Shown: one piece after another, positions 1 through 64,000 of the stretch
Layout: every line of letters starts with the position of its first letter
How positions within the stretch are numbered: the stretch's first letter is position 1
Source: an uncultured bacterium
GTDB taxonomy: Bacteria; Eisenbacteria; RBG-16-71-46; CAIMUX01
Length of the DNA stretch: 64,000 nucleotides
Assembly (NCBI GenBank): GCA_964636385.1
Contig: CAZWSC010000010.1
Coordinates: forward strand, 12,159 to 76,158
Reading direction: 5' to 3'
Position numbers and translations under genes: made by a program
Notes under the pieces: generated by a model
The model's database searches: none
Told to the model about the DNA's origin: nothing
The model's input: only the letters and a program-made list of their open reading frames with translations

Positions 1-264
1 CATGGTGACTGCATGCACCGGCTGCGAAACGAGGATCACTCCCTGGAGTTCCAGCTCCAGCCGGCGTTCGCCGATCTCAGCCACCAGATACGCTTCGGAC
101 CGCCTGCTCATCGAGAGGCGGGCTTCCAGTGCGGCGTTCTCCGCAAGGAGCACATCCCTCCGCCTCTCCAGGGCGGGAAGCGATTCACACCCCCAGGTCA
201 CGGCTGCCGCAGCCCACAGCAGGACTGCCGCGCAGGCCGAACGATGGCTGAGCGACCCCGGCAT
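1..264 (-). CDS. Lipoprotein, N-terminal part (runs off the window); possibly L,D-transpeptidase-like
   Basis: Manual translation from ATG at 264: MPGSLSHRSACAAVLLWAAAAVTWGC (lipobox-like), a coiled segment, then YLVAEIGERRLELELQGVILVS, similar to the start of the YkuD domain in the neighbouring gene. Confidence 0.55.
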   Translation of the reverse strand, partial: MPGSLSHRSACAAVLLWAAAAVTWGCESLPALERRRDVLLAENAALEARLSMSRRSEAYLVAEIGERRLELELQGVILVSQPVHAVTM

Positions 265-271
265 TGCCGGA

Positions 272-910
272 CTAGTAGATGTATATCGGGGTACCAACGG
301 CTGATGCCTTGTACAGCTCCTCCAGGTCATCATCCCCAAGCCTGATACATCCGTGCGTCACACTCTGCCCCAGAAAGCGGTCGAACAGGGTGCCGTGGAT
401 GAGATATCCGTCACCGAAGCAGAGCCCGTACATTCCGAGCACCCCCTCCTCCCGCCTCTCCGGGGAATCCACGGGGGGAACAGGCACACCCTCCTCGATG
501 AAAGCCCAGTCGGGCTTGAACCAGACCGGGGCGACCATCTTCCTGCGAACCTGGAACACTCCCCTGGGAGTGTTAAATACCCAGCGACGCCGCCCGCCCG
601 GACTGACGAGCTCTGAGCCGCTGCCGGTCGAGCACATTGCGTCCAGAATCACCCCGCCATTCTCACGAAGCTGAAGCCTGTTCAGGGTGGTACTGACGAC
701 GATGTACCTGCCTTCAGGCTGCAGCCCGGAGAAGCGGTCCCGCAACTCCCGGTTGCGCCGCTGAAGTTCGTCCACCTCGCTGTACAGGCTGTCGCGGCAG
801 GACACCCCGGGTGACGGCCCCTCTCCAGGATCGGTCGAGGAGGACCCCGCACAAGCGACAGAGATGATCATGATGTGGACGAACGCGGTTATGCACCGAA
901 GACGGCTGAT
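272..910 (-). CDS. L,D-transpeptidase (YkuD family) lipoprotein
   Basis: Motifs YIVVSTTLNRLQL, CSTG, TPRGVF, W-KPDW and catalytic IHGT...SVTHGCIRL. Start uncertain; an ATC at 910 follows SD AGGAGG. Confidence 0.85.
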   Translation of the reverse strand: MSRLRCITAFVHIMIISVACAGSSSTDPGEGPSPGVSCRDSLYSEVDELQRRNRELRDRFSGLQPEGRYIVVSTTLNRLQLRENGGVILDAMCSTGSGSELVSPGGRRRWVFNTPRGVFQVRRKMVAPVWFKPDWAFIEEGVPVPPVDSPERREEGVLGMYGLCFGDGYLIHGTLFDRFLGQSVTHGCIRLGDDDLEELYKASAVGTPIYIY

Positions 911-920
911 GGCGTTCCTC

Positions 921-1574
921 CTACTTGCCGACTCCGCGAATGGCCCGCCGCTTCTCGATCGCCATCTCCACCTCGGCGACAAGACGCATCGCCTCCTGGT
1001 TACCATGCCTGGCAAGGGACAGCGCCTCGGTGTATCTGCCCTCCTCCAGCGCGTCACCGACAGGGGTGAGCGAAGCCTCCGCGGCATCCAGGTCGGCGGA
1101 TATCTGGTCGATCACTTCGCGCGTTTCCTTGGCCCTCCGCAGCGCTGCCCCCTCCGGACCGGCAATCATTGCACGGCCGCGACCGATCGTCTCATGCGCG
1201 GCGCCGAGAGCCGCCTCGGCCTCGCTGCGGATTCGGGCCTTTCCGGTCTCCACGTTGGTCTGTGCCTGCTCCGCCGCCTGCCTGGCGCCTTCAGCCAGTT
1301 CCTTTGCCCTGTTGTAGTTTCTGAACGGCGCCAGCTTGCCGTTCTGGGCGTTGACCTCCGCCTCGGCCTCGGCAAGCGCGTCGGTCGCTGCCCTTAGATC
1401 TGCAGGCGCATATTCGGCAGCCCCCATCTCCCTGGCCGTCTCGATCGCCGCCCGCGCGGAATCCAGCTCGTTCTGCGGCGGCTTGGCGCAGGACGCCGTC
1501 ACCAGGGAGACAACCACAATCGATGCCATAAGAACCCAGGTGCGGGTTCCCTTCGAGTTCCGGATCTGCATCAT
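921..1574 (-). CDS. DUF4398-like helical lipoprotein
   Basis: Lipobox TASC followed by AKPP, GAAEYAP motif, Ala-rich helices. Confidence 0.7.
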   Translation of the reverse strand: MMQIRNSKGTRTWVLMASIVVVSLVTASCAKPPQNELDSARAAIETAREMGAAEYAPADLRAATDALAEAEAEVNAQNGKLAPFRNYNRAKELAEGARQAAEQAQTNVETGKARIRSEAEAALGAAHETIGRGRAMIAGPEGAALRRAKETREVIDQISADLDAAEASLTPVGDALEEGRYTEALSLARHGNQEAMRLVAEVEMAIEKRRAIRGVGK

Positions 1575-1773
1575 GGGATCAGCACTCCTTTCGCCCGGAC
1601 GGTCGCAGCGTTACCTGCGCCTGCGCCCGGGCCTTGATACCTCCGACTCACGATACCGGGGTCCGACACAAGTGATGCGCCCTCCCGCCACGCTGTCAAG
1701 ACCTGTGTCCGGCGGGTTTGCACCCTGCCCGACATGTTGGAGCATCTGCGGGACTACGCAAGCGGCAAAGCAA

Positions 1774-2796
1774 TCAGAACCGGAACTCCAGGCTGAACCT
1801 GTGGACGGACGGCAGTGTCCTCATCTCCGAGTACGAGTAGTCGATGCGGCTTTCCCGGATCCACCCGGTCGGCACCCGCAGACCGGCTCCCGCCGACCAT
1901 AGCTCCGAGTCGAAGCGGTAGAACCACCCGGCCCTCAGGAACACCAGCGAGCGGTACCCGTATTCCGCGCCTGCATTCAGCCGCTCATGGTTGTCCGGCG
2001 GATGGGAGAACTCCGTTGCAAGGGTCAATGTCGTGACATCGCTGTTGATCACCGGAAAGGACATCCCAACCCGGAAGATCGTGGGCAACTTGGCCGGACT
2101 GTCCATGTAGTCCAGCGTGCTGCCGATGTTCTGTATCGCCATGCCTATCCTGAACGAGCGGAACCCGGTGTCGTACAGGGTGCCGAAGTCGAAGGCAACA
2201 GCGTGCGCGGTGTATCCCGCAAGATTCGAGTTCAGGTAGCTCATCCCGATGCCGGCGGAGAACTTGTCCGTCATGGAGCGGGCGTACGCGAGACCCACGG
2301 CCAGATCGCCGGCGTCGAACCAGGTCCCGTCGCCCTCGGGGTGAAAGACCGTCCTGACGCGTTCCCGGGGCATGTACATGCTCCGGGCGTTCACGGCAAA
2401 GGTCCCGGGCATCAGGTTCGTGCGGGTCACATAGGTTGCCTGAACGTACTCAATACCGGCCCACCACTGGGTGTGATTCAGGGAAAGGATGCTGCCTTCG
2501 TTCCGTGCCAGACCGGCCGGGTTCCAGAACACGGCGGTAGCGTCATCCGCAATGGCTGTAAACGCCTGGCCCATCGAGGTGGCCCTGGCACCGATCGGAA
2601 GCTTAAGAAACTGGGCCCCGATCGTCCCCACCTTGGCGAACTCCTCCGCAGCGGGCGCAATCCCTGCGGATGAAGCCACCAGGGCGGCAGCGATCAGGAC
2701 TGAGCAGAACCGTTGTGTCGTACTCGGCCCTTCGGCTCGGTGCAAAGCCCGAGAAGCGACCAGGCAGCCGCGGCGCAGGCCACGCGAAGATTCCAT
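1774..2796 (-). CDS. PorV/PorQ (UPF0164)-family outer-membrane beta-barrel
   Basis: Signature GAQFLKLPIGARATSMG...AVFWNPAGL, signal peptide, C-terminal Phe. Confidence 0.8.
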   Translation of the reverse strand: MESSRGLRRGCLVASRALHRAEGPSTTQRFCSVLIAAALVASSAGIAPAAEEFAKVGTIGAQFLKLPIGARATSMGQAFTAIADDATAVFWNPAGLARNEGSILSLNHTQWWAGIEYVQATYVTRTNLMPGTFAVNARSMYMPRERVRTVFHPEGDGTWFDAGDLAVGLAYARSMTDKFSAGIGMSYLNSNLAGYTAHAVAFDFGTLYDTGFRSFRIGMAIQNIGSTLDYMDSPAKLPTIFRVGMSFPVINSDVTTLTLATEFSHPPDNHERLNAGAEYGYRSLVFLRAGWFYRFDSELWSAGAGLRVPTGWIRESRIDYSYSEMRTLPSVHRFSLEFRF

Positions 2797-2841
2797 AGCG
2801 GGAAGCCTCCCGACCCCTTCCCGACTTCAGGGTCGGTCGCC

Positions 2842-2869
2842 ATTATACAAATGCCTGAGCGCCGGACAA
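2842..2869 (-). promoter_or_regulatory. sigma70-type promoter for the PorV-like gene
   Basis: TTGTCC-N16-TATAAT on the minus strand. Confidence 0.5.
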
Positions 2870-2916
2870 GAGCTGTCGGGCGGCGCGCACCGAAGAACTT
2901 CCGCGGCAGCTTCGGG

Positions 2917-3507
2917 CTAGAGGTTCCGGTCCCCGGGCTTCCAGTTGCACGCAGTCAGACCGCCGGTCTTGATGGCCTGAACCGTGCGGAGCGTTTCGGC
3001 GATGTTCCTGCCCGTCTCCAGGAAGTTGACCGTGGACGACAAGAGCCTGCCTTCGGGGTCGATGATGAAGGTGCCGCGAAGAGCGCATCCCTTGTCGCGC
3101 AACAGGACGCCGTACTTGCGGCTGATCTCCTTCGTCAGGTCGGAGATGAGGGGAAATCCCACCTTTCCGAGACCGTTCTCCACCCATGCCTTGTGCACGA
3201 ACTGGGAGTCTACGCTCACACCCAGGATCTGCGCGCCCTCCTTCTCGAACCCGGAGCGAAGATCCTCAAACCCACGGATCTCGGTCGGACACACGAAGGT
3301 GAAATCCAGCGGCCAGAAGAAGAGTACAACGTACCTGCCGCGATAGTCAGAAAGACTTACGGTTCCGAAAGACCCGTCAGGCATGAGGGCTTCGGCCTCG
3401 AATCCCGGCGCTTCCTGCCCGACAGCGGCCGTCTCACAGCAGCATCCATCTCCACAGCAACAACAGCAGATACAATTGGAATCATCCTTGCGCAGATCTT
3501 CCGACAT
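2917..3507 (-). CDS. ahpC: 2-Cys peroxiredoxin (AhpC/Tsa) with Cys-rich N-terminal extension
   Basis: FWPLDFTFVCPTE, GRN and resolving ACNWKPG motifs. Confidence 0.9.
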   Translation of the reverse strand: MSEDLRKDDSNCICCCCCGDGCCCETAAVGQEAPGFEAEALMPDGSFGTVSLSDYRGRYVVLFFWPLDFTFVCPTEIRGFEDLRSGFEKEGAQILGVSVDSQFVHKAWVENGLGKVGFPLISDLTKEISRKYGVLLRDKGCALRGTFIIDPEGRLLSSTVNFLETGRNIAETLRTVQAIKTGGLTACNWKPGDRNL

Positions 3508-3620
3508 TACGGCATGCTCCTCTCGTCAGCGGGTGTTCAGTTTTCCGACTGTTCGTGGCCACAGGGAGTTCGATGCCCCGCCAGCGCGGGTGACGGTGGA
3601 AAACGGGTCACTGAAGTCCT

Positions 3621-4250
3621 TCAGATGTCGTCCATCCCGACCAGTGCACCTGACGCCGGCCTCTCCCCGGACCGGACCATCCCGACGAACCAGGGATGAA
3701 CATGGTTGTGGCCGGACATCTCGGGATGGAAAGCGGCGGCCAGGATCGTCCCCTGCTCCACGAGTACCGGCTCACCTCGCAGCCTTCCTGCCACCCGCAC
3801 GCCTGGTCCGACCTCACGGATCCTGGGCGCCCGGATGAAGACCATCTCGCTCTCGATCCGTCGGCCCGGGTTCAGCTCCAGCAGGCCGGTTTCGACGAAA
3901 CTGTCGACCTGCCTGCCATAGGCATTCCGCTCGACAACCGCATCGAGGAGGCCGAGGCTGACCTGGGATGGCTGATCCACCCGGCGCGCAAGCAGGATGA
4001 GACCGGCGCAGGTCCCGAGGATGCTTCCCCCGCGGGCGTGGAAGCGGATCAGGGCCTCATCCAGCCCCCGTGCCCGCATCAGAAGGAGCAACGCCGTGCT
4101 CTCTCCCCCGGGAAGGACGACGCCACCGAGGCCGTCCAGGTGCTCAGGAACGCGAACCTCAGACACATCGGCACCCGCACGCTCCAGGGCTGCGCGGTGC
4201 GCGGCGAAGTCGCCCTGCAGGGCCACGACGCCGACTCTGACACTGGCCAT
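3621..4250 (-). CDS. pdxT: PLP synthase glutaminase subunit
   Basis: GVVALQGDF, PGGEST, GTCAG, RNAYGRQVDSF, FIRAP, FHPE. Confidence 0.96.
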   Translation of the reverse strand: MASVRVGVVALQGDFAAHRAALERAGADVSEVRVPEHLDGLGGVVLPGGESTALLLLMRARGLDEALIRFHARGGSILGTCAGLILLARRVDQPSQVSLGLLDAVVERNAYGRQVDSFVETGLLELNPGRRIESEMVFIRAPRIREVGPGVRVAGRLRGEPVLVEQGTILAAAFHPEMSGHNHVHPWFVGMVRSGERPASGALVGMDDI

Positions 4251-4342
4251 TCAGGAATCCCCCAACGCGAACAACTTATGATGCCTCGGCTGTGACACCG
4301 GAAATGCGAGCGAGTACCGGATGCGTCACAGATGACACCGCG

Positions 4343-5224
4343 CTACCACCCGCGGGTCTGCAGGAGCTGGTCGGGGGTCATCTTCGACACCTCGAGGCTG
4401 GCCATGGCTTCGCCGAGGTCCTCGGATATGCGCGCGAGTGTGTCCGGGTCCTGGTAGTGGGCGACCGCCTCGACTATCGCGCGGGCGCGAACTGCCGGGT
4501 CTTCGGACTTGAAGATGCCGGATCCGACGAACACCGACTCCGCGCCCAGCTGCATCATGAGCGCCGCATCTGCAGGGGTTGCGATCCCCCCGGCGCTGAA
4601 GTTGGGCACCGGAAGCCTGCCGGTCTTCGCGACCAGACGGACCAGTTCATACGGCGCCTGCATCTCCTTCGCCTTCGACATGAGCTCGTCGTCGCGCAGG
4701 ATGGTCAGCTCCCTGATCCCCCCGGTCACGGCGCGCATGTGACGCACAGCCTCCACCACGTCGCCTGTCCCGGCCTCGCCCTTGGTACGGATCATCGCAG
4801 CCCCCTCGCCGATGCGGCGCAGCGCCTCGGCCAGGTTGCGGCACCCGCACACGAAAGGGACCGTGAAGGCATGCTTGTCGACGTGGTGGGCCTCGTCGGC
4901 CGGGGTCAGCACCTCGCTCTCGTCCACGAAATCAACGCCCAGGGCCTCAAGGATCCGGGCTTCCACGAAGTGTCCTATCCGGCACTTGGCCATGACAGGG
5001 ATGGAGACCACGGCCATGATCTCCTTGATCTTCCTCGGGCTCGCCATGCGGGCCACGCCACCGTCCCTGCGGATGTCCGCGGGCACACGCTCCAGTGCCA
5101 TCACTGCGACCGCACCGGCATCCTCGGCGATCTTCGCCTGCTCGGCATTGGTCACGTCCATGATCACACCGCCCTTCAGCATCTCCGCCAGGCCGGTCTT
5201 GAGTCTCGGTGTACCGGTTTCCAT
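4343..5224 (-). CDS. pdxS: PLP synthase lyase subunit
   Basis: [45 protein letters not shown]. Confidence 0.98.
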
Positions 5225-5246
5225 CTTGCTTCCTCCCTGCTCCGTG

Positions 5247-6770
5247 CTAGAAAAACGGCCCGGTCTGGTGCGCCTGCCCGGCGTCCGACGGGCCTTCAGT
5301 TATCAGTGAACCCAGTATCCTGATTCCCCGTTCTATCCGTTCCCTGGTCTCCCGTATGTAGGAGAGCCGGAAGCTGCCATGTCCGCCTCCGGTCGGATAG
5401 AAGACGACCCCCGGCGTGAACTCCACGCCGGCAGCCCTTGCCCGCTGTAGCAGTTCCAGCGAGTCGAGACCGTCCTCCCCCGACACCCAGAGGGTCAGCC
5501 CTCCCTTCGGCCGGGTCCATCTCACACCGCCGGGGAAGCTGCTGCCCATAGCATCCAGCATCGTTGACAAACGCCGGCCGTATACCTCCCTCACCCGCTC
5601 CAGGTGCCGGTCAAGCAGTCCGCGCCGGCAGAAGAGGTCCATTGCGTGCTGGGCCAGTGAACTCGAGGCGAAGTCAGCCATCAGCTTCAGCTCCCTCAGC
5701 GCCAGCACCAGCGGCTCCGGCGCGACAACCCAGCCCAACCGCAGCCCCGGGAACAGAATCTTGGAAAAACTCCCCATCAGGACGACCACTTCATGTTGAT
5801 CGGCCGCCTTGATCGGTCTGGGAGGCACACCGTTGTAATAGAGGTCGGAGTCGAACTGGTCTTCGACGACCGGCACGCGGTGCCTGCGGCAGATGTGAAG
5901 CAGCTCATCGACACGCCGGCTGGAGAGATTCAGCCCTGTCGGATTCTGGAAGACCGGCATCACGTAGAGCAGGCGGGGAGTGTTGCGGGACAGAACCTGC
6001 TCGAGCACATCGAGGCGAATCCCCTCCTCGTCCACCGGAACTCCTGTGACTCGGGCGCCGTTGGCCTGGAAGAGCCTGAAGCCGTTCCCGTAGCCCGGCT
6101 CCTCCACGGCCACGTGGTCTCCCTCGTGCAGAAGGAGGCGTGAAACAAGGTCCAGGCCCTGCTGGGAGCCTGACACGATGACAACCTGCTCCGGGCTGCA
6201 CTCCACGCCCCTCGCCTCGAGCCGTCCGGCGACCCACTCGCGCAGGGAGTGGAGGCCCTCGGGCGGGCCGTAGTCCAGTGCCGCCGATCCATGCGCCGAC
6301 AGGACATCCTCCAGAATTGCGCGGATCTCGTCAGTGGGGTAGAGGTCCGGATCAGCGGTCGCGCCGGTGAAACGTATGCGCTCATCCTTGGCGCCCGGGG
6401 CGGCCCAGAAGCGCCACGGTTCCGGCTGCAGCCCGGTGCGGCGCACGATAAGGCCCTCCCAGGAGAGCCTGTCGTCCTCCTTCGTCAGTGCGCTCGAGCC
6501 GGGGCTGGCCACCGCGCTCCCGGGAAGGTGCTCAGAGACGAAAGTCCCCTGCCCCACCCCCGATGTGACCCATCCCCCGGTCTTGAGCAGCTGATAGGCC
6601 TGCGCCACGGTCCGGCGATGCACGCCGAGATCCTGCGCCAGGTCCCTGCTCGAGGGTAGCTTCGTCCCTGGACCCAGCCTGTCGGACCGGATCGACAGCA
6701 GCAATCCGGCTGCGATCTGCCGGTAGATCGGCTCCTCAGAGCCCCTGTCCAGCTGCACTCCCCAGTCCAT
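5247..6770 (-). CDS. MocR/GabR-family GntR regulator with PLP aminotransferase domain (PdxR-like)
   Basis: wHTH ([31 protein letters not shown]) plus [28 protein letters not shown]; lies directly upstream of pdxST. Confidence 0.9.
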
Positions 6771-6849
6771 TGCTGTATCCTCCGCCGGGAGATGCCCCGA
6801 TCGCCAGGTAACGGAGCCTGTCACAGTGCTTCGGCCCGGCTGGCGACAA

Positions 6850-6970
6850 TGGTCCAATTGGCCCACCTGGGTTCCATTCGCGGCCTTACATCATGACAAT
6901 ACGCCCGTGAACACGGCAGATCAAGGGACCACTTTGAGTATTGGTCCCCTCCTTTGGGCCAAATGGACGA
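6850..6970. promoter_or_regulatory. Putative MocR/PdxR operator (repeat array)
   Basis: 16-bp inverted repeat 6850-6865 / 6955-6970 (14/16 match) and a 7-bp inverted repeat GGGACCA..TGGTCCC at 6925-6948. Confidence 0.5.
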
Positions 6971-7125
6971 TCAGGGCCTGTGATCCCAGGCTGGTCACGA
7001 ATACGGGATTGCGCCCTCACTCGCCGCTCGACATACTGCACCGACCTGTAACCGGAAGCCGCGGGGATCGGCTGGTGGACCAGGGCGAGACCGGCCGGGA
7101 TCGGCCACTGACAGAGGGCAGGGTG

Positions 7126-7692
7126 ATGGCGGTCTACAGGGATCTACCCACGTTCAACACCTCCGAGCGACTCTGGCACTGGGGAGAGGTCCCTGAGTAC
7201 TTCCGCCGTCAGTGTCGCGACACCGCCGCTTTCGTCGGGGAGACCCCGGCGCCGGTCCTGGACCTGGGTGAGCTCAATCCGAAGATCCAGATCATTCGGG
7301 AGACTGTGGGATTCGAGTTCACCTCCTGCGACGGAATCGACTTCGAGTGTGACCGCATTCCGGGAGGACCGTATGGGACGATCTTCGCCCTCGAGATCCT
7401 GGAGCACCTCTTCAACCCCCTGTTCTTCCTGGAGAGCATCCGGATGGCCCTGCAGCCCGACGGGGTGCTCTACCTCTCCACACCCGGCCGGCCGAAGTTC
7501 CTCTGGACCGACCAGCACTACCACGAGATAGACGACACTCGGATCTCGTGGCTGTTCGGGAGGGCGGGGTTCCGGGTCGCAAGGCATGGGAGGATTTCGC
7601 TGCGGCGGCCACTGCTGCAGCACCTGCGGGGTCTGCGCCCGATGCTGCGCCTTTTCACTTATACAAGGATTTACGAGCTGCGGATCACCTGA
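7126..7692 (+). CDS. Class I SAM-methyltransferase-like protein
   Basis: VLDLG motif I, EILEHLFNP, LQPDGVLYLSTP. Confidence 0.7.
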   Translation: MAVYRDLPTFNTSERLWHWGEVPEYFRRQCRDTAAFVGETPAPVLDLGELNPKIQIIRETVGFEFTSCDGIDFECDRIPGGPYGTIFALEILEHLFNPLFFLESIRMALQPDGVLYLSTPGRPKFLWTDQHYHEIDDTRISWLFGRAGFRVARHGRISLRRPLLQHLRGLRPMLRLFTYTRIYELRIT

Positions 7693-9010
7693 CACCGCCG
7701 GCATCCGGCCAGACCCGCTCGGCGGCCCCATCCCCGACAATCTGCGTACGGAACCCCGCGCGGCGCAGCTTGCCGAGATCGCGGCGGTCCAGCCAGAGTT
7801 CGGACCAGACGCGGCCGTCGTGATGGTTCTCCGCCCTGAACTCGCCCCGGCGGGCCAGCTTCTTCAGAAGCGGAAGGCGTTCAACCGGACATTCCACCCT
7901 CACGGCAACGCGGAGATCGCGAAGCGTCGCGGTCAGACGCGCCTTCAGCATTTCCCGGTCACCATCCGAGAACGCCGACAGAAGCACCGCCTCAGGATAG
8001 GTGATGCGGGATTCCATCTCCTCCTCCGTACCGTGAAGCAGATCAGCCTTGTTGAGGATCAGGATACGCGGAATCTCGTGGTCGAGCAGCTCTTCCAGTA
8101 CATCCTCCACCGCCTGGATCTGCGCCTGCCTGGCCGGATGCGAAGCGTCCGCAACGTGCAGGAGAAGGTCGGCAGTCCCGACCTCGCGCAGGGTCGCCCG
8201 GAATGAAGCAACCAGGTGATGCGGCAGCTTCCGGATGAAACCCACCGTGTCGGAAATCAGGACCTCGTTGCTTCCCGAAAGCCGGAGTCTTCGGGTCGTG
8301 GTGTCGAGAGTGGCGAAGAGCTTGTCCTCTTCCAGGACCAACGAGCGAGTGAGGCGGTTGAACAGGGTCGACTTGCCTGCATTTGTATAACCTACGAGGC
8401 AGATGCGGAAAGCACCCCGGCGGCCACGCGACTGCGTTTCCCGCTCGGTCTCGATCTCGCCGAGACGCCTGGCCAGTACGGCGATCTTCTCCCGTACCCG
8501 CCGCCTGTCGACCTCGAGCTGGGTTTCCCCCGGGCCGCGAGTGCCTATTCCGCCGCCGGTGCGGGAGAGATGGCCCCACATGCCGGCCAGGCGCGGCAGC
8601 AGGTAGCGCAGCTGGGCCAGTTCCACCTGCAGCTTGGCCTCACGCGTCCTGGCGCGCTGTGCGAAAATGTCCAGAATGATCTCGGTCCGGTCCACCACCC
8701 GGACCTTCAGGGATTCCTCGAGGTTGCGGACCTGGGCAGGGCTGAGATCCTCGTCGCTGACCAGGATGTCGGCTTCATGCTGCCGGACCGCCTCCCCGGC
8801 ATCGCTCAACTTCCCCCTGCTGAGGAACCTGCCGGGGTGAACGGATTCCCGCCTCTGGTAAATCCGGGCGACCTCCCCTGCTCCTGCTGTTGCCACAAGG
8901 CGGGAGAGTTCGTCGAGGGTGTCCTCCTCTCCTTCGGGACGGATGAACCCGACCAGCACGGCGCGCTCGGCTTTCGCGGCCCTCTGGTCAAACTGAAACT
9001 GGTCGCTTAT
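7685..9010 (-). CDS. hflX: Ribosome-splitting GTPase HflX
   Basis: ILDIFAQRA, EAKLQVELAQL, GTRGPGETQLE, GYTNAGKST, DKLFATLD, DTVGFI. Start is either ATA 9010 or ATG 9052. Confidence 0.96.
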   Translation of the reverse strand: MSDQFQFDQRAAKAERAVLVGFIRPEGEEDTLDELSRLVATAGAGEVARIYQRRESVHPGRFLSRGKLSDAGEAVRQHEADILVSDEDLSPAQVRNLEESLKVRVVDRTEIILDIFAQRARTREAKLQVELAQLRYLLPRLAGMWGHLSRTGGGIGTRGPGETQLEVDRRRVREKIAVLARRLGEIETERETQSRGRRGAFRICLVGYTNAGKSTLFNRLTRSLVLEEDKLFATLDTTTRRLRLSGSNEVLISDTVGFIRKLPHHLVASFRATLREVGTADLLLHVADASHPARQAQIQAVEDVLEELLDHEIPRILILNKADLLHGTEEEMESRITYPEAVLLSAFSDGDREMLKARLTATLRDLRVAVRVECPVERLPLLKKLARRGEFRAENHHDGRVWSELWLDRRDLGKLRRAGFRTQIVGDGAAERVWPDAGGVR

Positions 9011-9072
9011 CTCAACCTCCTTCCATATGCGCGGATCGCCCGGGTCGATCATACCTCATCCGGCGCCGCATG

Positions 9073-9114
9073 GAAAACCAACGCCCCGGCTCCAGTCGAG
9101 ACCGGAGTCGGGGC
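9073..9114 (-). terminator. Rho-independent terminator-like hairpin after groEL
   Basis: GC-rich stem 9083-9114 followed on the minus strand by GTTGGTTTTC. Confidence 0.5.
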
Positions 9115-9199
9115 TGTCAGAACCCCCTTCCCTGCAACCTCCCGGCGCCGGCGAAGGGAGAAAGCTCCAGGACCTGTGGTGAGCTGGGCCCTGCGCGGC

Positions 9200-10798
<1,599 letters not shown>

Positions 10799-10957
10799 TG
10801 TCTGTAACCTCCATCTGTTCTGCGGCATCCCGGGCGCCCTCACTCGGGCCGGATCGCCGCTTCATCCGCTTCCTGGGCCCTGTGCACTCCTGCTCTCAGG
10901 CCCCGCCACCAGCTCCTGGACCATTGCAGGCCCGGAAGCTCCGTATTAACCGTGGCA

Positions 10958-11266
10958 CTACTTCTCGACGATGCCGAGAACGTCGTCCTCCCGCATTATC
11001 ACGTACTCCTGGCCGTCGATCTTGACCTCGCTGCCGGCATACTTGCTCATCAACACCCGGTCGCCGATCTTCACCTCAAGCTTCTGCAGCTTGCCGTCTT
11101 CGGTCGTCTTGCCAGGCCCGACCGCGATGATCTCGCCCTGCATCGGCTTCTCTTTGGCGGTGTCGGGAATGATAATCCCTCCCCGGACTTCTTCTACCTC
11201 CTCGATTCGCTTGACCAGGATCCGGTCACCCAAGGGGCGAATCTTGACAGAGCCTTTCGCAGCCAT
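10958..11266 (-). CDS. groS: Co-chaperonin GroES
   Basis: [39 protein letters not shown]. Confidence 0.98.
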
Positions 11267-11409
11267 CGAACCCTCCTCCTCTTCTGTCTCCGAGATTCTT
11301 CCGGCGCGGGCATCCCGCCTCAACCGGGGTAATCTACTAACTGCCAATGAGGTCCGGCGAACGCAGGTATGCGCCGCCGGACCGCAATCATTCGATGCTA
11401 TACAGGTAC

Positions 11410-11425
11410 GCAACAGGTGTGCCAG
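11410..11425 (-). promoter_or_regulatory. sigma54 (-24/-12) promoter for groESL
   Basis: CTGGCACACCTGTTGC matches TGGCAC-N5-TTGC. Confidence 0.65.
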
Positions 11426-11907
11426 TTGCCCCACTTTCGTATCACATTGCAGGAGTATCAGTTATCGTGTGCGGGCATCCGGCGGCTGCGTTCGTGGCAT
11501 CGTCTCGCCCAGCTGTGCTGTCCCAAATTGGCACAGATCAGCCACCCGGATGTGGGGGTGAGATCTTGTAGACGCATATAGTGCTGCAAAACAAGTGATT
11601 ACAGCGTTCACGTCATCAAGCCGTCCAGTAGGTCAGATCCGTGTCAAACTGATACACTCCAGCAATGACGTTTCAAAATCGATCACAACCGCTGTCCCCC
11701 AGGGCAGAAGCCTCAGGGTCGCTGTGCTCACGGATCCGGCAACACAAGCCCCAATACATATCGATGGCAATGTATATATCAACATATCGACACGGGGCAC
11801 ATATACACACATTGATAAATATGTGTCCCGACCTGCGGGATGCCCCGCATCATTGGGCCACTTGGCACACAGGACCCCCGGCGAAGCCTCCCGGCCTGAC
11901 AACCATG

Positions 11908-11923
11908 AGGCATGCTCCTTGCA
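11908..11923 (+). promoter_or_regulatory. sigma54 promoter for the gene at 12103
   Basis: AGGCATGCTCCTTGCA (GG-N8-TTGC). Confidence 0.55.
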
Positions 11924-12102
11924 CGGGTAAGGGCGAGGGTGCAGGCGATCTGGGTTTCACCACAGCCTGGATCTATTGTGGGGGCTAGAGTTACAGGAGC
12001 AGCCAGACTTCGGGGATGCTTGGCGCAGTTCCCGGACCGTTGCAGGTTGGAGAGCACACGAACAGTGGAATGCAGATTGCACCCCACCAGGCGGAGGAAA
12101 GC

Positions 12103-12636
12103 ATGCGCAATGGCCCGAAAGCCACCACGACACCAGCGATGATCTCAGGGACCCGCTTTCTCGAAAACCTGGCGTACCTCGTTCCGGGCTACAGCGGCTA
12201 CAAAGGGATCGGTTCCCGTAGAGAGGAGGACTCACGCCTCCGCAGCAGGGTACTGGCGAAGCTCTCCCTCATCAGGGACCTGCTGGAGGAGCGGATCGGC
12301 TGCCTGTCCGAGCAGTCCCTCGACTCTGCCGTGGAGGCACTGGAGCAGAGATTGCGCCGCGTGGAAGGGGTTGCCGACGCGGTTCGCTACGCTCCATATG
12401 GCTTCAGTGGGTTCTTCGAGGCCACAAGGGTGCGTGAGGAAACACTGGAGCGAATACTCGAGACCGATCTGCTACTGTTCCAGGACTTGGACGATGCGGT
12501 AGAGCGGATCCGCGGCACCGCCTTCCCGCCGCGCACGCGGACAGCCATGACATCCTTTCTCGACTCTCTTGATCAGGACGTCGAGCGCATCGAAGTCCAT
12601 CTGGTAATGCGCGACAAGATACTGGGCGATCCGTAG
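12103..12636 (+). CDS. Hypothetical alpha-helical protein
   Basis: SD GGAGG before ATG; motifs VPGYSGYK...RREEDSRLR and RYAPYGFSGFF look like a conserved uncharacterised family. Confidence 0.7.
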   Translation: MRNGPKATTTPAMISGTRFLENLAYLVPGYSGYKGIGSRREEDSRLRSRVLAKLSLIRDLLEERIGCLSEQSLDSAVEALEQRLRRVEGVADAVRYAPYGFSGFFEATRVREETLERILETDLLLFQDLDDAVERIRGTAFPPRTRTAMTSFLDSLDQDVERIEVHLVMRDKILGDP

Positions 12637-12780
12637 CCTGGATTACCCACGGACCCTCGATGGCGACACAGGGACGCCGGCACCGCGGCGCACGGCTGCA
12701 TTGCGGTGAAGAGACTGCGGCTGACCCGGACCAGGGCAATGCCTGGATCCGGACCAGCCGTCATCAGAGTAACCCCTGCC

Positions 12781-15277
<2,497 letters not shown>

Positions 15278-15293
15278 CGCGGTTCCTCCTCCC

Positions 15294-15557
15294 CTATGAA
15301 CTGACCTCCGCCGCCGGTTTCTTCAGCTTGTACACAGTGATGGCGCCCGGCTCGGGACACGCATAGAAGCAGATCCCGCATCCGATGCACCCCTCCCCGA
15401 TGTATTCCGCGGGGTGGTAGCCCATCCGGTTGATGGCCCTCGACAGGCGCAGAACCTTCGTAGGGCATTCCATCACGCACATGCCGCACCCCTTGCACTC
15501 GTCAACCCTGATCTCCGGCCGGCCGGCTGCCTTGGCCGCAGGGGCTTTCTTCTCCAT
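15294..15557 (-). CDS. 2[4Fe-4S] ferredoxin (delta subunit)
   Basis: [12 protein letters not shown] and [12 protein letters not shown]. Confidence 0.92.
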
Positions 15558-15749
15558 GTTCACTCCTCCCCGCACAGTCCCCTGGAGGGAGACGCAGGAC
15601 TCATTATGTGTCAGTTTTGTTCCGAGATCCGATGGGATCCGACCGCCTCCAGCCTGTCCCCGGACACTTATGCACCGGTGGCTGGAGTTGCGCAGGCAAT
15701 ACGCATTGAAGAGGCTAGCAGGATAAGGATGCCCAATCCAGAGCGAGTT

Positions 15750-15780
15750 GCCGGGAACGCGACCGGTTCCCGGCTTTTTT
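15750..15780 (+). terminator. Rho-independent terminator with no upstream + strand gene
   Basis: GCCGGGAAC-N7-GTTCCCGGC-TTTTTT. Confidence 0.7.
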
Positions 15781-15948
15781 CCGGACCGGGCGCCAAGGCC
15801 GCGGAACCTGCTCGATCCGTGAGACATCGTCTGATCTAATCGCCATCGTGGCTGGGGGATCGGTTGGAACCGGCCTCCGGCGACAGCCCTGGACCCGGAA
15901 GGCCTGGGGGCGCGTGATGTCCGGTCTTCCGCATCAAGGAGGAACAGC

Positions 15949-16872
15949 ATGGACAGGATATCCGACAGTATTGATGGGAGGCCGGGGCTTTGGGTGCTCC
16001 TTCCCCTGGTCGTGGCCCTGATGCTCCCGGCCGGTGGGGCAGCTCACGACGAACCGTCCGGATCGATCGCTGCATGGGGCCTCGACGCCCATGGCAGATG
16101 CGACGTCCCGCAGCCGAACGAAGGCTTTCTCGACATATCCGCCGGTGAGTGGCACAGCATGGGACTGAAGGCTGACGGCAGGATCCTGGCGTGGGGCTGG
16201 GGCTACCACGGCCAGTGCGATGTCCCGGAGCCGAACGAAGGCTTCGTCGCCATTTCGGCCGGGGCAGGGCACAGCCTGGGGCTCTACGGAGACGGTACGG
16301 TTGCCGCCTGGGGGGAGAACAATTCGCTTCAGTTGGACATCTCCGAGCCCAACGCAGACTTCATCGCGATCGCGGCGGGCGGCTGGCACAGCCTGGCCCT
16401 CCGCAGTGACGGCACGATCGCCGCATGGGGCTGGAATATCCACGAGCAGTCCGAACTCCCGGAAGATAATGGGGACTTCGTGGAGATATCCGCCGGCGCG
16501 TGGCACAGCCTGGGCCTGCGGAGTGACGGCACGATAGTGGCGTGGGGGGACAACAGCTTCGGGCAGTGCGATGTCCCCGCGGCAGGGACGGAGTTCATCG
16601 CCATAGCCGGAGGCGGCTGGCACACTCTCGCGCTCCAGGGCGACGGTACGATCCTGGCATGGGGTAAGAACGAGCACGGCCAGTGCGACGTGCCGGAGCC
16701 GAACGGGGACTTCATAGCCATCGCCGCGGGAAGCCGGCACAGTCTGGCCATCCGGAGCGACGGCACAATCGCAGCCTGGGGGAAGAACGAGCACGGCCAG
16801 TGCGACGCGCCGGTCCGGGAAGGCGGCTTCTCCGTCGTGTCCGGAGGCCGCAGGCACAGCCTGGCTCTGTAG
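15949..16872 (+). CDS. Secreted RCC1/BLIP-II-like 7-blade beta-propeller
   Basis: Signal peptide, then 7 repeats of about 39 aa (GTIAAWG.N.HGQCDVP...FIAIAAG..HSLAL). Confidence 0.85.
   Translation: MDRISDSIDGRPGLWVLLPLVVALMLPAGGAAHDEPSGSIAAWGLDAHGRCDVPQPNEGFLDISAGEWHSMGLKADGRILAWGWGYHGQCDVPEPNEGFVAISAGAGHSLGLYGDGTVAAWGENNSLQLDISEPNADFIAIAAGGWHSLALRSDGTIAAWGWNIHEQSELPEDNGDFVEISAGAWHSLGLRSDGTIVAWGDNSFGQCDVPAAGTEFIAIAGGGWHTLALQGDGTILAWGKNEHGQCDVPEPNGDFIAIAAGSRHSLAIRSDGTIAAWGKNEHGQCDAPVREGGFSVVSGGRRHSLAL
16060..16869 (+). repeat. Seven degenerate 117-bp coding tandem repeats
   Basis: Recurring GACGGCACGAT, GGCACAGCCTGG and CAGTGCGA motifs at 117-nt period. Confidence 0.85.
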
Positions 16873-16933
16873 CCGGGACATCCACCCACCAACCCCTTGC
16901 AGGACACGGGATGTCCGGGCATCTGGAGACCAT

Positions 16934-18952
16934 TTGGCCCTGATCACGCTTCGAAACGTCACAGCTGCATTCGGCGGTCCACCCGTACTGAACGGGGTGG
17001 ACCTGACCGTTCTGCCGGGCGACCGCCTCTGCCTGGTGGGACGGAACGGATCCGGCAAGTCGACCCTGCTGCGCCTGATCGCAGGTGAGCTGAGGCCGGA
17101 TTCAGGCGAGATCTCCCGCCGCAGCGACCTCAAGACAGCCATCCTCCACCAGGAAATCCCCCCCGGTACAGGCGGCACCGTGTTCGACGTTGCCGCCGCC
17201 GGCACAGGCGAGCTGTTCTCGATGCTGGCTGAGTATCACCGCCTGAGCCACTCCCTCACACAGGATCAGAGCCCCGCGATCGCTGCGCGCCAGCAGGAGC
17301 TCCAGGGGATGCTCGAAGACCGCGGAGGCTTCAGCCTGCACCGCGATGTGGAGCGGGTCCTCTCGCGCCTCGGGCTGGATCCTGAGGCGGACTTCTCCCC
17401 GCTCTCCGGCGGATCGAAGCGGCGGGTGATGCTGGCGAAGGCCCTGGTCTGCGGCCCCGAGATCCTGCTCCTGGACGAACCGACCAATCAGCTGGACATC
17501 GACACGATAGTCTGGCTGGAGGAGTTCCTGCTCCGCCAGGCCAGGACCATCATCCTGGTCACGCACGACCGCGCTTTCGCCAGAAGGCTTGCCAACCGCG
17601 TGGCCGAACTGGACCGCGGGCGCCTGATCGCCTTTCCCTGCGGATATGATGACTTCCTGAGGAGGCGTGAGGCGCTCCTCGAGGCTGAGGCGGCACGAGC
17701 TGAACTCCTGGACAGAAAGCTGGCCGGGGAGGAGGCCTGGGTTCGCCAGGGGATCAAGGCCCGGCGCACACGCAACGAGGGACGGGTCCGCGCGCTGCTT
17801 GCCCTGCGCGAGGAGGCGACTGCGCGCAGGGAGAAGGCAGGCCTGGCCAGGATCGAGATCTCCGGGACCGGCACATCCGGCCGCCTCTTCTGCAGGGCTT
17901 CAGGCGCCACCTACTCCTATGGCGAAAAGCCGGTCATCCGGGACCTGACAGCGACGATCCTGCAGGGAGACCGCGTCGGCATCATCGGCCCGAACGGAAG
18001 CGGCAAGACCACCCTCCTGCGGATCCTTGCCGGCGAGCTTGCCCCGCAGTCGGGATCGATCCGATTCGGGAAGGGGCTGGACTTCGTCTATCTCGACCAG
18101 TTCCGTGAGCAGCTCGACCCAGGGAAGAGCGCCCGCGAGAATGTGGGTGAGGGGCGCGATGTCGTGACAGTGAACGGCAGGCCCAGGCACATACTGGCCT
18201 ACCTGCGGGACTTCCTCTTCACGCCCGAGAGGGCCCAGACACCGGTCCGCGTCCTGTCGGGCGGGGAGCGGAACCGGCTCCTGATGGCGAAGCTCTTCAC
18301 GAGGCCGTGCAATGCCCTGGTGCTGGACGAACCCACGAATGACCTGGACGCGGAGACGCTCGATCTTCTGGAGGGCCTGATCCTGGAGTTCCGGGGGACC
18401 CTGCTACTCGTGAGCCACGATCGCGACTTCCTGAACAACGTAGTCACGAGCACGCTGTCGGTCGGAGCGGACGGGAGCGTGGCGGAGTTCGTCGGCGGAT
18501 ATGACGACTGGCTGCGCCAGGCAGGGGCCAGTGCGGCTGCAGGGGCAGCCACAGGTGCGCCCATCGCGAAAGCGGCCCCCTCGACGGATGACGGTGCGCA
18601 TGGCACAGGGGTGTCTGACCGGCGCGGCAGGCGAAGCAGGAGCTCATCCGGCCCGGCAGGCGGGAGATCCGCGGGCGAACCGGACGCTGCGGCACCCGGA
18701 ACCGGCGAGCCCCCCTCCAGCAGGAGGCGAAAGCTGACCTACAGGGAGGAGAGGGAGCTCGCCTCGCTCCCTCAACGGATAGAGGCATTGGAGGAGGAGC
18801 AATCGAAGCTCCACTCGTCCCTTGCCGACCCGGAGTTGTACAGGACCGCGGGTGGAACCGTGGCCGAGTTGACCGACCGGCTGGGGCGGGTTGAGTCCGA
18901 GCTCGAGGCTGCGTTCGCAAGGTGGGAGGAGCTGGAATCGATGGGGGGGTAG
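16934..18952 (+). CDS. uup: ABC-F ATPase Uup
   Basis: Two ABC domains (GRNGSGKST, GPNGSGKTT), WVRQGIKARRTRNEGRVRAL linker, C-terminal KLTYREEREL coiled coil. Confidence 0.92.
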   Translation: MALITLRNVTAAFGGPPVLNGVDLTVLPGDRLCLVGRNGSGKSTLLRLIAGELRPDSGEISRRSDLKTAILHQEIPPGTGGTVFDVAAAGTGELFSMLAEYHRLSHSLTQDQSPAIAARQQELQGMLEDRGGFSLHRDVERVLSRLGLDPEADFSPLSGGSKRRVMLAKALVCGPEILLLDEPTNQLDIDTIVWLEEFLLRQARTIILVTHDRAFARRLANRVAELDRGRLIAFPCGYDDFLRRREALLEAEAARAELLDRKLAGEEAWVRQGIKARRTRNEGRVRALLALREEATARREKAGLARIEISGTGTSGRLFCRASGATYSYGEKPVIRDLTATILQGDRVGIIGPNGSGKTTLLRILAGELAPQSGSIRFGKGLDFVYLDQFREQLDPGKSARENVGEGRDVVTVNGRPRHILAYLRDFLFTPERAQTPVRVLSGGERNRLLMAKLFTRPCNALVLDEPTNDLDAETLDLLEGLILEFRGTLLLVSHDRDFLNNVVTSTLSVGADGSVAEFVGGYDDWLRQAGASAAAGAATGAPIAKAAPSTDDGAHGTGVSDRRGRRSRSSSGPAGGRSAGEPDAAAPGTGEPPSSRRRKLTYREERELASLPQRIEALEEEQSKLHSSLADPELYRTAGGTVAELTDRLGRVESELEAAFARWEELESMGG

Positions 18953-18984
18953 GCCGGTGAGTGAGGAGGGCCAGGGGCGCCCGT

Positions 18985-21624
18985 TCACTCATCAATGATC
19001 AGCACCCGCGGCCTCTGCACACCCACACGAAGTTCGGTCGTGCCGTCGATGTACACGGTGCGCCCCACTGCCGCTGCCAGGACTGAGGCGAACTCCTCAC
19101 TGAGGGTGTGCCGGCCGAACCCTTCCAGCACAACCACCGTGAAAGGCCATGACTCGGCGAGCAGGGGTCCGAGATCCGCACCGGCCGTGATGACGCCGCT
19201 GGCCCCCGCGTCGCGAAGATTCTGCAGACCGGCAAGGTCCAGGTGCTCCACAAGGGCGACAACGCCAGCTGAAGCGCCATCCATCCCGTCGTCAGGGCGT
19301 GTCGGCAGCCCTTCTCCCTGTGGCTGGCCTGAATAACCGCCGCCCGGACCCGATCCCGGCTCCCGATACGCCAGCCGCCCGGCCGTCTCGCCGCCTGCGC
19401 CCCAGGCACCCCTGATCACGGTGCCGGACGTCTCGATGACAGCCCCGCGACCGGTTATCTCGCACACCGTACCCGGCACCCAGGCTTTCACCTCCAGCTC
19501 CTCGCGCAGAGGCTCCACCCAGATGCGGCCCTCATCCGGACGGATCTGGAGGACCCTGCCGCGGATGGGAGAGAGCGCCGTACGCCCCACCGGCGGGATA
19601 CCGGTTGCAGCCAGAACAGACCCTGCTTCCACCTCCTGCCCTTCCCCGCAACGGAGGAAAGGCGCCAGTTTTCCTGCGTCGACCTTCAGGGCGGCGGCGG
19701 CATCTACAACACAGACGTGCCGGGCCTGGGCGGGAGTCTCTCTGGCCAACACTGTTCCGTCGGCGAGTAGCCTGTCGAAGATGCCGCCTACCTGGCAGCG
19801 GAACTCCTTCGTCCTGAGCATCCCCTTCCGCCTTGCCAGCAGATCGCCCGGTGCGAACCCGTCCCCAGGCCCCATCAGAAGATGCTGCCCGGTCTCCTCC
19901 GGCCTGCAGTCGAGCACCTGCGCAACCGGCAGGAAGAACGGGCGGAGGAAAAGCCGTGTGCTCCGGGCTATAAGTGTGTCGCCTTCCACGGTGCCCCCCT
20001 TGTGGACAAGGACATCCCCGGGAATCGACAGCTCGCGCTCCAGGATGATCCTTCCGCGCCGGACCGGGTCCTCGGCAGACGCCGGAATCCTGGATGCAGC
20101 ACCCGGCACGGCTGCCCTCGCCGTCGACCCACGGTGATCCTGCGCCCTGCCCAGCCGCACTATCCCGACACGGTTGAAGAGCTCGAAGGCCAGATCAGGA
20201 TCCTGTGCGGAGAGCATCCCCAGGTGCGGAAAGATGAAGGCGCTGTCCACAGCGAGCTGCGTCCTGCGTGAAGTCTGAACGGCATCGGTCAGGATTCGGG
20301 CTGCGACGTCGCGGGGCACGTGTGAAAGTGCACCGCCGCTCCCGATGATGAGATCGTACCTGTCCGCGTTGACCACACCGGGCTCCGTGCGCGCCTCTCT
20401 CTGCCGGTCCCTCAGATGCGAGCGGATCCGAAAGGCATCCGCGCCCCTGTCATCCGACTTCCCGCCCAGCACGCGCAGGTGCGCGCGCACCGCCTCGCGC
20501 ACAGCCAGGGTTGCGATGCCCCGCTCGATTCCGGCATCAACCTCGTCCCCGGGGAGCCGCGTGGGATTGAGATACTTCTCCCCCACGCGGTTGAGCACGT
20601 CGCCTGCGTGATCCCGTGCCGGATGCGCCCCGCCCCGGGAGTCCCGCCCCTTGTCCAGCAACTCCAGCAGTGCATCCAGCCCGGCGGAGAGCAGCACGTT
20701 CAGGATGCTGTAGCTCATGCCCAGGTTCGCGCTGACCGTGCGCACGACCCTGCCTTCGTGCGCCGTGAAGACGTCGGTCGTGGCCCCTCCCACATCCACG
20801 GCGAGGATCCGCTCTCCCGTCTTCTCCGACACAAGCCCAAGTATCCTGCCGACCGCCGACGGAGTGGGCAGGAGCGGCCCGTCCACCCAGTCGCGCAACC
20901 GTTCGTAACCGGGGGCCTGCGACATTACGTGCTCCATGAAGAGCTCGTGGATCGCCTCCCGAGCGGGGCCCAGCCGCTCCTGTCCCGCCTCGGGGCGGAG
21001 GTTGTCGACCGCACGCAGCATAAAGCGGTCTTTCACAGCAGCCTCGACATAAGGCAGTGCTTTCCTGTTGCCGGCGAAGATGACAGGAAGCCGGGCACGG
21101 GGGTTCCGCTTGGGATGCAGCGAGGCTTCGTTCATGATCTCGGCAAGGAAGACCGGCCCGGAGATCGCGTCGCCATCGAATCCGCCGGCAAGCAGGACCA
21201 TGTCGGGACGGAGCCGCTCGAGATCCCGGATCTTCTGATATGGCGTGCGCCCGTCGTCCAGGGCCAGCACATCCAGCACGATCGCGCCGGCACCGAGGGC
21301 AACCCTCTCTGCGCTCTGCGAGGTGATGGAACGTACCAGGCCGGTCACGACGACGGCAAGGCCACCGCCCGCGCTGGAGGTAGAGAGGTAGGTCACTGCC
21401 GGGCGGCCGTCCCGTGTCAGGGGCGTGCCGACTTCATCCCTGAAGGCATCCAGCGCCCGTAGAACGCCGAGCGTCACGTCCTCGTCCGGCTTCTCCACCG
21501 TCGTGGCGGCCTCGTGCCGCAGACAGCGCCACCCTCCATCCCCGCCATCCCGGAGGAAGAGAACCGCCTTCGTTGTCGTGCTTCCTACGTCGGTTATGCA
21601 GATCAGGGGGTCATTGCAGCCCAT
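18985..21624 (-). CDS. GlmL/MutL-like ASKHA ATPase fused to a C-terminal barrel-sandwich-like domain
   Basis: DVGSTTTKA, SSAGGGL, LLAGGFDG, PTP, VDVGGATTDV, RTVSANLGMSYS, IIGSGG; an additional C-terminal region of roughly 350 aa. Confidence 0.75.
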   Translation of the reverse strand: MGCNDPLICITDVGSTTTKAVLFLRDGGDGGWRCLRHEAATTVEKPDEDVTLGVLRALDAFRDEVGTPLTRDGRPAVTYLSTSSAGGGLAVVVTGLVRSITSQSAERVALGAGAIVLDVLALDDGRTPYQKIRDLERLRPDMVLLAGGFDGDAISGPVFLAEIMNEASLHPKRNPRARLPVIFAGNRKALPYVEAAVKDRFMLRAVDNLRPEAGQERLGPAREAIHELFMEHVMSQAPGYERLRDWVDGPLLPTPSAVGRILGLVSEKTGERILAVDVGGATTDVFTAHEGRVVRTVSANLGMSYSILNVLLSAGLDALLELLDKGRDSRGGAHPARDHAGDVLNRVGEKYLNPTRLPGDEVDAGIERGIATLAVREAVRAHLRVLGGKSDDRGADAFRIRSHLRDRQREARTEPGVVNADRYDLIIGSGGALSHVPRDVAARILTDAVQTSRRTQLAVDSAFIFPHLGMLSAQDPDLAFELFNRVGIVRLGRAQDHRGSTARAAVPGAASRIPASAEDPVRRGRIILERELSIPGDVLVHKGGTVEGDTLIARSTRLFLRPFFLPVAQVLDCRPEETGQHLLMGPGDGFAPGDLLARRKGMLRTKEFRCQVGGIFDRLLADGTVLARETPAQARHVCVVDAAAALKVDAGKLAPFLRCGEGQEVEAGSVLAATGIPPVGRTALSPIRGRVLQIRPDEGRIWVEPLREELEVKAWVPGTVCEITGRGAVIETSGTVIRGAWGAGGETAGRLAYREPGSGPGGGYSGQPQGEGLPTRPDDGMDGASAGVVALVEHLDLAGLQNLRDAGASGVITAGADLGPLLAESWPFTVVVLEGFGRHTLSEEFASVLAAAVGRTVYIDGTTELRVGVQRPRVLIIDE

Positions 21625-22617
21625 TCAATCCATCACGCACCTGATTCCGTAGCCCTGGCCCGTGCTGCCGTGCCGGTATTGCGGGTACTGGTTGCCGCGG
21701 TTGCCGGTACGGAGAGGGGCCGTGCCTGATCCCCAGGAGCCCCCGCGTGTCACACGGCAGCACTCGAAATGCGTTGCAGGCGGATCCTCGCGCCCATCAT
21801 CCGGATCGTAGGGATAGCCTGCCCAGCCGGTGCTTGTCCACGCGTGCACATTCCCGGCCACATCGTACAGGCCATACGGGCTTGGGCTGTCGATCGTCTG
21901 GAACCCGTCGTGATTGCGGCCGTCGTAGTAGCCGACAGGCGTTGTCCAGCCATTCCCCTCATACGGGTCGCCGCTGTCCCAGTAGTTCGCCCGCTGCCCG
22001 CTGATCCCCATGCCCCAGGGATAGGTCGGGGTGTCCGCGCTGTCGCACTGCATCGGATCGCCCCACATCTCGCACCCGCCCCTGGCGGCTTTCTCCCACT
22101 CCACCTCGGTCGGGAGACGCTTCCCGGCCCAGCGGCAGTACGCATCGGCTTCCCACCACGAGACCCCATGCACCGGGAAGTGCTCGTTCCCCGGGATGCC
22201 GCCGCCGTGATACTCGTCGCTGTTCCAGTTGGCCGGCAGAGTAATGCTCTGCGCAACACGCCAGTCCCAGCCGACAGGGTTCCACCACTCAGGATTGTCG
22301 TATCCGCCGGCATCGATGAACCCGCTGTACTCGGCGTTCGTCACCGAGTACTTCCCGATCCAGAACCCATCGACCCAGACATCGTGGATGGGCGTAGCGA
22401 GAGGTTCGCCGGGTATCCCCAGCCTCACATAGCCCGGCGGGATCCAGATCATGCCGTCCGGATCCTCGCGGAATGTCAGGCTGTCGATGTTCGACACCGC
22501 GAACTCCGTGACTCTCTCACCCTCGTGAACGAGCATTCTCCACTCAGCCCGGCACGGTGTTGCAGCGATTGCAGGGCAGAGGACCAAGGCTGCCACAATC
22601 GTCATCCGAAATCTCAT
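21625..22617 (-). CDS. Secreted FGE-sulfatase/CLec-fold protein (paralog 1)
   Basis: Signal peptide; VTNAEY, PVHGVSWWEA, RLPTEVEWEKAARG, YPWG, SPYGLYDVAGNV, RGGSW. Confidence 0.88.
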   Translation of the reverse strand: MRFRMTIVAALVLCPAIAATPCRAEWRMLVHEGERVTEFAVSNIDSLTFREDPDGMIWIPPGYVRLGIPGEPLATPIHDVWVDGFWIGKYSVTNAEYSGFIDAGGYDNPEWWNPVGWDWRVAQSITLPANWNSDEYHGGGIPGNEHFPVHGVSWWEADAYCRWAGKRLPTEVEWEKAARGGCEMWGDPMQCDSADTPTYPWGMGISGQRANYWDSGDPYEGNGWTTPVGYYDGRNHDGFQTIDSPSPYGLYDVAGNVHAWTSTGWAGYPYDPDDGREDPPATHFECCRVTRGGSWGSGTAPLRTGNRGNQYPQYRHGSTGQGYGIRCVMD

Positions 22618-22762
22618 CGTCCGGTCCTCCATAAATTGGTGTCCGTCGTACAGGCCCAACCCCCTCCTCGCGGCCTTGACCTGATTGCACTCTCCAGGGC
22701 GGGATAGTCCGGTCACCCCGCCGTGTTCCCGACAGCAGGATCACCACCCACCCGCCACACAA

Positions 22763-23344
22763 TCAAGGCAGCAGGATCATCCTTCTGCTTTCCTCCACTC
22801 CCGGGGCACGCAGGGTGTAGAAGTAGACACCGCCTGCGGCCTTGTGGCCGGCATCATCCAGGCCGTCCCAGTGCACGGTCTGCCGGCCTGCTGAGCGCTC
22901 GCCGCCCGCCAGTGTCCGCACCAGCCGGCCATCGGGGCTGTAGATTGCGAGTTCGGCTGCGCCGGCCTGCGGCAGGTCGAACGCGATCTGAGTATCGGAC
23001 GAAAACGGGTTCGGCTGGTTCTGGAAGAGTCGGATCGCCTTCAGCGCCTGCGCCGTGGCCTCCGGCGTCGGAGCGCTCGATACTTCCATGATGAAGTCAA
23101 TCCTCACGATCTCGTCTGTAGGGTAGCTGTCGGAACCTGTGGTCGTCACGACGATCACCGCGTCATCGTCGAACAGGACCTGCTCGATGTTGCCTACCGC
23201 GTAGACCGCGCCCGGGCCCTCGGTCAGCCTGATGACCAGGGCGGGCTCATCTGCATTCGCTGCCTGCGCCGCGGCCAGGCAGGCGAGTAGGGCAGAGGCT
23301 GCCCACAATGGGATCCGGTTCCTGCAAGACTGTCCTGTTCTCAT
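22763..23344 (-). CDS. Small secreted protein with FlgD-Ig/T9SS-type C-terminal sorting domain
   Basis: Signal peptide; LFQNQPNPF, IYSPDGRLVRTL, WDG.D..G...GVYFY. Confidence 0.85.
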   Translation of the reverse strand: MRTGQSCRNRIPLWAASALLACLAAAQAANADEPALVIRLTEGPGAVYAVGNIEQVLFDDDAVIVVTTTGSDSYPTDEIVRIDFIMEVSSAPTPEATAQALKAIRLFQNQPNPFSSDTQIAFDLPQAGAAELAIYSPDGRLVRTLAGGERSAGRQTVHWDGLDDAGHKAAGGVYFYTLRAPGVEESRRMILLP

Positions 23345-23392
23345 TTTCGCCTCCATGTTGATCCTGATCCGCCTGCTCGGGACAAGGGGCCA

Positions 23393-24334
23393 TCAGTTTC
23401 TCGCACAACGAAACCCGTATGCGGGGTGTCGTTCGTGCGGGTGGCCGCTGTCGCGGTGGGCGCAGCGGAGGTTGTGCGTGGCACTGCCCCACGAGCCGCC
23501 GCGAAACACCCGGCAGCACTCGTTGGGGGTTATCGGCGGATTCTCCCGGCCGTCGTCCGGGTCATAGGGGTAGCTCGCGTACTTCGTGCTGCACCACTCC
23601 CAGACATTCCCGGCCAGATCGTAGAGCCCGTATGGGCCCGGGCTGTCGATCGTCTGGTAGCCGTCGTGATTGCTGCCGTCGTAGTATCCGACAGGCGTTG
23701 TCCAGCCGTTGTTCTGATACGGGTCGCCACTCTGCCAGTAGTTCGCCCGTGGCCCGCTGATCCCCTCGCCCCAGGGGTAGGTCGGGGTGTTCGGAGAGGG
23801 CCCCCTGGCAGCCTTCTCCCACTCGGCCTCGGTGGGCAACCGCGTCCCTGCCCAGCGGCACCAGGCGTCCGCTTCCCACCAGGAGACGCCGTTCACCGGG
23901 AAGCCCTCGTTCCCGGGGATCCCGCCACCGTGATACTGATTGCTGTTCCAGTTCTCCGGCAGCGTGATGTTGCCGGCCACCCGCCAGTCCCAGCCGACCG
24001 GGTTCCACCATGCAGGGTTGCTGTATCCACCGGCGTCGATGAACTCCCTGTACTCCCCGTTCGTCACCTCGTACTTGCCGATCCAGAAGCCGTCAACCCA
24101 CACATCGTGGACCGGCTCGGCGATCCCGGACTGCCCCAGCCGCACTTCGCCGGCCGGGATCCAGATCATGTTCCTGGGAGTTTCCTGGAACGTCAGGCTG
24201 TCGATCTCTGATGCCGTGAACTCGGAGTAGGTATCACCCCTGTGAACTCTGACCCTCCACTCGGTGTCGTCTGCCGCGGCAGTGAAGGCCAACAGCGCAA
24301 GAGGTGCAGCAGCCATCAGAACCAATCTACTCAT
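23393..24334 (-). CDS. Secreted FGE-sulfatase/CLec-fold protein (paralog 2)
   Basis: Signal peptide; KYEVTNGEY, RLPTEAEWEKAARG, GNVWEW, RGGSW...GFRC. Confidence 0.9.
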   Translation of the reverse strand: MSRLVLMAAAPLALLAFTAAADDTEWRVRVHRGDTYSEFTASEIDSLTFQETPRNMIWIPAGEVRLGQSGIAEPVHDVWVDGFWIGKYEVTNGEYREFIDAGGYSNPAWWNPVGWDWRVAGNITLPENWNSNQYHGGGIPGNEGFPVNGVSWWEADAWCRWAGTRLPTEAEWEKAARGPSPNTPTYPWGEGISGPRANYWQSGDPYQNNGWTTPVGYYDGSNHDGYQTIDSPGPYGLYDLAGNVWEWCSTKYASYPYDPDDGRENPPITPNECCRVFRGGSWGSATHNLRCAHRDSGHPHERHPAYGFRCARN

Positions 24335-24507
24335 CCGGCTTCTCCCTTCCAGGAACAGCCTGCACCAGATCACCCGACGCGATGCGAGACGCCCTGACGG
24401 CGCAGCAATGCGCAGCGTCACTGCCACCGTCACCACCATGACCATATGCAAGTATAGCGCAATAGCGACCAGGGTTCAACGCCGGTGTGGCGGCCGGGCC
24501 GCCCGGG

Positions 24508-25704
24508 CTACCCGCGCTCCAGAAGCTCCAACCGGTGGTAGTCGAAGACCTTCCCGCCGCGAAGCACGTGGTCCAGGAAGAGGGCCAGCTTCCCGTTCTG
24601 CAGTAGATCCGCAAGCCCGCCATCCTCGGCCAGAAAGAGGAGCTTCGACTCCAGGTAGGCCTGGTGGAGATTGCGCCGTCGGTTGAACACCTTCTTCTCC
24701 CCCAGCAGCCACTCGTCGTAGAGGGATGCAGCGGCCTCCAGCCGGCGCACCGGCTTGCCCGCCCTCCTGTATAACTGCGCCATGTGGCTCAACAGGACGT
24801 GCACCTCGTCGTACCGGGGAAGACGGCCGCGATAGACGCGGTGCGGGAGGAGGTTGTCCAGCCCAGCCTCGCGGAAGACGGCTCTGGCCCGGCGGTCGAG
24901 TTCGCACGAGTATGCGGCAACGGGCGCGCCGGAGTCGCGGTTCTCCGAATAGAGATTCGTGTACAAAGGGACCAGATCCGGCCTGCAGCGCTTCAGCGTC
25001 TCGAAGAAGAACCCCTTCTGGCGCCCCGGCCGCAGTGTCAAACCGCCGAACATGACCACGTCCACGCCGATCGCAGAGAGGCGCTGCGCCATGGCTGCAA
25101 GATCGGCAGCCGAATCGGAGATCCCGGGGAGTATCGGCATTACCACCGCACCGGTTACACATCCCAGCCTGCGGAACTCCGCCAGTATCTGCAGGCGCTC
25201 CTCCACGGCAGCGGCGCGGGGTTCGAACTCACGGCGCACATCCTCGTCGAGTGTCTGAATCGAGAGCATGAGTATGAACCCGGCGCGCTCGTGAACCTCC
25301 TTCCAGACGGGAGCGTCGCGGAGTACGAGGCCGGACTTGGTCAGCAGCGAGACCGGCATCGAGTGCTCCGCGAGGATCCGGGCCGAGCGGCCTGTCAGGT
25401 TGAACTCCGCCTCGCAGGGCTGATAGCAGTCGCTAACCCCGGAGCCCAGGCGCACGATCCCCTTTTCGCGCAGGCGGGACAGCTCCTTTTTAAGGACCTC
25501 GGGGGCGTTCGTCCGGACAACGATGTCGCGCTCGAAGTCGCCCTCCACCCAGTAGCGTTCCGCCCGGCCGTCGCAGTAGGAGCAGCCGTGGGCGCAGGCC
25601 TGGTATGGCGAGTAGCTGTACTTGCCGACGAAGTACGAGTCGCACAGGTCGCGCCTGCGAAGGACCGCCTTGACGTCGCGCTGGTGGAAGCTCGTCCCGT
25701 CCAC
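24508..25704 (-). CDS. Radical SAM protein (SplB/Rv2578c-like)
   Basis: SPYQACAHGCSYC (CxxxCxxC), SDCYQP, LTKS, FEP, PILPGISD. Confidence 0.85.
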   Translation of the reverse strand: MDGTSFHQRDVKAVLRRRDLCDSYFVGKYSYSPYQACAHGCSYCDGRAERYWVEGDFERDIVVRTNAPEVLKKELSRLREKGIVRLGSGVSDCYQPCEAEFNLTGRSARILAEHSMPVSLLTKSGLVLRDAPVWKEVHERAGFILMLSIQTLDEDVRREFEPRAAAVEERLQILAEFRRLGCVTGAVVMPILPGISDSAADLAAMAQRLSAIGVDVVMFGGLTLRPGRQKGFFFETLKRCRPDLVPLYTNLYSENRDSGAPVAAYSCELDRRARAVFREAGLDNLLPHRVYRGRLPRYDEVHVLLSHMAQLYRRAGKPVRRLEAAASLYDEWLLGEKKVFNRRRNLHQAYLESKLLFLAEDGGLADLLQNGKLALFLDHVLRGGKVFDYHRLELLERG

Positions 25705-25712
25705 GGCAGCGA

Positions 25713-27494
25713 TCAGCGCAGGACGATCATGGGGACCGTGCCGGTCGCATCCACTGTGCGGAGGCGGACCCAGTAGACCCCGGTGGTCAGCCGCTCGGTG
25801 CCCCTCAGCGCGAGCCGGTCCCAGGTCGAGCCCGAGGAGGGGAAGAGCCCGCCCATCAGGCGACGTCCCGTAACGTCGACGACATCCCAGGCCACCGGGT
25901 CTCCCATCCCGGGCGGAGATTCCCAGAGGATGTCCCGGTCGGACATGCCCGGATTCGGGGCCAGGCGGAAGCGAAGAGGCTCGCCCCGAACGGTACCGAG
26001 GCCTATCTCCTCGACTGAAGCGATGGGCGGCGATGCCTCAACGGTCCTCCTGCTCCACCTTGTGAGTGTCGCGAAGGAGCCCTCCATCGCATCCTCGACT
26101 CCGCCGGACGGATCGGCGATCCAGAGATCCCAGAGGAGCCGGTCCGCATGAGGGGTGATCCCCGGATCCAGCAGTCCGCCCGGAGCGGCCGGATCCAGGA
26201 TCGGCAGGCGGAAGCCATGGCCGGCGGCTGGAGCCCAGACCTCCCAGAGGGTGCGGCCGGCACGGTGGTCCTCGGGCTGAAGCCTGAATGTCGAAACAGC
26301 CCAGGTCGGATCTGCGGCTGCCCCCCCTGCGGTGACGTCGCCCCATGCGAACTCGTCGCCGAACTGAAGGACGTCGGGGATCCTGTACAAGCTGTCGAGT
26401 CTCCTGGAGGCCGGCAGGGTCAGGGGAGTGCGGTCGACAATCCCCGCCTGGAACAGGCGTGCGGGCGAGCTGTCGGAGTAGTAGCCGGCGACGTAGGGCA
26501 CGGCATCGGCAAGGTCACCCGACGGGTTCAGGCCGGCCAGCACAAGGGACCCGAGCGTATCCGCGGATGCCGTCTTTGCGTCGAAGAAGAGCGAGCGGAC
26601 AGCGCCGTCCCCGGGGAGATCCGCAACCGAGGTGAAGAAGACCTCGGATCCCGGGGGGGCTCCGGGCATCGAGACCTCGAGCCCGGCGACCAGCGGGATG
26701 TCGGCGCGGACCATGAGCTCGGTATCGCCCTGCACGTGCACACCGCGCCTGACCCCTGCGCTCCGCATGGTCATGGCGTCAAGCGAGATCCCCCCGAGGG
26801 CGAGGGAGGAGAGCGGCACGCGCCCGGATGCCACGAACACGTCGCAGATCCCGCCTGTCGGAATGAAGAAACGGTACTGCGGCCTGGAGAAACGCATGAA
26901 CATGTACTCGGTCTGACCCGGGATCACGATGTTGCCCGGCAGGATCGATGGTCCGGCCAGCGGCAGGTAGACGGTGTCGGAAGGAACCTCGAAGGTCAGC
27001 TCACGGCCGAAGAGGAGGGATGACAGCGACACCGTCGGGTAGACGATCCCGACGTCGATGTAGCCGTCGTAGCTGCGGGCCTCGATCCCGTCCACCTGCC
27101 CCCTCACCTCCGCTCTCTGCCCGGGCAGACCGGCGGACGGCGCATCAGCGTGCAGCCGCAGTGTGATCGACCCCTCGGCGGCTTCGATCACGCTTAGGAG
27201 GGAGTACCCCCCGGCCCCGGCAGTCACGGTCTGATGGCCTACGAGGAAGGGGCTGTCGAAGACGGCCTTCCCATCGCCATCGCTCCAGGTCCAGTTCCCG
27301 ACGAACGGATCCCCGGGACCTGGACCGACCTGCACATACGCACCGGTCACGGGCGCCCCGGTTCGGGAATCCAGCACCGTTATCTCCAGCGTATCCGAAT
27401 GCGCGGGCGTAAAGGCAAGAGTGGAGAGCATTGCAGGCGCGAAAGCGGGGGCAAGTCGCAGGATCCGCATCCCCGAATGCAGCCAGTGGCGCAT
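25713..27494 (-). CDS. Secreted protein with degenerate T9SS-type C-terminal domain
   Basis: Signal peptide, carboxypeptidase-regulatory-like N-domain, C-terminal APNP...DVTGRR...GVYWVRL. Confidence 0.7.
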   Translation of the reverse strand: MRHWLHSGMRILRLAPAFAPAMLSTLAFTPAHSDTLEITVLDSRTGAPVTGAYVQVGPGPGDPFVGNWTWSDGDGKAVFDSPFLVGHQTVTAGAGGYSLLSVIEAAEGSITLRLHADAPSAGLPGQRAEVRGQVDGIEARSYDGYIDVGIVYPTVSLSSLLFGRELTFEVPSDTVYLPLAGPSILPGNIVIPGQTEYMFMRFSRPQYRFFIPTGGICDVFVASGRVPLSSLALGGISLDAMTMRSAGVRRGVHVQGDTELMVRADIPLVAGLEVSMPGAPPGSEVFFTSVADLPGDGAVRSLFFDAKTASADTLGSLVLAGLNPSGDLADAVPYVAGYYSDSSPARLFQAGIVDRTPLTLPASRRLDSLYRIPDVLQFGDEFAWGDVTAGGAAADPTWAVSTFRLQPEDHRAGRTLWEVWAPAAGHGFRLPILDPAAPGGLLDPGITPHADRLLWDLWIADPSGGVEDAMEGSFATLTRWSRRTVEASPPIASVEEIGLGTVRGEPLRFRLAPNPGMSDRDILWESPPGMGDPVAWDVVDVTGRRLMGGLFPSSGSTWDRLALRGTERLTTGVYWVRLRTVDATGTVPMIVLR

Positions 27495-27560
27495 CGTATG
27501 CCCTCCGGAGAAGATGCTCATTCCGATCTGCGTCCGCCGGGCTTCGTGCAGCATCGATCC

Positions 27561-27576
27561 CGCAAGTAGAGTTCCG
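27561..27576 (-). promoter_or_regulatory. sigma54-like promoter
   Basis: CGGAACTCTACTTGCG (GG-N8-TTGC) about 70 nt upstream of the ATG. Confidence 0.45.
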
Positions 27577-27615
27577 AACATGAAGCACTCTGCCGTAACC
27601 GCAGCCGCCCGCGCA

Positions 27616-28743
27616 TTATTGCACGATGTGGCCGCGCGTCGCCACCGCGGAGATGGCCGTGCCTCGATTCCAGGCCTGCAGGTGATACCAGGCCGGCCGT
27701 GCTACACCGTTGACCTCCCTGACGCCGAGCGAGCGAAGCCGGCGGGCATACGCGGCCTGCATCAGGGGCTCGTCAGGATGCCTCCTGCGCGACTCAGGCT
27801 CGGCCAGCAGCAAGTGCCAGTCATGGAGGCAGAACCAGATGGCGCCTAACAGGTTGGCGGGGCGGGCAGCCAGGTAGCGGGTCAGGAGACGGGCGAACTC
27901 CTCCTGCGGCACACCGGACTCCACGTCCCCGGGGTATCCCGTCTCGGCGATCACGACGCGCACACCGGAGAACCTGCCGACAGCCTCCCGCACAAGATCA
28001 ACCGTCTCAACCGGACTCAGGACCAGTGAGTAATCCGGATCCCTTCCGTAGACCGAGAGCCCGAGCAGATCGACATGCCCCGCAAGGGAGTCTGCGATGT
28101 CCAGTCTCCCGCCCAGGACGGATTCGCGATAGCTGATGGTCACACCGACCGGCGTGTCGACTCCGAACGAGCGAAGACGCCCTCTCACCTCCTCGAGGAG
28201 GCCGATGAATCCGGCCAGTTCGCCACGGTTGCCGGCGAAGTAGGCATCCACCTCCCGGCCCAGCCAGAAGACGGTGTTGCCGGGTTGAAGGTGTGCGTCG
28301 AGGTCGCGCAGGAACATCGCCAGACGCGCCTGAAGGGTGGGATCGTCCCAGTGACGGTCTGTCAGGTCGGTTGGAAGGGCGCCGCGAACCTCCTTGTCCA
28401 TGAGCAGAACCTGGGTGATGAGGGGCAACCCACGAACACGCCCCTGGTAGGCATGGTGCTCCGTCTCAGCCCAGTTGCGCGCCCCCGCATAAGGCTCCAC
28501 ATCGCCCCACTCAACGCCGAACTGAGCGCACGAGAACCCTCCTCTGTTCACGGTCGAGTAGGTCTCGGAGAGGTTGCGATCGGTGCCGGGTCCGTCCCGG
28601 TGGTTAACGACAATCCCAAGGAATGCGGGGTCATGAACCGGGTCGGTTTGATCGCTCTCCGTACAGGAAGCGGCAAGGATCAGCGCAGCCGTCGAGACGG
28701 CCGCACAGAACATCCGACCCGAACTTTTCAGGTTCGGGAGCAT
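27616..28743 (-). CDS. Lipoprotein with glycoside-hydrolase-like TIM barrel
   Basis: Lipobox AASC; WGDVEP, LGREVD, VVIAETGYP (clan GH-A-like Glu positions), LG...G.ARPAW. Confidence 0.6.
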   Translation of the reverse strand: MLPNLKSSGRMFCAAVSTAALILAASCTESDQTDPVHDPAFLGIVVNHRDGPGTDRNLSETYSTVNRGGFSCAQFGVEWGDVEPYAGARNWAETEHHAYQGRVRGLPLITQVLLMDKEVRGALPTDLTDRHWDDPTLQARLAMFLRDLDAHLQPGNTVFWLGREVDAYFAGNRGELAGFIGLLEEVRGRLRSFGVDTPVGVTISYRESVLGGRLDIADSLAGHVDLLGLSVYGRDPDYSLVLSPVETVDLVREAVGRFSGVRVVIAETGYPGDVESGVPQEEFARLLTRYLAARPANLLGAIWFCLHDWHLLLAEPESRRRHPDEPLMQAAYARRLRSLGVREVNGVARPAWYHLQAWNRGTAISAVATRGHIVQ

Positions 28744-29006
28744 CGGGATCTCCTCATATGGCTGCCTCCCCGGATGAGCCGCCGGCGGGCCAGGCCGGGT
28801 GGAACGCGAGCGTCGATCGATCCCAAGCCTCATCCCGCACTGTCACGCGAATCAGACAGGATCCGGATCTCCATGTCAATCATCAGGATTGGACGCAGTA
28901 CCCCCCCGGCTCCGCGAATCCGGGGGGACGGCAGGGTCGGCCGCGGGGCGGGGCCACGGCATCCGGCGCAGCATCAACAAGACGCTGCTGAAGGATTCGA
29001 TGATCG

Positions 29007-29034
29007 TTGAAAGATCCGGCGCATCGGGTACAAT
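29007..29034 (+). promoter_or_regulatory. sigma70-type promoter for glnA-gatE-gatD
   Basis: TTGAAA-N16-TACAAT. Confidence 0.5.
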
Positions 29035-29091
29035 CGCGAGACTGTCTTCGGATCTGAAAATGAGGGCTGTGGACGACGTGAGGAGGTAGAC

Positions 29092-30555
29092 ATGCCGACA
29101 ACCGGCCGCAATTCCGCCATGAACGACCCCATCTCCGGGCTGTACCAGATGGCCGACAGACACGAGGTCCAGATGGTTGACCTGAAGTTCTGCGGACTGC
29201 TCGGCCGCTGGCACCACGTTACGCTGCCGGCCTCCAGGCTCGAGCCTGACCTCTTCAAGTACGGGATGCCGTTCGACGGCTCCAGCGTCAAGGGGTTCAA
29301 GCACACCGAGTCGAGCGACATGATCATGATCCCGGACCCGTCCACCGCATTGCTGGACCCGTTCTGGGAAGTTCCGACCATCTCCATCCGCTGCGAGCTG
29401 CGCGACGGCCGCACGGGCAACCCGATCACACGGGACCCCGTCTCCATCGCCAGGCGCGCGGAGGAGTACCTGAAGTCGCTCGGATTCGCCGACAGGGCGA
29501 TGATGGGCCCCGAGTATGAGTTCTACATCTTCGACTCGGTGCGCCACCAGTGCGATACCAACTTCGCGTTCCACAACTTCGATTCGGTCTCCGGCGAGTG
29601 GAACACGGGAAGCGAGCGTGAGGCGCACGACCTCCCCGTCCTCGGCATGCCGATCAAGGGGGGATACCACGCCATCCCGCCCAGGGATCGTCTGTACAAC
29701 CTGCGCAGCGATATGGTGCAGCTGATCGAGACCTCCGGCATCCCGGTCAAGTACCACCATCACGAAGGCGGCGGCGCCGGCCAGTCGGAGATCGAGGTGC
29801 TCCTCCAGCCGCTGAGCATCGCGGCCGATCACGCAATGATCATCAAGTACATCGTGCGCAACGTGGCCGACCGGGCGGGCAAGGTGGCCACCTTCATGCC
29901 CAAGCCGCTGTACAACGCCCCGGGCAGCGGCATGCACGTCCACCAGCACCTCTTCATGGGCGACAAGCCGCTCTTCTGGGACGACAACGGGTACGCCAAC
30001 CTTAGCGAGATTGCGCTTCACTACATCGGCGGCCTTCTCGAGCACGCTCCCGCGCTTCTCGCCCTCACAAATCCGAGCACGAACAGCTACAAGCGTCTCG
30101 TACCCGGATTCGAGGCGCCGGTCCATGTGATCTTCGGCCTTGCGAACCGGACGGCGGCGGTCCGCATCCCCGACGACGGGCGGACACCGGAATCAAGGAG
30201 GATCGAGTTCCGGCCCGGAGATGCCACCGGGAACATCTACCTGATGCTGTCGGCGATGCTGATGGCCGGGCTGGACGGCATCCAGAGGAAGATCGACCCG
30301 CGCGAGGAGGGGTTCGGGCCGTTCGACCGCCCGATCGGCGAAGCATCCGAGAGCGATCGCAAGCGGATCCGCACTCTGCCGCTGGATCTCGACTCGGCTC
30401 TCGACGCCCTCGAAAAGGACCACCTGTTCCTGCTGGAAGGCGGGGTTTTCGACGAACCGACCCTGCGGACATGGATCGACCTGAAGCGGCGTGACGTCCT
30501 GGACGTCCGGAACCGGCCGCATCCCCGCGAGACGGCCCTCTACCTTGATGTCTGA
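29092..30555 (+). CDS. glnA: Glutamine synthetase type I
   Basis: FDGSS, GPEYEF, HHHE, TFMPKP, GSGMHVHQ, NSYKRLVPGFEAP, NRTAAVRIP, RIEFR. Confidence 0.95.
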   Translation: MPTTGRNSAMNDPISGLYQMADRHEVQMVDLKFCGLLGRWHHVTLPASRLEPDLFKYGMPFDGSSVKGFKHTESSDMIMIPDPSTALLDPFWEVPTISIRCELRDGRTGNPITRDPVSIARRAEEYLKSLGFADRAMMGPEYEFYIFDSVRHQCDTNFAFHNFDSVSGEWNTGSEREAHDLPVLGMPIKGGYHAIPPRDRLYNLRSDMVQLIETSGIPVKYHHHEGGGAGQSEIEVLLQPLSIAADHAMIIKYIVRNVADRAGKVATFMPKPLYNAPGSGMHVHQHLFMGDKPLFWDDNGYANLSEIALHYIGGLLEHAPALLALTNPSTNSYKRLVPGFEAPVHVIFGLANRTAAVRIPDDGRTPESRRIEFRPGDATGNIYLMLSAMLMAGLDGIQRKIDPREEGFGPFDRPIGEASESDRKRIRTLPLDLDSALDALEKDHLFLLEGGVFDEPTLRTWIDLKRRDVLDVRNRPHPRETALYLDV

Positions 30556-30568
30556 TCGGGAGGAACGA

Positions 30569-32788
30569 ATGGCCTTGCACAAGGGCGGGATTCTGGATCG
30601 ATCGCTCTATGACGGGAAGCTGCGGAAGCCGGAGTTCTACGAGAGGATCGGCTTCCGGTGCGGACTGGAGGTGCACCAGCAGCTCCTGACCGAACGCAAG
30701 CTCTTCTGTCACTGTCCGGCGCGCCTCTACTCCGAGGACCATGACGCAGCGGTCTTCCGACATATGCGCCCCACGCTTTCGGAGCTGGGCGAGTACGACG
30801 GTACGGCACTCATGGAGTTCAAGACGCGCAAGGAGGTCCTTTACCTCCTGGACTCCTGCTCGGTCTGCACCTACGAAATGGACGACACCCCGCCGTTCGA
30901 GCCCAATCCCGAGGCGATCACCATCGCCGTCGAGATCGCTCTCCTCCTGGGATGCCGGACCGTCGGAGAGGTGCACGTCAGCCGCAAACAGTACCTTGAC
31001 GGATCCATCCCCACGGGATTCCAGCGCACGGCCATCATCGGCGTCGAGGGGTCGATCCCCTTCGGGGGGCGCGATATCGGGATCTACCAGCTCGCCCTCG
31101 AGGAGGACTCCTGCCGGGAGGTGGAGGATATCGGGCACCGGATCACATTCCGGACGGACCGGCTCTCTATGCCGCTGGTGGAGGTGGTCACGAAGCCCGG
31201 GATTCTGAACCCGATGGAGGCCGAGCTGGTTGGCCGCCAGATCGGCCGGCTGCTCCGCTGCACAGGCCATGTGCGAAGGGGTATCGGAAGCGTCAGGCAG
31301 GATGTGAATGTGAGTATTGAAGGCGGAACCAGGATCGAGATCAAGGGCGTTCCCCGCCTCCCACTCTTCCCTTCACTTACACACAACGAGGCGCTGAGGC
31401 AGGCGGGGCTGCTGGCGATCCGCGACTGGCTGCACGGGCAGGGGATCACGGCCGAAAACCTCGAGGGTCCTTCGGCGGATGTGACGGAGTTGCTGGCGCA
31501 GACCACCTGCCCGGGAATCCTCCGCGCCCTGGAGGAAGGGCACCACGTCCGGGCAATGGCCCTGCGGGGGTTCCAGCCGGCCCTTCTCGAGGAGATCCAG
31601 CCCGGCATCCGCTTCGCCCAGGAGTTCAGCGGGCGCATCCGTGTGATCGCCTGCCTAGACCAGTCCTCCAACCTCTTCATCCGCGGGGATGACCTCGGCC
31701 TTGGGCTGCACAGGCACCACCGCGTCCGCAGGGCCGGGCAGGATGCGGACTGCGGGGTTGAGCAGTCGCTGCTGCCGGGGCTGGAGCCTGCATTCGCGGA
31801 GCAGCAGCCTGTGATGCAGGATCCGGAGCACGGCCCGACACCGGCCGAGTGGGCAGTCGTCGCAGCGGAGCTGAAGGCCGGACCCGAAGACGGCATCCTG
31901 ATCTTCTTCGGTCCCGAAAGGGATGTCGTCACTGCGGAGGCGGAGATCCTGATCAGGGCAAGGGAGGCGCTGGAAGGGATCCCGAACGAGACGCGGCAAC
32001 CTTTCCCCTCGGGGACGACCGATTTCGAGCGGATCCTCCCCGGGCCCGACAGGATGTACCCCGACACCGATCTGCCGCCAATCGCCCTCCGCGAAGAGCT
32101 TGTACAGGGGATCGCGGCCAACCTGCCCGAACTCCCCTGGAAGCGTGCAGGGCGGTACGCGGCGATGGGGCTCGGCCCTGTTGCGGTTGATCAGCTGGTG
32201 GACGGCCCGTTCTCCGATGCGTTCGACCAGGCTGTTGCGCAGACCGGCCTGGATCCGAAGTCCGGCCACAGGCTCTTTGCCTGCGAAGCCCCCGCAGCGA
32301 TGCGTCGGGGTCACGCAGTAGCCGCCATACCCGAGGCGGTGTGGATGGAGCTGGCGGGGAGATGGGCCGCGGGCGGCTTCTACAGGGAGGCGCTCCCCAC
32401 CCTTCTGCCGAAGCTTGCCGCGGAGTGTGCGGCCACTCCCTCAGGAAACGGCGGCGATGCCAGTCCTGATCCGAATCCCGGCCCGGATGCGGAAGTGGCC
32501 CGCGCTGTACTGCACAGGGCCCTGCAGGAGCTGGGGCTCAACGCCGGCGTCCCTGAGTCCGATCTCATCGCGAAGGCAGGGAAGACCGCGGCTGCGGAAG
32601 CACCTGCGCTCTGCGTGCGGATCCGCAGGGGCGACAGGCAGGCGAAGTGTGAGAGAGCCCTCACGGGCGTGCTGCGCGCGAAGTATGGCGGCCTCATCGC
32701 CGGCCGTGAACTGAGGAGGATAGCCACAGACGCCGTCTCGGCCGCATTCGCGAAGAACCGGGCCGGCAGGGAAAGGAGCAAGGCGTGA
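30569..32788 (+). CDS. gatE: Glu-tRNA(Gln) amidotransferase subunit E
   Basis: GLEVHQQL, KLFC, RPTLSELGEYD, DGS.PTGFQRT, LEEDS, RRGIGSVRQDVNVSI, EIKGV, AspRS-like insertion, ETR...PG..RMYP.TD. Confidence 0.93.
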   Translation: MALHKGGILDRSLYDGKLRKPEFYERIGFRCGLEVHQQLLTERKLFCHCPARLYSEDHDAAVFRHMRPTLSELGEYDGTALMEFKTRKEVLYLLDSCSVCTYEMDDTPPFEPNPEAITIAVEIALLLGCRTVGEVHVSRKQYLDGSIPTGFQRTAIIGVEGSIPFGGRDIGIYQLALEEDSCREVEDIGHRITFRTDRLSMPLVEVVTKPGILNPMEAELVGRQIGRLLRCTGHVRRGIGSVRQDVNVSIEGGTRIEIKGVPRLPLFPSLTHNEALRQAGLLAIRDWLHGQGITAENLEGPSADVTELLAQTTCPGILRALEEGHHVRAMALRGFQPALLEEIQPGIRFAQEFSGRIRVIACLDQSSNLFIRGDDLGLGLHRHHRVRRAGQDADCGVEQSLLPGLEPAFAEQQPVMQDPEHGPTPAEWAVVAAELKAGPEDGILIFFGPERDVVTAEAEILIRAREALEGIPNETRQPFPSGTTDFERILPGPDRMYPDTDLPPIALREELVQGIAANLPELPWKRAGRYAAMGLGPVAVDQLVDGPFSDAFDQAVAQTGLDPKSGHRLFACEAPAAMRRGHAVAAIPEAVWMELAGRWAAGGFYREALPTLLPKLAAECAATPSGNGGDASPDPNPGPDAEVARAVLHRALQELGLNAGVPESDLIAKAGKTAAAEAPALCVRIRRGDRQAKCERALTGVLRAKYGGLIAGRELRRIATDAVSAAFAKNRAGRERSKA

Positions 32789-34185
32789 GCGCCCCCGTCT
32801 CCGCGGATCGTTACAAGGGGTACCGCAACCCGGTGCGCAGGCTCCTGGAGGAGTGGAACGCAGGGGTCTGGTCGGATGTCGAGGTACTGACGAGCAAGGG
32901 GGAATTCCGGGGGATCATACTCCCGCGAAGCGAGACGGCCGACGCCGAGCATCTCGTCCTGAAGCTTCACACCGGGTACAATGTCGGGCTTCACGCAGAC
33001 ACCATCCGGGAGATCCGGGAGGTCGGGTTCAAGGAGGCGCACTACAGGATCCCGGAAAAAGAGTTCCCGTTCGATCCCGCCAAGCCGAGTGTGACGCTCC
33101 TCGGCACCGGGGGGACGATCGCCTCACGCCTCGACTACAGGACAGGCGCGGTCATCCCGGCCTTCTCGCCCGGCGAACTGTACGGCGCCGTTCCCGAACT
33201 GGCCGACTACTGCAACCTGACGACGAGGAAGCTCTTCGGCGAGTTCAGCGAGAACATAGGACCGGTCCACTGGATCGCCCTCGCCGAGGCGGTGGCGGAG
33301 GAGATCCGGAAGGGCGCGACGGGGATCATCATCGGCCACGGCACCGACACCATGCACTACACATCAGCGGCCCTCTCCTTCATGGTCCAGGACTCGCCCG
33401 TGCCGATCGTGATGGTCGGCTCGCAGAGGTCCAGCGACAGGCCTTCCTCGGACGCGGCGCTCAACCTGATCCACTCCGCGAAGACGGCGGCTGAGAGCGA
33501 CATCGCCGAGGTAATGGTCTGCATGTTCGGCCCGACCAGCGACCAGTACGGCCTGCTCCACCAGGGCACGCGCGTGCGGAAGATGCACACCTCGTACCGC
33601 TCCACATTCCGCACGATCGGCGACATCCCGCTGGCCATGGTCTCGATGGACGAGATCCGTCCGATCCGCCAGGACTACCGAAAGCGCGCCAACGACAGGC
33701 AGATGAAGGTGGAGACGCGCTTCGACGACCGGATCAGCATCGTCTACTACTACCCGAACATGAAGCCGGACATCATCGACTCGCTGGTGGACAACGGGTA
33801 CCGCGGGATCGTGATCGCGGGGACGGGGCTCGGCCACGTCAACAAGCCGCTCTATCCGTCGCTTCGCCGCGCGATCCGGGAGAAGAACGTCGCGGTCTAC
33901 ATGACGCCCGAGACCCTGTGGGGCTACGTGCAGATGTACGTGTACGACACCGGCCGGGACATGATGGCCCTCGGAGTCGTTCCCTGCGCCAACATGCTGC
34001 CGGAGACCGCCTACGTGAAGCTGGGCTGGGCGCTGGGGCAGTCGCAGGACCAGGACGAGATCCGGCGGATCATGCTGGCGCCCGTTGCGAACGACATGAC
34101 CGAGCGCGAACCGCCCAACGGCTACCTTGTTCTGCAGGGCGGAATCCCCGAGGTTGACGCCTTCATGAAGTCGATCGCGAAGTAG
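32785..34185 (+). CDS. gatD: Glu-tRNA(Gln) amidotransferase subunit D
   Basis: GatD-specific N-domain (LKLHTGYNVG), TGGTIASRLDYRTG, HGTDTM, SQRSSDRPSSD, RKMHTS; GTGA overlap with gatE. Confidence 0.95.
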   Translation: MSAPVSADRYKGYRNPVRRLLEEWNAGVWSDVEVLTSKGEFRGIILPRSETADAEHLVLKLHTGYNVGLHADTIREIREVGFKEAHYRIPEKEFPFDPAKPSVTLLGTGGTIASRLDYRTGAVIPAFSPGELYGAVPELADYCNLTTRKLFGEFSENIGPVHWIALAEAVAEEIRKGATGIIIGHGTDTMHYTSAALSFMVQDSPVPIVMVGSQRSSDRPSSDAALNLIHSAKTAAESDIAEVMVCMFGPTSDQYGLLHQGTRVRKMHTSYRSTFRTIGDIPLAMVSMDEIRPIRQDYRKRANDRQMKVETRFDDRISIVYYYPNMKPDIIDSLVDNGYRGIVIAGTGLGHVNKPLYPSLRRAIREKNVAVYMTPETLWGYVQMYVYDTGRDMMALGVVPCANMLPETAYVKLGWALGQSQDQDEIRRIMLAPVANDMTEREPPNGYLVLQGGIPEVDAFMKSIAK

Positions 34186-34191
34186 GCCCGC

Positions 34192-35424
34192 CTAGAACGC
34201 CCGGCCGAACCGCCCGTACGTGACCCCGACGTGGAAGCGCAGGAAGGTTTCCTGCAGGCCGACATCGTCCCGGTTCCCGGTTCTACCGTACTCCACGCCC
34301 ACGTCCAGGTAACCGCGGTCAACCTGTACAGGCACGCCCAGCCCGAGGGTGGCTGCCCACTCGCTCACGCCGGTTCCGTCCCTCTGCAGAACCGGCAGAT
34401 CGCCGTGCGAGAACCCCGCCCGCCAGAGGGCGCGCCTGAGCGCCGGGTACTGCCTCGGGGTATCGTGGGGGGGGTGGAGGACATAGCCGATGCCGAGCCG
34501 TCTGGCGTCCTGAAGAAGGAATCCTTCCGCATCGCCTCCGCCTGATGCGCCCTTCAGGCTGAACTCCGAATCGGTCCACGGAACCGCGTTCCAGTCGAGG
34601 GCGACGCGATGCCGTCCGCCGATCGTGTAGGAGATGCCAAATCCGTATCCTTCCGGAAGCCGCAGGGCGGCGCGCCTCTCCCAGTCCAGGCCGGTGGTGC
34701 TGGTCAGCTTCGCATCGAGGTCGAGATCCATCGCTCCGTGGTACACCCCGCCCAGCGCCAGGCCGGGAAACGGGCGGGCCTGGAATCCCGCACTCCACGA
34801 GAACCCGTTCTTCATGCGGGTTCGTACGGTGGTGCGGGTGCCGAGATACCCCGGCGAGTCGTACACATCCTCGCTGATGTCCCGAAGCGTTCCCTGCGCA
34901 TGGCCGATCCGAAGACCCAGGGATCCCAGGTCACCGGGGAGGCGGCAGGCAACAGAACCGGACAGTTCGCCGAGTCCGCCCGATCCCCGCAGCGTCCTGG
35001 TGAAGGAGGCATCCTCCCAGCCGGCGTTCCGCTTCATCTTCACGAAGTACCTCGCGTCCGTGAGGTCCCGGTAACCTGCGCTCCAGGACAGGGGGCCGGG
35101 ACCGGGCAGCACGACAGCCAGGCTGTAGAGGCGGGTCCTGCTGCGCCGCCAGGAGCGTTCCGACTCCGAAGTGCTTATCCAGCGGGTGTGGTGTGCAAGG
35201 CTCTGGCCGACCTGCGGCCTTTCGGCCCATGCAAGTCCCGCAGGGTTGACGAAGCTCATCTGGTGCGAATCCACAACCCCGATGGCGGTACCCCCCGCCA
35301 TCCGGGAGGCGCTGTCGTAGCCCTCCTGCGGGCGGCCGATCCACTCCATCCCCCAGAGCGACTCGCCGTGTGAAAGCCCGGGCACGGCCAGCAGAATCGA
35401 CAGGAGCAGGATCCTGCGCATCAC
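34192..35424 (-). CDS. Outer-membrane beta-barrel (FadL/OmpP1-like)
   Basis: Signal peptide, MAGGT...NPAGLA, GSGGLGE, alternating beta strands, terminal Phe. Confidence 0.7.
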   Translation of the reverse strand: MMRRILLLSILLAVPGLSHGESLWGMEWIGRPQEGYDSASRMAGGTAIGVVDSHQMSFVNPAGLAWAERPQVGQSLAHHTRWISTSESERSWRRSRTRLYSLAVVLPGPGPLSWSAGYRDLTDARYFVKMKRNAGWEDASFTRTLRGSGGLGELSGSVACRLPGDLGSLGLRIGHAQGTLRDISEDVYDSPGYLGTRTTVRTRMKNGFSWSAGFQARPFPGLALGGVYHGAMDLDLDAKLTSTTGLDWERRAALRLPEGYGFGISYTIGGRHRVALDWNAVPWTDSEFSLKGASGGGDAEGFLLQDARRLGIGYVLHPPHDTPRQYPALRRALWRAGFSHGDLPVLQRDGTGVSEWAATLGLGVPVQVDRGYLDVGVEYGRTGNRDDVGLQETFLRFHVGVTYGRFGRAF

Positions 35425-36797
35425 TCTGCACCTCCCTTCGCCCACCGTGGATCCGGAGGCATTGTGTAAAGCAGGCGGAGCTGGGGTCGTTTCGCCTCCT
35501 CGGAGCTGCCGGAGTGAATCGCGATCGACCTCCTAGAGGAGACTTCGCCGATCGCCCTTACGAGAAGCCCATGATTCGCCCCGCCGTCGAACCAGCGCTG
35601 CACAAGGTCGCCGATGTCCAGCGACAGGCTCCAGCCGATCGAATCCAGCTCCGCGGCAACCACGGCCCGGTCGTAGAATGCCCCCACCGTTATCTCGAGT
35701 GATCCGTCATCTCCCGACTCGTCCCACTCCCCGTCCACGTGGTACACACCTGCGCTGATTCCCTCCGGCACCTCGGGTGAATCCAGGTAGAGCCGCAGAA
35801 GCGCGCGGTTGACGGTGATCCCTCTCGGATCCTCGCCGGTCTCCAGGCGCACTGAATCAGGCAGTGTGAGCAGGGAGTCGGGGAAGTCGAACTTCAGCAG
35901 GGCACGTGTCGGCAGCCACTCGCTGATCCTGACGAGTTCCCCATCCGGAGGAAGGGGATCGCGCCTGTCCAGGTAGACAAACGCATCCTTCACCGGAGAG
36001 ACGATCTTCAGTATCGAATCGCCCGACATGACCTCGAGGGGAGGATTCGCTATCCTCACGCCTGTCTGGTCGGTCAGCACGGCCTTTCTGGAAAGGACCT
36101 CCAGCACTCCGTCCGAAGAACCCTCGCTCAGGAGGAGCGCGATACCGCGGTTGCTGTCGGGATCCCGGACCCAGCGGCGGATCGTGGCGCCCGGTATCTC
36201 GACCACCCGCTCCACCAGGAAGGAATCCTCCCTCACCGGGACTGGTTGGGGATAGGTGAAGAACGGCTCATCCGCGAACGCCGGCCGTTTCTCCCAGAGC
36301 AGGGCGGTCTCCGACCAGGATGTGTCCGAGATCACCTCGTGGGCGGAGACTCTGATCGCATCCCCCTGCCCCCCGTGCATGCGCAGTCCCAGCCTGGCGC
36401 TCGTCACGGTCGAAGTGTCCGGAAAGTCACCGAACTGGAGATACGCTATCGCCTCCAGGGTGTCGCTCCGGGCAATGCGCAGGACGGGCGCGAAGCCCGA
36501 TGACAGCTCCGCGCGGATCGGGCGGTCCATCACCGGCTCAGCCACGAAGAGGGTTTCGGGCATGGCGAGAAGGCCATCCCTCTGGCTGCCCGGATTGAAG
36601 AGCGGACTTTCCCCTTCGGAGCACCCGGTCGCGAGCACCGCCAGAAGCAGGAGGCCAATCCGGGGCAGGAATCCCGCCGGATGCGGGGATCCGGCCCGCC
36701 GCCGCGCGCCATATCGTACTCTGTCCCTCGCCGTGAGGAGCCGGCCCCGGGCGTTCCCAGAGGCGGATTCGGTCATCGCCGTGCTTGATTGCCTCAA
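35421..36797 (-). CDS. Lipoprotein with two DNRLRE-like beta-sandwich domains
   Basis: SD GGAGGT before TTG; lipobox ATGC; repeated ..W..G..N.G.LL and RP.L motifs. Confidence 0.65.
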   Translation of the reverse strand: MRQSSTAMTESASGNARGRLLTARDRVRYGARRRAGSPHPAGFLPRIGLLLLAVLATGCSEGESPLFNPGSQRDGLLAMPETLFVAEPVMDRPIRAELSSGFAPVLRIARSDTLEAIAYLQFGDFPDTSTVTSARLGLRMHGGQGDAIRVSAHEVISDTSWSETALLWEKRPAFADEPFFTYPQPVPVREDSFLVERVVEIPGATIRRWVRDPDSNRGIALLLSEGSSDGVLEVLSRKAVLTDQTGVRIANPPLEVMSGDSILKIVSPVKDAFVYLDRRDPLPPDGELVRISEWLPTRALLKFDFPDSLLTLPDSVRLETGEDPRGITVNRALLRLYLDSPEVPEGISAGVYHVDGEWDESGDDGSLEITVGAFYDRAVVAAELDSIGWSLSLDIGDLVQRWFDGGANHGLLVRAIGEVSSRRSIAIHSGSSEEAKRPQLRLLYTMPPDPRWAKGGAE

Positions 36798-37083
36798 CTT
36801 GTTACCTCCCATGAGGGCAGATCGTATGAGAGCCAACGCTGCAGGTCAACGTGGAGGGTTGGACGAAATCCCGGTGCTGCTCAACGCGCACCTGCGTGCG
36901 CGAGAACCCCTGGACGCCACCCACCCCAATCGGGCCGACATGAGCCATCTGCACGCAAGGCGCCTTATCACAGGAGTATCAGACCGCTGCGCAGGAACAT
37001 GGCTGCTCCGCCGAGGGGCCTCTCCCCACACTCACCACAAGACCAGCACACCGACACCTCACGTTCCCAGGCGCTTGCGACGA

Positions 37084-37099
37084 TGGCACAGCCCTTGCG
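37084..37099 (+). promoter_or_regulatory. sigma54 promoter
   Basis: TGGCACAGCCCTTGCG, near-consensus. Confidence 0.65.
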
Positions 37100-37109
37100 G
37101 CACACAAGG

Positions 37110-37291
37110 TCATCGTAGCCTCCGCAAGCGCGAGACAAGCCGGTGGCCGGCTTCTCCCCGGCCGGCCACCGGCGGAATCAAGGAAAGGAGCCTGATCACC
37201 CAGCAACGCACCGAGCACAGCGCATATCTCCGGGCTTCCCCCGACCCGGCCATGCGAGGCCTCCTGCCCCCGGGAGGCCTCGTCGCATTTT
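37110..37291 (+). ncRNA. Candidate sigma54-dependent small RNA or structured leader
   Basis: Promoter, perfect 13-bp hairpin (37139-37173) and 10-bp terminator-like hairpin (37255-37282) followed shortly by TTTT. Confidence 0.35.
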
Positions 37292-37392
37292 GACCCCCGG
37301 CTCCGACTGCCCTATGCTCGCCCCGGCACCGCAGCATCCTCTGGGTTGCCGCGGAAGTGTCGGATTCACGGCAACACCCGGGAGATAGTCAG

Positions 37393-38778
37393 ATGCGCCA
37401 CCGCGCCGGCAGCTCAGGAGAAGATGGCACTCGAGCGCAGAACTGCGGCAATACGGCCGGTGCGTTCAGGAGGCGCTGGATCGTACCCGGCCTGGTTGTC
37501 CATCGCGTGGGGCGTTTGGGACTCCCGCTTCTCATGACCTGCATCATCATGCATACGCTTGCGGATCCCGGCCGCGGGTCATACATGCTTCCAGAGGGTC
37601 TGCGCCGCCTGCAGAGCGAACTGGGTCAGCCTTACGGAACTGATGAGCTCGCGACCGATGCAGTGGCGGTTCCACTGGAGCGGCCGGTTGATCCCGACAC
37701 CTACAGCCTCATCCCCGGAGACAGGCTGCACGTGGGCATATGGGGAGATCCCGCACGCACGCACCGGATCCGTGTGTCACCCGAGGGGGACCTGCTGATC
37801 CCCGATGTCGGCCCCGTGCGCGTGGTGGCTATGACGCTGAGAGAAGCCGAATCGGCCGTCACTTCAGCACTCCGTCCCTTCTACAGCACCGAAGCAGTTA
37901 CAGTCCGGATCATCGAACTCGGGCTCTACAGGATCGCTGTGACGGGCATGGTCGCCTCTCCCGGAATGGTGGAGCTCACATCCATGGACAGGCTCACCGA
38001 CGCCCTGGAGGCAGCAGGCGGGCTGCTGGCCGGCGCGAGCCTCAGACGCGTCACGCTTCTCGATCAGGGCGCGCCCGCGGGCGAAGCCGGAGAGGTCGAT
38101 CTTCTCGGGTGGTTCCTGGACGGAGATCAGGGTTCGAACCCTGTCCTGGTACCCGGGCTTGCCGTGGATGTCCCTGTCCGAAGCGATGCCGTGCGGGTGA
38201 GGGGCCCTGTGAACATGCGTATCTTCGAGAAGGAGGCCAGACCCAGGCCCGACCCGATCCCCAACAGGCCGCCCGAAGAGCCGGAGAGCATCATCGAGTG
38301 GAAGCAGGGTGACACGGTGGGGAGGATCCTGGCCTGGCATGGAGGGCTTTCCGAGGCGGCGACCGGCCGCGCAACGCTCCTGCGCAGCGGGTCGCAGCGG
38401 ATCGATCTCGACCTTACGAACCGGGAATCGATGCGGACTCTGATGCAGCCCGGAGACCTGCTGGAGATCGAGTACGGCAACCGCTGGATCTACGTCGTCG
38501 GCTCGGTCAGATTCCCGGGGCGGTTCCCGTATCTTCCCGGGCGGACCGCACTGGACTACGTCGCGATGGCCGGCGGGGCGACCGAACTGGGCCGTGCGAC
38601 CGGATGGAAGCTTATACACCCTGACGGCAGGCAGACCGGCCTGGCCCTCGACACGGTCATGGATCCCGGCTCCACGATCCGGGTGCCGGAGAGGCGAACC
38701 TACACGCTCGCATCCCTGCTGTCGCCTCTGAGCACAGCGACAGCCCTGGTGATATCGGTCATTGCCCTGACGCGGTGA
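37393..38778 (+). CDS. Polysaccharide export protein with SLBB domains (Wza/KpsD-like)
   Basis: DTYSLIPGD.L...V.PEG....P.VG, several V.G.V..PG SLBB repeats, C-terminal hydrophobic helix. Confidence 0.85.
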   Translation: MRHRAGSSGEDGTRAQNCGNTAGAFRRRWIVPGLVVHRVGRLGLPLLMTCIIMHTLADPGRGSYMLPEGLRRLQSELGQPYGTDELATDAVAVPLERPVDPDTYSLIPGDRLHVGIWGDPARTHRIRVSPEGDLLIPDVGPVRVVAMTLREAESAVTSALRPFYSTEAVTVRIIELGLYRIAVTGMVASPGMVELTSMDRLTDALEAAGGLLAGASLRRVTLLDQGAPAGEAGEVDLLGWFLDGDQGSNPVLVPGLAVDVPVRSDAVRVRGPVNMRIFEKEARPRPDPIPNRPPEEPESIIEWKQGDTVGRILAWHGGLSEAATGRATLLRSGSQRIDLDLTNRESMRTLMQPGDLLEIEYGNRWIYVVGSVRFPGRFPYLPGRTALDYVAMAGGATELGRATGWKLIHPDGRQTGLALDTVMDPGSTIRVPERRTYTLASLLSPLSTATALVISVIALTR

Positions 38779-40024
38779 TGGCCTCCAGCAGTTCGACCCA
38801 GGCGGCTGCGCAGTGATCCCATGTGCGCGCACCGGCAATGTACCTGTGGCCGGGTCCTTCGCCCTCGCGCCATGGCCAGTCGCGCAGAGGCCTGCCTGAG
38901 CTCTCCCATCGCCTGCTCCACCGCTGGATTCCCTCCGCCCACGCCCCCGCGCCGCCGTCCGGGGGGATCCGCTCCCCGGCGCCCAGGCGTTCGACCAGGT
39001 CCAGGCCGCGCGCGGCCGTAACGATGATCGGGCGGTCACAGGCGAGTCCCTGCAGGAGCTTCAGGGCCTCGCTCTCCCCTCCCAGCGCCTCGTACAACGG
39101 GGCTCGATAGGGAACGATGGCGGCCTGCGCCGCCTGAACCATGCGTGCCGCATCCTCCTCCGGCAGGCCACCGAAAAACTGCACCCGGCCTGCCAGGCCG
39201 AGTCTGCCGGTGAGGTTATACAGCGCAGTCCGCTCGGGTCCGTCCCCGGCTATCAGGAGGCGCAGCGGCAAACCGGGCAGGAGCGCGAGTGCCCGGATGA
39301 CCGCCCCCAGATCCTGCACGCGGTTAAGGTTCCCGGCGAAGGCGAGCACGAACTCGGTGTCATCGGCGCCAAGCCCGCGGCGGATCTCCGGAATCTCCGC
39401 CCCCAGGACGGGGGGGATCCAGGCTCCGTTCGGGATCACGTGAACACGGCGCGGATCGAGGCCATGCAGCGTGATGAGGGATGACGCCAGCGGGGATGTC
39501 ACCGCAACGACTGCATCCGCGCGGCGGAGCGCCGACCCCTCCACGAAGCGCGCACCCTTCGCGCGAAGCCCGCCGGCATTCCCGGGGCCACCTGCCTGCC
39601 CCGCCGTCAGGTCGCCATGGGATGCGTGTATCTCGAGCACCAGCGGCGCGGGTCTGCGGCACCCTCTCCCGGCGCCGGGGCCTGCACAACCACCGGGTTG
39701 CGATCGCGGCAGGAGAAGCGGGGAGAAGCAGAAGAGCTCCTGGCGGATCAGGCGGACATCGGGCTCGAAGCTGACCGCATCGGCCCGCGCCTTCCGGGAG
39801 AGACGAAGCTCCCGGGTCACGTGGCGCAGCCGGGGCACGGGGATCCCGCTCACGTGGGCCCAGCCGCCCGACGGGCCGCTCCACCCGATCCCGGCCGATG
39901 GACGCGTAGAGAGGAGGCGCACTGTCTGCCCCCGCGACTCCAGCCCCTGTGCGAGGCGGCGCACATGCACGGCGTTACCCTGCGGGAGCGACAGGTCCAC
40001 TCCTGCCTGGTACAGGATCTTCAA
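38759..40024 (-). CDS. Glycosyltransferase family 4
   Basis: VHVIPNG, FAGNL, IAGDGPER, V.F.G, LK..Q.LAC.RP. Confidence 0.85.
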   Translation of the reverse strand: MKILYQAGVDLSLPQGNAVHVRRLAQGLESRGQTVRLLSTRPSAGIGWSGPSGGWAHVSGIPVPRLRHVTRELRLSRKARADAVSFEPDVRLIRQELFCFSPLLLPRSQPGGCAGPGAGRGCRRPAPLVLEIHASHGDLTAGQAGGPGNAGGLRAKGARFVEGSALRRADAVVAVTSPLASSLITLHGLDPRRVHVIPNGAWIPPVLGAEIPEIRRGLGADDTEFVLAFAGNLNRVQDLGAVIRALALLPGLPLRLLIAGDGPERTALYNLTGRLGLAGRVQFFGGLPEEDAARMVQAAQAAIVPYRAPLYEALGGESEALKLLQGLACDRPIIVTAARGLDLVERLGAGERIPPDGGAGAWAEGIQRWSRRWESSGRPLRDWPWREGEGPGHRYIAGARTWDHCAAAWVELLEAITASGQ

Positions 40025-41409
40025 CGCCTGCCCCGCGGCGCCCAGGCCACGAGCGCTCCGGCCCAGAGCCAGATCCACTGGTTCACGAAGATATCACCGC
40101 TGAACTGCGCGTTGACCATGTGGAAGACGAACTGCGCCGCAACCAGGCGCAGGAGTATCCGTTCCACCAGCGATCCCCGCCCCGCCTGGAGCCTCCTCCA
40201 TCCGTTCCAGCGGCCGAACAGGACTGCGAGGAAGGCCAGCCAGATCACGAGCCCGGGCAGGCCGTTCTCAAGGTAGAGCTCGAGGAAGATGTTGTGCGGG
40301 TAGAACCGCTGGTCACCGATGCTGAAGAGCTGGCTGAAGCCGCCCGTGCCCAGCCCCCACAGCCCGCTCTGCCGGAATGCATCGAGAGCCATGTCGAGAA
40401 TGCGTGAGCGTACAAGGTTGGACATGGCGCGGCCTTCTACCAGGCGCTCGGAGGCGAATGCCAGCAGCAGGACCGGTGCTGCGATCATCAGCAGGACGGC
40501 GAGCCTGCGGATGATCGGACTCCGTCTGCGCCCCGCCATCTCCTGCTCCACTGTTCCGCCACCCAGGGCAAACCAGACCATCAGCGCGGCCGCGAGCGCC
40601 AAAAGCGGCCCGCGGGATCCGGTGGCATAGGCGACCCATCCCATGAGCCCGATCACAGGCACCGCAGGGATCCACCGGATGCGGCCCATCGCCTGCAGCG
40701 CCAGGATCAGCAGGATCCCCATCCCCATGTGCCGCGCCAGCCATATCGTGGTTATCCCGAGCGCGGACAGCCGCACCGGAAACGGATCGAACCTGACGAA
40801 CCAGTTGACCCCTGCCGCAGACGCGATCAGCACCTGCCAGAACGTCAGCGGGATCAGGAAGGAGAGCGCGGCCTTCTCCAGGGTCTCCCCTTGATCTCCG
40901 CTGCTGGCAGGCTTCAGGATCCACGCCGCGCCGAATAGCAGGAGCAGGTTGACGAGCAGGTAGAACTGCAGCTTCATGAAGCCGTACGCGGGAGACTGCG
41001 TGTACATGAGTCCCGCTGCCAGGACGACGCCCAGCAGAGCGCCCAGACAGATCACGGGATCGCCGATGACCGATCTCCCCCGCCGGCTCAGCGTACCCCA
41101 CAGCGATCCCCAGAACTGGCCTGCGAGAACGAGCACGATCATCACCCAGCCCAGGTGCCACACCGGCTTCTCGGAACCGAGCGCATGGCTCACCCGGTCT
41201 AGAAGGGGCAGCCCGGCAGCGGAGAAGGCTATCGCGGCCCGGGGGCGGGACAGCAGCAGAGCCAGGCCGACAGCAGCGAGAAGCCCCGCTGTTATCGAGG
41301 CCGCGTGGGTCAGTGTGGCCAGCACGACCAGGTCTACGACCAGGATCGGAATCCAGAAGAGGCGCGCCGGCAGCCTGACCGCGGTAGTGCTGGCTGTGGC
41401 CTGGTCCAT
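40021..41409 (-). CDS. O-antigen ligase/Wzy-type polymerase
   Basis: Many TM segments; TGSRG, GLGTGGF, YPHNIFLELYLENGLPG. Confidence 0.85.
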   Translation of the reverse strand: MDQATASTTAVRLPARLFWIPILVVDLVVLATLTHAASITAGLLAAVGLALLLSRPRAAIAFSAAGLPLLDRVSHALGSEKPVWHLGWVMIVLVLAGQFWGSLWGTLSRRGRSVIGDPVICLGALLGVVLAAGLMYTQSPAYGFMKLQFYLLVNLLLLFGAAWILKPASSGDQGETLEKAALSFLIPLTFWQVLIASAAGVNWFVRFDPFPVRLSALGITTIWLARHMGMGILLILALQAMGRIRWIPAVPVIGLMGWVAYATGSRGPLLALAAALMVWFALGGGTVEQEMAGRRRSPIIRRLAVLLMIAAPVLLLAFASERLVEGRAMSNLVRSRILDMALDAFRQSGLWGLGTGGFSQLFSIGDQRFYPHNIFLELYLENGLPGLVIWLAFLAVLFGRWNGWRRLQAGRGSLVERILLRLVAAQFVFHMVNAQFSGDIFVNQWIWLWAGALVAWAPRGRR

Positions 41410-41422
41410 CCGCCTGAACCTG

Positions 41423-42631
41423 TCAGAGACGCCGCAGGACGAAGCCCAGGCCGAGCTCATCCGCGATCCGCGACACCGTGTGGAAGCGGTCGGGGGCCTC
41501 TCTCCTCATCCGGATCAGGTTCTCCAGAATCGCGGCGAGCAGCACGCTCAGCAGGAAGGCCGCAAGGGTCGCACTCACGCAGATGAGCCAGCGGATCGGC
41601 CTCGCCTTCAGCGTGGGCGGCGCCGCCTCGTCCAGGATCTGCACTGTGGGCGTGTCCCGCATCTCCTGGATTCTGTACTGCTCATGCTGCTGGGTCAGGA
41701 ACTCGAAGACGGCTTCCTGGATCTTCACCTCCCTGATAGCGCGCGCGTACTCCAGCGTGATGCCCGGGTAGTCGCGCAGCGGAAGATCGAGAGTGCCGGT
41801 TCTCGCCTCACGATCCGGACCGGTGGGCCGGTCGTCGGGCCCGAAATCGAGCGAGGCCATCCGTGCGGCCAATGCCGCCACCTCGCGCTCCAGCGAACGC
41901 AGGCCGGGGTGCTGAACGCCAAGCTGGTCCCGCAGCACGGAGAGCTCGACCTCCTTGAAGATCAGCTGAACCTGCACCTGGGCCGCGGCGTTGATGACGG
42001 CCCTCAGCTGGTCCTCGGGGGCAAGTACACCGCTCTCCTCCTGTATCCGGCGCAGCGTCTCCTCCGCCTCGGACAGCTCCCGGCGGTTCTCCCGGAGCCG
42101 CCTCTCGATGAACTCCCGCGCGACCCGGGCCGAGCTGGTCCTCTTCTCGCGATTCACCCGGTCGAGTTCGGTGACAAAGGTCCTTGCCATACCCGCGGCG
42201 CGCTCCGGCTCTTTGTCGAGGACGGTGACCGTGACGACTCCCTCGCGCCCGACGTTCACGTCGACCTTCCTGCGCAGTGCTTTGAGAGCCCGGTCCATGT
42301 CGTCGACCTTGTAAACCTCGAGAAGGCCGTGCTCCTCCACCACCACTTCCCGCACCGACCTGCTGTTCAGGATCGCCGCGAAGAGGTCGGAGGGGGAGGC
42401 CAGCACGGGAAGGTGCGTCCTGTTGCCGCCCAGGGCCGCCATGCTGATCATCGATGTCAGGCTGCCCAGGGTGGGTGATTCGTCCTCCGGAGGAAAGACG
42501 GAGCCGTGGGCCCTGTACCACTTCGGCAGCAGGAATGCCACCAGCAGCGCCGCCACTGCCACTATGACGGTGTTCCAGAAGATCATGCGCTTCCACTTGA
42601 GGAGCGCGAGGCACTGTTCCAGGAGGCTCAT
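41423..42631 (-). CDS. Polysaccharide co-polymerase (Wzz/GumC-like)
   Basis: N-terminal TM plus PKWY, coiled coil with HP motif, QILDEAAPP...P and C-terminal TM. Confidence 0.85.
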   Translation of the reverse strand: MSLLEQCLALLKWKRMIFWNTVIVAVAALLVAFLLPKWYRAHGSVFPPEDESPTLGSLTSMISMAALGGNRTHLPVLASPSDLFAAILNSRSVREVVVEEHGLLEVYKVDDMDRALKALRRKVDVNVGREGVVTVTVLDKEPERAAGMARTFVTELDRVNREKRTSSARVAREFIERRLRENRRELSEAEETLRRIQEESGVLAPEDQLRAVINAAAQVQVQLIFKEVELSVLRDQLGVQHPGLRSLEREVAALAARMASLDFGPDDRPTGPDREARTGTLDLPLRDYPGITLEYARAIREVKIQEAVFEFLTQQHEQYRIQEMRDTPTVQILDEAAPPTLKARPIRWLICVSATLAAFLLSVLLAAILENLIRMRREAPDRFHTVSRIADELGLGFVLRRL

Positions 42632-42871
42632 GGCCCGGCAGTATAGCATCATCCCCCGACCCGGGATACGGCAGGTGCCGGGTGGGGCCACGCCGGCAGA
42701 CCGCGGGTCCCTGCCCGGAATCCTGCCTCCCGGCCCCGAGTCCGCAGTGGAAACCTGCCCGGGTTTGTGCTATCACTCGCCATCTGGGGCTCTGGCCCCG
42801 GCCGGTCATGCCTGATCAGGGGCAGAGAGCCCCGGACGGCCGGGCTGCGCCGATGTCCCCGGGGAGGTCCG

Positions 42872-43633
42872 ATGAAAGACCCGCCCCTGCAGACCCTGCT
42901 GGAGTTCGCCGTGGATCTCGCCTGGAAGGCCGGGCGGTTGACACTCGCCTACTTCCAGACGCGTGTGGCTTCGGAGACGAAGCCCGACGACTCCCCCGTG
43001 ACCGCAGCCGACCGGGAAACAGAGCGATTCCTCCGCGAAGAGATCCGGAGACGATTCCCTGACGACGGCATCGTGGGTGAGGAGTTCGGCGTCGACAGCC
43101 CGAACGCGCAACGCCGCTGGATCCTGGACCCGATCGACGGCACCCGTTCATTCATCCGCGGCGTCCCCCTCTACGGCGTTCTGATCGCCGCGGAAACCGA
43201 CGAGGAGACCGAACTCGGCGTGCTCTATTTCCCTGCCCTGGACGAGATCGTCTACGCGGCCAGGGGCCTGGGCTGCTGGTGGAACGGCCGGCGCGCCAAG
43301 GTCTCCGAGGTCGGGAGCCTGGAGGACTCCGGCGTCCTTCTGACCGACGGACAATGGCCCGGAGCCGACGGCTGGGAACAGCTGCGAAACAGAGCCGGAT
43401 GTGTCCGCACCTGGGGCGACTGCTACGGCCACGCCCTTGTCGCCACGGGCCGTGCCGAGGTGATGGTCGATCCTGTGATGTCGGTCTGGGACTCGGCGGC
43501 ACTGAGGCCGGTTATCGAGGAAGCCGGAGGGGTGTTCACCGACTGGGGCGGTAATGCCACGCATCACGGCGGGAGCGCCGTGTCCACGAATCGCGCCCTC
43601 GCCGACGAAGTGAGACAACTGCTGGCGGTGTAA
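42872..43633 (+). CDS. hisN: Inositol monophosphatase-family histidinol-phosphatase
   Basis: K.D.SPVT.AD, GEEFG, WILDPIDGT.SF.RGVP, WGDCYG, WD.AA...EAGG. Confidence 0.8.
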   Translation: MKDPPLQTLLEFAVDLAWKAGRLTLAYFQTRVASETKPDDSPVTAADRETERFLREEIRRRFPDDGIVGEEFGVDSPNAQRRWILDPIDGTRSFIRGVPLYGVLIAAETDEETELGVLYFPALDEIVYAARGLGCWWNGRRAKVSEVGSLEDSGVLLTDGQWPGADGWEQLRNRAGCVRTWGDCYGHALVATGRAEVMVDPVMSVWDSAALRPVIEEAGGVFTDWGGNATHHGGSAVSTNRALADEVRQLLAV

Positions 43634-43688
43634 CCCTACACGCCCGCCATTCCGGCGCACCGGGTGCGGGGCCGCGTAACCGGGCAGA

Positions 43689-44483
43689 TCAGCCCTTCCC
43701 GAGGATCTCCATGACGGCCGGGAGTTCCACCGCGCCCGGCCCCTTCAGGCGGATGTCGGCAATGGGGGAGATGAGGCTGTCCTCAGGGTTCACCTCTATG
43801 ATGCAGGCCCCGGCCTGCCGGGCCTCGTATGGCAACTGGGCCACGGGGAAGACCCGCCCGCTTGTGCCGACCACCAGCATCACGTCACACATGGCCGAAC
43901 GCTCGAAGGCCCTCTGCAGTATCCCGACGGGAAGGCTCTCACCAAACCAGACCACATCAGGCCGTATCAGCCCTTCGCAGACGGCGCACCTCGGCGGTTC
44001 CCAGACAGGCTCTTCAGCGTCGGGCATCTCCCACGGCAGTCCGCAGGAATCGCAACGATACCGGTCGATCCTGCCGTGCAGGTGGAACAGGCTGCTGCTT
44101 CCCGCCTGTTCGTGGAGGTTGTCGATGTTCTGCGTGAAGAGGTCGAAACGTGCCGGCTCGCGGCCCCCCGCTTGAGAGACGCACCACTTCTCGAGAGCGG
44201 CAAGGGCGGTGTGCCCGGGATTCGGCTCCGCTCCGCCGAGCTTGCCGAAGCGCCACATGTACCATAGCCAGACCAGGGCCGGATCGCGCCGGAAGCCCTC
44301 GATGGACGCAAGAACCTCCGGGTCGAAACTCTCCCACAGGCCCGTCTGGGCATCGCGGAAGGTGGGGACACCCGATTCGGCACTCACCCCTGCCCCGGTC
44401 AGGCAGACGATGGCGCGGGCCGGGCGCAGGGCCTCGGCGGCTCTGCGCCTGGACTCCTGAATCTCCTGTGGCCGATGATTCAC
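43689..44483 (-). CDS. cobB: NAD-dependent deacylase (sirtuin class III)
   Basis: TGAGVSAESGVPTFR, TQNIDNLH, HG, CxxC..CxxC, RPDVVWFGE, GTSG. Confidence 0.92.
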   Translation of the reverse strand: MNHRPQEIQESRRRAAEALRPARAIVCLTGAGVSAESGVPTFRDAQTGLWESFDPEVLASIEGFRRDPALVWLWYMWRFGKLGGAEPNPGHTALAALEKWCVSQAGGREPARFDLFTQNIDNLHEQAGSSSLFHLHGRIDRYRCDSCGLPWEMPDAEEPVWEPPRCAVCEGLIRPDVVWFGESLPVGILQRAFERSAMCDVMLVVGTSGRVFPVAQLPYEARQAGACIIEVNPEDSLISPIADIRLKGPGAVELPAVMEILGKG

Positions 44484-44529
44484 CGGAAACCGGCCTCCGT
44501 GTCCCGCCGGCGAGGAGCAACCCGGCGGG

Positions 44530-45153
44530 CTACCATCCCTCCTCTTCCAGGATGCGCACCGCAATCGCCGCAACCTGGGCGCATACTGCAGGCAACTGGC
44601 GCCTGAGGGGGCGGGAGAGATCTTCGCCCTCGTTCATGTCGTGCGGCTCTATTCCGATGAGATCGGTACCGCGAATCGGAAGCTCATCCTCGAGCCAGAG
44701 GGCCAGATGCTGCAGCCCGATCCGCGGCCGGCCGTCGTAGTGCCGGATGCTGGACAGGCGCGTGTCCGGATCCACCTCCAGGTGCCAGTGGTGCACCCTG
44801 CCGGGGGTGCCACTGACCCGGACTGCGTCGATCAGAATGACACGTCTTCGGTCAACGAGGTAGGGGTCCAGCTGCTGCGCGTCGGTGCCTCCCTCGATCC
44901 ACTCCATGATGGGACCACAGGAGCCTGTCTCGGTGGCAATGCCGGACCGTGACTGCGGCGAGCAATCCTCTCCCGAGGCCGGGTCGAATCCACGGAACAT
45001 CTCCATCCGCCGCTTCCTGGCCTGTCCGATCTGGCCCACCAGGGTTCGGACACGGCCCATGACCCGCAAGGCAACGCCGTCGTCCCTGCAGGCCGGGTCC
45101 CCAAGGGCTACGAAGGCGATCGGGGGACGTGGTCTGGGTGTTGTTTCCGGCAT
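44530..45153 (-). CDS. Hydrogenase maturation protease-like protein
   Basis: LGD..RDDGV, EGGT, VILIDAV...PG, LIGIEP. Confidence 0.7.
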   Translation of the reverse strand: MPETTPRPRPPIAFVALGDPACRDDGVALRVMGRVRTLVGQIGQARKRRMEMFRGFDPASGEDCSPQSRSGIATETGSCGPIMEWIEGGTDAQQLDPYLVDRRRVILIDAVRVSGTPGRVHHWHLEVDPDTRLSSIRHYDGRPRIGLQHLALWLEDELPIRGTDLIGIEPHDMNEGEDLSRPLRRQLPAVCAQVAAIAVRILEEEGW

Positions 45154-45225
45154 ATCCCGCTCCTTTCCCACGCACTACTATCGTCACACTGGTTCGGGTC
45201 CTTGACCCCGGCGCCCCCGGACAAC

Positions 45226-46194
45226 TCACCCCCCGGGCACCTGATTCGCTGCCTGGCCCACGAGCCCTTCGGCGAAGAGGGCGGGGTCGAAGTCCACCAG
45301 GTCCTCCGCCTTCTCACCCACACCAGCGTACCGGACCGGTATCTGCATCTCGTGCGCTATGGCCAGGACGACGCCCCCCCTGCTGGTTCCATCCAGCTTG
45401 GCCAGAAGGATCCCGTCCACCGGTATCGCCTCGGAGAAGAGCCGTGCCTGGGAAAGGGCGTTCTGGCCGATCGTGGCATCGAGGACCAGGATCGTCTCGT
45501 GCGGCGCCCCGGGCAGGGCCTTGTCGCAGACCCGGTGGATCTTCTTCAGCTCTTCCATCAGGTTTCCCTTGGTCTGCAGGCGTCCTGCGGTGTCGATCAG
45601 CACGGTATCCGAGCTACGGGAGATCGCAGCGCGGATCCCGTCGAATGCGACAGCCCCGGGATCGGCGCCGGTCTGGCTTCTGACGACCTCCACGCCCAGT
45701 CTCTTCGCCCAGACCTCCAGCTGCTCGCTGGCAGCTGCACGGAAGGTGTCCGAGGCCACGATAAGGGGAACCCGCCCCTCCTCCTGCTCCCTGCGGGCAA
45801 GCTTGGCCAGCGAGGTGGTCTTGCCGACCCCGTTGACCCCGGCAACAAGGACCACCCTGGGCTCGCCCGGCCTGGGCATCCGCACCGGGGGCGCGCCGCC
45901 ATCCGGCTGCGTCCTTCCCTCCCCCCTCAGGATCTCCTCGACTATGGTGCGCAGGACGGGGCGGATCGCGCCGGGATCCGAGATCCCCTCCTCGCGCAAC
46001 CGCTTCCGCAGGGATTCGAGCAGGTGGGCGCTCGTGGCTGGCCCGACATCCCCTGCCAGCAGGATCCCTTCCAGGTCCTCGAAGAAGTCGTCATCGATCT
46101 CCCTGTACTGGGTGATGATCTCCTGGATCTGTTCGGAAACGGCCTCCCGCGTTTTGCGGAACCCATCGGTGATCTTCCTGAAAAAGGACTTCAT
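45226..46194 (-). CDS. ftsY: SRP receptor FtsY
   Basis: GVNGVGKTT, DTFRAAA, DTAGR, DATIGQN, KLDGTSRGG, GVGE. Confidence 0.97.
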   Translation of the reverse strand: MKSFFRKITDGFRKTREAVSEQIQEIITQYREIDDDFFEDLEGILLAGDVGPATSAHLLESLRKRLREEGISDPGAIRPVLRTIVEEILRGEGRTQPDGGAPPVRMPRPGEPRVVLVAGVNGVGKTTSLAKLARREQEEGRVPLIVASDTFRAAASEQLEVWAKRLGVEVVRSQTGADPGAVAFDGIRAAISRSSDTVLIDTAGRLQTKGNLMEELKKIHRVCDKALPGAPHETILVLDATIGQNALSQARLFSEAIPVDGILLAKLDGTSRGGVVLAIAHEMQIPVRYAGVGEKAEDLVDFDPALFAEGLVGQAANQVPGG

Positions 46195-46198
46195 GCGC

Positions 46199-46993
46199 TC
46201 ATTCTCCCCCGATCGATACTACCTCGCCGCTGATCACGGACCTCCTGCCTGAAGGCGTCTCCAGGATCAGCTCCCCCAGCTCCCCCAGGTCGACGGCCAC
46301 TCCCTCGACCTCTCCTCCCGCACCCTGAATGCGCACCCGCCGGTCCCGCAGCATGAACCTGCGCAGGAGGCCTTCGCGCAGAAATCCCAGGTCGCCGCGG
46401 CGGAACCTATCGTATGCCTGCGTCAGTCCCTGGTTGAACGCCCCCGCGACGCTGCGGACATCCGGCACCGGCGAGAACCCTTCGATCCTGAGCGAACTCG
46501 CCTTTCCCCGCAGCTCCGGAGGGAAGGAGTCCCGCTCCGATGTGGTGTTCAGCCCCAGCCCGATGACTACAGCACTGTCCGCCGTCTCCGCCAGGATCCC
46601 GCCCAGCTTGCCGTACCGGCCGAAGATGTCATTCGGCCACTTGATCCAGGCCATCCAGGGGGGCTCTTCGCCCCGGCTGTCACCATCCCAAAGCGACTCG
46701 AGCGCCGCTGCTGCCGACAGCGCGGTCAGCGGAGTCAGCGCCGGCCAGGTCGGCTGGTCGGCAGCCGGCCTGAGCAGGAAGCTCATCCAGAGGCCCATCC
46801 CCGCCGGAGAGTGCCACGTACGGTCGCCCCGTCCCCTGCCCGCGGTCTGCTCGCCGGCAAGCACGCTGGTACCCTCCGGCGCACCCTCGAGCGCCAGCTC
46901 CTTCACGATCTCCTGCGTCGACCCGCAGGATGCCGGCGGCGGCACAGAGTCGAGGTCCAGCAGAAGCGGGCTCTTGCCTTGAGTGCCGGGCAT
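46199..46993 (-). CDS. birA: Biotin-protein ligase (no HTH)
   Basis: QTAGRGR..R.W.SP, IKWPND, KLGGILAE, GLGLN. Confidence 0.93.
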   Translation of the reverse strand: MPGTQGKSPLLLDLDSVPPPASCGSTQEIVKELALEGAPEGTSVLAGEQTAGRGRGDRTWHSPAGMGLWMSFLLRPAADQPTWPALTPLTALSAAAALESLWDGDSRGEEPPWMAWIKWPNDIFGRYGKLGGILAETADSAVVIGLGLNTTSERDSFPPELRGKASSLRIEGFSPVPDVRSVAGAFNQGLTQAYDRFRRGDLGFLREGLLRRFMLRDRRVRIQGAGGEVEGVAVDLGELGELILETPSGRRSVISGEVVSIGGE

Positions 46994-46995
46994 CT

Positions 46996-47907
46996 TCAGA
47001 TGACCGGTCCGGGATGCAGATCCATGGAGATGTCCAGGGCGGGGGCGGAGTGTGTCAGGGCTCCTACGGAGATCAGGTCGACCCCGGGAACTGCCTTCTC
47101 CCGGATCGTCCCGAGGCTGATTCCGCCCGAAACCTCGATCGTGCAGGCCGGCAGTCCGCGGCTGGACTCGACTGAGCGAACCGCCTCCACCGATCGAAGG
47201 ATCTCCGCAGGTGTCATGTTGTCCAGGAGCACCTGGTCCACCTTCAGGTCGGCAGCCTCGGCAGCCTCTTCGGCGTTGCGCACCTCCACGGTCAGGTGCA
47301 GGCGGCTGCCGGAGAGGCGCACCCTGTGGACCGCCTCCGATATCCCGCCTGCAGCGGCGATGTGGTTCTCCTTGATCATCATCGCGTCATAGAGGCCGAT
47401 CCTGTGGTTGACGCCCCCTCCGTGCCTCACCGCCGCCTTCTCCAGGAAGCGCATCCCGGGGGTGGTCTTGCGCGTGTCTGCGACAGCGATTCCTGTGCCG
47501 GCAAGCGCCTCCACGTACCGGGCGGTGACCGTCGCCACACCGGACATGCGCTGGAGGAAGTTCAGGAGTGTCCTCTCCATGGCCAGGATCGGCCGGGCAG
47601 GTCCGAAGAGCCCTGCTATCCGGTCGCCGGCTGACAGGCGGTCTCCGTCCTGCATGCGAGCCTCGAACGCCACCTCGCTCTGTACAACCCGCGCCACCTC
47701 TGCGGCGGCCGCCATGCCGGACAGGATCCCCGCCTCCTTCGCGATTACCCACGCCTCCGCCTCGGCATCCCCGTCGACAACCGCAAGCGTCGTGGCATCG
47801 CCCGGCCCGATATCCTCGATCAGCGCCAGCCTGACTATCGCCGCAATCGCAGCGGCCTCCTTCTCTTCGGGAGGCCTGCCAGCCCTCGGCATCCTTAGCT
47901 GCGTCAC
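46996..47907 (-). CDS. nadC: Quinolinate phosphoribosyltransferase
   Basis: ED...[46 protein letters not shown]. Confidence 0.96.
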
Positions 47908-49901
47908 GGCCGCGTCTCCCCCTGCACTTCGCCCTGGATCTCCAGGATCCTGTCGCGGATCGAGGCCGCGCGCTCGTACTCGAGCGCGTCTGCGGCATCC
48001 TTCATCTCCCGGATCAGCATCTGCACGTACTCCTCCCTGCTGAGCCCGCCCGGATCCTCAGGCACCTGCACCGCCGGCTCGTCCTTCCGGCGGATGGCGT
48101 CTGCGACGGAGGTGGACTGAAGGATCTCCTCCACCGACTTGTAGATCGTCTGCGGCACGATGCCGTGCTCGGCGTTGTAGGCGAGCTGCCTCTCCCGCCT
48201 GCGGTCCATCTCGGCAAGGGCCCGCTCCATGCTCCCCGTCACCCTGTCGGCATAGAGAAGCACGAAGCCCATGGCGTTGCGCGCCGCCCTGCCCGCGGTC
48301 TGTATAAGGCTTCTGTCGCTGCGGAGGAATCCCTCCTTGTCGGCGTCCAGTATCGCCACGAGCGACACCTCGGGAAGGTCCAGCCCCTCGCGGAGAAGGT
48401 TGATCCCGACCAGGACATCGAAGCTGCCGAGGCGAAGACCCCGCAGTATCTCCATCCGCTCGATGGCGTCGACATCCGAGTGTATGTACCTGACCCGCAG
48501 GCCGCCTTCGATGAGGTAGTCGGTCAGGTCCTCGGCCATCCTCTTGGTCAGGGTTGTGACGAGCGTGCGCTCTCCGCGCCCGACGCGCAGGCGGATCTCC
48601 TCCATCAGGTCGTCTATCTGCCCCTCCGTCGGGCGGACCTCCATCTGCGGATCCACGAGCCCGGTCGGCCGGATCACCTGCTCGACTATCACGCCTTCGC
48701 TCTTCGCGAGCTCGAACCCGGCCGGGGTCGCGGAGACGTATATCACCTGGTTCAGCATCGACTCGAACTCGTTGAAGCGCAGGGGGCGGTTGTCCAGCGC
48801 GGACGGAAGGCGGAAGCCGAAGTCCACGAGGTTCTGCTTCCGCGACTGGTCGCCTGCGTACATCCCCCCGACCTGCGGGATCGTGACATGGCTCTCGTCC
48901 AGGATCATCAGGTAGTCGGAGGGGAAGTAGTCGAGGAGGCAGGCAGGCCTCTCACCGGGCTCCCTGCCTGCGAGGTGACGCGAGTAGTTCTCGATCCCCG
49001 GACAGAAGCCGGCCTCGCGGAGCATCTCCATGTCGTACTTCGTGCGCATCCTGAGCCGCTGCGCCTCGAGGAGCTTCTCCTGAGCCTTCAACTCAGCCAG
49101 TCGCTCCTCCAGCTCGGCCTCGATTCCCACCAGCGCGCCGGCGAGACGTTGCGCGGGCGTGGAGAAGTGCGTGGTCGGGAAGGCGACCATCGCCTCCTGC
49201 TCGCGCCTGACCTGCATCGTGACCGGATCGATGGCCGTGATCCGCTCGATCTCGTCCCCCCACAGCTCCACGCGGAACGGCTCGTCCGAGTGCGAAGGGA
49301 AGATCTCCAGAACGTCGCCGCGGGCGCGGAACACGCCGCGCTTGAACTCGATGTCGTTGCGCTGGTACTGGATCGACACCAGCATGTCCATGATGGATTC
49401 GCGCGATCGCTCCTCCCCCACCTGCAGTCTCAGCATCTGCCTGCGGAAGTCCTCCGGAGAGCCCAGGCCGTAGATGCACGAGACCGACGCGACTATGACC
49501 ACATCCCGCCTCGAGAGCAGATGGCTGGTCGCCTCGAGTCGCAGCCGGTCGATGTTCTCGTTGATCGATGCATCCTTCTCGATGTAGGTGTCGGTCTGCG
49601 GCACGTATGCCTCGGGCTGGTAGTAATCGTAGTACGAGACGAAGTAGCCGACCGCGTTGTTGGGGAAGAAGCTGCAGAACTCCCCGTACAGCTGCGCCGC
49701 CAGCGTCTTGTTGTGGGACAGGACGAGGGTCGGGCGGTTCGAGGCGGCAATGACGTTGGCAAGGGTGAAGGTCTTGCCGCTGCCTGTGACGCCGAGGAGG
49801 ACCTGGTGTTTGTCCCCCCGCTCGATGCCCGCCGCAAGCTCGCTTATCGCCCGGGGCTGGTCGCCGGTCGGCTGATATCTGGAAACGAGTTCGAACTTCA
49901 T
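47904..49901 (-). CDS. uvrB: Excinuclease ABC subunit B
   Basis: [45 protein letters not shown] domain. Confidence 0.99.
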
Positions 49902-49955
49902 GGAACGCGCATGATAGCACAGGCGGTACCACGGCGCGGCGAGCGGCTGATGCCG

Positions 49956-51221
49956 TCAGCGCACGTCAGCGGCCGGCCCGGCGGCCCCCTGCGTCTCCCT
50001 GCGCGGCCATGGTGCGACACGCAGGAGCAGCAGAAGCCCCGGCGCCGCCGCAAGGGCGCACAGGATGAAGAAGACCTCCCACCCGGCAGCCTTCACCAGG
50101 AACCCCGTGGGGGCTGAGGCAAGGACGCGGGGCACCCCCATGAGGCTGCTCAGGAGGGCGTACTGGGTTGCTGTGAAGCGCCTGTTCGTGATCGACGCCA
50201 TGAACGCGGCGTAGGCGGCCGTGCCCATCCCGGAAGTTGCGTTCTCGAAGGCAATGACCGCGGAAAGGGCCGGGAGGCTGGGGCCGATCCGGGCGAGCAC
50301 GGCAAACCCCGCCGTCGAAACCGACTGGAGAAGGCCGAAGATCCAGAGGCTGCGGGCGATTCCGAGACGAATCATCAGGATCCCGCCCAGGAGGCCGCCG
50401 CCCAGGGTCGCCCAGAATCCGAGCATGTTGGCGACCGCACCGACCTGGGTCATGCTGAACCCGATCTCCAGGTAGAACGGCGTCGTCATGGCCGCCGCCA
50501 TCGTATCCCCGATCTTGTACAGCAGTATGAAGGCCAGGATGAGGACCGCGCCGCTTCTCCGGAAGTACTCCGCAAGCGGATCCACCACCGCCTCCCTGAG
50601 GGTGCGGGGCGGCGACTCGCTCACCCCCGGCTCTCTCGCAAGCAGGGTGGTCAGGATCCCGGGCAGAAGGCAGAGGGCGAGCAGGAGGTACACCTTCGAA
50701 AACGGCATGCGGTCGGCCAGGATGAAACCGCCCCCTGAAGCAAGCAGCATCCCTATCCGGTATCCGTTGATGTATAGCGAGGACCCCAGACCGAGTTCCG
50801 CGTCCGTCAGATCCTCCCTTCGGTAGGCGTCGATCACGATGTCCTGCGTGGCGCTGAAGAAGGTGACGAACAGCGCCGCAACGGCAAGACGCTGCGCCCC
50901 TCCCGCAGGATCGATGAACCCGAGCAGGATGATCGACGCCATCAGCAGGATCTGCGCGATCAGGAGCCAGCCGCGCCGGCGCCCCAGGAAGGGCGGGACA
51001 TAGCGGTCCAGGAGCGGCGCCCAGAGGAACTTCAGCGTGTAGGGAAGCCCGACCATCGACATCAGGCCGATGACCGTAAGGTCCATCCCCTCTTCCTTCA
51101 TCCACGCCTGCAGAAGCGAGATCGTGAGGAGAAGGGGCAGGCCGGACGAGAAGCCCATTATGAGTGCGACGAGCATCCTTGGGCTTGCCGCCAGCCGGAT
51201 GGTCGGTTTTCGCATGGTCAC
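49956..51221 (-). CDS. ampG: AmpG-family muropeptide MFS permease
   Basis: GFSSGLP, KFLWAP..D, GRRRGW, SATQDIVIDAYR, TATQYALLSS. Confidence 0.92.
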   Translation of the reverse strand: MTMRKPTIRLAASPRMLVALIMGFSSGLPLLLTISLLQAWMKEEGMDLTVIGLMSMVGLPYTLKFLWAPLLDRYVPPFLGRRRGWLLIAQILLMASIILLGFIDPAGGAQRLAVAALFVTFFSATQDIVIDAYRREDLTDAELGLGSSLYINGYRIGMLLASGGGFILADRMPFSKVYLLLALCLLPGILTTLLAREPGVSESPPRTLREAVVDPLAEYFRRSGAVLILAFILLYKIGDTMAAAMTTPFYLEIGFSMTQVGAVANMLGFWATLGGGLLGGILMIRLGIARSLWIFGLLQSVSTAGFAVLARIGPSLPALSAVIAFENATSGMGTAAYAAFMASITNRRFTATQYALLSSLMGVPRVLASAPTGFLVKAAGWEVFFILCALAAAPGLLLLLRVAPWPRRETQGAAGPAADVR

Positions 51222-51294
51222 CCTTCCACCCTTTCCCGCACCGGTGCCGCGCCGCGCTTGACATGATCGCCGGCGGAGTTCAACCTACAGTGCC

Positions 51295-51840
51295 ATGAAC
51301 CAACACACCAATCCAAACCGCGCCACGCCTGCCCGGGCGCAGGCCGGGCGCCGGGTCCGGGGCCTTGTCCTGGCGGCGGGTCTTCTCCTTGCGTCGGGCC
51401 TGGCCGGATGCGGAAGGGGTCCCAGCCTGGATGCGACACCTCCGAGCACCATCGGGCCTCTGCAGCAGATGACCATCCTCAGGGCGGCGGAAGCCGTCGA
51501 GGCTGTCGAGAACACCTTTGCGATCACGGCGCGGGCCTCGGACGCGTGGATCTCCACCTACGGTGACGGGGACCGGATCGAGATCTACGCCCTGGGAATG
51601 AGCGATGAAGCTGCGACAGAGCCCGTGGTCTCGGCGCTGCGCTCCATGACGGGGCGGGAGGGTTCGCCATACAGGGCCTCGGCTACGCTTACGGTCGCAC
51701 AGCAGGAGGGGTATAGAGCCGACGGCGATGGAAAGGTCCTGTTCTTCTACGCCCGCGGAAGGTGGGTTGTGCTGATCAGGGCAATGGCGGCCGACCTGGA
51801 TCCGGCAGTCGTTTCCATCAACTGGGTCCGGCCGGCCTGA
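51295..51840 (+). CDS. Hypothetical lipoprotein
   Basis: Lipobox LAGC; TTGACA at 51258 upstream. Confidence 0.65.
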   Translation: MNQHTNPNRATPARAQAGRRVRGLVLAAGLLLASGLAGCGRGPSLDATPPSTIGPLQQMTILRAAEAVEAVENTFAITARASDAWISTYGDGDRIEIYALGMSDEAATEPVVSALRSMTGREGSPYRASATLTVAQQEGYRADGDGKVLFFYARGRWVVLIRAMAADLDPAVVSINWVRPA

Positions 51841-51967
51841 CCTGCGCTGCTCGTGAGGGCTCTCAGGCGACACCGGGAGCGCGCGCGAACCCTGCGTTGC
51901 GGCCACTCCCGCGTGTAGTACCGGACCCGGCTGCAGTCAGGGCGCTGCAGCCGGGCCTGGGTGTGCA

Positions 51968-53374
51968 TCAGGAGCGGATCCGGACCTTGTAGGTCAGCAC
52001 GACCTCCTTGTCGGGCTCCACGTTCACGCGGAACTCCGCGGTGCGGGCATCCTTGCGGGTGTGCTCGTGGGTCGACTCCAGGATCCTCCAGTCTCCGTGG
52101 ATGGTCTCCATCGCAACCACCTCCACTGGGTCCTTCTCCTTCCTGTTGCGGATCTTGATCTCCACTGTCCGTTCGAAGACACGGTCCGAGATCCGGTCGA
52201 CCCGGAGCTCATTGCGCTCGCCGACCACGTCGAAGGCGGTGCCAACACCCAGGCGCACCTTTTCGTTCCTCGGAGTGTGGTCGATCCGGTCCTCTCCCAC
52301 GAACTGAAGATCACCGCGCGAGTCCTTCTTGTAGACGCGGACCTTCCCGCCCGGCAGCGGCATTCCGAGGCCGCGCTCCTTGCGGTTTTCGGTCTCCAGT
52401 ATCACCCGGACCCGCCTGGGATCCCTCTGCCCGGCGTACTCATAGATCTTGACGACAGGCGTTGTCGCGGTCGGGAAGAGGGAGATCTGCTTGGTCTCAC
52501 GGTCGGAGAGGGTGGTCGGGCGGTCCAGGGTGTACAGGTGGTACTCGAAGAATGACTCCTCCTCGAACCCCTTGGAGGGAGACATCGCCATCTCCATTGC
52601 CATCATCCTGTCCGGGCGCATGCGGGGGTCGGGCGTTATCCGCTGGACCTCCCCTGCGATGAGCTGGAGCCTGGCGTCGGGAAAGGTCGCGCCGGACCGG
52701 TTCTCCAGGGAGACCCACGCGGAGAGATCCATCGACGTGTCGTCCTGGTTCGTCACCGCGACATACTCCGCGTGCCATGTCATCCCGCCGGTAAGGTAGG
52801 AGAGTTCGACAGGCATCCTGCCGCCGCCCTTCGACTGAAGATCCCAGACCAGGGTCGGCCGTGTCCGCAGCCCCTCCGGCAGGGTGGGGAAGCGCATGTC
52901 CACGATCTGTCCCCGGTTGACCAGGGAGATCGCGCCATCCTCGTTCTGAAGGACCATGCTGCCTCCATCGTAGGAAAGCAGCCGGCCGGACTTCACGTCG
53001 CCCTCCTTCAGCACCGCTTCCACCGGCAGATCGAGGTAGCGCTGGAGGATCCTGTCGGGGCCTGCAAGATCGTACTGGTAGTTCTGTTCGAGGACCTGCA
53101 GATCCCCCCGAACAGCCTTCAGGTGAACCGAGGTGGGGTCGATCTGCGAGGGTACATCCACGATCTCAACAACGCCCCGGCCGTCGGGAACATCCACCGG
53201 ACGCTGATCGCTCACGAGGGCAAGATCGGTGTTGTACACGGTTATGCGCAGCTTGCGCTCCTCGGCCACGGCTTCACCGGTCGTGAACGCTGCCGCAAAT
53301 GTGAAGGCCATTCCGATGATCGAGGCGAAGCCGGCAACGCGGCCTAACAGGCAGGTCGATTCGAGGTACATCAT
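51968..53374 (-). CDS. DUF4139 domain protein
   Basis: TVYN...ALV, EQNYQYDL, LSYLTGG..W.A.Y, EYHLY, LG.PLP.G..RVY, IDHTP. Confidence 0.85.
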   Translation of the reverse strand: MMYLESTCLLGRVAGFASIIGMAFTFAAAFTTGEAVAEERKLRITVYNTDLALVSDQRPVDVPDGRGVVEIVDVPSQIDPTSVHLKAVRGDLQVLEQNYQYDLAGPDRILQRYLDLPVEAVLKEGDVKSGRLLSYDGGSMVLQNEDGAISLVNRGQIVDMRFPTLPEGLRTRPTLVWDLQSKGGGRMPVELSYLTGGMTWHAEYVAVTNQDDTSMDLSAWVSLENRSGATFPDARLQLIAGEVQRITPDPRMRPDRMMAMEMAMSPSKGFEEESFFEYHLYTLDRPTTLSDRETKQISLFPTATTPVVKIYEYAGQRDPRRVRVILETENRKERGLGMPLPGGKVRVYKKDSRGDLQFVGEDRIDHTPRNEKVRLGVGTAFDVVGERNELRVDRISDRVFERTVEIKIRNRKEKDPVEVVAMETIHGDWRILESTHEHTRKDARTAEFRVNVEPDKEVVLTYKVRIRS

Positions 53375-53507
53375 TGAGATCCTCCTATCGAGAAATCGGC
53401 TGTCGAGGCAGGGGCACCGGCCTGTTACCCCGGACTGCATCGATCCATTCCATCCCTGAACAGAACAACTCACGAATCCTCTGCTGCGTGACCGGAGAAG
53501 CGCGCGC

Positions 53508-56102
53508 TTACGCCTCCCCCAGCTCAGTCTCCACGGTCACCGGCTGGTCCCCCGTCTCCTTCTCGTGAAGATCCAGGTTCTCAATGTGCAGCATTCTGCA
53601 GACATCCTCGAGAGGCCCGCGCAGCCCCTCCAGGATGGCGGCCGATGCCCCCACCCGCGCGCGGCGGACCGGGTTGCGCATGCTGACCTTTGCCTCGGAC
53701 TTCGCGCGGCGGACAGCCTCAGCGACGGCCAGAACATGCTCGAACACCTCCGGATCCCGCGGGCGGGCAACCCCGTCCACCTCGGCCGGCAAAGGCCAGG
53801 GACTCTGGTGGATCGAGTCCTGCATGCCCGTGTCCGCCGAATAGACCCAGTGCCAGATCTCCTCCGTCACATATGGCAGGAACGGCGCGAACAGGCGAAG
53901 CAGAACGCGATGAACCAGCCGCAGGGTCGCAGCGGCGGAGACTCGGCCCGGAGTCTCCCCCTCCTCGTAGGTGCGGGCCTTGGCCAGCTCGAGGTAGTTG
54001 TCGCAGAAGACGCGCCAGAAGTACTCCTCCGTGACTGCCAGCGCCTGCGCATAGTCGAACGCCTCCAGCGCCTCTGTGGCGCGGGCCATCACGGGGCGGA
54101 GCTGATCCACCACCAGCCTGTCCGTCTCCACCGTGATCGCTTCGGGCGTCAGGATCGCCGGGTCGAGCCCCGAAAACTGCATGATCGAGAACTTGCCAGC
54201 GTTGAAGAGCTTCGTCACGAGCCGCGTCCCGATCCGGAAGACCTGCTCGTCGTAGGCCGTGTCCACGCCCAGTCGGGCACGGGCGGCCCAGTATCGGACG
54301 CTGTCAGAACCGAACTCGTTAAGGAGGGGTTCGGGGGTCACGACGTTCCCGTGGCTCTTTGACATCTTCTTCCTGTCGGGGTCGAGGATCCAGCCACTGA
54401 TGACAACGTGCCTCCAAGGGATCTCCCGCTCGTGCGTGTAGGCCTTCAGAATGGTGTAGAAGGCCCAGGTGCGGATGATCTCGTGGCTCTGCGGGCGGAT
54501 ATCCATCGGGAAGAGGCGCCCGTGCCTGTCGGGGTTCAGCTCCCACTGCGTTGCGATCTGCGGGGTGAGGGAGCTGGTGGCCCACGTGTCCAGGACATCG
54601 GGATCCCCGGTGAAGCCGTCCGGCCTGTCGCGTTGCTCCTCCACGTATCCCTGCGGAACCTGGTCCAGCGGATCGCAGGGAAGCTGATCCATCGACGGGG
54701 TGAGGACCTCGCTGTAGACCGGCTCGCCGTTCGAGTCGAGGCGGTACCAGACCGGGATCGGCACCCCGAAATAACGCTGCCGTGAGAGACACCAGTCCTG
54801 GTTCAGCCCCTCGACCCAGTGCTCGTACCGGATCCCCATGTGAGGCGGGTGCCACTTGATCTTCCGCCCCTGGGCGACGAGTTCCTCCTTCTTGTCCAGG
54901 ATCTTCGCGAACCACTGGCGTGCGGGGATGAGCTCCAGGGGAAGATCCCCCTTCTCGAAGAACCGCACGGCGTGGGTGATCCCGGTGCGGGGTCGGTCGA
55001 CGACCCCGTCAGTCTCCGCGGCGATCTCCATGATCCGCTTCTGAGCCTGCCTGACGCGCAGCCCGGCAAGTTCGGCGTGCACCCGGTTGGCCGTGTCAGG
55101 GTCAAGCGTGTCCCACCCTGGCTGACCGTAGTTCACGGGGAGGATCCTGCCGTCCCTGCCGATGATCTGCCGCAGCGGCAGACCGTACGCGCGCCACCAC
55201 TCGACGTCCATCTGATCACCGAAGGTACAGACCATCAGGATCCCTGTCCCCTTCTCCGGATCCGCACTCTCGTCGGCCACGATCGGCACGGGGGCGCGGT
55301 AGAGGGGCGTCACTGCCCGCTTCCCGATCCACTTCCGGTAGCGCTCGTCCTCCGGATGCGCCAGCACGGCCACGCAGGCGCCGAGCAGTTCCGGGCGGGT
55401 AGTGGCGATGACCGCGTGCTCTCCGGTTCCCTCGATCTCGAAGCGGAGGTAGTTGTAGGCACCGGCGATCTCCCGGTCCGCAAGCTCGGCCTGGGCTATC
55501 GCGGTGCGGAAGTCGACGTCCCAGAAGACAGGCCGGTCGTCCTGGTAGATCTCGCCCTGCTCCAGGAGCTTCAGGAAGCTGCGCTGCGAGATGATGCGGC
55601 AGTGACGATCGATCGTCGCGTACTCCTCGCTCCAGTCGTAGGAGAGGCCGAGATGTGACCAGAGATTCCGGAAAGCCTCCTCATCCTCGCGGGTCACGAG
55701 CCGGCACAACTCGATGAAGTTCGTCCGGCTGATCGGCGTGGGATCGCCCTTTCCGCCCCTCTGTGGCTTGAGCTGCGGGTCGTAGTGGAGATGAGGATCG
55801 CACCGCACGTTGAACAGGTTCTGGACGCGCCGCTCCGTGGGAAGGCCGTTGTCGTCCCAGCCGATCGGAAAGAAGATGTTCTTCCCGCGCATCCGCTGGT
55901 AGCGGACGATGAAATCCTGGTGAGAGTAGGAGAAGAGATGCCCGACATGGAGCGACCCGCTCACGGTTGGAGGGGGTGTGTCCACGACGAACGTCTCCTC
56001 GCGCCCTCTCGTGGGATCCCAGGCGTAGATGCCGGCATCCTTCCATGCCTGACGCCACTTCGCTTCCGAATCTCGGGAGACGTACTTCTTGGGCAGATCC
56101 AT
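53508..56102 (-). CDS. valS: Valine-tRNA ligase, type 2 (archaeal-like)
   Basis: DTPPPTVSG.LHVGH, GWDDNGLPTER, DWCLSRQRYFG, KMSKS; no long C-terminal coiled coil. Confidence 0.93.
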   Translation of the reverse strand: MDLPKKYVSRDSEAKWRQAWKDAGIYAWDPTRGREETFVVDTPPPTVSGSLHVGHLFSYSHQDFIVRYQRMRGKNIFFPIGWDDNGLPTERRVQNLFNVRCDPHLHYDPQLKPQRGGKGDPTPISRTNFIELCRLVTREDEEAFRNLWSHLGLSYDWSEEYATIDRHCRIISQRSFLKLLEQGEIYQDDRPVFWDVDFRTAIAQAELADREIAGAYNYLRFEIEGTGEHAVIATTRPELLGACVAVLAHPEDERYRKWIGKRAVTPLYRAPVPIVADESADPEKGTGILMVCTFGDQMDVEWWRAYGLPLRQIIGRDGRILPVNYGQPGWDTLDPDTANRVHAELAGLRVRQAQKRIMEIAAETDGVVDRPRTGITHAVRFFEKGDLPLELIPARQWFAKILDKKEELVAQGRKIKWHPPHMGIRYEHWVEGLNQDWCLSRQRYFGVPIPVWYRLDSNGEPVYSEVLTPSMDQLPCDPLDQVPQGYVEEQRDRPDGFTGDPDVLDTWATSSLTPQIATQWELNPDRHGRLFPMDIRPQSHEIIRTWAFYTILKAYTHEREIPWRHVVISGWILDPDRKKMSKSHGNVVTPEPLLNEFGSDSVRYWAARARLGVDTAYDEQVFRIGTRLVTKLFNAGKFSIMQFSGLDPAILTPEAITVETDRLVVDQLRPVMARATEALEAFDYAQALAVTEEYFWRVFCDNYLELAKARTYEEGETPGRVSAAATLRLVHRVLLRLFAPFLPYVTEEIWHWVYSADTGMQDSIHQSPWPLPAEVDGVARPRDPEVFEHVLAVAEAVRRAKSEAKVSMRNPVRRARVGASAAILEGLRGPLEDVCRMLHIENLDLHEKETGDQPVTVETELGEA

Positions 56103-56227
56103 TCAACTCCTCCAGGGTTGTCGGCCCGGGCCTGCTCCCGGGGTCTGTCGACGATGTCATACCCAGCCTGGTCGGCGGGCTGTTCCGGCCTGATCATGAG
56201 CCGGAGAGGGGACAGTCTAGCAGAAGG

Positions 56228-56596
56228 TCACAACCCCTGCATGCTTCCCTTCAGGGCTTCCCTCACCTTCTGTCTCAGTTCGGTCGTGTCGGAACTCTTG
56301 ATCACATAGCTGTCCGCGCCCCAGCTCAGGAAGTTGTCCCTGTAGGAGTCGTAGGCGCTGTTGATGATCACCGGCAGCCTGTTGTCCCGGCCCAGGATTC
56401 TCTCGAGCGCATGCAGACCGTCCATGCCGGGCATCCTGACATCCAGGACGACGAGGTCGAACCTCCCGCGGTCAAGCAGCTCAAGCGCCTCTCCGGCATC
56501 GCCGGCGGTCTCGACCTCGTACCCCTCGTTCTCGAACTCGGCCTTGTAGAGGAGCCGCAGGTGCTCCTCATCGTCAACTATCAGCAACCTCTTCAC
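56228..56596 (-). CDS. Single-domain response regulator
   Basis: LIVDDE, LDVRMPGMDG, SAY, YVIK. Confidence 0.93.
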   Translation of the reverse strand: MKRLLIVDDEEHLRLLYKAEFENEGYEVETAGDAGEALELLDRGRFDLVVLDVRMPGMDGLHALERILGRDNRLPVIINSAYDSYRDNFLSWGADSYVIKSSDTTELRQKVREALKGSMQGL

Positions 56597-58821
56597 TGCC
56601 TTTCCTCCCTCACCTGCCGGGAGACCGGCAACGTGACGTGGAACACGGCGCCCCGGTCCCTGCCACCGTCCAGCCTGATGCTTCCGTCGTGGTTGCTGAT
56701 GATCTGGCTGCTGATCGCAAGTCCAAGGCCCGAGCCTGTGCTCTTCGTGGTGTAGAAGGGGTTGAAGAGTTTCTCCGCCTCCCGCTCATCGATCCCGATG
56801 CCGGTGTCGCCAACGGTGATCGTCACGGAAGACTCATCCGCCTTCGTTGCGACTGTCAACGTGCCGCCCCCGGGCATCGCCTCGCAGGCGTTTCGGAACA
56901 GGTTCAGCAGAACCTGCCGTATCTGGTCGCGGTCCAGTTCGACCTCGGGCACGTCCCCGTTCAGTTCCTCGACAACGCTGACCTTCCCCCTGGCTATCTC
57001 CCCGCCGATCATGTGCAGGCATTCGCGAACAAGCCTGTTGGGATCGGTCAGGCGGAATCCCGGCGGACTGGCACGGAGGAATGTGAGCGTGTCGTTGAGA
57101 TACCTCTCCAGCCTCTCCACTTCCTCTAGGATGATCCTGACCTTCTCGCCTCGCCCGTCTCCGTCCCCGAGGTCCCGGCTGAGTGAGCGGGCGAACCCTC
57201 CGATCGACACAAGCGGATTGCGGATTTCGTGGGCCACCTCGGCGGCCACCTGGCCAACCGCCGACAGCCTCTCCGCCCTGACCAGCCTGTCGCGGTTCTC
57301 CTCAAGCTCCCGATACGCACGCCCCAGCTCGGCCACCCTGGCCTCAAGGCTCGAGTAGAGACGGTTGCGCTCGACAACCTGGCTGGCGAGGTTGGCAAAG
57401 ACCTGGAGCATCCTGAACGACTCCTCCCTCACGGGCGCACCGTTGATGAGGTTGTCGGCCAGCAGCAGACCCACCGTCCCCTGTTCGCACACCATCGGGA
57501 CTATGGCCATGGTATCCGTGCCGAGAGCCTCGGCCAAACACCCCGGAAGCCCTCCCCGCCTGACGCCGTCTTTGAGATTCATCGCCGTTCTCTCGTAAAC
57601 GCATCGGACAAGGGGATTCCCTGCATCGCTAAGTGGTATCCGGATGGATCGGACCACCCTGTTCACCTGGAAGTCGCGACCGCCCACTCCGCTTCTGTAG
57701 CCGGCAAGGAGCTCGCGCAGGCTTTCGTTCTTCTCCTCGAGGTAGCGCCAGATCATCCCTGCCTCTTCGGCATTCGACGGACCCATGGCGTACTCACCCG
57801 CGAGGTGCCCGCTCTCCTCGTCCACAAAGAGTATGAAGGCGCGGTTGAAGCCGAGACCCTGCGAGGCGGTCACCCCGACAAGGATGATCCCGAGCAGCTC
57901 GGCCAGGTCGTTCGAGGAGAGAAGGGCCTCGCTGATCTCGTTGACCATCGAGAGCTCCACGACCCGTTGCTGCAGGGATCTCTGAAGCTGGATCCTCTCT
58001 GTGATGTCCTGAAGAGTCGCGAAGACCCTGACCGGCCTGCCGTCGATCCGTTCGATGACTCCAATTGTATGAACGTGGATGACCACCCCGTCCTTCCGGA
58101 TCAGGCGATACTCATTCGGCGTAAGCTCGGGCCTTCCGGATTCCAGGCAGCCGTTCAGCCACGCCGTGACGCGCTCCAGGTCATCCGGATGGTGGATCTC
58201 GGCATTGACCCGCGCATAGTCGATCTTCTCCGACCTGTCATACCCCAGCAGATCATGCAGTGCATATGACCACGTCACCTGGCCGGTCTCCAGATCCCAC
58301 GTGAAGTCGCCACTTCTCGCCAGGTGCTGGGCGGCGATGAGCCTGCGCTCGCTTTCCCGGAGCGCCTCCTCCGCCTGCTTCCGCTCGGTGATGTCAAGGA
58401 TGTTGGCAATCACCTCCAGCTTGTTCAATGGAGACACCCTCGCCTCGAAGAACAGCCTGCCGGCACCCAAAGGGAGTTCGTACTCCACCGTCTGCATGGA
58501 TCCGGTGTCGAGAGCCTCGCGGATGCAGCTCATGATGCGGCCCGCCGTCACGTCAGGCAGAAGCTCGGTGATCTTCCTCCCCAGGAGTTCCCTCTTCGGG
58601 CGGTAGAGTTGTTCCTCGGAACTGGAGAGGATGTCCAGGTAGACCCCGTCCCTGTTGGTCCGGATTACCAGGCTTGGTATGACGGCCAGTACGGAGCGGT
58701 AGTAATCCTCGGCCCGGCACAGCGTCGCCTCATCGGGCTCCGGATCGGACCCGGCCTGGTAAGGCTCCCTCATCCGCTCCTTCACCTCATCCCGGGCAGG
58801 CTTGTCGGACATTGTTGCCAC
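56593..58821 (-). CDS. PAS-PAS-GAF sensor histidine kinase
   Basis: DITERK, HPDD, GAF region, AHEIRNPL, NL.RNA, DTG.G, GSGLGL. Confidence 0.92.
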   Translation of the reverse strand: MATMSDKPARDEVKERMREPYQAGSDPEPDEATLCRAEDYYRSVLAVIPSLVIRTNRDGVYLDILSSSEEQLYRPKRELLGRKITELLPDVTAGRIMSCIREALDTGSMQTVEYELPLGAGRLFFEARVSPLNKLEVIANILDITERKQAEEALRESERRLIAAQHLARSGDFTWDLETGQVTWSYALHDLLGYDRSEKIDYARVNAEIHHPDDLERVTAWLNGCLESGRPELTPNEYRLIRKDGVVIHVHTIGVIERIDGRPVRVFATLQDITERIQLQRSLQQRVVELSMVNEISEALLSSNDLAELLGIILVGVTASQGLGFNRAFILFVDEESGHLAGEYAMGPSNAEEAGMIWRYLEEKNESLRELLAGYRSGVGGRDFQVNRVVRSIRIPLSDAGNPLVRCVYERTAMNLKDGVRRGGLPGCLAEALGTDTMAIVPMVCEQGTVGLLLADNLINGAPVREESFRMLQVFANLASQVVERNRLYSSLEARVAELGRAYRELEENRDRLVRAERLSAVGQVAAEVAHEIRNPLVSIGGFARSLSRDLGDGDGRGEKVRIILEEVERLERYLNDTLTFLRASPPGFRLTDPNRLVRECLHMIGGEIARGKVSVVEELNGDVPEVELDRDQIRQVLLNLFRNACEAMPGGGTLTVATKADESSVTITVGDTGIGIDEREAEKLFNPFYTTKSTGSGLGLAISSQIISNHDGSIRLDGGRDRGAVFHVTLPVSRQVREERQ

Positions 58822-58962
58822 CTGTCATGTGGTATGTGGCCTCGTTTCCCGCAGCGATCTGTAGTATGACCAGATGCATGCGCCAAGAGGCTAGTCCTTT
58901 CCCTTCCGGACCTCAAACGTCATCTCTTGTGGGCCTGGATCCTGCGTGCCGCGCCGGCCACT

Positions 58963-60360
58963 TCACCCGAAGGTCACCCGGAAGACGGCAGCGTTCCTCA
59001 GGAACCCGGGAGCCCGCGGTTCACGCCCCGCACCGATACGCCTTCCACGCTGCAGTTCCCATTCCAGGACCCACATGTGGTCAAGCCTCAGCATCAGGGC
59101 CACCCCCCAGGTAACGCGCATCTCGCGGTTCCCGCTGAAGATCCCGTGAACCTGCTCAACACGCCACGCCCTGCCCTGAAGCCTGCCCGGCGGAGACCAG
59201 ACACCGGTGAAGAGCGACCGGGCGTCAGCACCCATCGTGAGGCCCAGCGGATACCCGCGGTAGAAGTGGGAGCGACCGTAGACGGTGTGGCGGTCATACC
59301 ACCTGTTGGGAACCCCGGTGTGCGTCTCCGCGAAGTCCGCACGCACGGTCCAGTCGTACCAGCGCACGCCGGCACCGAAGTTCCTGCCCACTGCACTCGG
59401 AATGGGCGGATTCAGGAAGTCCTCGCCGCCGTACTCCCAGAACCCATCCAGCCCCTGCAGTCCCGGCAGGAGACCTTCGACCCAGGGGATGCGGGCCCGA
59501 AGCATGAGCGACGCCCGCTGGTCGCTGTCCGAGGGGGGGCGGTCGCCCCTGAGGTTCTCGTTCATGCCCCACAGGATGTCCCAGATTCCTCGAAGGGTGA
59601 GTCTGCCTGTGATCCCGTCTCCTCCAAAAAGCGCAGTGCGGTGGGCAGCGACCTCGAACCAGCCTGTCGGAACCCAAACAAGGGATTGCCCCATGAGAAG
59701 CGGGTTCGGAATCCCGCGGTCAGGATCGTCCGGGAACACACGATCAGGATCGTCCAGGTAGGCGAGAAAGGCATCGCCACGCCAGTGTCCCGCAGCACGC
59801 AACGGTCCGGGCAGCCGAAGAGGCCTTGTGGTCGATCCCTGCACCGACCAGAGGGGAGGCGCAGAGCGGCCCATCAGAAGCCCCCCCTGGATGCCGTCTC
59901 CCCAGCGTACCGGCATCCGGCCCACGGCAGCCCGATACCGCCCCCCTTCCGCACTCAGCTCGAGGCACTGCAGCCTCCCCTTCCAGGGGCCGCCGCTCTG
60001 CGCAGTGAAGAGCAGCTCGGTGGATGCCCCGAAACCCCGCCCGAGATCCAGAGATGCGCCACCCTGCAGGCCGGCGAGGGGGGCACCCGGCAGGAGGATC
60101 CCATCCTCCTCGGCCCAGACCGGCGGCCGGCCATCCCGGCCTGCACTGGTGCGTGCAGCCAGGATGAAGCCCTGCACGGGGAGAAGACTTACCCGGGATT
60201 CGGCAGCAGTCTCCCTGCGGGAAGGTCCGATGGAGCGGAGATCACGGGCCGGGTCCGTCCAGTGATCCCATCTGTACCTGGGAAGCTCGAGCGCGGATGA
60301 CACCGTGGTAAGCGTAGTCAGCAGGCAGATCAGGACTGCTGGGAAGCGGTGCGCTGACAT
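58963..60360 (-). CDS. Capsule assembly Wzi-family outer-membrane protein
   Basis: GR...WG.G..GGL....APP, RTALFGG, E.GGED, WY....Y...G.PLG. Confidence 0.75.
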   Translation of the reverse strand: MSAHRFPAVLICLLTTLTTVSSALELPRYRWDHWTDPARDLRSIGPSRRETAAESRVSLLPVQGFILAARTSAGRDGRPPVWAEEDGILLPGAPLAGLQGGASLDLGRGFGASTELLFTAQSGGPWKGRLQCLELSAEGGRYRAAVGRMPVRWGDGIQGGLLMGRSAPPLWSVQGSTTRPLRLPGPLRAAGHWRGDAFLAYLDDPDRVFPDDPDRGIPNPLLMGQSLVWVPTGWFEVAAHRTALFGGDGITGRLTLRGIWDILWGMNENLRGDRPPSDSDQRASLMLRARIPWVEGLLPGLQGLDGFWEYGGEDFLNPPIPSAVGRNFGAGVRWYDWTVRADFAETHTGVPNRWYDRHTVYGRSHFYRGYPLGLTMGADARSLFTGVWSPPGRLQGRAWRVEQVHGIFSGNREMRVTWGVALMLRLDHMWVLEWELQRGRRIGAGREPRAPGFLRNAAVFRVTFG

Positions 60361-60416
60361 CTGGACACCTCGCCGATAAACCCTGGCGGACCGGACGGGG
60401 AAGGGCGGAGCAGGGA

Positions 60417-61439
60417 TCAGACCCAGCTCGGGATGTCCTGGATCACCTCGATGTGACCGGAGTTGGACAGGGACCGTTCGGCTGCCTCCAGCACGCGAAC
60501 CACCTGCAACCCACCCTCCGCGTTGCTGCGGGGGGGATGACCGTCCCGGACGGATACCAGAAAGTCGTGAACCTCCGCCCTGAGCGGTTCGTAGTTCTCG
60601 AGCTTCGGCGATACGATGTCGCCGGTCCGGTAAGACAGCTGGTACTCGCCGAACGAATCCGGATCCTTGAAGCTGACACCCTTGTCGAAGATCTTGACCT
60701 GTTCCAGGTGCTCGGTGTCGTCGTACACCAGCATCTTGCTGGAGCCCACGATCGTGGTCCGGCGCAGTTTGGACGGCGACAGCCAGGAAACCTGGACGTG
60801 CGCGATCGCCCCACTGGCGAAGCGCATGAAGACGAATGCCACGTCCGGAATCCCGTCCTGCACGAAGTCCTTTCCCGTCGCAAGAACCTCAACCGGAGCC
60901 TCCCCCAGCCAGTGCATGATCATCGACAGATCGTGCGGAGCCAGATCCCAGATTACGCTGATGTCCTTCTGATGAAGCCCAAGGTTCACCCGGGTCGAGC
61001 TTATGTAGAAGACACTTCCCAGCTCTCCGCGCTCCAGAACCTCCCTGATCTTGACCACCGGAGGGCTGTACAGAAAGGTGTGCCCCACGCCGAGGATCAC
61101 CTTACGCTCCTCGGCAAGACCGATCAGCTCGACAGCCTGATCGGAAGAACTGGTGAAGGGCTTCTCCACGAAGACGTGCTTCCCCCGCAGTATTGCATCC
61201 CTGGCCTGCCCGAAGTGGCAGGACGGGGGTGTGGCTATCATGACTGCATCGAGGCCGGGAGCCGCAAGGAGATCATCGTACCGCGTGTACAACTCGGCGG
61301 CCGGATAGCGCAGCTTCAGCGTTTCGAGCTTGCGTGCGTCCTTGTCGCACAGCGACAACCTGGTGCAGAGGCGGTTCTCGCTCAGGTTCCTGACAAGGTT
61401 CGGACCCCAGTATCCACACCCGACAACTCCTACATGCAT
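60417..61439 (-). CDS. Gfo/Idh/MocA oxidoreductase (nucleotide-sugar modification)
   Basis: GVVGCGYWGPNL.RN, HVFVEKP, WDLAPHD, SWLSPSK. Confidence 0.9.
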   Translation of the reverse strand: MHVGVVGCGYWGPNLVRNLSENRLCTRLSLCDKDARKLETLKLRYPAAELYTRYDDLLAAPGLDAVMIATPPSCHFGQARDAILRGKHVFVEKPFTSSSDQAVELIGLAEERKVILGVGHTFLYSPPVVKIREVLERGELGSVFYISSTRVNLGLHQKDISVIWDLAPHDLSMIMHWLGEAPVEVLATGKDFVQDGIPDVAFVFMRFASGAIAHVQVSWLSPSKLRRTTIVGSSKMLVYDDTEHLEQVKIFDKGVSFKDPDSFGEYQLSYRTGDIVSPKLENYEPLRAEVHDFLVSVRDGHPPRSNAEGGLQVVRVLEAAERSLSNSGHIEVIQDIPSWV

Positions 61440-61516
61440 TCAGAACCCCCCTCTGCAGTCCTGTGTCGGCCGGGCCTGTCCGGGCTGATCCGGATCGGCG
61501 TCCGGACCACTCCGTC

Positions 61517-63028
61517 TCAAAGCCCGCCCTTCCCCCATATCACAACCGGAACCGTGCGGAACAGAAGCTTCAGATCCATCAGGAAGGACCAGTTGGATAT
61601 GTAGAACAGATCCATCAGGACCATGTCCTCGAACGTCACGAAGCTCCGGCCGGTAACCTGCCACAGCCCGGTCATGCCCGGGGTCACCGAGAGTCTCCGC
61701 TTCTGCCAGTCCTGGTAGAGATCAAACTCGAATGGCAGGCAGGGCCGGGGGCCGATCAGGCTCATCTCACCCCTCAGGACATTCAGAAGCTGCGGCAGCT
61801 CGTCCAGACTCGTCCGTCGGAGGAATCTTCCGATGGGAGTGATCCGGGAGTCGTCAACCAGCTTGTACACCCTGCGCCCCATGCTGTCCGTCGCGGCCGC
61901 GCCGCCTTTGGTCATCAGATCCTCGATGTAGCGGCGGTACTCAGTATCGTCGCTGCCACTGCGCATGGACCGGAACTTGTAGAAGACGAATGGCCTTCCG
62001 TCCCGTCCTATCCTGATCTGACGGAACAGAACAGGGCCGGGAGAACTCAGCCGTACCACCAGGGCGATGACCAGAATCCCGGGCAGCACTGCAATGCCGC
62101 CGACGATGCAGGCCGCCAGATCGAACACACGCTTCAGCCTTTGTCTCCAGACCGTCGGAGGAGCATGCCCCAGAGGCATTACCAGGACTCCTCCCAACGT
62201 CTCGAAGGGCATCGAGTCGACAAGCTTGTTGAAGGCATTGCACGCGACACTGACCCGGATCCCCACGCTGGAAAGCTGATCACCGAGCCGGACCACCTGT
62301 TCCCTCGGCAGATCGGGGCGCGCCAGCACGACAAGGTCAGCCCCCAGATCCAGAGCAAGTCCGGGGATCTCGTCGGGCTCAACACGGAAGAACGGGTGCA
62401 GCGGCCCCGACTGGGGCATGTCCAGGTCCATGAACCCGAGTATCTCGGGCCTGTCCGATCTCCGCAGCATGGACCTGGCCAGCTGCAGGGTCGACCAGTC
62501 GGATCCCAGGAAGAGCGCCCTCTGCCGGGGAGTCTCCGGGGCGAGCGCCCTGTCAAGAAGTACCGTCAGTATCGGCCGTACCGCCACCATCCAGACAGCC
62601 AGCATGGCGTGGTAGAAGACAAGCACAAGTCGCAGGGCGACCGGGATCTCGCGTGCGAAGAGGAAGAGCGCGCATATACCGATGGCAACCGACCACACGA
62701 CCGCCCTCATCCCGGCAGCAGCCTGCCCGCGCCAGGACGGGAAGCGACTCAGCCTGTACAGCCCGCGGGTGGCCACTACCAGGGGGAACAGGATGGCCAG
62801 AACGATCGGCCACGGACCGGCCGACGCCGAGTGCCCGTGTATGCCAACACCCGCGGCTACATAGGTCGCGGTGAGGAAGAAGGCCTCGGCAAGCCCTGCA
62901 TCGGCGAGAACCAGGAGAGCCTGGTGCCGCCTGGAAACCCTTCGTATGGGAGGACCTGAACCTGGGGCACGAGAGGACGCCCGGCGGCGCTCGGTCGAGT
63001 GCGCCGGGGCGCTCAGGGTCTGTGTCAT
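61517..63028 (-). CDS. Priming polyprenyl-phosphate glycosylphosphotransferase (WcaJ/WbaP-like)
   Basis: N-terminal TMs; [43 protein letters not shown]. Confidence 0.92.
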
Positions 63029-63217
63029 AACCTGAATCGGCCTCCTGTCCGTCGCCCCTCGAACCTGTGTCAACCAGGATCACTCCCTGATCCTGCTGTC
63101 TGTGCACCCGATAGGCACTCGGATACTCGCGGCGACGATAAGGAACGGCAGGAAGGCATGCAACAGGAATCGCGTAACGACAGCTGCCTGCACCCTCGCC
63201 GGTGTGAGGACGGCGCC

Positions 63218-64000
63218 TCAGCCCGCACGGGTCGCATCGCTACCGGTCTCCCCGGACAGACGCCGGCGCCGGCACGCGCTCTCCGGCAATACGCTGTCGC
63301 CGTTGGGCTCACCATGAATCTCCCCGGACCACCTCCCGGCCTCCCCATGTGAACCCCGCATTCCAGGCACTTCCTGATACGCCATCTCATCTTGCTCGCC
63401 TGTTGCGACAGTATCTCCGGGAAGCCAGAAGCAGAACCTGCTTCCGGCTCCGGGCTCCGACTCAACCCAGATTCGGCCCCCGTGCTCCTCGATGATCCCC
63501 TTGGAGATGACCAGCCCCAACCCTGTCCCACCGGCCATCCGGGTACTGGAGGAATCCAGCTGCCGGAAGGGCCGGAAGATCTTGGGCAGGTCATCCGCCG
63601 CGATCCCGATTCCCTGGTCCCGGACCTCTACCATCACCCCGCCTTCCCGGGCCCGCGCGCTTACCCGGATCTCGGTACCCTCGGGGGAGAACTTCGTGGC
63701 GTTGGAGATCAGATTGCAGAGAACCTGGGAGATCCGGAGCTCGTCAGCCCGGAGATCGGGGACATCCTCGTCCAGCTGAGTTTCGATCCGGATCTGCTTC
63801 CGTTCTGCCTGGCGGCTCATCTGTGAAACGGCGTTCCCGATCACCCCGCGAAGGCTTACGGGAACCAGCTTTGCCGACAGACGCGAAGACTCGAGTTTCG
63901 AGAAATCGAGTATGTCGTTGATCAGGGCTTCGAGGCGCACAACGCTCGCCTGGCAGATCTGCAGCAGTTCGCCCCCCGGCTGGTCGACCGGGAACTGCGT
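63218..64000 (-). CDS. Sensor histidine kinase, C-terminal part (5' end outside the window)
   Basis: INDILDFSKLE, NLISNATKF, DQGIGI, GGTGLGL, HGGRIWVES. Confidence 0.9.
   Translation of the reverse strand, partial: TQFPVDQPGGELLQICQASVVRLEALINDILDFSKLESSRLSAKLVPVSLRGVIGNAVSQMSRQAERKQIRIETQLDEDVPDLRADELRISQVLCNLISNATKFSPEGTEIRVSARAREGGVMVEVRDQGIGIAADDLPKIFRPFRQLDSSSTRMAGGTGLGLVISKGIIEEHGGRIWVESEPGAGSRFCFWLPGDTVATGEQDEMAYQEVPGMRGSHGEAGRWSGEIHGEPNGDSVLPESACRRRRLSGETGSDATRAG

Follow-up and report, generated by a model that had tools for sequence, protein, structure and literature searches.

The locus described here raises the question of whether a small protein that bears a type IX secretion system (T9SS) C-terminal sorting domain (CTD) could export and display larger secreted proteins that have none. 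It lies in a window, the whole stretch of 64,000 nucleotides that was analysed, from an uncultured bacterium of the Candidatus Eisenbacteria. Three genes, FGE2, a small gene here called the adaptor, and FGE1, occupy the minus strand, at the coordinates given in an earlier note made from the letters alone (Table 1). That note had described each FGE-fold protein as a signal peptide followed by one ~25-aa module, and the small gene between them as two similar modules plus a CTD. All of the module letters that it quoted were found exactly, and the CTD of the small gene was recognized by PF13860 and TIGR04183. FGE1 and FGE2 do lack a CTD; the FGE domain forms the C-terminal end of both, and neither has a canonical lipobox in its signal peptide as read directly from the sequence.

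Table 1. Features of the adaptor locus, in positions of the window
Feature	Position	Strand	Remarks
FGE2	23393-24334	-	Secreted FGE/CLec-fold protein without CTD
FGE2 signal peptide	24334-24263	-	
FGE2 single N-terminal module	24262-24188	-	EWRVRVHRG...IDSLTF
FGE2 FGE-sulfatase domain	~24175-23399	-	PF03781 E 2.3e-55, ORF residues 93-351
Adaptor, 193 aa	22763-23344	-	Two modules and a T9SS type A CTD
Adaptor signal peptide	23344-23252	-	
Adaptor N-domain, residues 36-92	23251-23081	-	Holds both modules
Adaptor module 1	23239-23171	-	
Adaptor module 2	23158-23093	-	
Adaptor helical linker	between N-domain and CTD	-	
Adaptor T9SS type A CTD	~23038-22766	-	PF13860, TIGR04183
FGE1	21625-22617	-	Secreted FGE/CLec-fold protein without CTD; directly downstream of adaptor
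FGE1 signal peptide	22617-22546	-	
FGE1 single N-terminal module	22545-22471	-	EWRMLVHEG...IDSLTF; matched by the cargo-module HMM at 2.2e-14
FGE1 FGE-sulfatase domain	~22458-21634	-	PF03781 E 1.8e-46

The FGE1 ORF spans 21625-22716, with a probable start at M34 (22617), and reads in the order MRFRMTIVAALVLCPAIAATPCRA, module, PF03781. The adaptor ORF extends over 22763-23356, and its database twin (P0001) begins at M5 (23344). For FGE2, the probable start (24334) is identical to the end coordinate in the earlier note, and its module was matched both by an HMM built for cargo modules (4.1e-9) and by a second profile, A4 (1.2e-14).

The adaptor has the makings of a T9SS type A substrate. Its CTD matched PF13860 (E 1.3e-11) and TIGR04183 (24.1 bits, cut-off 23), and the modelled domain could be aligned with the CTDs of PorU (Z 8.8, rmsd 2.3, 79 aligned) and PorZ (Z 7.1), as well as with 8glk_D (Z 6.8) and 8gl6_D (Z 6.7). 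Its Sec signal peptide, as read from the sequence, shows a basic n-region followed by a hydrophobic stretch, with AQAANA preceding D36. The host genome encodes SprA (493.5 bits, cut-off 200), PorU (474.5 bits, cut-off 420) and ~70 type A CTD ORFs above the cut-off. Its best PorV-like ORF scored 101.9 bits, below the cut-off of 250; the GldL and GldM models found no match in the host and none in the control genomes either, and three secretin-family ORFs all fell below the GspD cut-off. The sorting domain, the Sec signal peptide and the host SprA and PorU identify the adaptor as a predicted type A CTD substrate.

In the AF2 model of the adaptor, a helix at residues 15-29 (the signal peptide region) is followed by six strands that make up the N-domain (residues 39-89, pLDDT 84-91), a helix at residues 98-112 and the CTD sandwich. 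The two modules are predicted to fold as a closed, self-contained six-stranded domain with no obvious missing strand. Foldseek and VIA searches with this model returned matches to the CTD alone and barely probed the N-domain, and residues 36-96 gave no usable match in the ESM Atlas. There were 211 matches to the adaptor family; among the 120 matches listed, most are 181-259 aa long, typically ~193-194 aa.

We then asked whether the modules of the adaptor and of its neighbours are related. The earlier note had proposed a pattern common to all four, and a regular expression for it, run over the 3.2-Mb genome (29,616 ORFs), indeed recovered the four modules together with 10 unrelated strings. Profile-profile comparison with hhalign connected the cargo module to adaptor module 1 (P 1.4e-5) and module 2 (P 9.7e-5), and the two adaptor modules to each other (P 7.8e-8). 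In all three comparisons, the observed score exceeded that of every one of 150 column shuffles, and 26 natural beta-rich segments gave maximum scores of 8-13 vs the observed 18-28. At this profile level, the similarity of the modules appears to exceed chance. HMMER profiles of the adaptor modules, searched sequence-to-profile, found no match to the FGE modules or to one another at E<=10, and the cargo-module HMM met an adaptor at E 0.19 at best. The proposed homology is supported by profile-profile comparison and not by HMMER, and because HMMER fails to connect them, the cargo and adaptor modules are distant subtypes. The idea that two adaptor modules and one cargo module are parts of a split three-module domain stays speculation, as neither kind of module maps to a particular position (M1, M2 or M3).

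A wider search placed these modules in a repeat family whose unit of ~25 aa ends in I-D/E-x-[LIVM]-x-F and occurs in 1-3 copies, the first of them directly behind the signal peptide. Sixty-two of 65 representative matches hold such modules: one in 44 proteins, two in 9 and three in 9. A generic profile of the repeat, run against the host genome, matched the three cargo modules alone (E 1e-4 to 6e-4), and a profile made from the repeats of other organisms aligned with adaptor module 1 (P 2.9e-7) and module 2 (P 2.1e-6). The cargo modules can accordingly be assigned to this family by sequence, the adaptor modules at the profile-profile level only. The repeat was found in Eisenbacteria and at least Fibrobacteria, including lineages without an adaptor, and it precedes unrelated heads such as Cthe_2159, SASA, Fib_succ_major, Laminin_G_3, LVIVD and FGE. 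One protein of another lineage (P0182) consists only of modules and a T9SS CTD (TIGR04183 37.5 bits). A context scan for a single-module LVIVD protein (P0129) retrieved 80 loci, but these encode LVIVD proteins of the ordinary kind and lack both module and adaptor. Neither Pfam nor NCBIfam has a model for the module, in keeping with the earlier remark that the arrangement had no described name.

It can also be observed that the module, which the earlier note had treated in connection with the adaptor and FGE proteins, is not peculiar to that pair and is widespread on secreted proteins.

The heads that follow the module in FGE1 and FGE2 matched solved structures of FGE (1.9e-45), PorK (4e-35) and the Treponema variable protein TvpA (9.5e-35). 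The FGE domain is the C-terminal end in 33/33 cargo sequences of the alignment (A2), and a CTD occurs on 0/22 FGE-domain ORFs of the host genome. Beyond RGGSW the paralogues are hypervariable, with a pairwise identity of 0.32 vs 0.60 in the core. Three known roles of this fold were considered and set aside. A catalytic Cys pair is the defining feature of a true formylglycine-generating enzyme; the PF03781 fold is present here, but the conserved pair after the GGS motif is missing. FGE1 reads RGGSWGSGTAPLRTGNR at this point, with no Cys, and no conserved Cys column was seen in the post-GGS region, which is the most variable part of the alignment (the SUMF1 alignment was also checked). A TvpA-like variable protein of a diversity-generating retroelement (DGR) is ruled out for the host genome: RVT_1 had no match in this 99.75%-complete assembly, and blastn with the 3' ends of both FGE genes found paralogous FGE genes alone and no template repeat, and therefore the heads are not DGR targets here. 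FGE1 and FGE2 are not PorK/GldK ring lipoproteins either, since they scored 68.1 and 102.4 bits against TIGR03525 (cut-off 350) and have no lipobox. The AF2 model of mature FGE1 was too poor for a fold search or for placing the module (mean pLDDT 41.2); within it, residues 1-20 (pLDDT 85-89) form a confidently predicted hairpin, the module, whose last strand is unpaired.

The strongest link between the two kinds of gene comes from their distribution. We searched 151 genomes of the phylum and found 32 adaptor N-domain matches in 15 of them. In 28/32 cases the very next gene, on the same strand, bears a module, with the module match 0.5-0.8 kb downstream; three of the remaining four adaptors lie at contig ends and one is a true orphan. 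The module is present in 16/151 genomes and the adaptor in 15/151, all 15 adaptor genomes also carry the module, and 135 have neither; the remaining genome encodes a single-module protein without an adaptor. Presence is patchy inside families (2/9 genomes in f1, 1/5 in f3, 9/12 in f4) yet always joint. The co-occurrence of gene types expected by the earlier note is strongly supported, both parts being found in the same 15 genomes. Modules equal or outnumber adaptors in 15/15 genomes (e.g. 7:2, 9:6, 3:1), tandem cargos stand behind a single adaptor at three loci (three cargos at L024, two each at L007 and L036), and the host genome holds an unlinked cargo (C48). At L021 and L027, the protein encoded directly downstream of the adaptor bears the module in front of another kind of head, either CPL1-like and Cys-rich or 638 aa long and of no known family; it is the module, not the head, that tracks the adaptor. 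These other heads support the earlier suggestion of interchangeable heads, and orphan cargos and an orphan adaptor occur as well. At L023, a module-bearing protein has a CTD of its own (module, three FGE domains, FlgD_ig). We recognize the pair as a conserved two-part system of one Candidatus Eisenbacteria order.

An apparent natural fusion of an adaptor N-domain and a cargo (L025, 764-2762) was rejected; its junction is out of frame inside the CTD, and it is therefore a deletion or an assembly chimera.

What these two parts do together is less firmly established. We give slightly less than an even chance to the reading in which the module is bound by the adaptor, whose CTD then serves the cargo in trans. 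The first part is a small predicted T9SS substrate in which a Sec signal peptide precedes two modules of three strands each, and a type A CTD comes after a short helix. The second consists of 1-3 Sec-exported proteins, or more elsewhere in the genome, each with a single module directly behind its signal peptide and a binding-type head, typically a non-catalytic FGE/C-type-lectin fold with hypervariable loops at its extreme C-terminus and no sorting domain. In the periplasm, the single module of the cargo would dock by beta-sheet augmentation onto the adaptor N-domain; the adaptor CTD would bring the complex to the SprA translocon, and after processing by PorU the head would end up either exposed at the cell surface or set free. 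A more general form, in which the CTD-bearing adaptor captures any one-module periplasmic protein, takes it across via SprA and anchors it at the surface, is a little more tentative. If true, the cell would have an exchangeable repertoire of diversified lectin-like heads, in which the binding site takes up the C-terminus.

Gene architecture, module relatedness by profile, conserved adjacency, genome-level co-occurrence and a host with SprA, PorU and ~70 CTD proteins are observed, and together with the CTD-less cargos and the modules-plus-CTD protein P0182 they speak for this reading; physical contact, its strand-pairing nature and export in trans are what we infer. The co-assembly by strand complementation that the earlier note had put forward, with export in trans, was not supported by the models or by covariation, given that the AF2 N-domain is self-contained and that no co-variation was seen. 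Across 30 distinct adaptor-cargo pairs, the correlation between N-domain and module was not pair-specific (r 0.12), and a mirror-tree analysis with partial Mantel on 30 pairs gave r 0.03, a value matched by 702/2000 permutations. Complex prediction with mature FGE1 and adaptor residues 36-106 (score 0.02, mark 0.32) weighs neither way on binding. We also counted against trans-export the failure of HMMER to connect cargo and adaptor modules, the closed adaptor N-domain, the use of the module without an adaptor elsewhere and the protein with its own CTD at L023, together with the PorV-like ORFs below the cut-off and the lack of detectable GldL and GldM, for which the controls were also silent.

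Among the other explanations, the one that fares best, though we consider it unlikely, is that adaptor and cargo modules share a target in the envelope (such as peptidoglycan, another glycan or an outer-membrane protein) instead of binding each other. The gene types would then co-occur because both depend on that partner, and the adaptor could be a spacer, a competitor or an anchor. Such a partner would suit a general N-terminal repeat that is borne by secreted proteins with many unrelated heads and that occurs in lineages, and in at least one genome of the phylum, without the adaptor; the lack of pair-specific covariation and the self-contained adaptor N-domain point the same way. It leaves unexplained, however, the tight order of adaptor and then cargo gene (28/32), and offers no account of why, in this order, single-module, CTD-less proteins are always accompanied by the two-module CTD protein (15/15 genomes).

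Lower still do we rate docking outside the cell in the style of cohesin and dockerin, in which the T9SS exports only the adaptor, which is then anchored at the surface, and the cargos cross to the outside by a different route and dock there on its N-domain. The linkage and co-occurrence data fit this equally, one adaptor to many cargos suits a scaffold, and the adaptor N-domain is predicted to fold alone, as a receptor would. The three sub-cut-off secretin-family ORFs leave room for another outer-membrane route, but a T2SS is represented only by these secretin-like ORFs, the cargos show no export signal beyond the Sec signal peptide, and the binding itself is putative.

It is improbable that the module is a tag for self-association, by which cargos would dimerise because a single module cannot fold alone and so rebuild an adaptor-like six-stranded unit. 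The compact domain that the two modules form in the adaptor model, the unpaired last strand of the FGE1 hairpin and the existence of proteins with two tandem modules (9/62 true matches) are what could be expected of such a tag, although the FGE1 model is otherwise poor. The adaptor could in that case either stand on its own as a small surface protein or serve the FGE-fold heads as ligand or substrate. The missing catalytic Cys pair of a true FGE makes an enzyme-substrate relation unlikely, and the synteny and phyletic coupling of adaptor and cargo are left without a reason. Finally, a chance beta-hairpin pattern with incidental gene order might be read from modules this short (~25 aa) that HMMER leaves unconnected, but the profile-profile scores far exceed the shuffled and natural-segment controls, and by synteny in 28/32 loci and joint co-occurrence in 150/151 genomes this explanation, to which we attach almost no probability, is close to refuted.

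In the parts of the T9SS literature covered here (PMC9251779, PMC10994853, PMC6247017, PMC9936825), every cargo bears its own C-terminal sorting domain and a CTD supplied in trans does not appear; we found no literature on Eisenbacteria and type IX secretion. The present locus is a conserved natural case in which the sorting domain is on one polypeptide and what look like its passengers are on others; a common short module, gene order and strict co-occurrence are all that links them. Should the adaptor indeed carry or anchor the heads, the T9SS substrate rule would be extended, the arrival at the surface of heads whose C-terminus forms the binding site would be explained, and a small two-part tag would be available for exporting or displaying CTD-less proteins in T9SS hosts. 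Whatever the mechanism, our analysis delineates a widespread beta-repeat, as yet unnamed, at the N-terminus of secreted proteins, and this repeat merits a family model.

Several known systems resemble this arrangement in part. Cohesin-dockerin cellulosomes also place a small recognition module on many heads, and their scaffold combines complementary modules with a surface anchor and takes many cargos. No cohesin or dockerin family was found in the Pfam scans and there is no sequence relation; unlike that system, adaptor and cargo use the same kind of module, and since the host is diderm, an outer membrane still stands between the cargo and the outside. Type B CTD substrates and their cognate carriers likewise pair a T9SS cargo with a dedicated partner. 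Those carriers are PorP/SprF-like and often encoded beside the cargo, and in that system the CTD sits on the cargo and the partner is a carrier in the outer membrane, whereas here the CTD sits on the small partner and is missing from the large proteins. The heads share a common fold with FGE, PorK and TvpA, the C-type-lectin-fold proteins, without the Cys pair, the DGR parts or the lipobox.

In Tat 'hitchhiker' and peroxisomal 'piggyback' transport, as described in the part of PMC9251779 covered here, a signal-bearing partner carries a signal-less folded one, and the same part makes no mention of such a mechanism for the T9SS. By analogy, the carrier principle would be the same, while the machine, compartment and signal differ and the carrying is here something that we only infer; if true, the T9SS would gain its first hitchhiker mechanism. 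According to the portion of PMC10994853 covered here, type A CTDs attach to loops of PorV within SprA and exit CTD-first. The adaptor is like the type A CTD substrates RgpB, PorU and PorZ, and like NucA and RemA, whose CTDs have been seen bound in the translocon, in its Sec signal peptide and C-terminal Ig-like sandwich and in having SprA and PorU in its host. It differs from them in that its own passenger is limited to a two-module domain of 57 residues that has neither an enzymatic nor an adhesin part, and in that its apparent passengers are encoded separately, without a CTD.

The interval holds three genes, a CTD-bearing adaptor lying between two secreted FGE-fold proteins, the cargos FGE1 and FGE2. 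All four short modules quoted in the earlier note were recovered letter for letter in the ORF translations, and its claim that the cargos carry neither a type IX secretion system (T9SS) C-terminal sorting domain (CTD) nor a lipobox is borne out, as the FGE domain reaches the final residues of both proteins and no canonical lipobox occurs in either signal peptide. In each cargo a single module begins 0-3 residues from the likely cleavage site. The adaptor lies above the TIGR04183 (T9SS type A sorting domain) threshold (24.1 bits, cut-off 23). The first plausible start of FGE2, M40 of its ORF at 24334, coincides with the end of the interval proposed in the earlier note.

Coordinates of the adaptor, cargo and other genes in the window
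Feature	Position	Strand	Description
PorV-like 340-aa ORF	1774-2796	minus	PorV model 81.5 bits (C10:14163-14810), cut-off 250
879-aa ORF	18985-21624	minus	Touches FGE1 stop, zero gap; N-terminal half MutL/GlmL family (PF13941, 9.3e-94), ~400 more residues without family match
FGE1	21625-22617	minus	Downstream gene; PF03781 (FGE-sulfatase) E 1.8e-46
Adaptor	22763-23344	minus	Middle gene; PF13860 (FlgD Ig-like) 1.3e-11
FGE2	23393-24334	minus	Upstream gene; PF03781 (FGE-sulfatase) E 2.3e-55
Rv2578c-like radical SAM gene	24508-25704	minus	Upstream of FGE2
622-aa secreted-looking protein	25713-27581	minus	Beyond radical SAM gene; weak CarboxypepD_reg match; C-terminus weakly CTD-like, sub-threshold

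The adaptor has 211 relatives at E<=1e-3. Nearly all of the 120 listed are 181-259 aa long (typically about 193-194 aa, identity 50-60%), and every named one among these 120 belongs to Candidatus Eisenbacteria; conservation extends over both modules, the linker and the CTD. In the loci retrieved for these relatives, an FGE-domain gene nearly always comes next on the same strand, in many cases overlapping the adaptor stop, and its product has a signal peptide followed by the strongly conserved EW(K/R)MRVH.G....F.V..IDSLTF. A cleaner count came from whole-genome profile searches of 151 genomes of the phylum, which returned 32 matches to the adaptor N-domain in 15 genomes and 52 to the cargo module in 16. 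The co-occurrence predicted in the earlier note was found, with the module present in 15/15 adaptor genomes, neither element in 135 and the module alone in one; we give these counts without a P-value because related genomes are not independent. Within families the pair is patchy (2/9, 1/5 and 9/12 genomes) yet always together, and modules are at least as numerous as adaptors in all 15 genomes (e.g. 7:2, 9:6, 6:3). For 28 of 32 adaptor genes a same-strand module match follows 0.5-0.8 kb downstream; of the four without one, three are at contig ends (1, 150 and 372 nt of room) and the other (G011:C100) is a genuine orphan between unrelated membrane-protein genes. In the module-only genome, G133, the weak module match lies in a single-module protein with a fn3-like and lamin-tail-like head (locus L093, G133:C78, 1140-2333, minus strand), and no adaptor was found at E<=1e-5. 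Synteny and phyletic pattern together give good support to a functional coupling of adaptor and cargo genes.

Elsewhere in the host genome, a second adaptor copy is truncated by the end of contig C79, and C48 carries a third FGE protein with the module, which has no adaptor beside it and is next to a divergent amylase-like gene. Also on C48, a short ORF (O12080, about 2666-3090, plus strand) has what seems to be a cargo module (TEWRIRIHDGGEISEFAV...) cut off after two-thirds, followed by unrelated sequence (E 0.021), and is possibly a decayed cargo gene.

Homology of the cargo and adaptor modules, on which the earlier note depended, found support in profile-profile comparison but not in sequence-to-profile (HMMER) searches. 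HMMs of adaptor module 1 or 2 (30 homologues, filters off) retrieved no FGE module at E<=10, nor did either retrieve the other adaptor module, and the cargo-module HMM reached an adaptor at best with E 0.19. Profile-profile comparison matched the cargo module to adaptor module 1 (P 1.4e-5, probability 80%) and module 2 (P 9.7e-5, 58%), and the two adaptor modules to each other (P 7.8e-8, 94.5%). In each of these comparisons 0/150 column-shuffled profiles scored as high as the real one, and natural beta-rich segments from the same proteins (n = 26) gave best scores of 8-13 vs the observed 18-28. A profile built from other organisms' repeats, in proteins found without any use of adaptor sequences, also matched module 1 (P 2.9e-7) and module 2 (P 2.1e-6). 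We conclude from these profile scores that the modules have a real pattern in common; they are probably distant homologues, the adaptor's two copies probably representing a divergent subtype.

In a wider search, the cargo-module profile gave 65 matches at E<=1e-3 among 1.84 billion representative proteins, three of them false positives. The 62 true matches carry one (44), two (9) or three (9) copies and never more, the first starting at about residue 20-26, directly behind the signal peptide; one is from a Fibrobacteria MAG. In three-module proteins, the cargo and adaptor modules correspond to no particular position. FGE-sulfatase is the commonest head, others being LVIVD propeller, Laminin_G_3, fn3, Cthe_2159, SASA esterase, Fib_succ_major and Lcl_C, and no Pfam-A or NCBIfam model spans the module, which is therefore a repeat without a name, general to the N-termini of secreted proteins. 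Apart from proline-rich linkers, modules and a T9SS CTD (TIGR04183 37.5 bits) make up the whole of one database protein, P0182. What sets this Eisenbacteria order apart is that the parts are divided between a CTD protein with two modules and CTD-less proteins with one.

It is the module, rather than the FGE fold, that goes with the adaptor. Cargos directly behind adaptors join the module to a Cys-rich CPL1-like region (locus L021), to a 638-aa head without known family (L027) or to a Cys-rich stretch and FGE domain (L034). At L023 (5577-8777) a 1037-aa protein in this position combines a module with three FGE-sulfatase domains and a FlgD_ig CTD of its own, the sole case seen of such a module protein with a CTD; the following gene is a normal module-FGE gene, and the first 40 mature residues of the two are identical. 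An adaptor-like gene at L025 (764-2762) is normal into the CTD and then passes out of frame into a cargo's Cys-rich and FGE part. We rejected a natural fusion, the frame being broken at the junction, in favour of a deletion joining the genes or an assembly chimera.

The cargo stretch after RGGSW, whose aligned counterpart in FGE is the region of the catalytic cysteines, is the most variable (mean pairwise identity 0.32; core 0.60, module 0.54) and has no conserved Cys in the cargo alignment, and for this reason we read the heads as putative binding domains, non-catalytic and diversified in their C-terminal loops. DGR diversification was rejected for the host genome, which has no RVT_1 match and in which the 3' ends match paralogues only. 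None of its 22 FGE-domain ORFs has a CTD, and in nearly all the domain reaches the last residues; some of the domains follow N-terminal regions of 500-1000 aa. A C-terminal sorting domain on an FGE head would fall upon the variable loops, a clash that may explain the N-terminal tag and the separately supplied CTD.

The AF2 model of the adaptor (family alignment, mean pLDDT 76.8) has six N-domain strands (39-44, 50-53, 57-63, 66-71, 75-79 and 83-89; block pLDDT 84-91), hence three per module, then a helix (98-112) and the CTD sandwich. The FGE1 monomer was poor overall (mean pLDDT 41.2), yet its module (residues 1-20) was modelled confidently, at pLDDT 85-89, as a hairpin with the last strand unpaired. 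Distances in the adaptor N-domain and neighbouring module did not correlate across 30 distinct pairs (r 0.12; partial Mantel r given the CTD 0.03, reached by 702/2000 permutations), a result compatible with promiscuous binding or with none.

Putative direct adaptor-cargo binding is the simplest explanation for the coupling, from which we further infer that the cargo may be exported in trans through the T9SS. That the adaptor carries the cargo, as the earlier note proposed, we hold at somewhat short of an even chance. A third partner shared by both proteins, a reading with which the missing correlation agrees, is unlikely. Docking outside the cell, which would keep the contact and not the export in trans, is rather less likely still, and a self-association tag, which would leave the adaptor-cargo synteny unexplained, is improbable. 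The lack of any functional link would leave synteny and co-occurrence to chance, and can be dismissed almost entirely.

For its T9SS-like system, one outside Bacteroidota, the host genome encodes SprA (493.5 bits, cut-off 200), PorU (474.5 bits, cut-off 420) and ~70 type A CTD ORFs above cut-off. Its three PorV-like ORFs all fall under the 250-bit cut-off (best 101.9 bits), and three secretin-family ORFs fall under that of GspD. The GldM and GldL models had no match, and control genomes were equally silent, so absence is not implied.

In the searchable literature, whose coverage mostly excludes subscription journals, we found no account of a T9SS sorting domain provided in trans. Homologues of the cargo FGE domains include solved FGE (1.9e-45), PorK (4e-35) and the Treponema variable protein TvpA (9.5e-35), and also EgtB and PvdO. 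Fold searches with the adaptor model gave matches confined to the CTD, which matches FlgD (Z 9.1) and resembles the CTDs of PorU (Z 8.8) and PorZ (Z 7.1) and the translocon-bound CTDs of NucA (Z 6.8) and RemA (Z 6.7).

Follow-up and report, generated by a model that had tools for sequence, protein, structure and literature searches.

What does GatDE do in a bacterial cell that already has both GlnRS and AsnRS? This amidotransferase is a textbook signature of Archaea and has been used in arguments on the amidotransferases of the last common ancestor. In the available excerpts of two papers (PMC2811023; PMC9499178) it is described as archaea-only, in agreement with the initial annotation of the DNA analyzed here, and our literature searches on GatDE, judged by titles and the starts of abstracts, found no paper describing a bacterial GatDE. 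The window, a stretch of 64,000 nucleotides from an uncultured bacterium, nevertheless carries gatE and gatD downstream of a glutamine synthetase (GS) gene.

Three Intact Genes in a Bacterial Locus

The three genes are intact and consecutive (Table 1). GlnA scores 507.3 bits against the NCBIfam model TIGR00653 (cut-off 429.15) and matches both Gln-synt_N (PF03951) and Gln-synt_C (PF00120) in Pfam; a PF00120 search of the whole genome found glnA as the sole GS-family gene. GatE exceeds the cut-offs of NF003107 (474.5 bits; cut-off 456) and TIGR00134 (397.1 bits; cut-off 319.55) and scores 330 and 310.7 bits against the solved archaeal chains (2D6F and 1ZQ1). The best GatB models reach 117.9 and 108.6 bits, with cut-offs of 338 and 314.8 (GatB model cut-offs span 314.8 to 680), and the GatB outgroup splits off with 100% support, so an identity as GatB was rejected. 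GatD matches NF003217 (506.5 bits; cut-off 310) and TIGR02153 (502.8 bits; cut-off 324), and Pfam recognizes GatD_N (PF18195, 45.3 bits) and both asparaginase domains. Its best solved relatives are the GatD proteins of P. abyssi (414.9 bits) and M. thermautotrophicus (396.6 bits), with solved asparaginases at 143.9 bits or less. An alignment with P. abyssi GatD shows conservation of GTGGTIAS, HGTDTM, and VRKMHTS, the segments taken to carry the catalytic Thr, Asp, and Lys. GatD is likewise matched by the subfamily model TIGR00519 (372.2 bits); as the GatD equivalogs score higher, the N-terminal domain is present, and gatE is translationally coupled, a plain type I asparaginase was rejected. 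Nesting within the GatB or plain asparaginase families, which the initial annotation had named among the outcomes that would speak against it, is seen neither in the scores of the two proteins nor, for GatE, in the tree.

Table 1. Features of the glnA-gatE-gatD locus (positions in the window)
Feature	Position	Strand	Basis and remarks
Sigma-70-like promoter match, TTGAAA-16-TACAAT	29007..29034	+	10/12 consensus; 58 bases 5' of glnA ATG
glnA, type I glutamine synthetase, 487 aa	29092..30555	+	TIGR00653 and Pfam
gatE, clade B, 739 aa plus stop	30569..32788	+	ORF 30491-32788; NCBIfam and Pfam
gatD, glutaminase subunit, 466 aa, GTG start	32785..34185	+	NCBIfam and Pfam

GatE is probably laid out as a cradle domain, an inserted region, and helical and YqeY-like tail domains. 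The GatB_N match spans ORF residues 57-538 for a profile of 277 positions, which places an insert, a candidate AspRS-like insertion domain, inside the cradle; residues 278-514 match no Pfam family, and PF02938 is recorded in only some relatives. Each of the 73 positions with conservation throughout clade A, archaeal clade B, and bacterial clade B (defined below) is retained. PF02637 is undetected in the C-terminal 225 residues even at E≤10. The C termini of relatives gave a profile that does match this part at 121.7 bits (positions 1-195 of 200), the window protein having a low-complexity insert of 24 residues here.

The glnA stop codon (TGA) is followed by GGGAGGA and the gatE ATG, with 13 bases between the genes, and the sequence GTGA at 32785-32788 overlaps the gatD start with the gatE stop. 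The promoter match, a consensus match only, is the sole promoter-like site in 28600-34600 (shuffles, mean 0.7); no terminator-like site was found in the same interval, and an Rfam search of 27000-36000 gave no match at E≤1. We infer co-transcription, the three genes most likely forming one transcription unit. GC content is 0.636-0.662 across 28-34 kb, against 0.597-0.699 window-wide, and the GC3 of the three genes (0.81-0.91) resembles that of their neighbors. Many GroELs under the NCBI name “Candidatus Eisenbacteria bacterium” are 79-81% identical to the window GroEL, and positions 37357-38778 contain a Poly_export/SLBB gene. The initial annotation's description of the locus, with full-length GatE and GatD, gatE 13 bp after glnA, coupling through GTGA, no obvious GC shift, and a bacterial context, is therefore upheld.

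Bacterial GatE Falls in a Clade Shared with Some Archaea

GatDE is not rare in Bacteria. Relatives occur in at least 579 stretches of species-representative genomes; by title, the best 80 of these comprise 74 from Bacteria, 2 from Archaea, and 4 without assignment. GatE phylogenies were computed with FastTree (130 rows) and with IQ-TREE, for which 49 of these rows were dropped (absent rows include L138_GatB, a wrongly picked ORF with a branch of 6.35, and L144, with a branch of 1.43); of any ORF exceeding 800 residues, only the last 720 were used. All bacterial GatE sampled group in clade B, together with some archaeal copies, and the window copy lies in the bacterial group, apart from GatB. 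The initial annotation had suggested such a phylogeny for GatD and GatE, and had noticed a variant motif in GatE, SRKQYLDGSIPTGFQRT; this proves to be the signature of the entire subfamily, RKQY.DGSIP. Its proposal of a distinct bacterial clade stands as to distinctness and fails as to a purely bacterial membership, since nine archaeal rows share both clade and signature; archaeal and bacterial clade B have the same commonest residue at 23 of 23 signature columns, catalytic motif included. “Long-resident” does not fit either, given the patchy distribution of the gene and the failure of GatE from the window's own family to form a single clade. Intact GatDE of this subfamily, which has no solved structure, occurs in hundreds of bacterial species from many phyla, and this removes the archaea-only premise.

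The relatives are 61-74% identical to the window protein for GatD, against 42-52% for GatE, and gatE-gatD adjacency is kept in most loci. The window GatE sits on a long end branch (0.9) and has extra low-complexity inserts; a full-length relative, 85% identical to the window copy, exists elsewhere, and gatE is present on closed bacterial chromosomes (L022, L030, and L068). The linkage to GS that the initial annotation had pointed out recurs, with a GS gene linked in 16 of 80 loci and a close glnA immediately 5' of gatE in 11. Genes for aminoacyl-tRNA synthetases or tRNAs are not conserved neighbors across the loci (aspS is upstream of gatE in L020 only, and glnS beside it in L071 and L084 only), nor does any other conserved neighbor across the 80 loci point to another pathway. 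The GatE of one genome of the window's order (G066) is sister to a Vicinamibacterales-titled locus; an order assignment based on this placement was withdrawn, as GroEL points to Candidatus Eisenbacteria.

Compared with the solved archaeal enzymes (2D6F, M. thermautotrophicus; 1ZQ1, P. abyssi), the window pair has the same two subunits in the same adjacency and conserves the GatE cradle residues, the N-domain of GatD, and its asparaginase motifs. Both solved structures are of the clade A form, with RKIVIDGSNV or RKQVIDGSNT in place of the clade B signature; the window pair further differs in its bacterial host with GlnRS, a U1:A72 rather than A1:U72 tRNAGln, its linkage to glnA, and a relaxed tail motif. 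The clade A tail motif, RG[KR]xDG, is found in 14 of 15 clade A rows, whereas only 6 of the 51 rows of bacterial clade B keep its Asp. Clades A and B do not differ in the short, positively charged loop V-[KR]-R-G-x-G-x-x-R-Q-D. In the available sections of Nakamura et al. (PMC2811023), a GatE tail motif is implicated in telling Glu-tRNAGln from Asp-tRNAAsn, a GXXAXGX tail motif is cited from Sheppard & Soll 2008, and the corresponding loop sits beside the first base pair.

Glutamine and Asparagine Genes in the Window Genome

Profile searches of the genome (99.75% complete, 1.83% contamination, 118 contigs, not closed) detected GlnRS (730.9 bits), AsnRS (633.6 bits), one GluRS, and one bacterial-type AspRS. 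An additional AspRS of archaeal type was not among the matches; the one remaining class II match, on contig C48, reaches 61.8 bits with the AsnRS model and 90 bits with the AspRS model. Neither GatA nor GatB was found in the genome, the sole response to the GatB model being GatE. Both tRNAGln (CUG, UUG) and tRNAAsn (GUU) are U1:A72, and tRNAGlu and tRNAAsp begin with G1. The initial annotation had read the locus as an operon for tRNA-dependent glutamine synthesis and had proposed looking for glnS, gatCAB, and the tRNAGln 1-72 pair; the first is present, the second was not found, and the third is of the bacterial type. With GlnRS at hand, GatDE is not needed for Gln-tRNAGln.

AsnB was not found in the genome, TIGR01536 matches of 62 and 52 bits covering the N-terminal glutaminase part only; AsnA gave no match, and PF00733 gave only fragments of 26 and 24 bits at profile positions 20-82. 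Given GlnRS and no asparagine synthetase found, the pair may make asparagine, not glutamine, on tRNA. At 3.2 Mb, the window genome is also smaller than all others of its family (4.0-6.4 Mb), and the bacterium could be a simple asparagine auxotroph.

Co-occurrence in Relatives and Other Genomes

Among 40 genomes of the class, 36 have GlnRS and 39 AsnRS, which makes direct charging ancestral in the class; GatB occurs in 20 and GatE in 9. In the window's own family, GatCAB and GatDE replace each other: GatB is present in 7 of 12 genomes, GatE in 3 of 12 plus the window genome, and both in none. All 14 class genomes with neither amidotransferase have AsnB (12) or AsnA (2). Conversely, the five without AsnB or AsnA (G000, G052, G066, G074, and G081; AsnB absence defined as no match at E≤1e-40) all have an amidotransferase, which is GatE in four. 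Outside the class, G005 (closed chromosome), G017, G018, G019, and G034 combine GatE, GlnRS, and AsnRS with no GatB, AsnB, or AsnA. A more sensitive PF00733 search revealed divergent Asn_synthase domains in G066 (119.8+77.1 and 97.2 bits), G034 (52.5 bits), and G017 (49.7 bits); in this recheck, which left out G052, G074, and G081, a clean absence of the domain holds for G000, G018, and perhaps G005 only.

Many bacterial genomes combine GatE and AsnB without GatB, among them G001, G002, G006, G009, G013, G016, G020, G021, G023, G027, G053, G054, G059, G064, and G067. GatB accompanies GatE in 29 of 50 GatE genomes, and GlnRS and/or GatB exceeds its cut-off in 47 of the 50. A second GluRS was found in G019, G020, and G023 (GatE, no GatB) as well as in 8 of the 14 genomes that combine GatE with GatB and GlnRS. 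Five sampled archaeal genomes have clade B GatE alone; as GlnRS is not known from Archaea, amidation of Glu-tRNAGln in these genomes must fall to clade B. The Caldithrix-titled MAG G020 was dropped as an example of a GatDE genome without AsnRS or GatB; 21 of the 26 genomes in its order have AsnRS above the cut-off, and the gap is probably incompleteness.

Sequence Markers of Synthetase Specificity

The window GluRS is closest to that of T. thermophilus (1J09, 437.9 bits); the residue aligned with Arg358 of that enzyme, which is reported to mark discrimination, is likewise Arg. Single-GluRS genomes without GlnRS must mischarge, and all seven such rows have Arg (G007, G026, G032, G035, G040, and G086) or Lys (G011); four rows of the alignment that resemble wrong-frame translations (G054a, G063, G069, and G022b) were left out. 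The marker therefore fails its control, says nothing on the window GluRS, and was rejected. The window GluRS is 63.1% identical to that of the relative G056, which must discriminate because G056 has GlnRS and no amidotransferase. Among solved structures, the window AspRS comes closest to the Asp/Asn ligase of P. aeruginosa (4WJ3, 609.7 bits; the E. coli enzyme scores 564.5 bits), and it has His at the position of H31, reportedly a marker of nondiscrimination. This His is shared by 10 of 12 AspRS rows of relatives that have no amidotransferase, and Leu is found in 4 of 8 genomes expected to have a nondiscriminating AspRS. The AspRS marker (His31 and Gly82 of P. aeruginosa) was rejected because it does not separate genomes with and without amidotransferase.

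Candidate Function of the Pair

We tentatively favor tRNA-dependent asparagine synthesis, with canonical amidation of Glu-tRNAGln nearly as likely. The leading candidate for the physiological substrate is Asp-tRNAAsn, alone or with Glu-tRNAGln, with the sole GS feeding glutamine; both the substrate and a working GatDE activity are predictions from sequence. GS would make glutamine, which GatD would hydrolyze, handing ammonia to GatE; GatE would phosphorylate and then amidate the side-chain carboxyl of an acidic amino acid mischarged onto tRNA, in this case by the single AspRS, which we infer mischarges tRNAAsn. The operon would then be the cell's asparagine route, like GatCAB in Thermus and Deinococcus, and AsnRS would recharge free asparagine. 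This is the part of the initial annotation's proposal that we favor, namely its alternative of a new substrate or different identity rules. We count in its support the gene content of the genome itself (GlnRS and AsnRS present; GatA, GatB, AsnA, and AsnB not found; U1:A72 in tRNAGln and tRNAAsn), the amidotransferase in every class genome lacking AsnB and AsnA, the AsnB or AsnA of all class genomes with neither amidotransferase, the mutual exclusion of GatB and GatE in the family, the five further genomes outside the class, the relaxed tail Asp of clade B, the recurrent GS linkage, and the gene-content precedent of Thermus and Deinococcus. Against it count the Asn_synthase domains in G066, G034, and G017, the many GatE genomes with AsnB, the 29 with GatB, the glutamine service of clade B in archaea, the second GluRS of G019, G020, and G023, which fits a glutamine route there, the 23 signature columns common to archaeal and bacterial clade B, the small genome, which an asparagine auxotroph could have, and the failure of the AspRS marker. 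In the portions of PMC2811023 at hand, characterized GatDE acts on Glu-tRNAGln only, and acceptance of Asp-tRNAAsn is known for GatCAB and never shown for GatDE.

The canonical alternative has GatDE amidating Glu-tRNAGln beside GlnRS, as a second or clean-up route supplied with glutamine by the co-transcribed GS, with asparagine coming from outside. Equivalog-level matches of both subunits, the 73 universal GatE positions, the identical loop in clades A and B, the five archaeal genomes in which clade B is the only GatE and glutamine service is necessary, and the second GluRS in G019, G020, G023, and the 8 of 14 genomes all agree with it. It is less easily reconciled with GlnRS here and in most relatives, with a single GluRS so similar to the discriminating one of G056 that little substrate is expected, and with two U1:A72 tRNAGln, as archaeal GatDE reads A1:U72 of tRNAGln according to the accessible text of PMC9499178; the missing asparagine synthetase also stays unexplained. 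A changed function appears unlikely, whether the pair targets a different acyl carrier or a small molecule or works chiefly as a glutaminase/asparaginase that serves nitrogen metabolism together with GS. In its favor, GatDE is never clearly the sole Gln-tRNAGln route in bacteria (47 of 50 genomes), the window GatE tail has diverged beyond Pfam detection, and GatD is far more conserved than GatE. Against it, the entire tRNA-binding architecture appears to be retained, every universal cradle residue is kept, gatE and gatD stay adjacent in most loci, and no conserved neighbor suggests another pathway.

More improbable still are recently transferred passenger genes, decaying or unused. The patchy distribution (9 of 40 relatives), the non-monophyletic GatE of the family, the long end branch, and the extra inserts would suit such genes, but both reading frames are uninterrupted, gatE has a ribosome-binding site, its stop codon overlaps the gatD start, GC3 is genome-like, all universal residues are kept, and a full-length relative at 85% identity exists elsewhere. 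An assembly or binning artefact, with an archaeal piece joined to a bacterial genome, is close to refuted. The assembly is fragmented and slightly contaminated, and a bubble of 118 bases with two variants breaks the contigs of two runs within the 3' part of gatD. However, Logan contigs of these runs, which may be the source of the DNA, bridge the upstream border into gatD at 8-10x depth, single contigs spanning 26500-33217 and 27100-33917, and depth is the same on both sides of the bubble; the chimeric join at the operon borders that the initial annotation had considered was not seen. Composition is even, the protein lies in the bacterial group of the tree, and gatE is carried by relatives of the same family and order and by closed chromosomes.

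If GatDE makes Asn-tRNAAsn, a new enzyme joins the short list of asparagine routes, and many uncultured bacteria scored as asparagine auxotrophs would not be. A broader proposal, which we regard as doubtful, is that clade B GatDE would be a third kind of Asp- or dual-specific amidotransferase in Bacteria, of one archaeal origin, transferred across more than 15 phyla, repeatedly displacing GatCAB and serving as a GS-coupled sole source of asparagine.

Comparison with GatCAB Systems

The window genome has the same content as the asparagine route of Thermus, Deinococcus, and Bdellovibrio, that is, an amidotransferase beside GlnRS and AsnRS, with neither AsnA nor AsnB found; the Thermus and Deinococcus control genomes match GatB, GlnRS, and AsnRS and not AsnB or AsnA, the gene pattern for tRNA-dependent asparagine given in the available part of PMC4206432. 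The window differs in that the amidotransferase would be GatDE rather than GatCAB and in having no second, archaeal-type AspRS. Its glutaminase is the asparaginase-like GatD, not the amidase GatA with GatC. The 3-10 turn of bacterial GatB, which reads U1-A72 according to the sections of PMC2811023 at hand, is absent from GatE, where the short GatE-type loop is found instead. GatE shares with GatB the cradle fold and many universal residues, and in the catalytic motif clade B agrees with GatB rather than with clade A in having Tyr142 and Pro148, and has Gln141 in place of the Asn of GatB.

The operon encodes an intact clade B GatDE

The NCBIfam equivalog models assign all three genes above their cut-offs: GlnA scores 507.3 bits with TIGR00653 (cut-off 429.15), GatE 474.5 bits with NF003107 (456) and 397.1 bits with TIGR00134 (319.55), and GatD 506.5 bits with NF003217 (310) and 502.8 bits with TIGR02153 (324). 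No GatB model exceeds 117.9 bits on the window's proteins, against cut-offs of at least 314.8, and the window's GatD scores 414.9 bits with Pyrococcus abyssi GatD versus at most 143.9 bits for solved asparaginases; the two proteins therefore do not nest within GatB or the plain asparaginases, the refutation named in the initial annotation. All 73 universally conserved GatE positions are kept. Pfam misses the C-terminal helical and tail part of the window's GatE; this part matches a profile of the relatives' C termini end to end and contains a 24-residue insert. The 13-base glnA-gatE spacing and the gatE/gatD overlap were confirmed in the sequence. The scan of 28600 through 34600 found no promoter-like or terminator-like site within the operon, and Rfam gave no match around it (27000 through 36000, E ≤ 1); the lack of internal signals is compatible with a single transcription unit, without proving one.

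Features of the glnA-gatE-gatD region
Feature	Position	Strand	Remarks
Gene run	18985-25704	-	MutL-like PF13941 protein (879 aa), two FGE-sulfatase-domain proteins, radical SAM protein; possibly a peptide- or protein-modification cluster
Three large flanking ORFs	25713-28833 and 34192-35445	-	622, 405 and 417 aa; no Pfam match at E ≤ 1e-5
Sigma-70-like site	29007-29034		Upstream of glnA; sole promoter-like match in 28600-34600
glnA	29092-30555	+	ORF; stop ends at 30555
gatE	30569-32788 (ORF 30491-32788)	+	ATG at 30569 preceded by GGGAGGA
gatD	32785-34185	+	GTG start overlaps the gatE TGA stop as GTGA
Variant stretch, gatD 3' end	33918-33975		Four linked single-base variants (G>C, C>T, C>A, A>C) on a 118-base alternative contig

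The operon is a genuine part of a bacterial genome. GC and GC3 stay even over the region, the initial annotation having seen no obvious GC shift, and the bacterial context is borne out by the window's GroEL, which shares 79 to 81% identity with many GroELs that bear the name Candidatus Eisenbacteria. Contigs from two public runs, which may themselves be the source of the window's DNA, cover 26500 through 33217 and 27100 through 33917 at 8-10x depth, breaking only at a 118-base two-variant bubble within the 3' end of gatD. Together with the occurrence of gatE in 9 of 40 genomes of the same class (the relatives), these data make a chimeric contig very unlikely, and we give next to no credence to the operon being an artefact. 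The flanking genes are functionally unrelated to it (FGE-sulfatase-like, radical SAM, Poly_export, glycosyltransferase). In both runs the gatD variants have roughly half the depth, suggesting that two strains co-exist.

GatDE in Bacteria and the two GatE subfamilies

A protein search returned 8000 matches, the best 42 to 57% identical and one at 85%; where they carry NCBI names, these are of bacterial MAGs. Scanning one genome per species revealed at least 579 stretches encoding relatives. The best 80 of these carry deposited titles, some of which may be wrong, of Bacteria (74), bacterial candidate divisions without a mapped domain (4), and archaea (2); Planctomycetota, Myxococcota, Bacteroidota, Krumholzibacteriota, Ignavibacteriota, Acidobacteriota, Calditrichota, and others are represented, and three loci lie on closed chromosomes. 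The abstract of PMC2811023 states that GatDE “occurs exclusively in archaea,” and the literature searched yielded no paper on bacterial GatDE; its presence in Bacteria is widespread, yet apparently unreported.

Phylogenetic analysis (IQ-TREE quick run; 81 rows, 641 columns, LG+C20 PMSF, five GatB rows as outgroup) resolves two subfamilies: clade A, with 16 archaeal rows (SH-aLRT 95), and clade B, with 60 rows (SH-aLRT 99, branch 0.55), in which 9 archaeal rows, forming three groups, are joined by every one of the 51 bacterial rows. The latter form a single group within clade B (SH-aLRT 91) on a short, unstarred branch of 0.039. A FastTree of all 130 rows has the same outline. The clades are told apart by 23 columns, most clearly by RKQY.DGSIP, found in every bacterial and archaeal clade B row, where clade A has RK[I]V.DGSNT; the Tyr and Pro of the clade B motif are common to GatB. 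Both solved archaeal GatE structures are of clade A type (RKIVIDGSNV and RKQVIDGSNT). In the tail motif RG[KR]xDG, the Asp is present in 14 of 15 clade A rows versus 6 of 51 bacterial rows. The variant motif previously taken to mark a distinct bacterial clade thus does mark a distinct clade, but one shared with the nine archaeal rows.

In the sampled phylum of one archaeon-titled MAG, GatE occurs in 38 of 41 genomes and is of two kinds. Genomes G008 (C37:2460-4367 and C207:439-2307), G098 (loci L118 and L142), and G120 (L131 and L143) each carry one GatE gene of clade A and one of clade B, reflecting either an unrecognised archaeal GatDE paralogy or mis-binned contigs; G094, G103, G106, G109, and G129 show clade B only.

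Long residence of the operon, as proposed initially, is not supported. GatE is present in 3 of 12 relatives of the same family, its same-family copies are scattered over the bacterial group of the IQ-TREE tree, and the window's GatE is 43 to 47% identical to them, versus 60 to 66% between its GluRS and that of the relatives; this is better explained by horizontal spread than by vertical descent. L088 (a MAG titled Vicinamibacterales) has nearly the same GatE as L099 (G066:C10:53608-57690; branches 0.11), the latter from a genome of the same order as the window's, yet it is Candidatus Eisenbacteria that the window's GroEL indicates; this reflects either a mislabelled MAG or recent transfer.

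Linkage to glutamine synthetase

The operon's glnA is the only glutamine synthetase (GS)-family gene in the window's genome. Among the best 80 of the at least 579 loci, a GS-family gene is the sole recurring neighbour of gatED (16 loci), and 11 of these have a close glnA immediately upstream of gatE. The IQ-TREE run included five of the 11, and every one belongs to a single Krumholzibacteriota/Latescibacterota-type GatE clade that stands apart from the window's copy, which suggests more than one origin of the linkage. The linkage suits an enzyme that depends on glutamine and is silent on which tRNA is amidated. In four Planctomycetota-titled loci (L052, L057, L060, and L091), the GS-like gene near gatE is distant (28 to 29% identical to the window's GlnA), and the gatE open frame of L060 and L091 spans 1046-1200 residues. 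A single locus of the 80, L020:2607-6312 (a Cytophagia-titled MAG), has aspS immediately upstream of gatE in the same orientation.

The tRNA substrate

The window's genome (99.75% complete) has GlnRS, AsnRS, one GluRS, and one AspRS; neither GatA nor GatB was found in it, and both tRNAGln are of the bacterial U1:A72 type. As GlnRS occurs in 36 of 40 relatives, its presence is not contamination. GlnRS and/or GatB exceed the cut-off in 47 of 50 GatE-bearing genomes (both in 13, GatB alone in 16, GlnRS alone in 18). Of the other three, one is a MAG titled as an archaeon, one a MAG carrying a GatB fragment, and one a MAG of 2.4 Mb; no bacterium therefore clearly depends on GatDE alone for Gln-tRNAGln. 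The archaeal-type glutamine synthesis initially proposed for the operon is therefore not required. It is nevertheless a serious, if doubtful, possibility, only slightly less likely than the asparagine reading below, that GatDE serves the glutamine route only. The characterised enzyme is specific for Glu-tRNAGln, according to PMC2811023.

We tentatively favor, without calling it probable, putative tRNA-dependent asparagine synthesis by GatDE (amidation of Asp-tRNAAsn), possibly with dual specificity. No AsnB, AsnA, or real Asn_synthase domain was found in the window's genome. Among the relatives, AsnRS is present in 39 of 40, GatB in 20, and GatE in 9; in the organism's family no genome has both amidotransferases (GatB in 7, GatE in 3 plus the window's genome, neither in 2). 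All 14 relatives without either amidotransferase have AsnB or AsnA, and all five genomes without AsnB (E ≤ 1e-40) and AsnA have an amidotransferase, GatE in four; the relatives cannot be treated as independent samples, so the counts given here do not amount to a statistical test. Five unrelated genomes, one a closed Gemmatimonadota chromosome, also combine GatE, GlnRS, and AsnRS without GatB, AsnA, or AsnB. The GatCAB of Thermus and Deinococcus makes asparagine on tRNAAsn. Their gene content is alike (GlnRS, AsnRS, and an amidotransferase without AsnA or AsnB), with GatCAB in place of GatDE, as seen in the control genomes of our search and in the abstract of PMC4206432.

Besides the known specificity, several observations argue against the asparagine reading. 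Archaea showing clade B only must use it for glutamine; AsnB is present in 15 genomes with GatE and without GatB; a more sensitive search recovered divergent Asn_synthase genes in three of five rechecked supposed negatives; and three genomes with GatE and without GatB have a second GluRS. Moreover, the window's genome is smaller than any other in its family, and the organism may therefore be an asparagine auxotroph. Another function for GatDE is unlikely, and gatED as an unused passenger is more improbable still.

Another point against the asparagine reading is that neither the GluRS nor the AspRS sequence marker of a non-discriminating enzyme passed its internal control. The GluRS match begins only at model position 143 in G006, G009, G035, and G040. 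glnS adjoins gltX in several GatE-bearing genomes, namely G006 (C51:28778-31428), G009 (C17:16324-18980), and G001 (C138:496-2985), and also G066 (C2), G081 (C57), and G064 (C29); in G001 a GluRS-like piece and GlnRS share one 989-residue open frame. Among the 39 tRNAs that ARAGORN detects in the window's genome is a tRNA-SeC (TCA), from which the organism may use selenocysteine.
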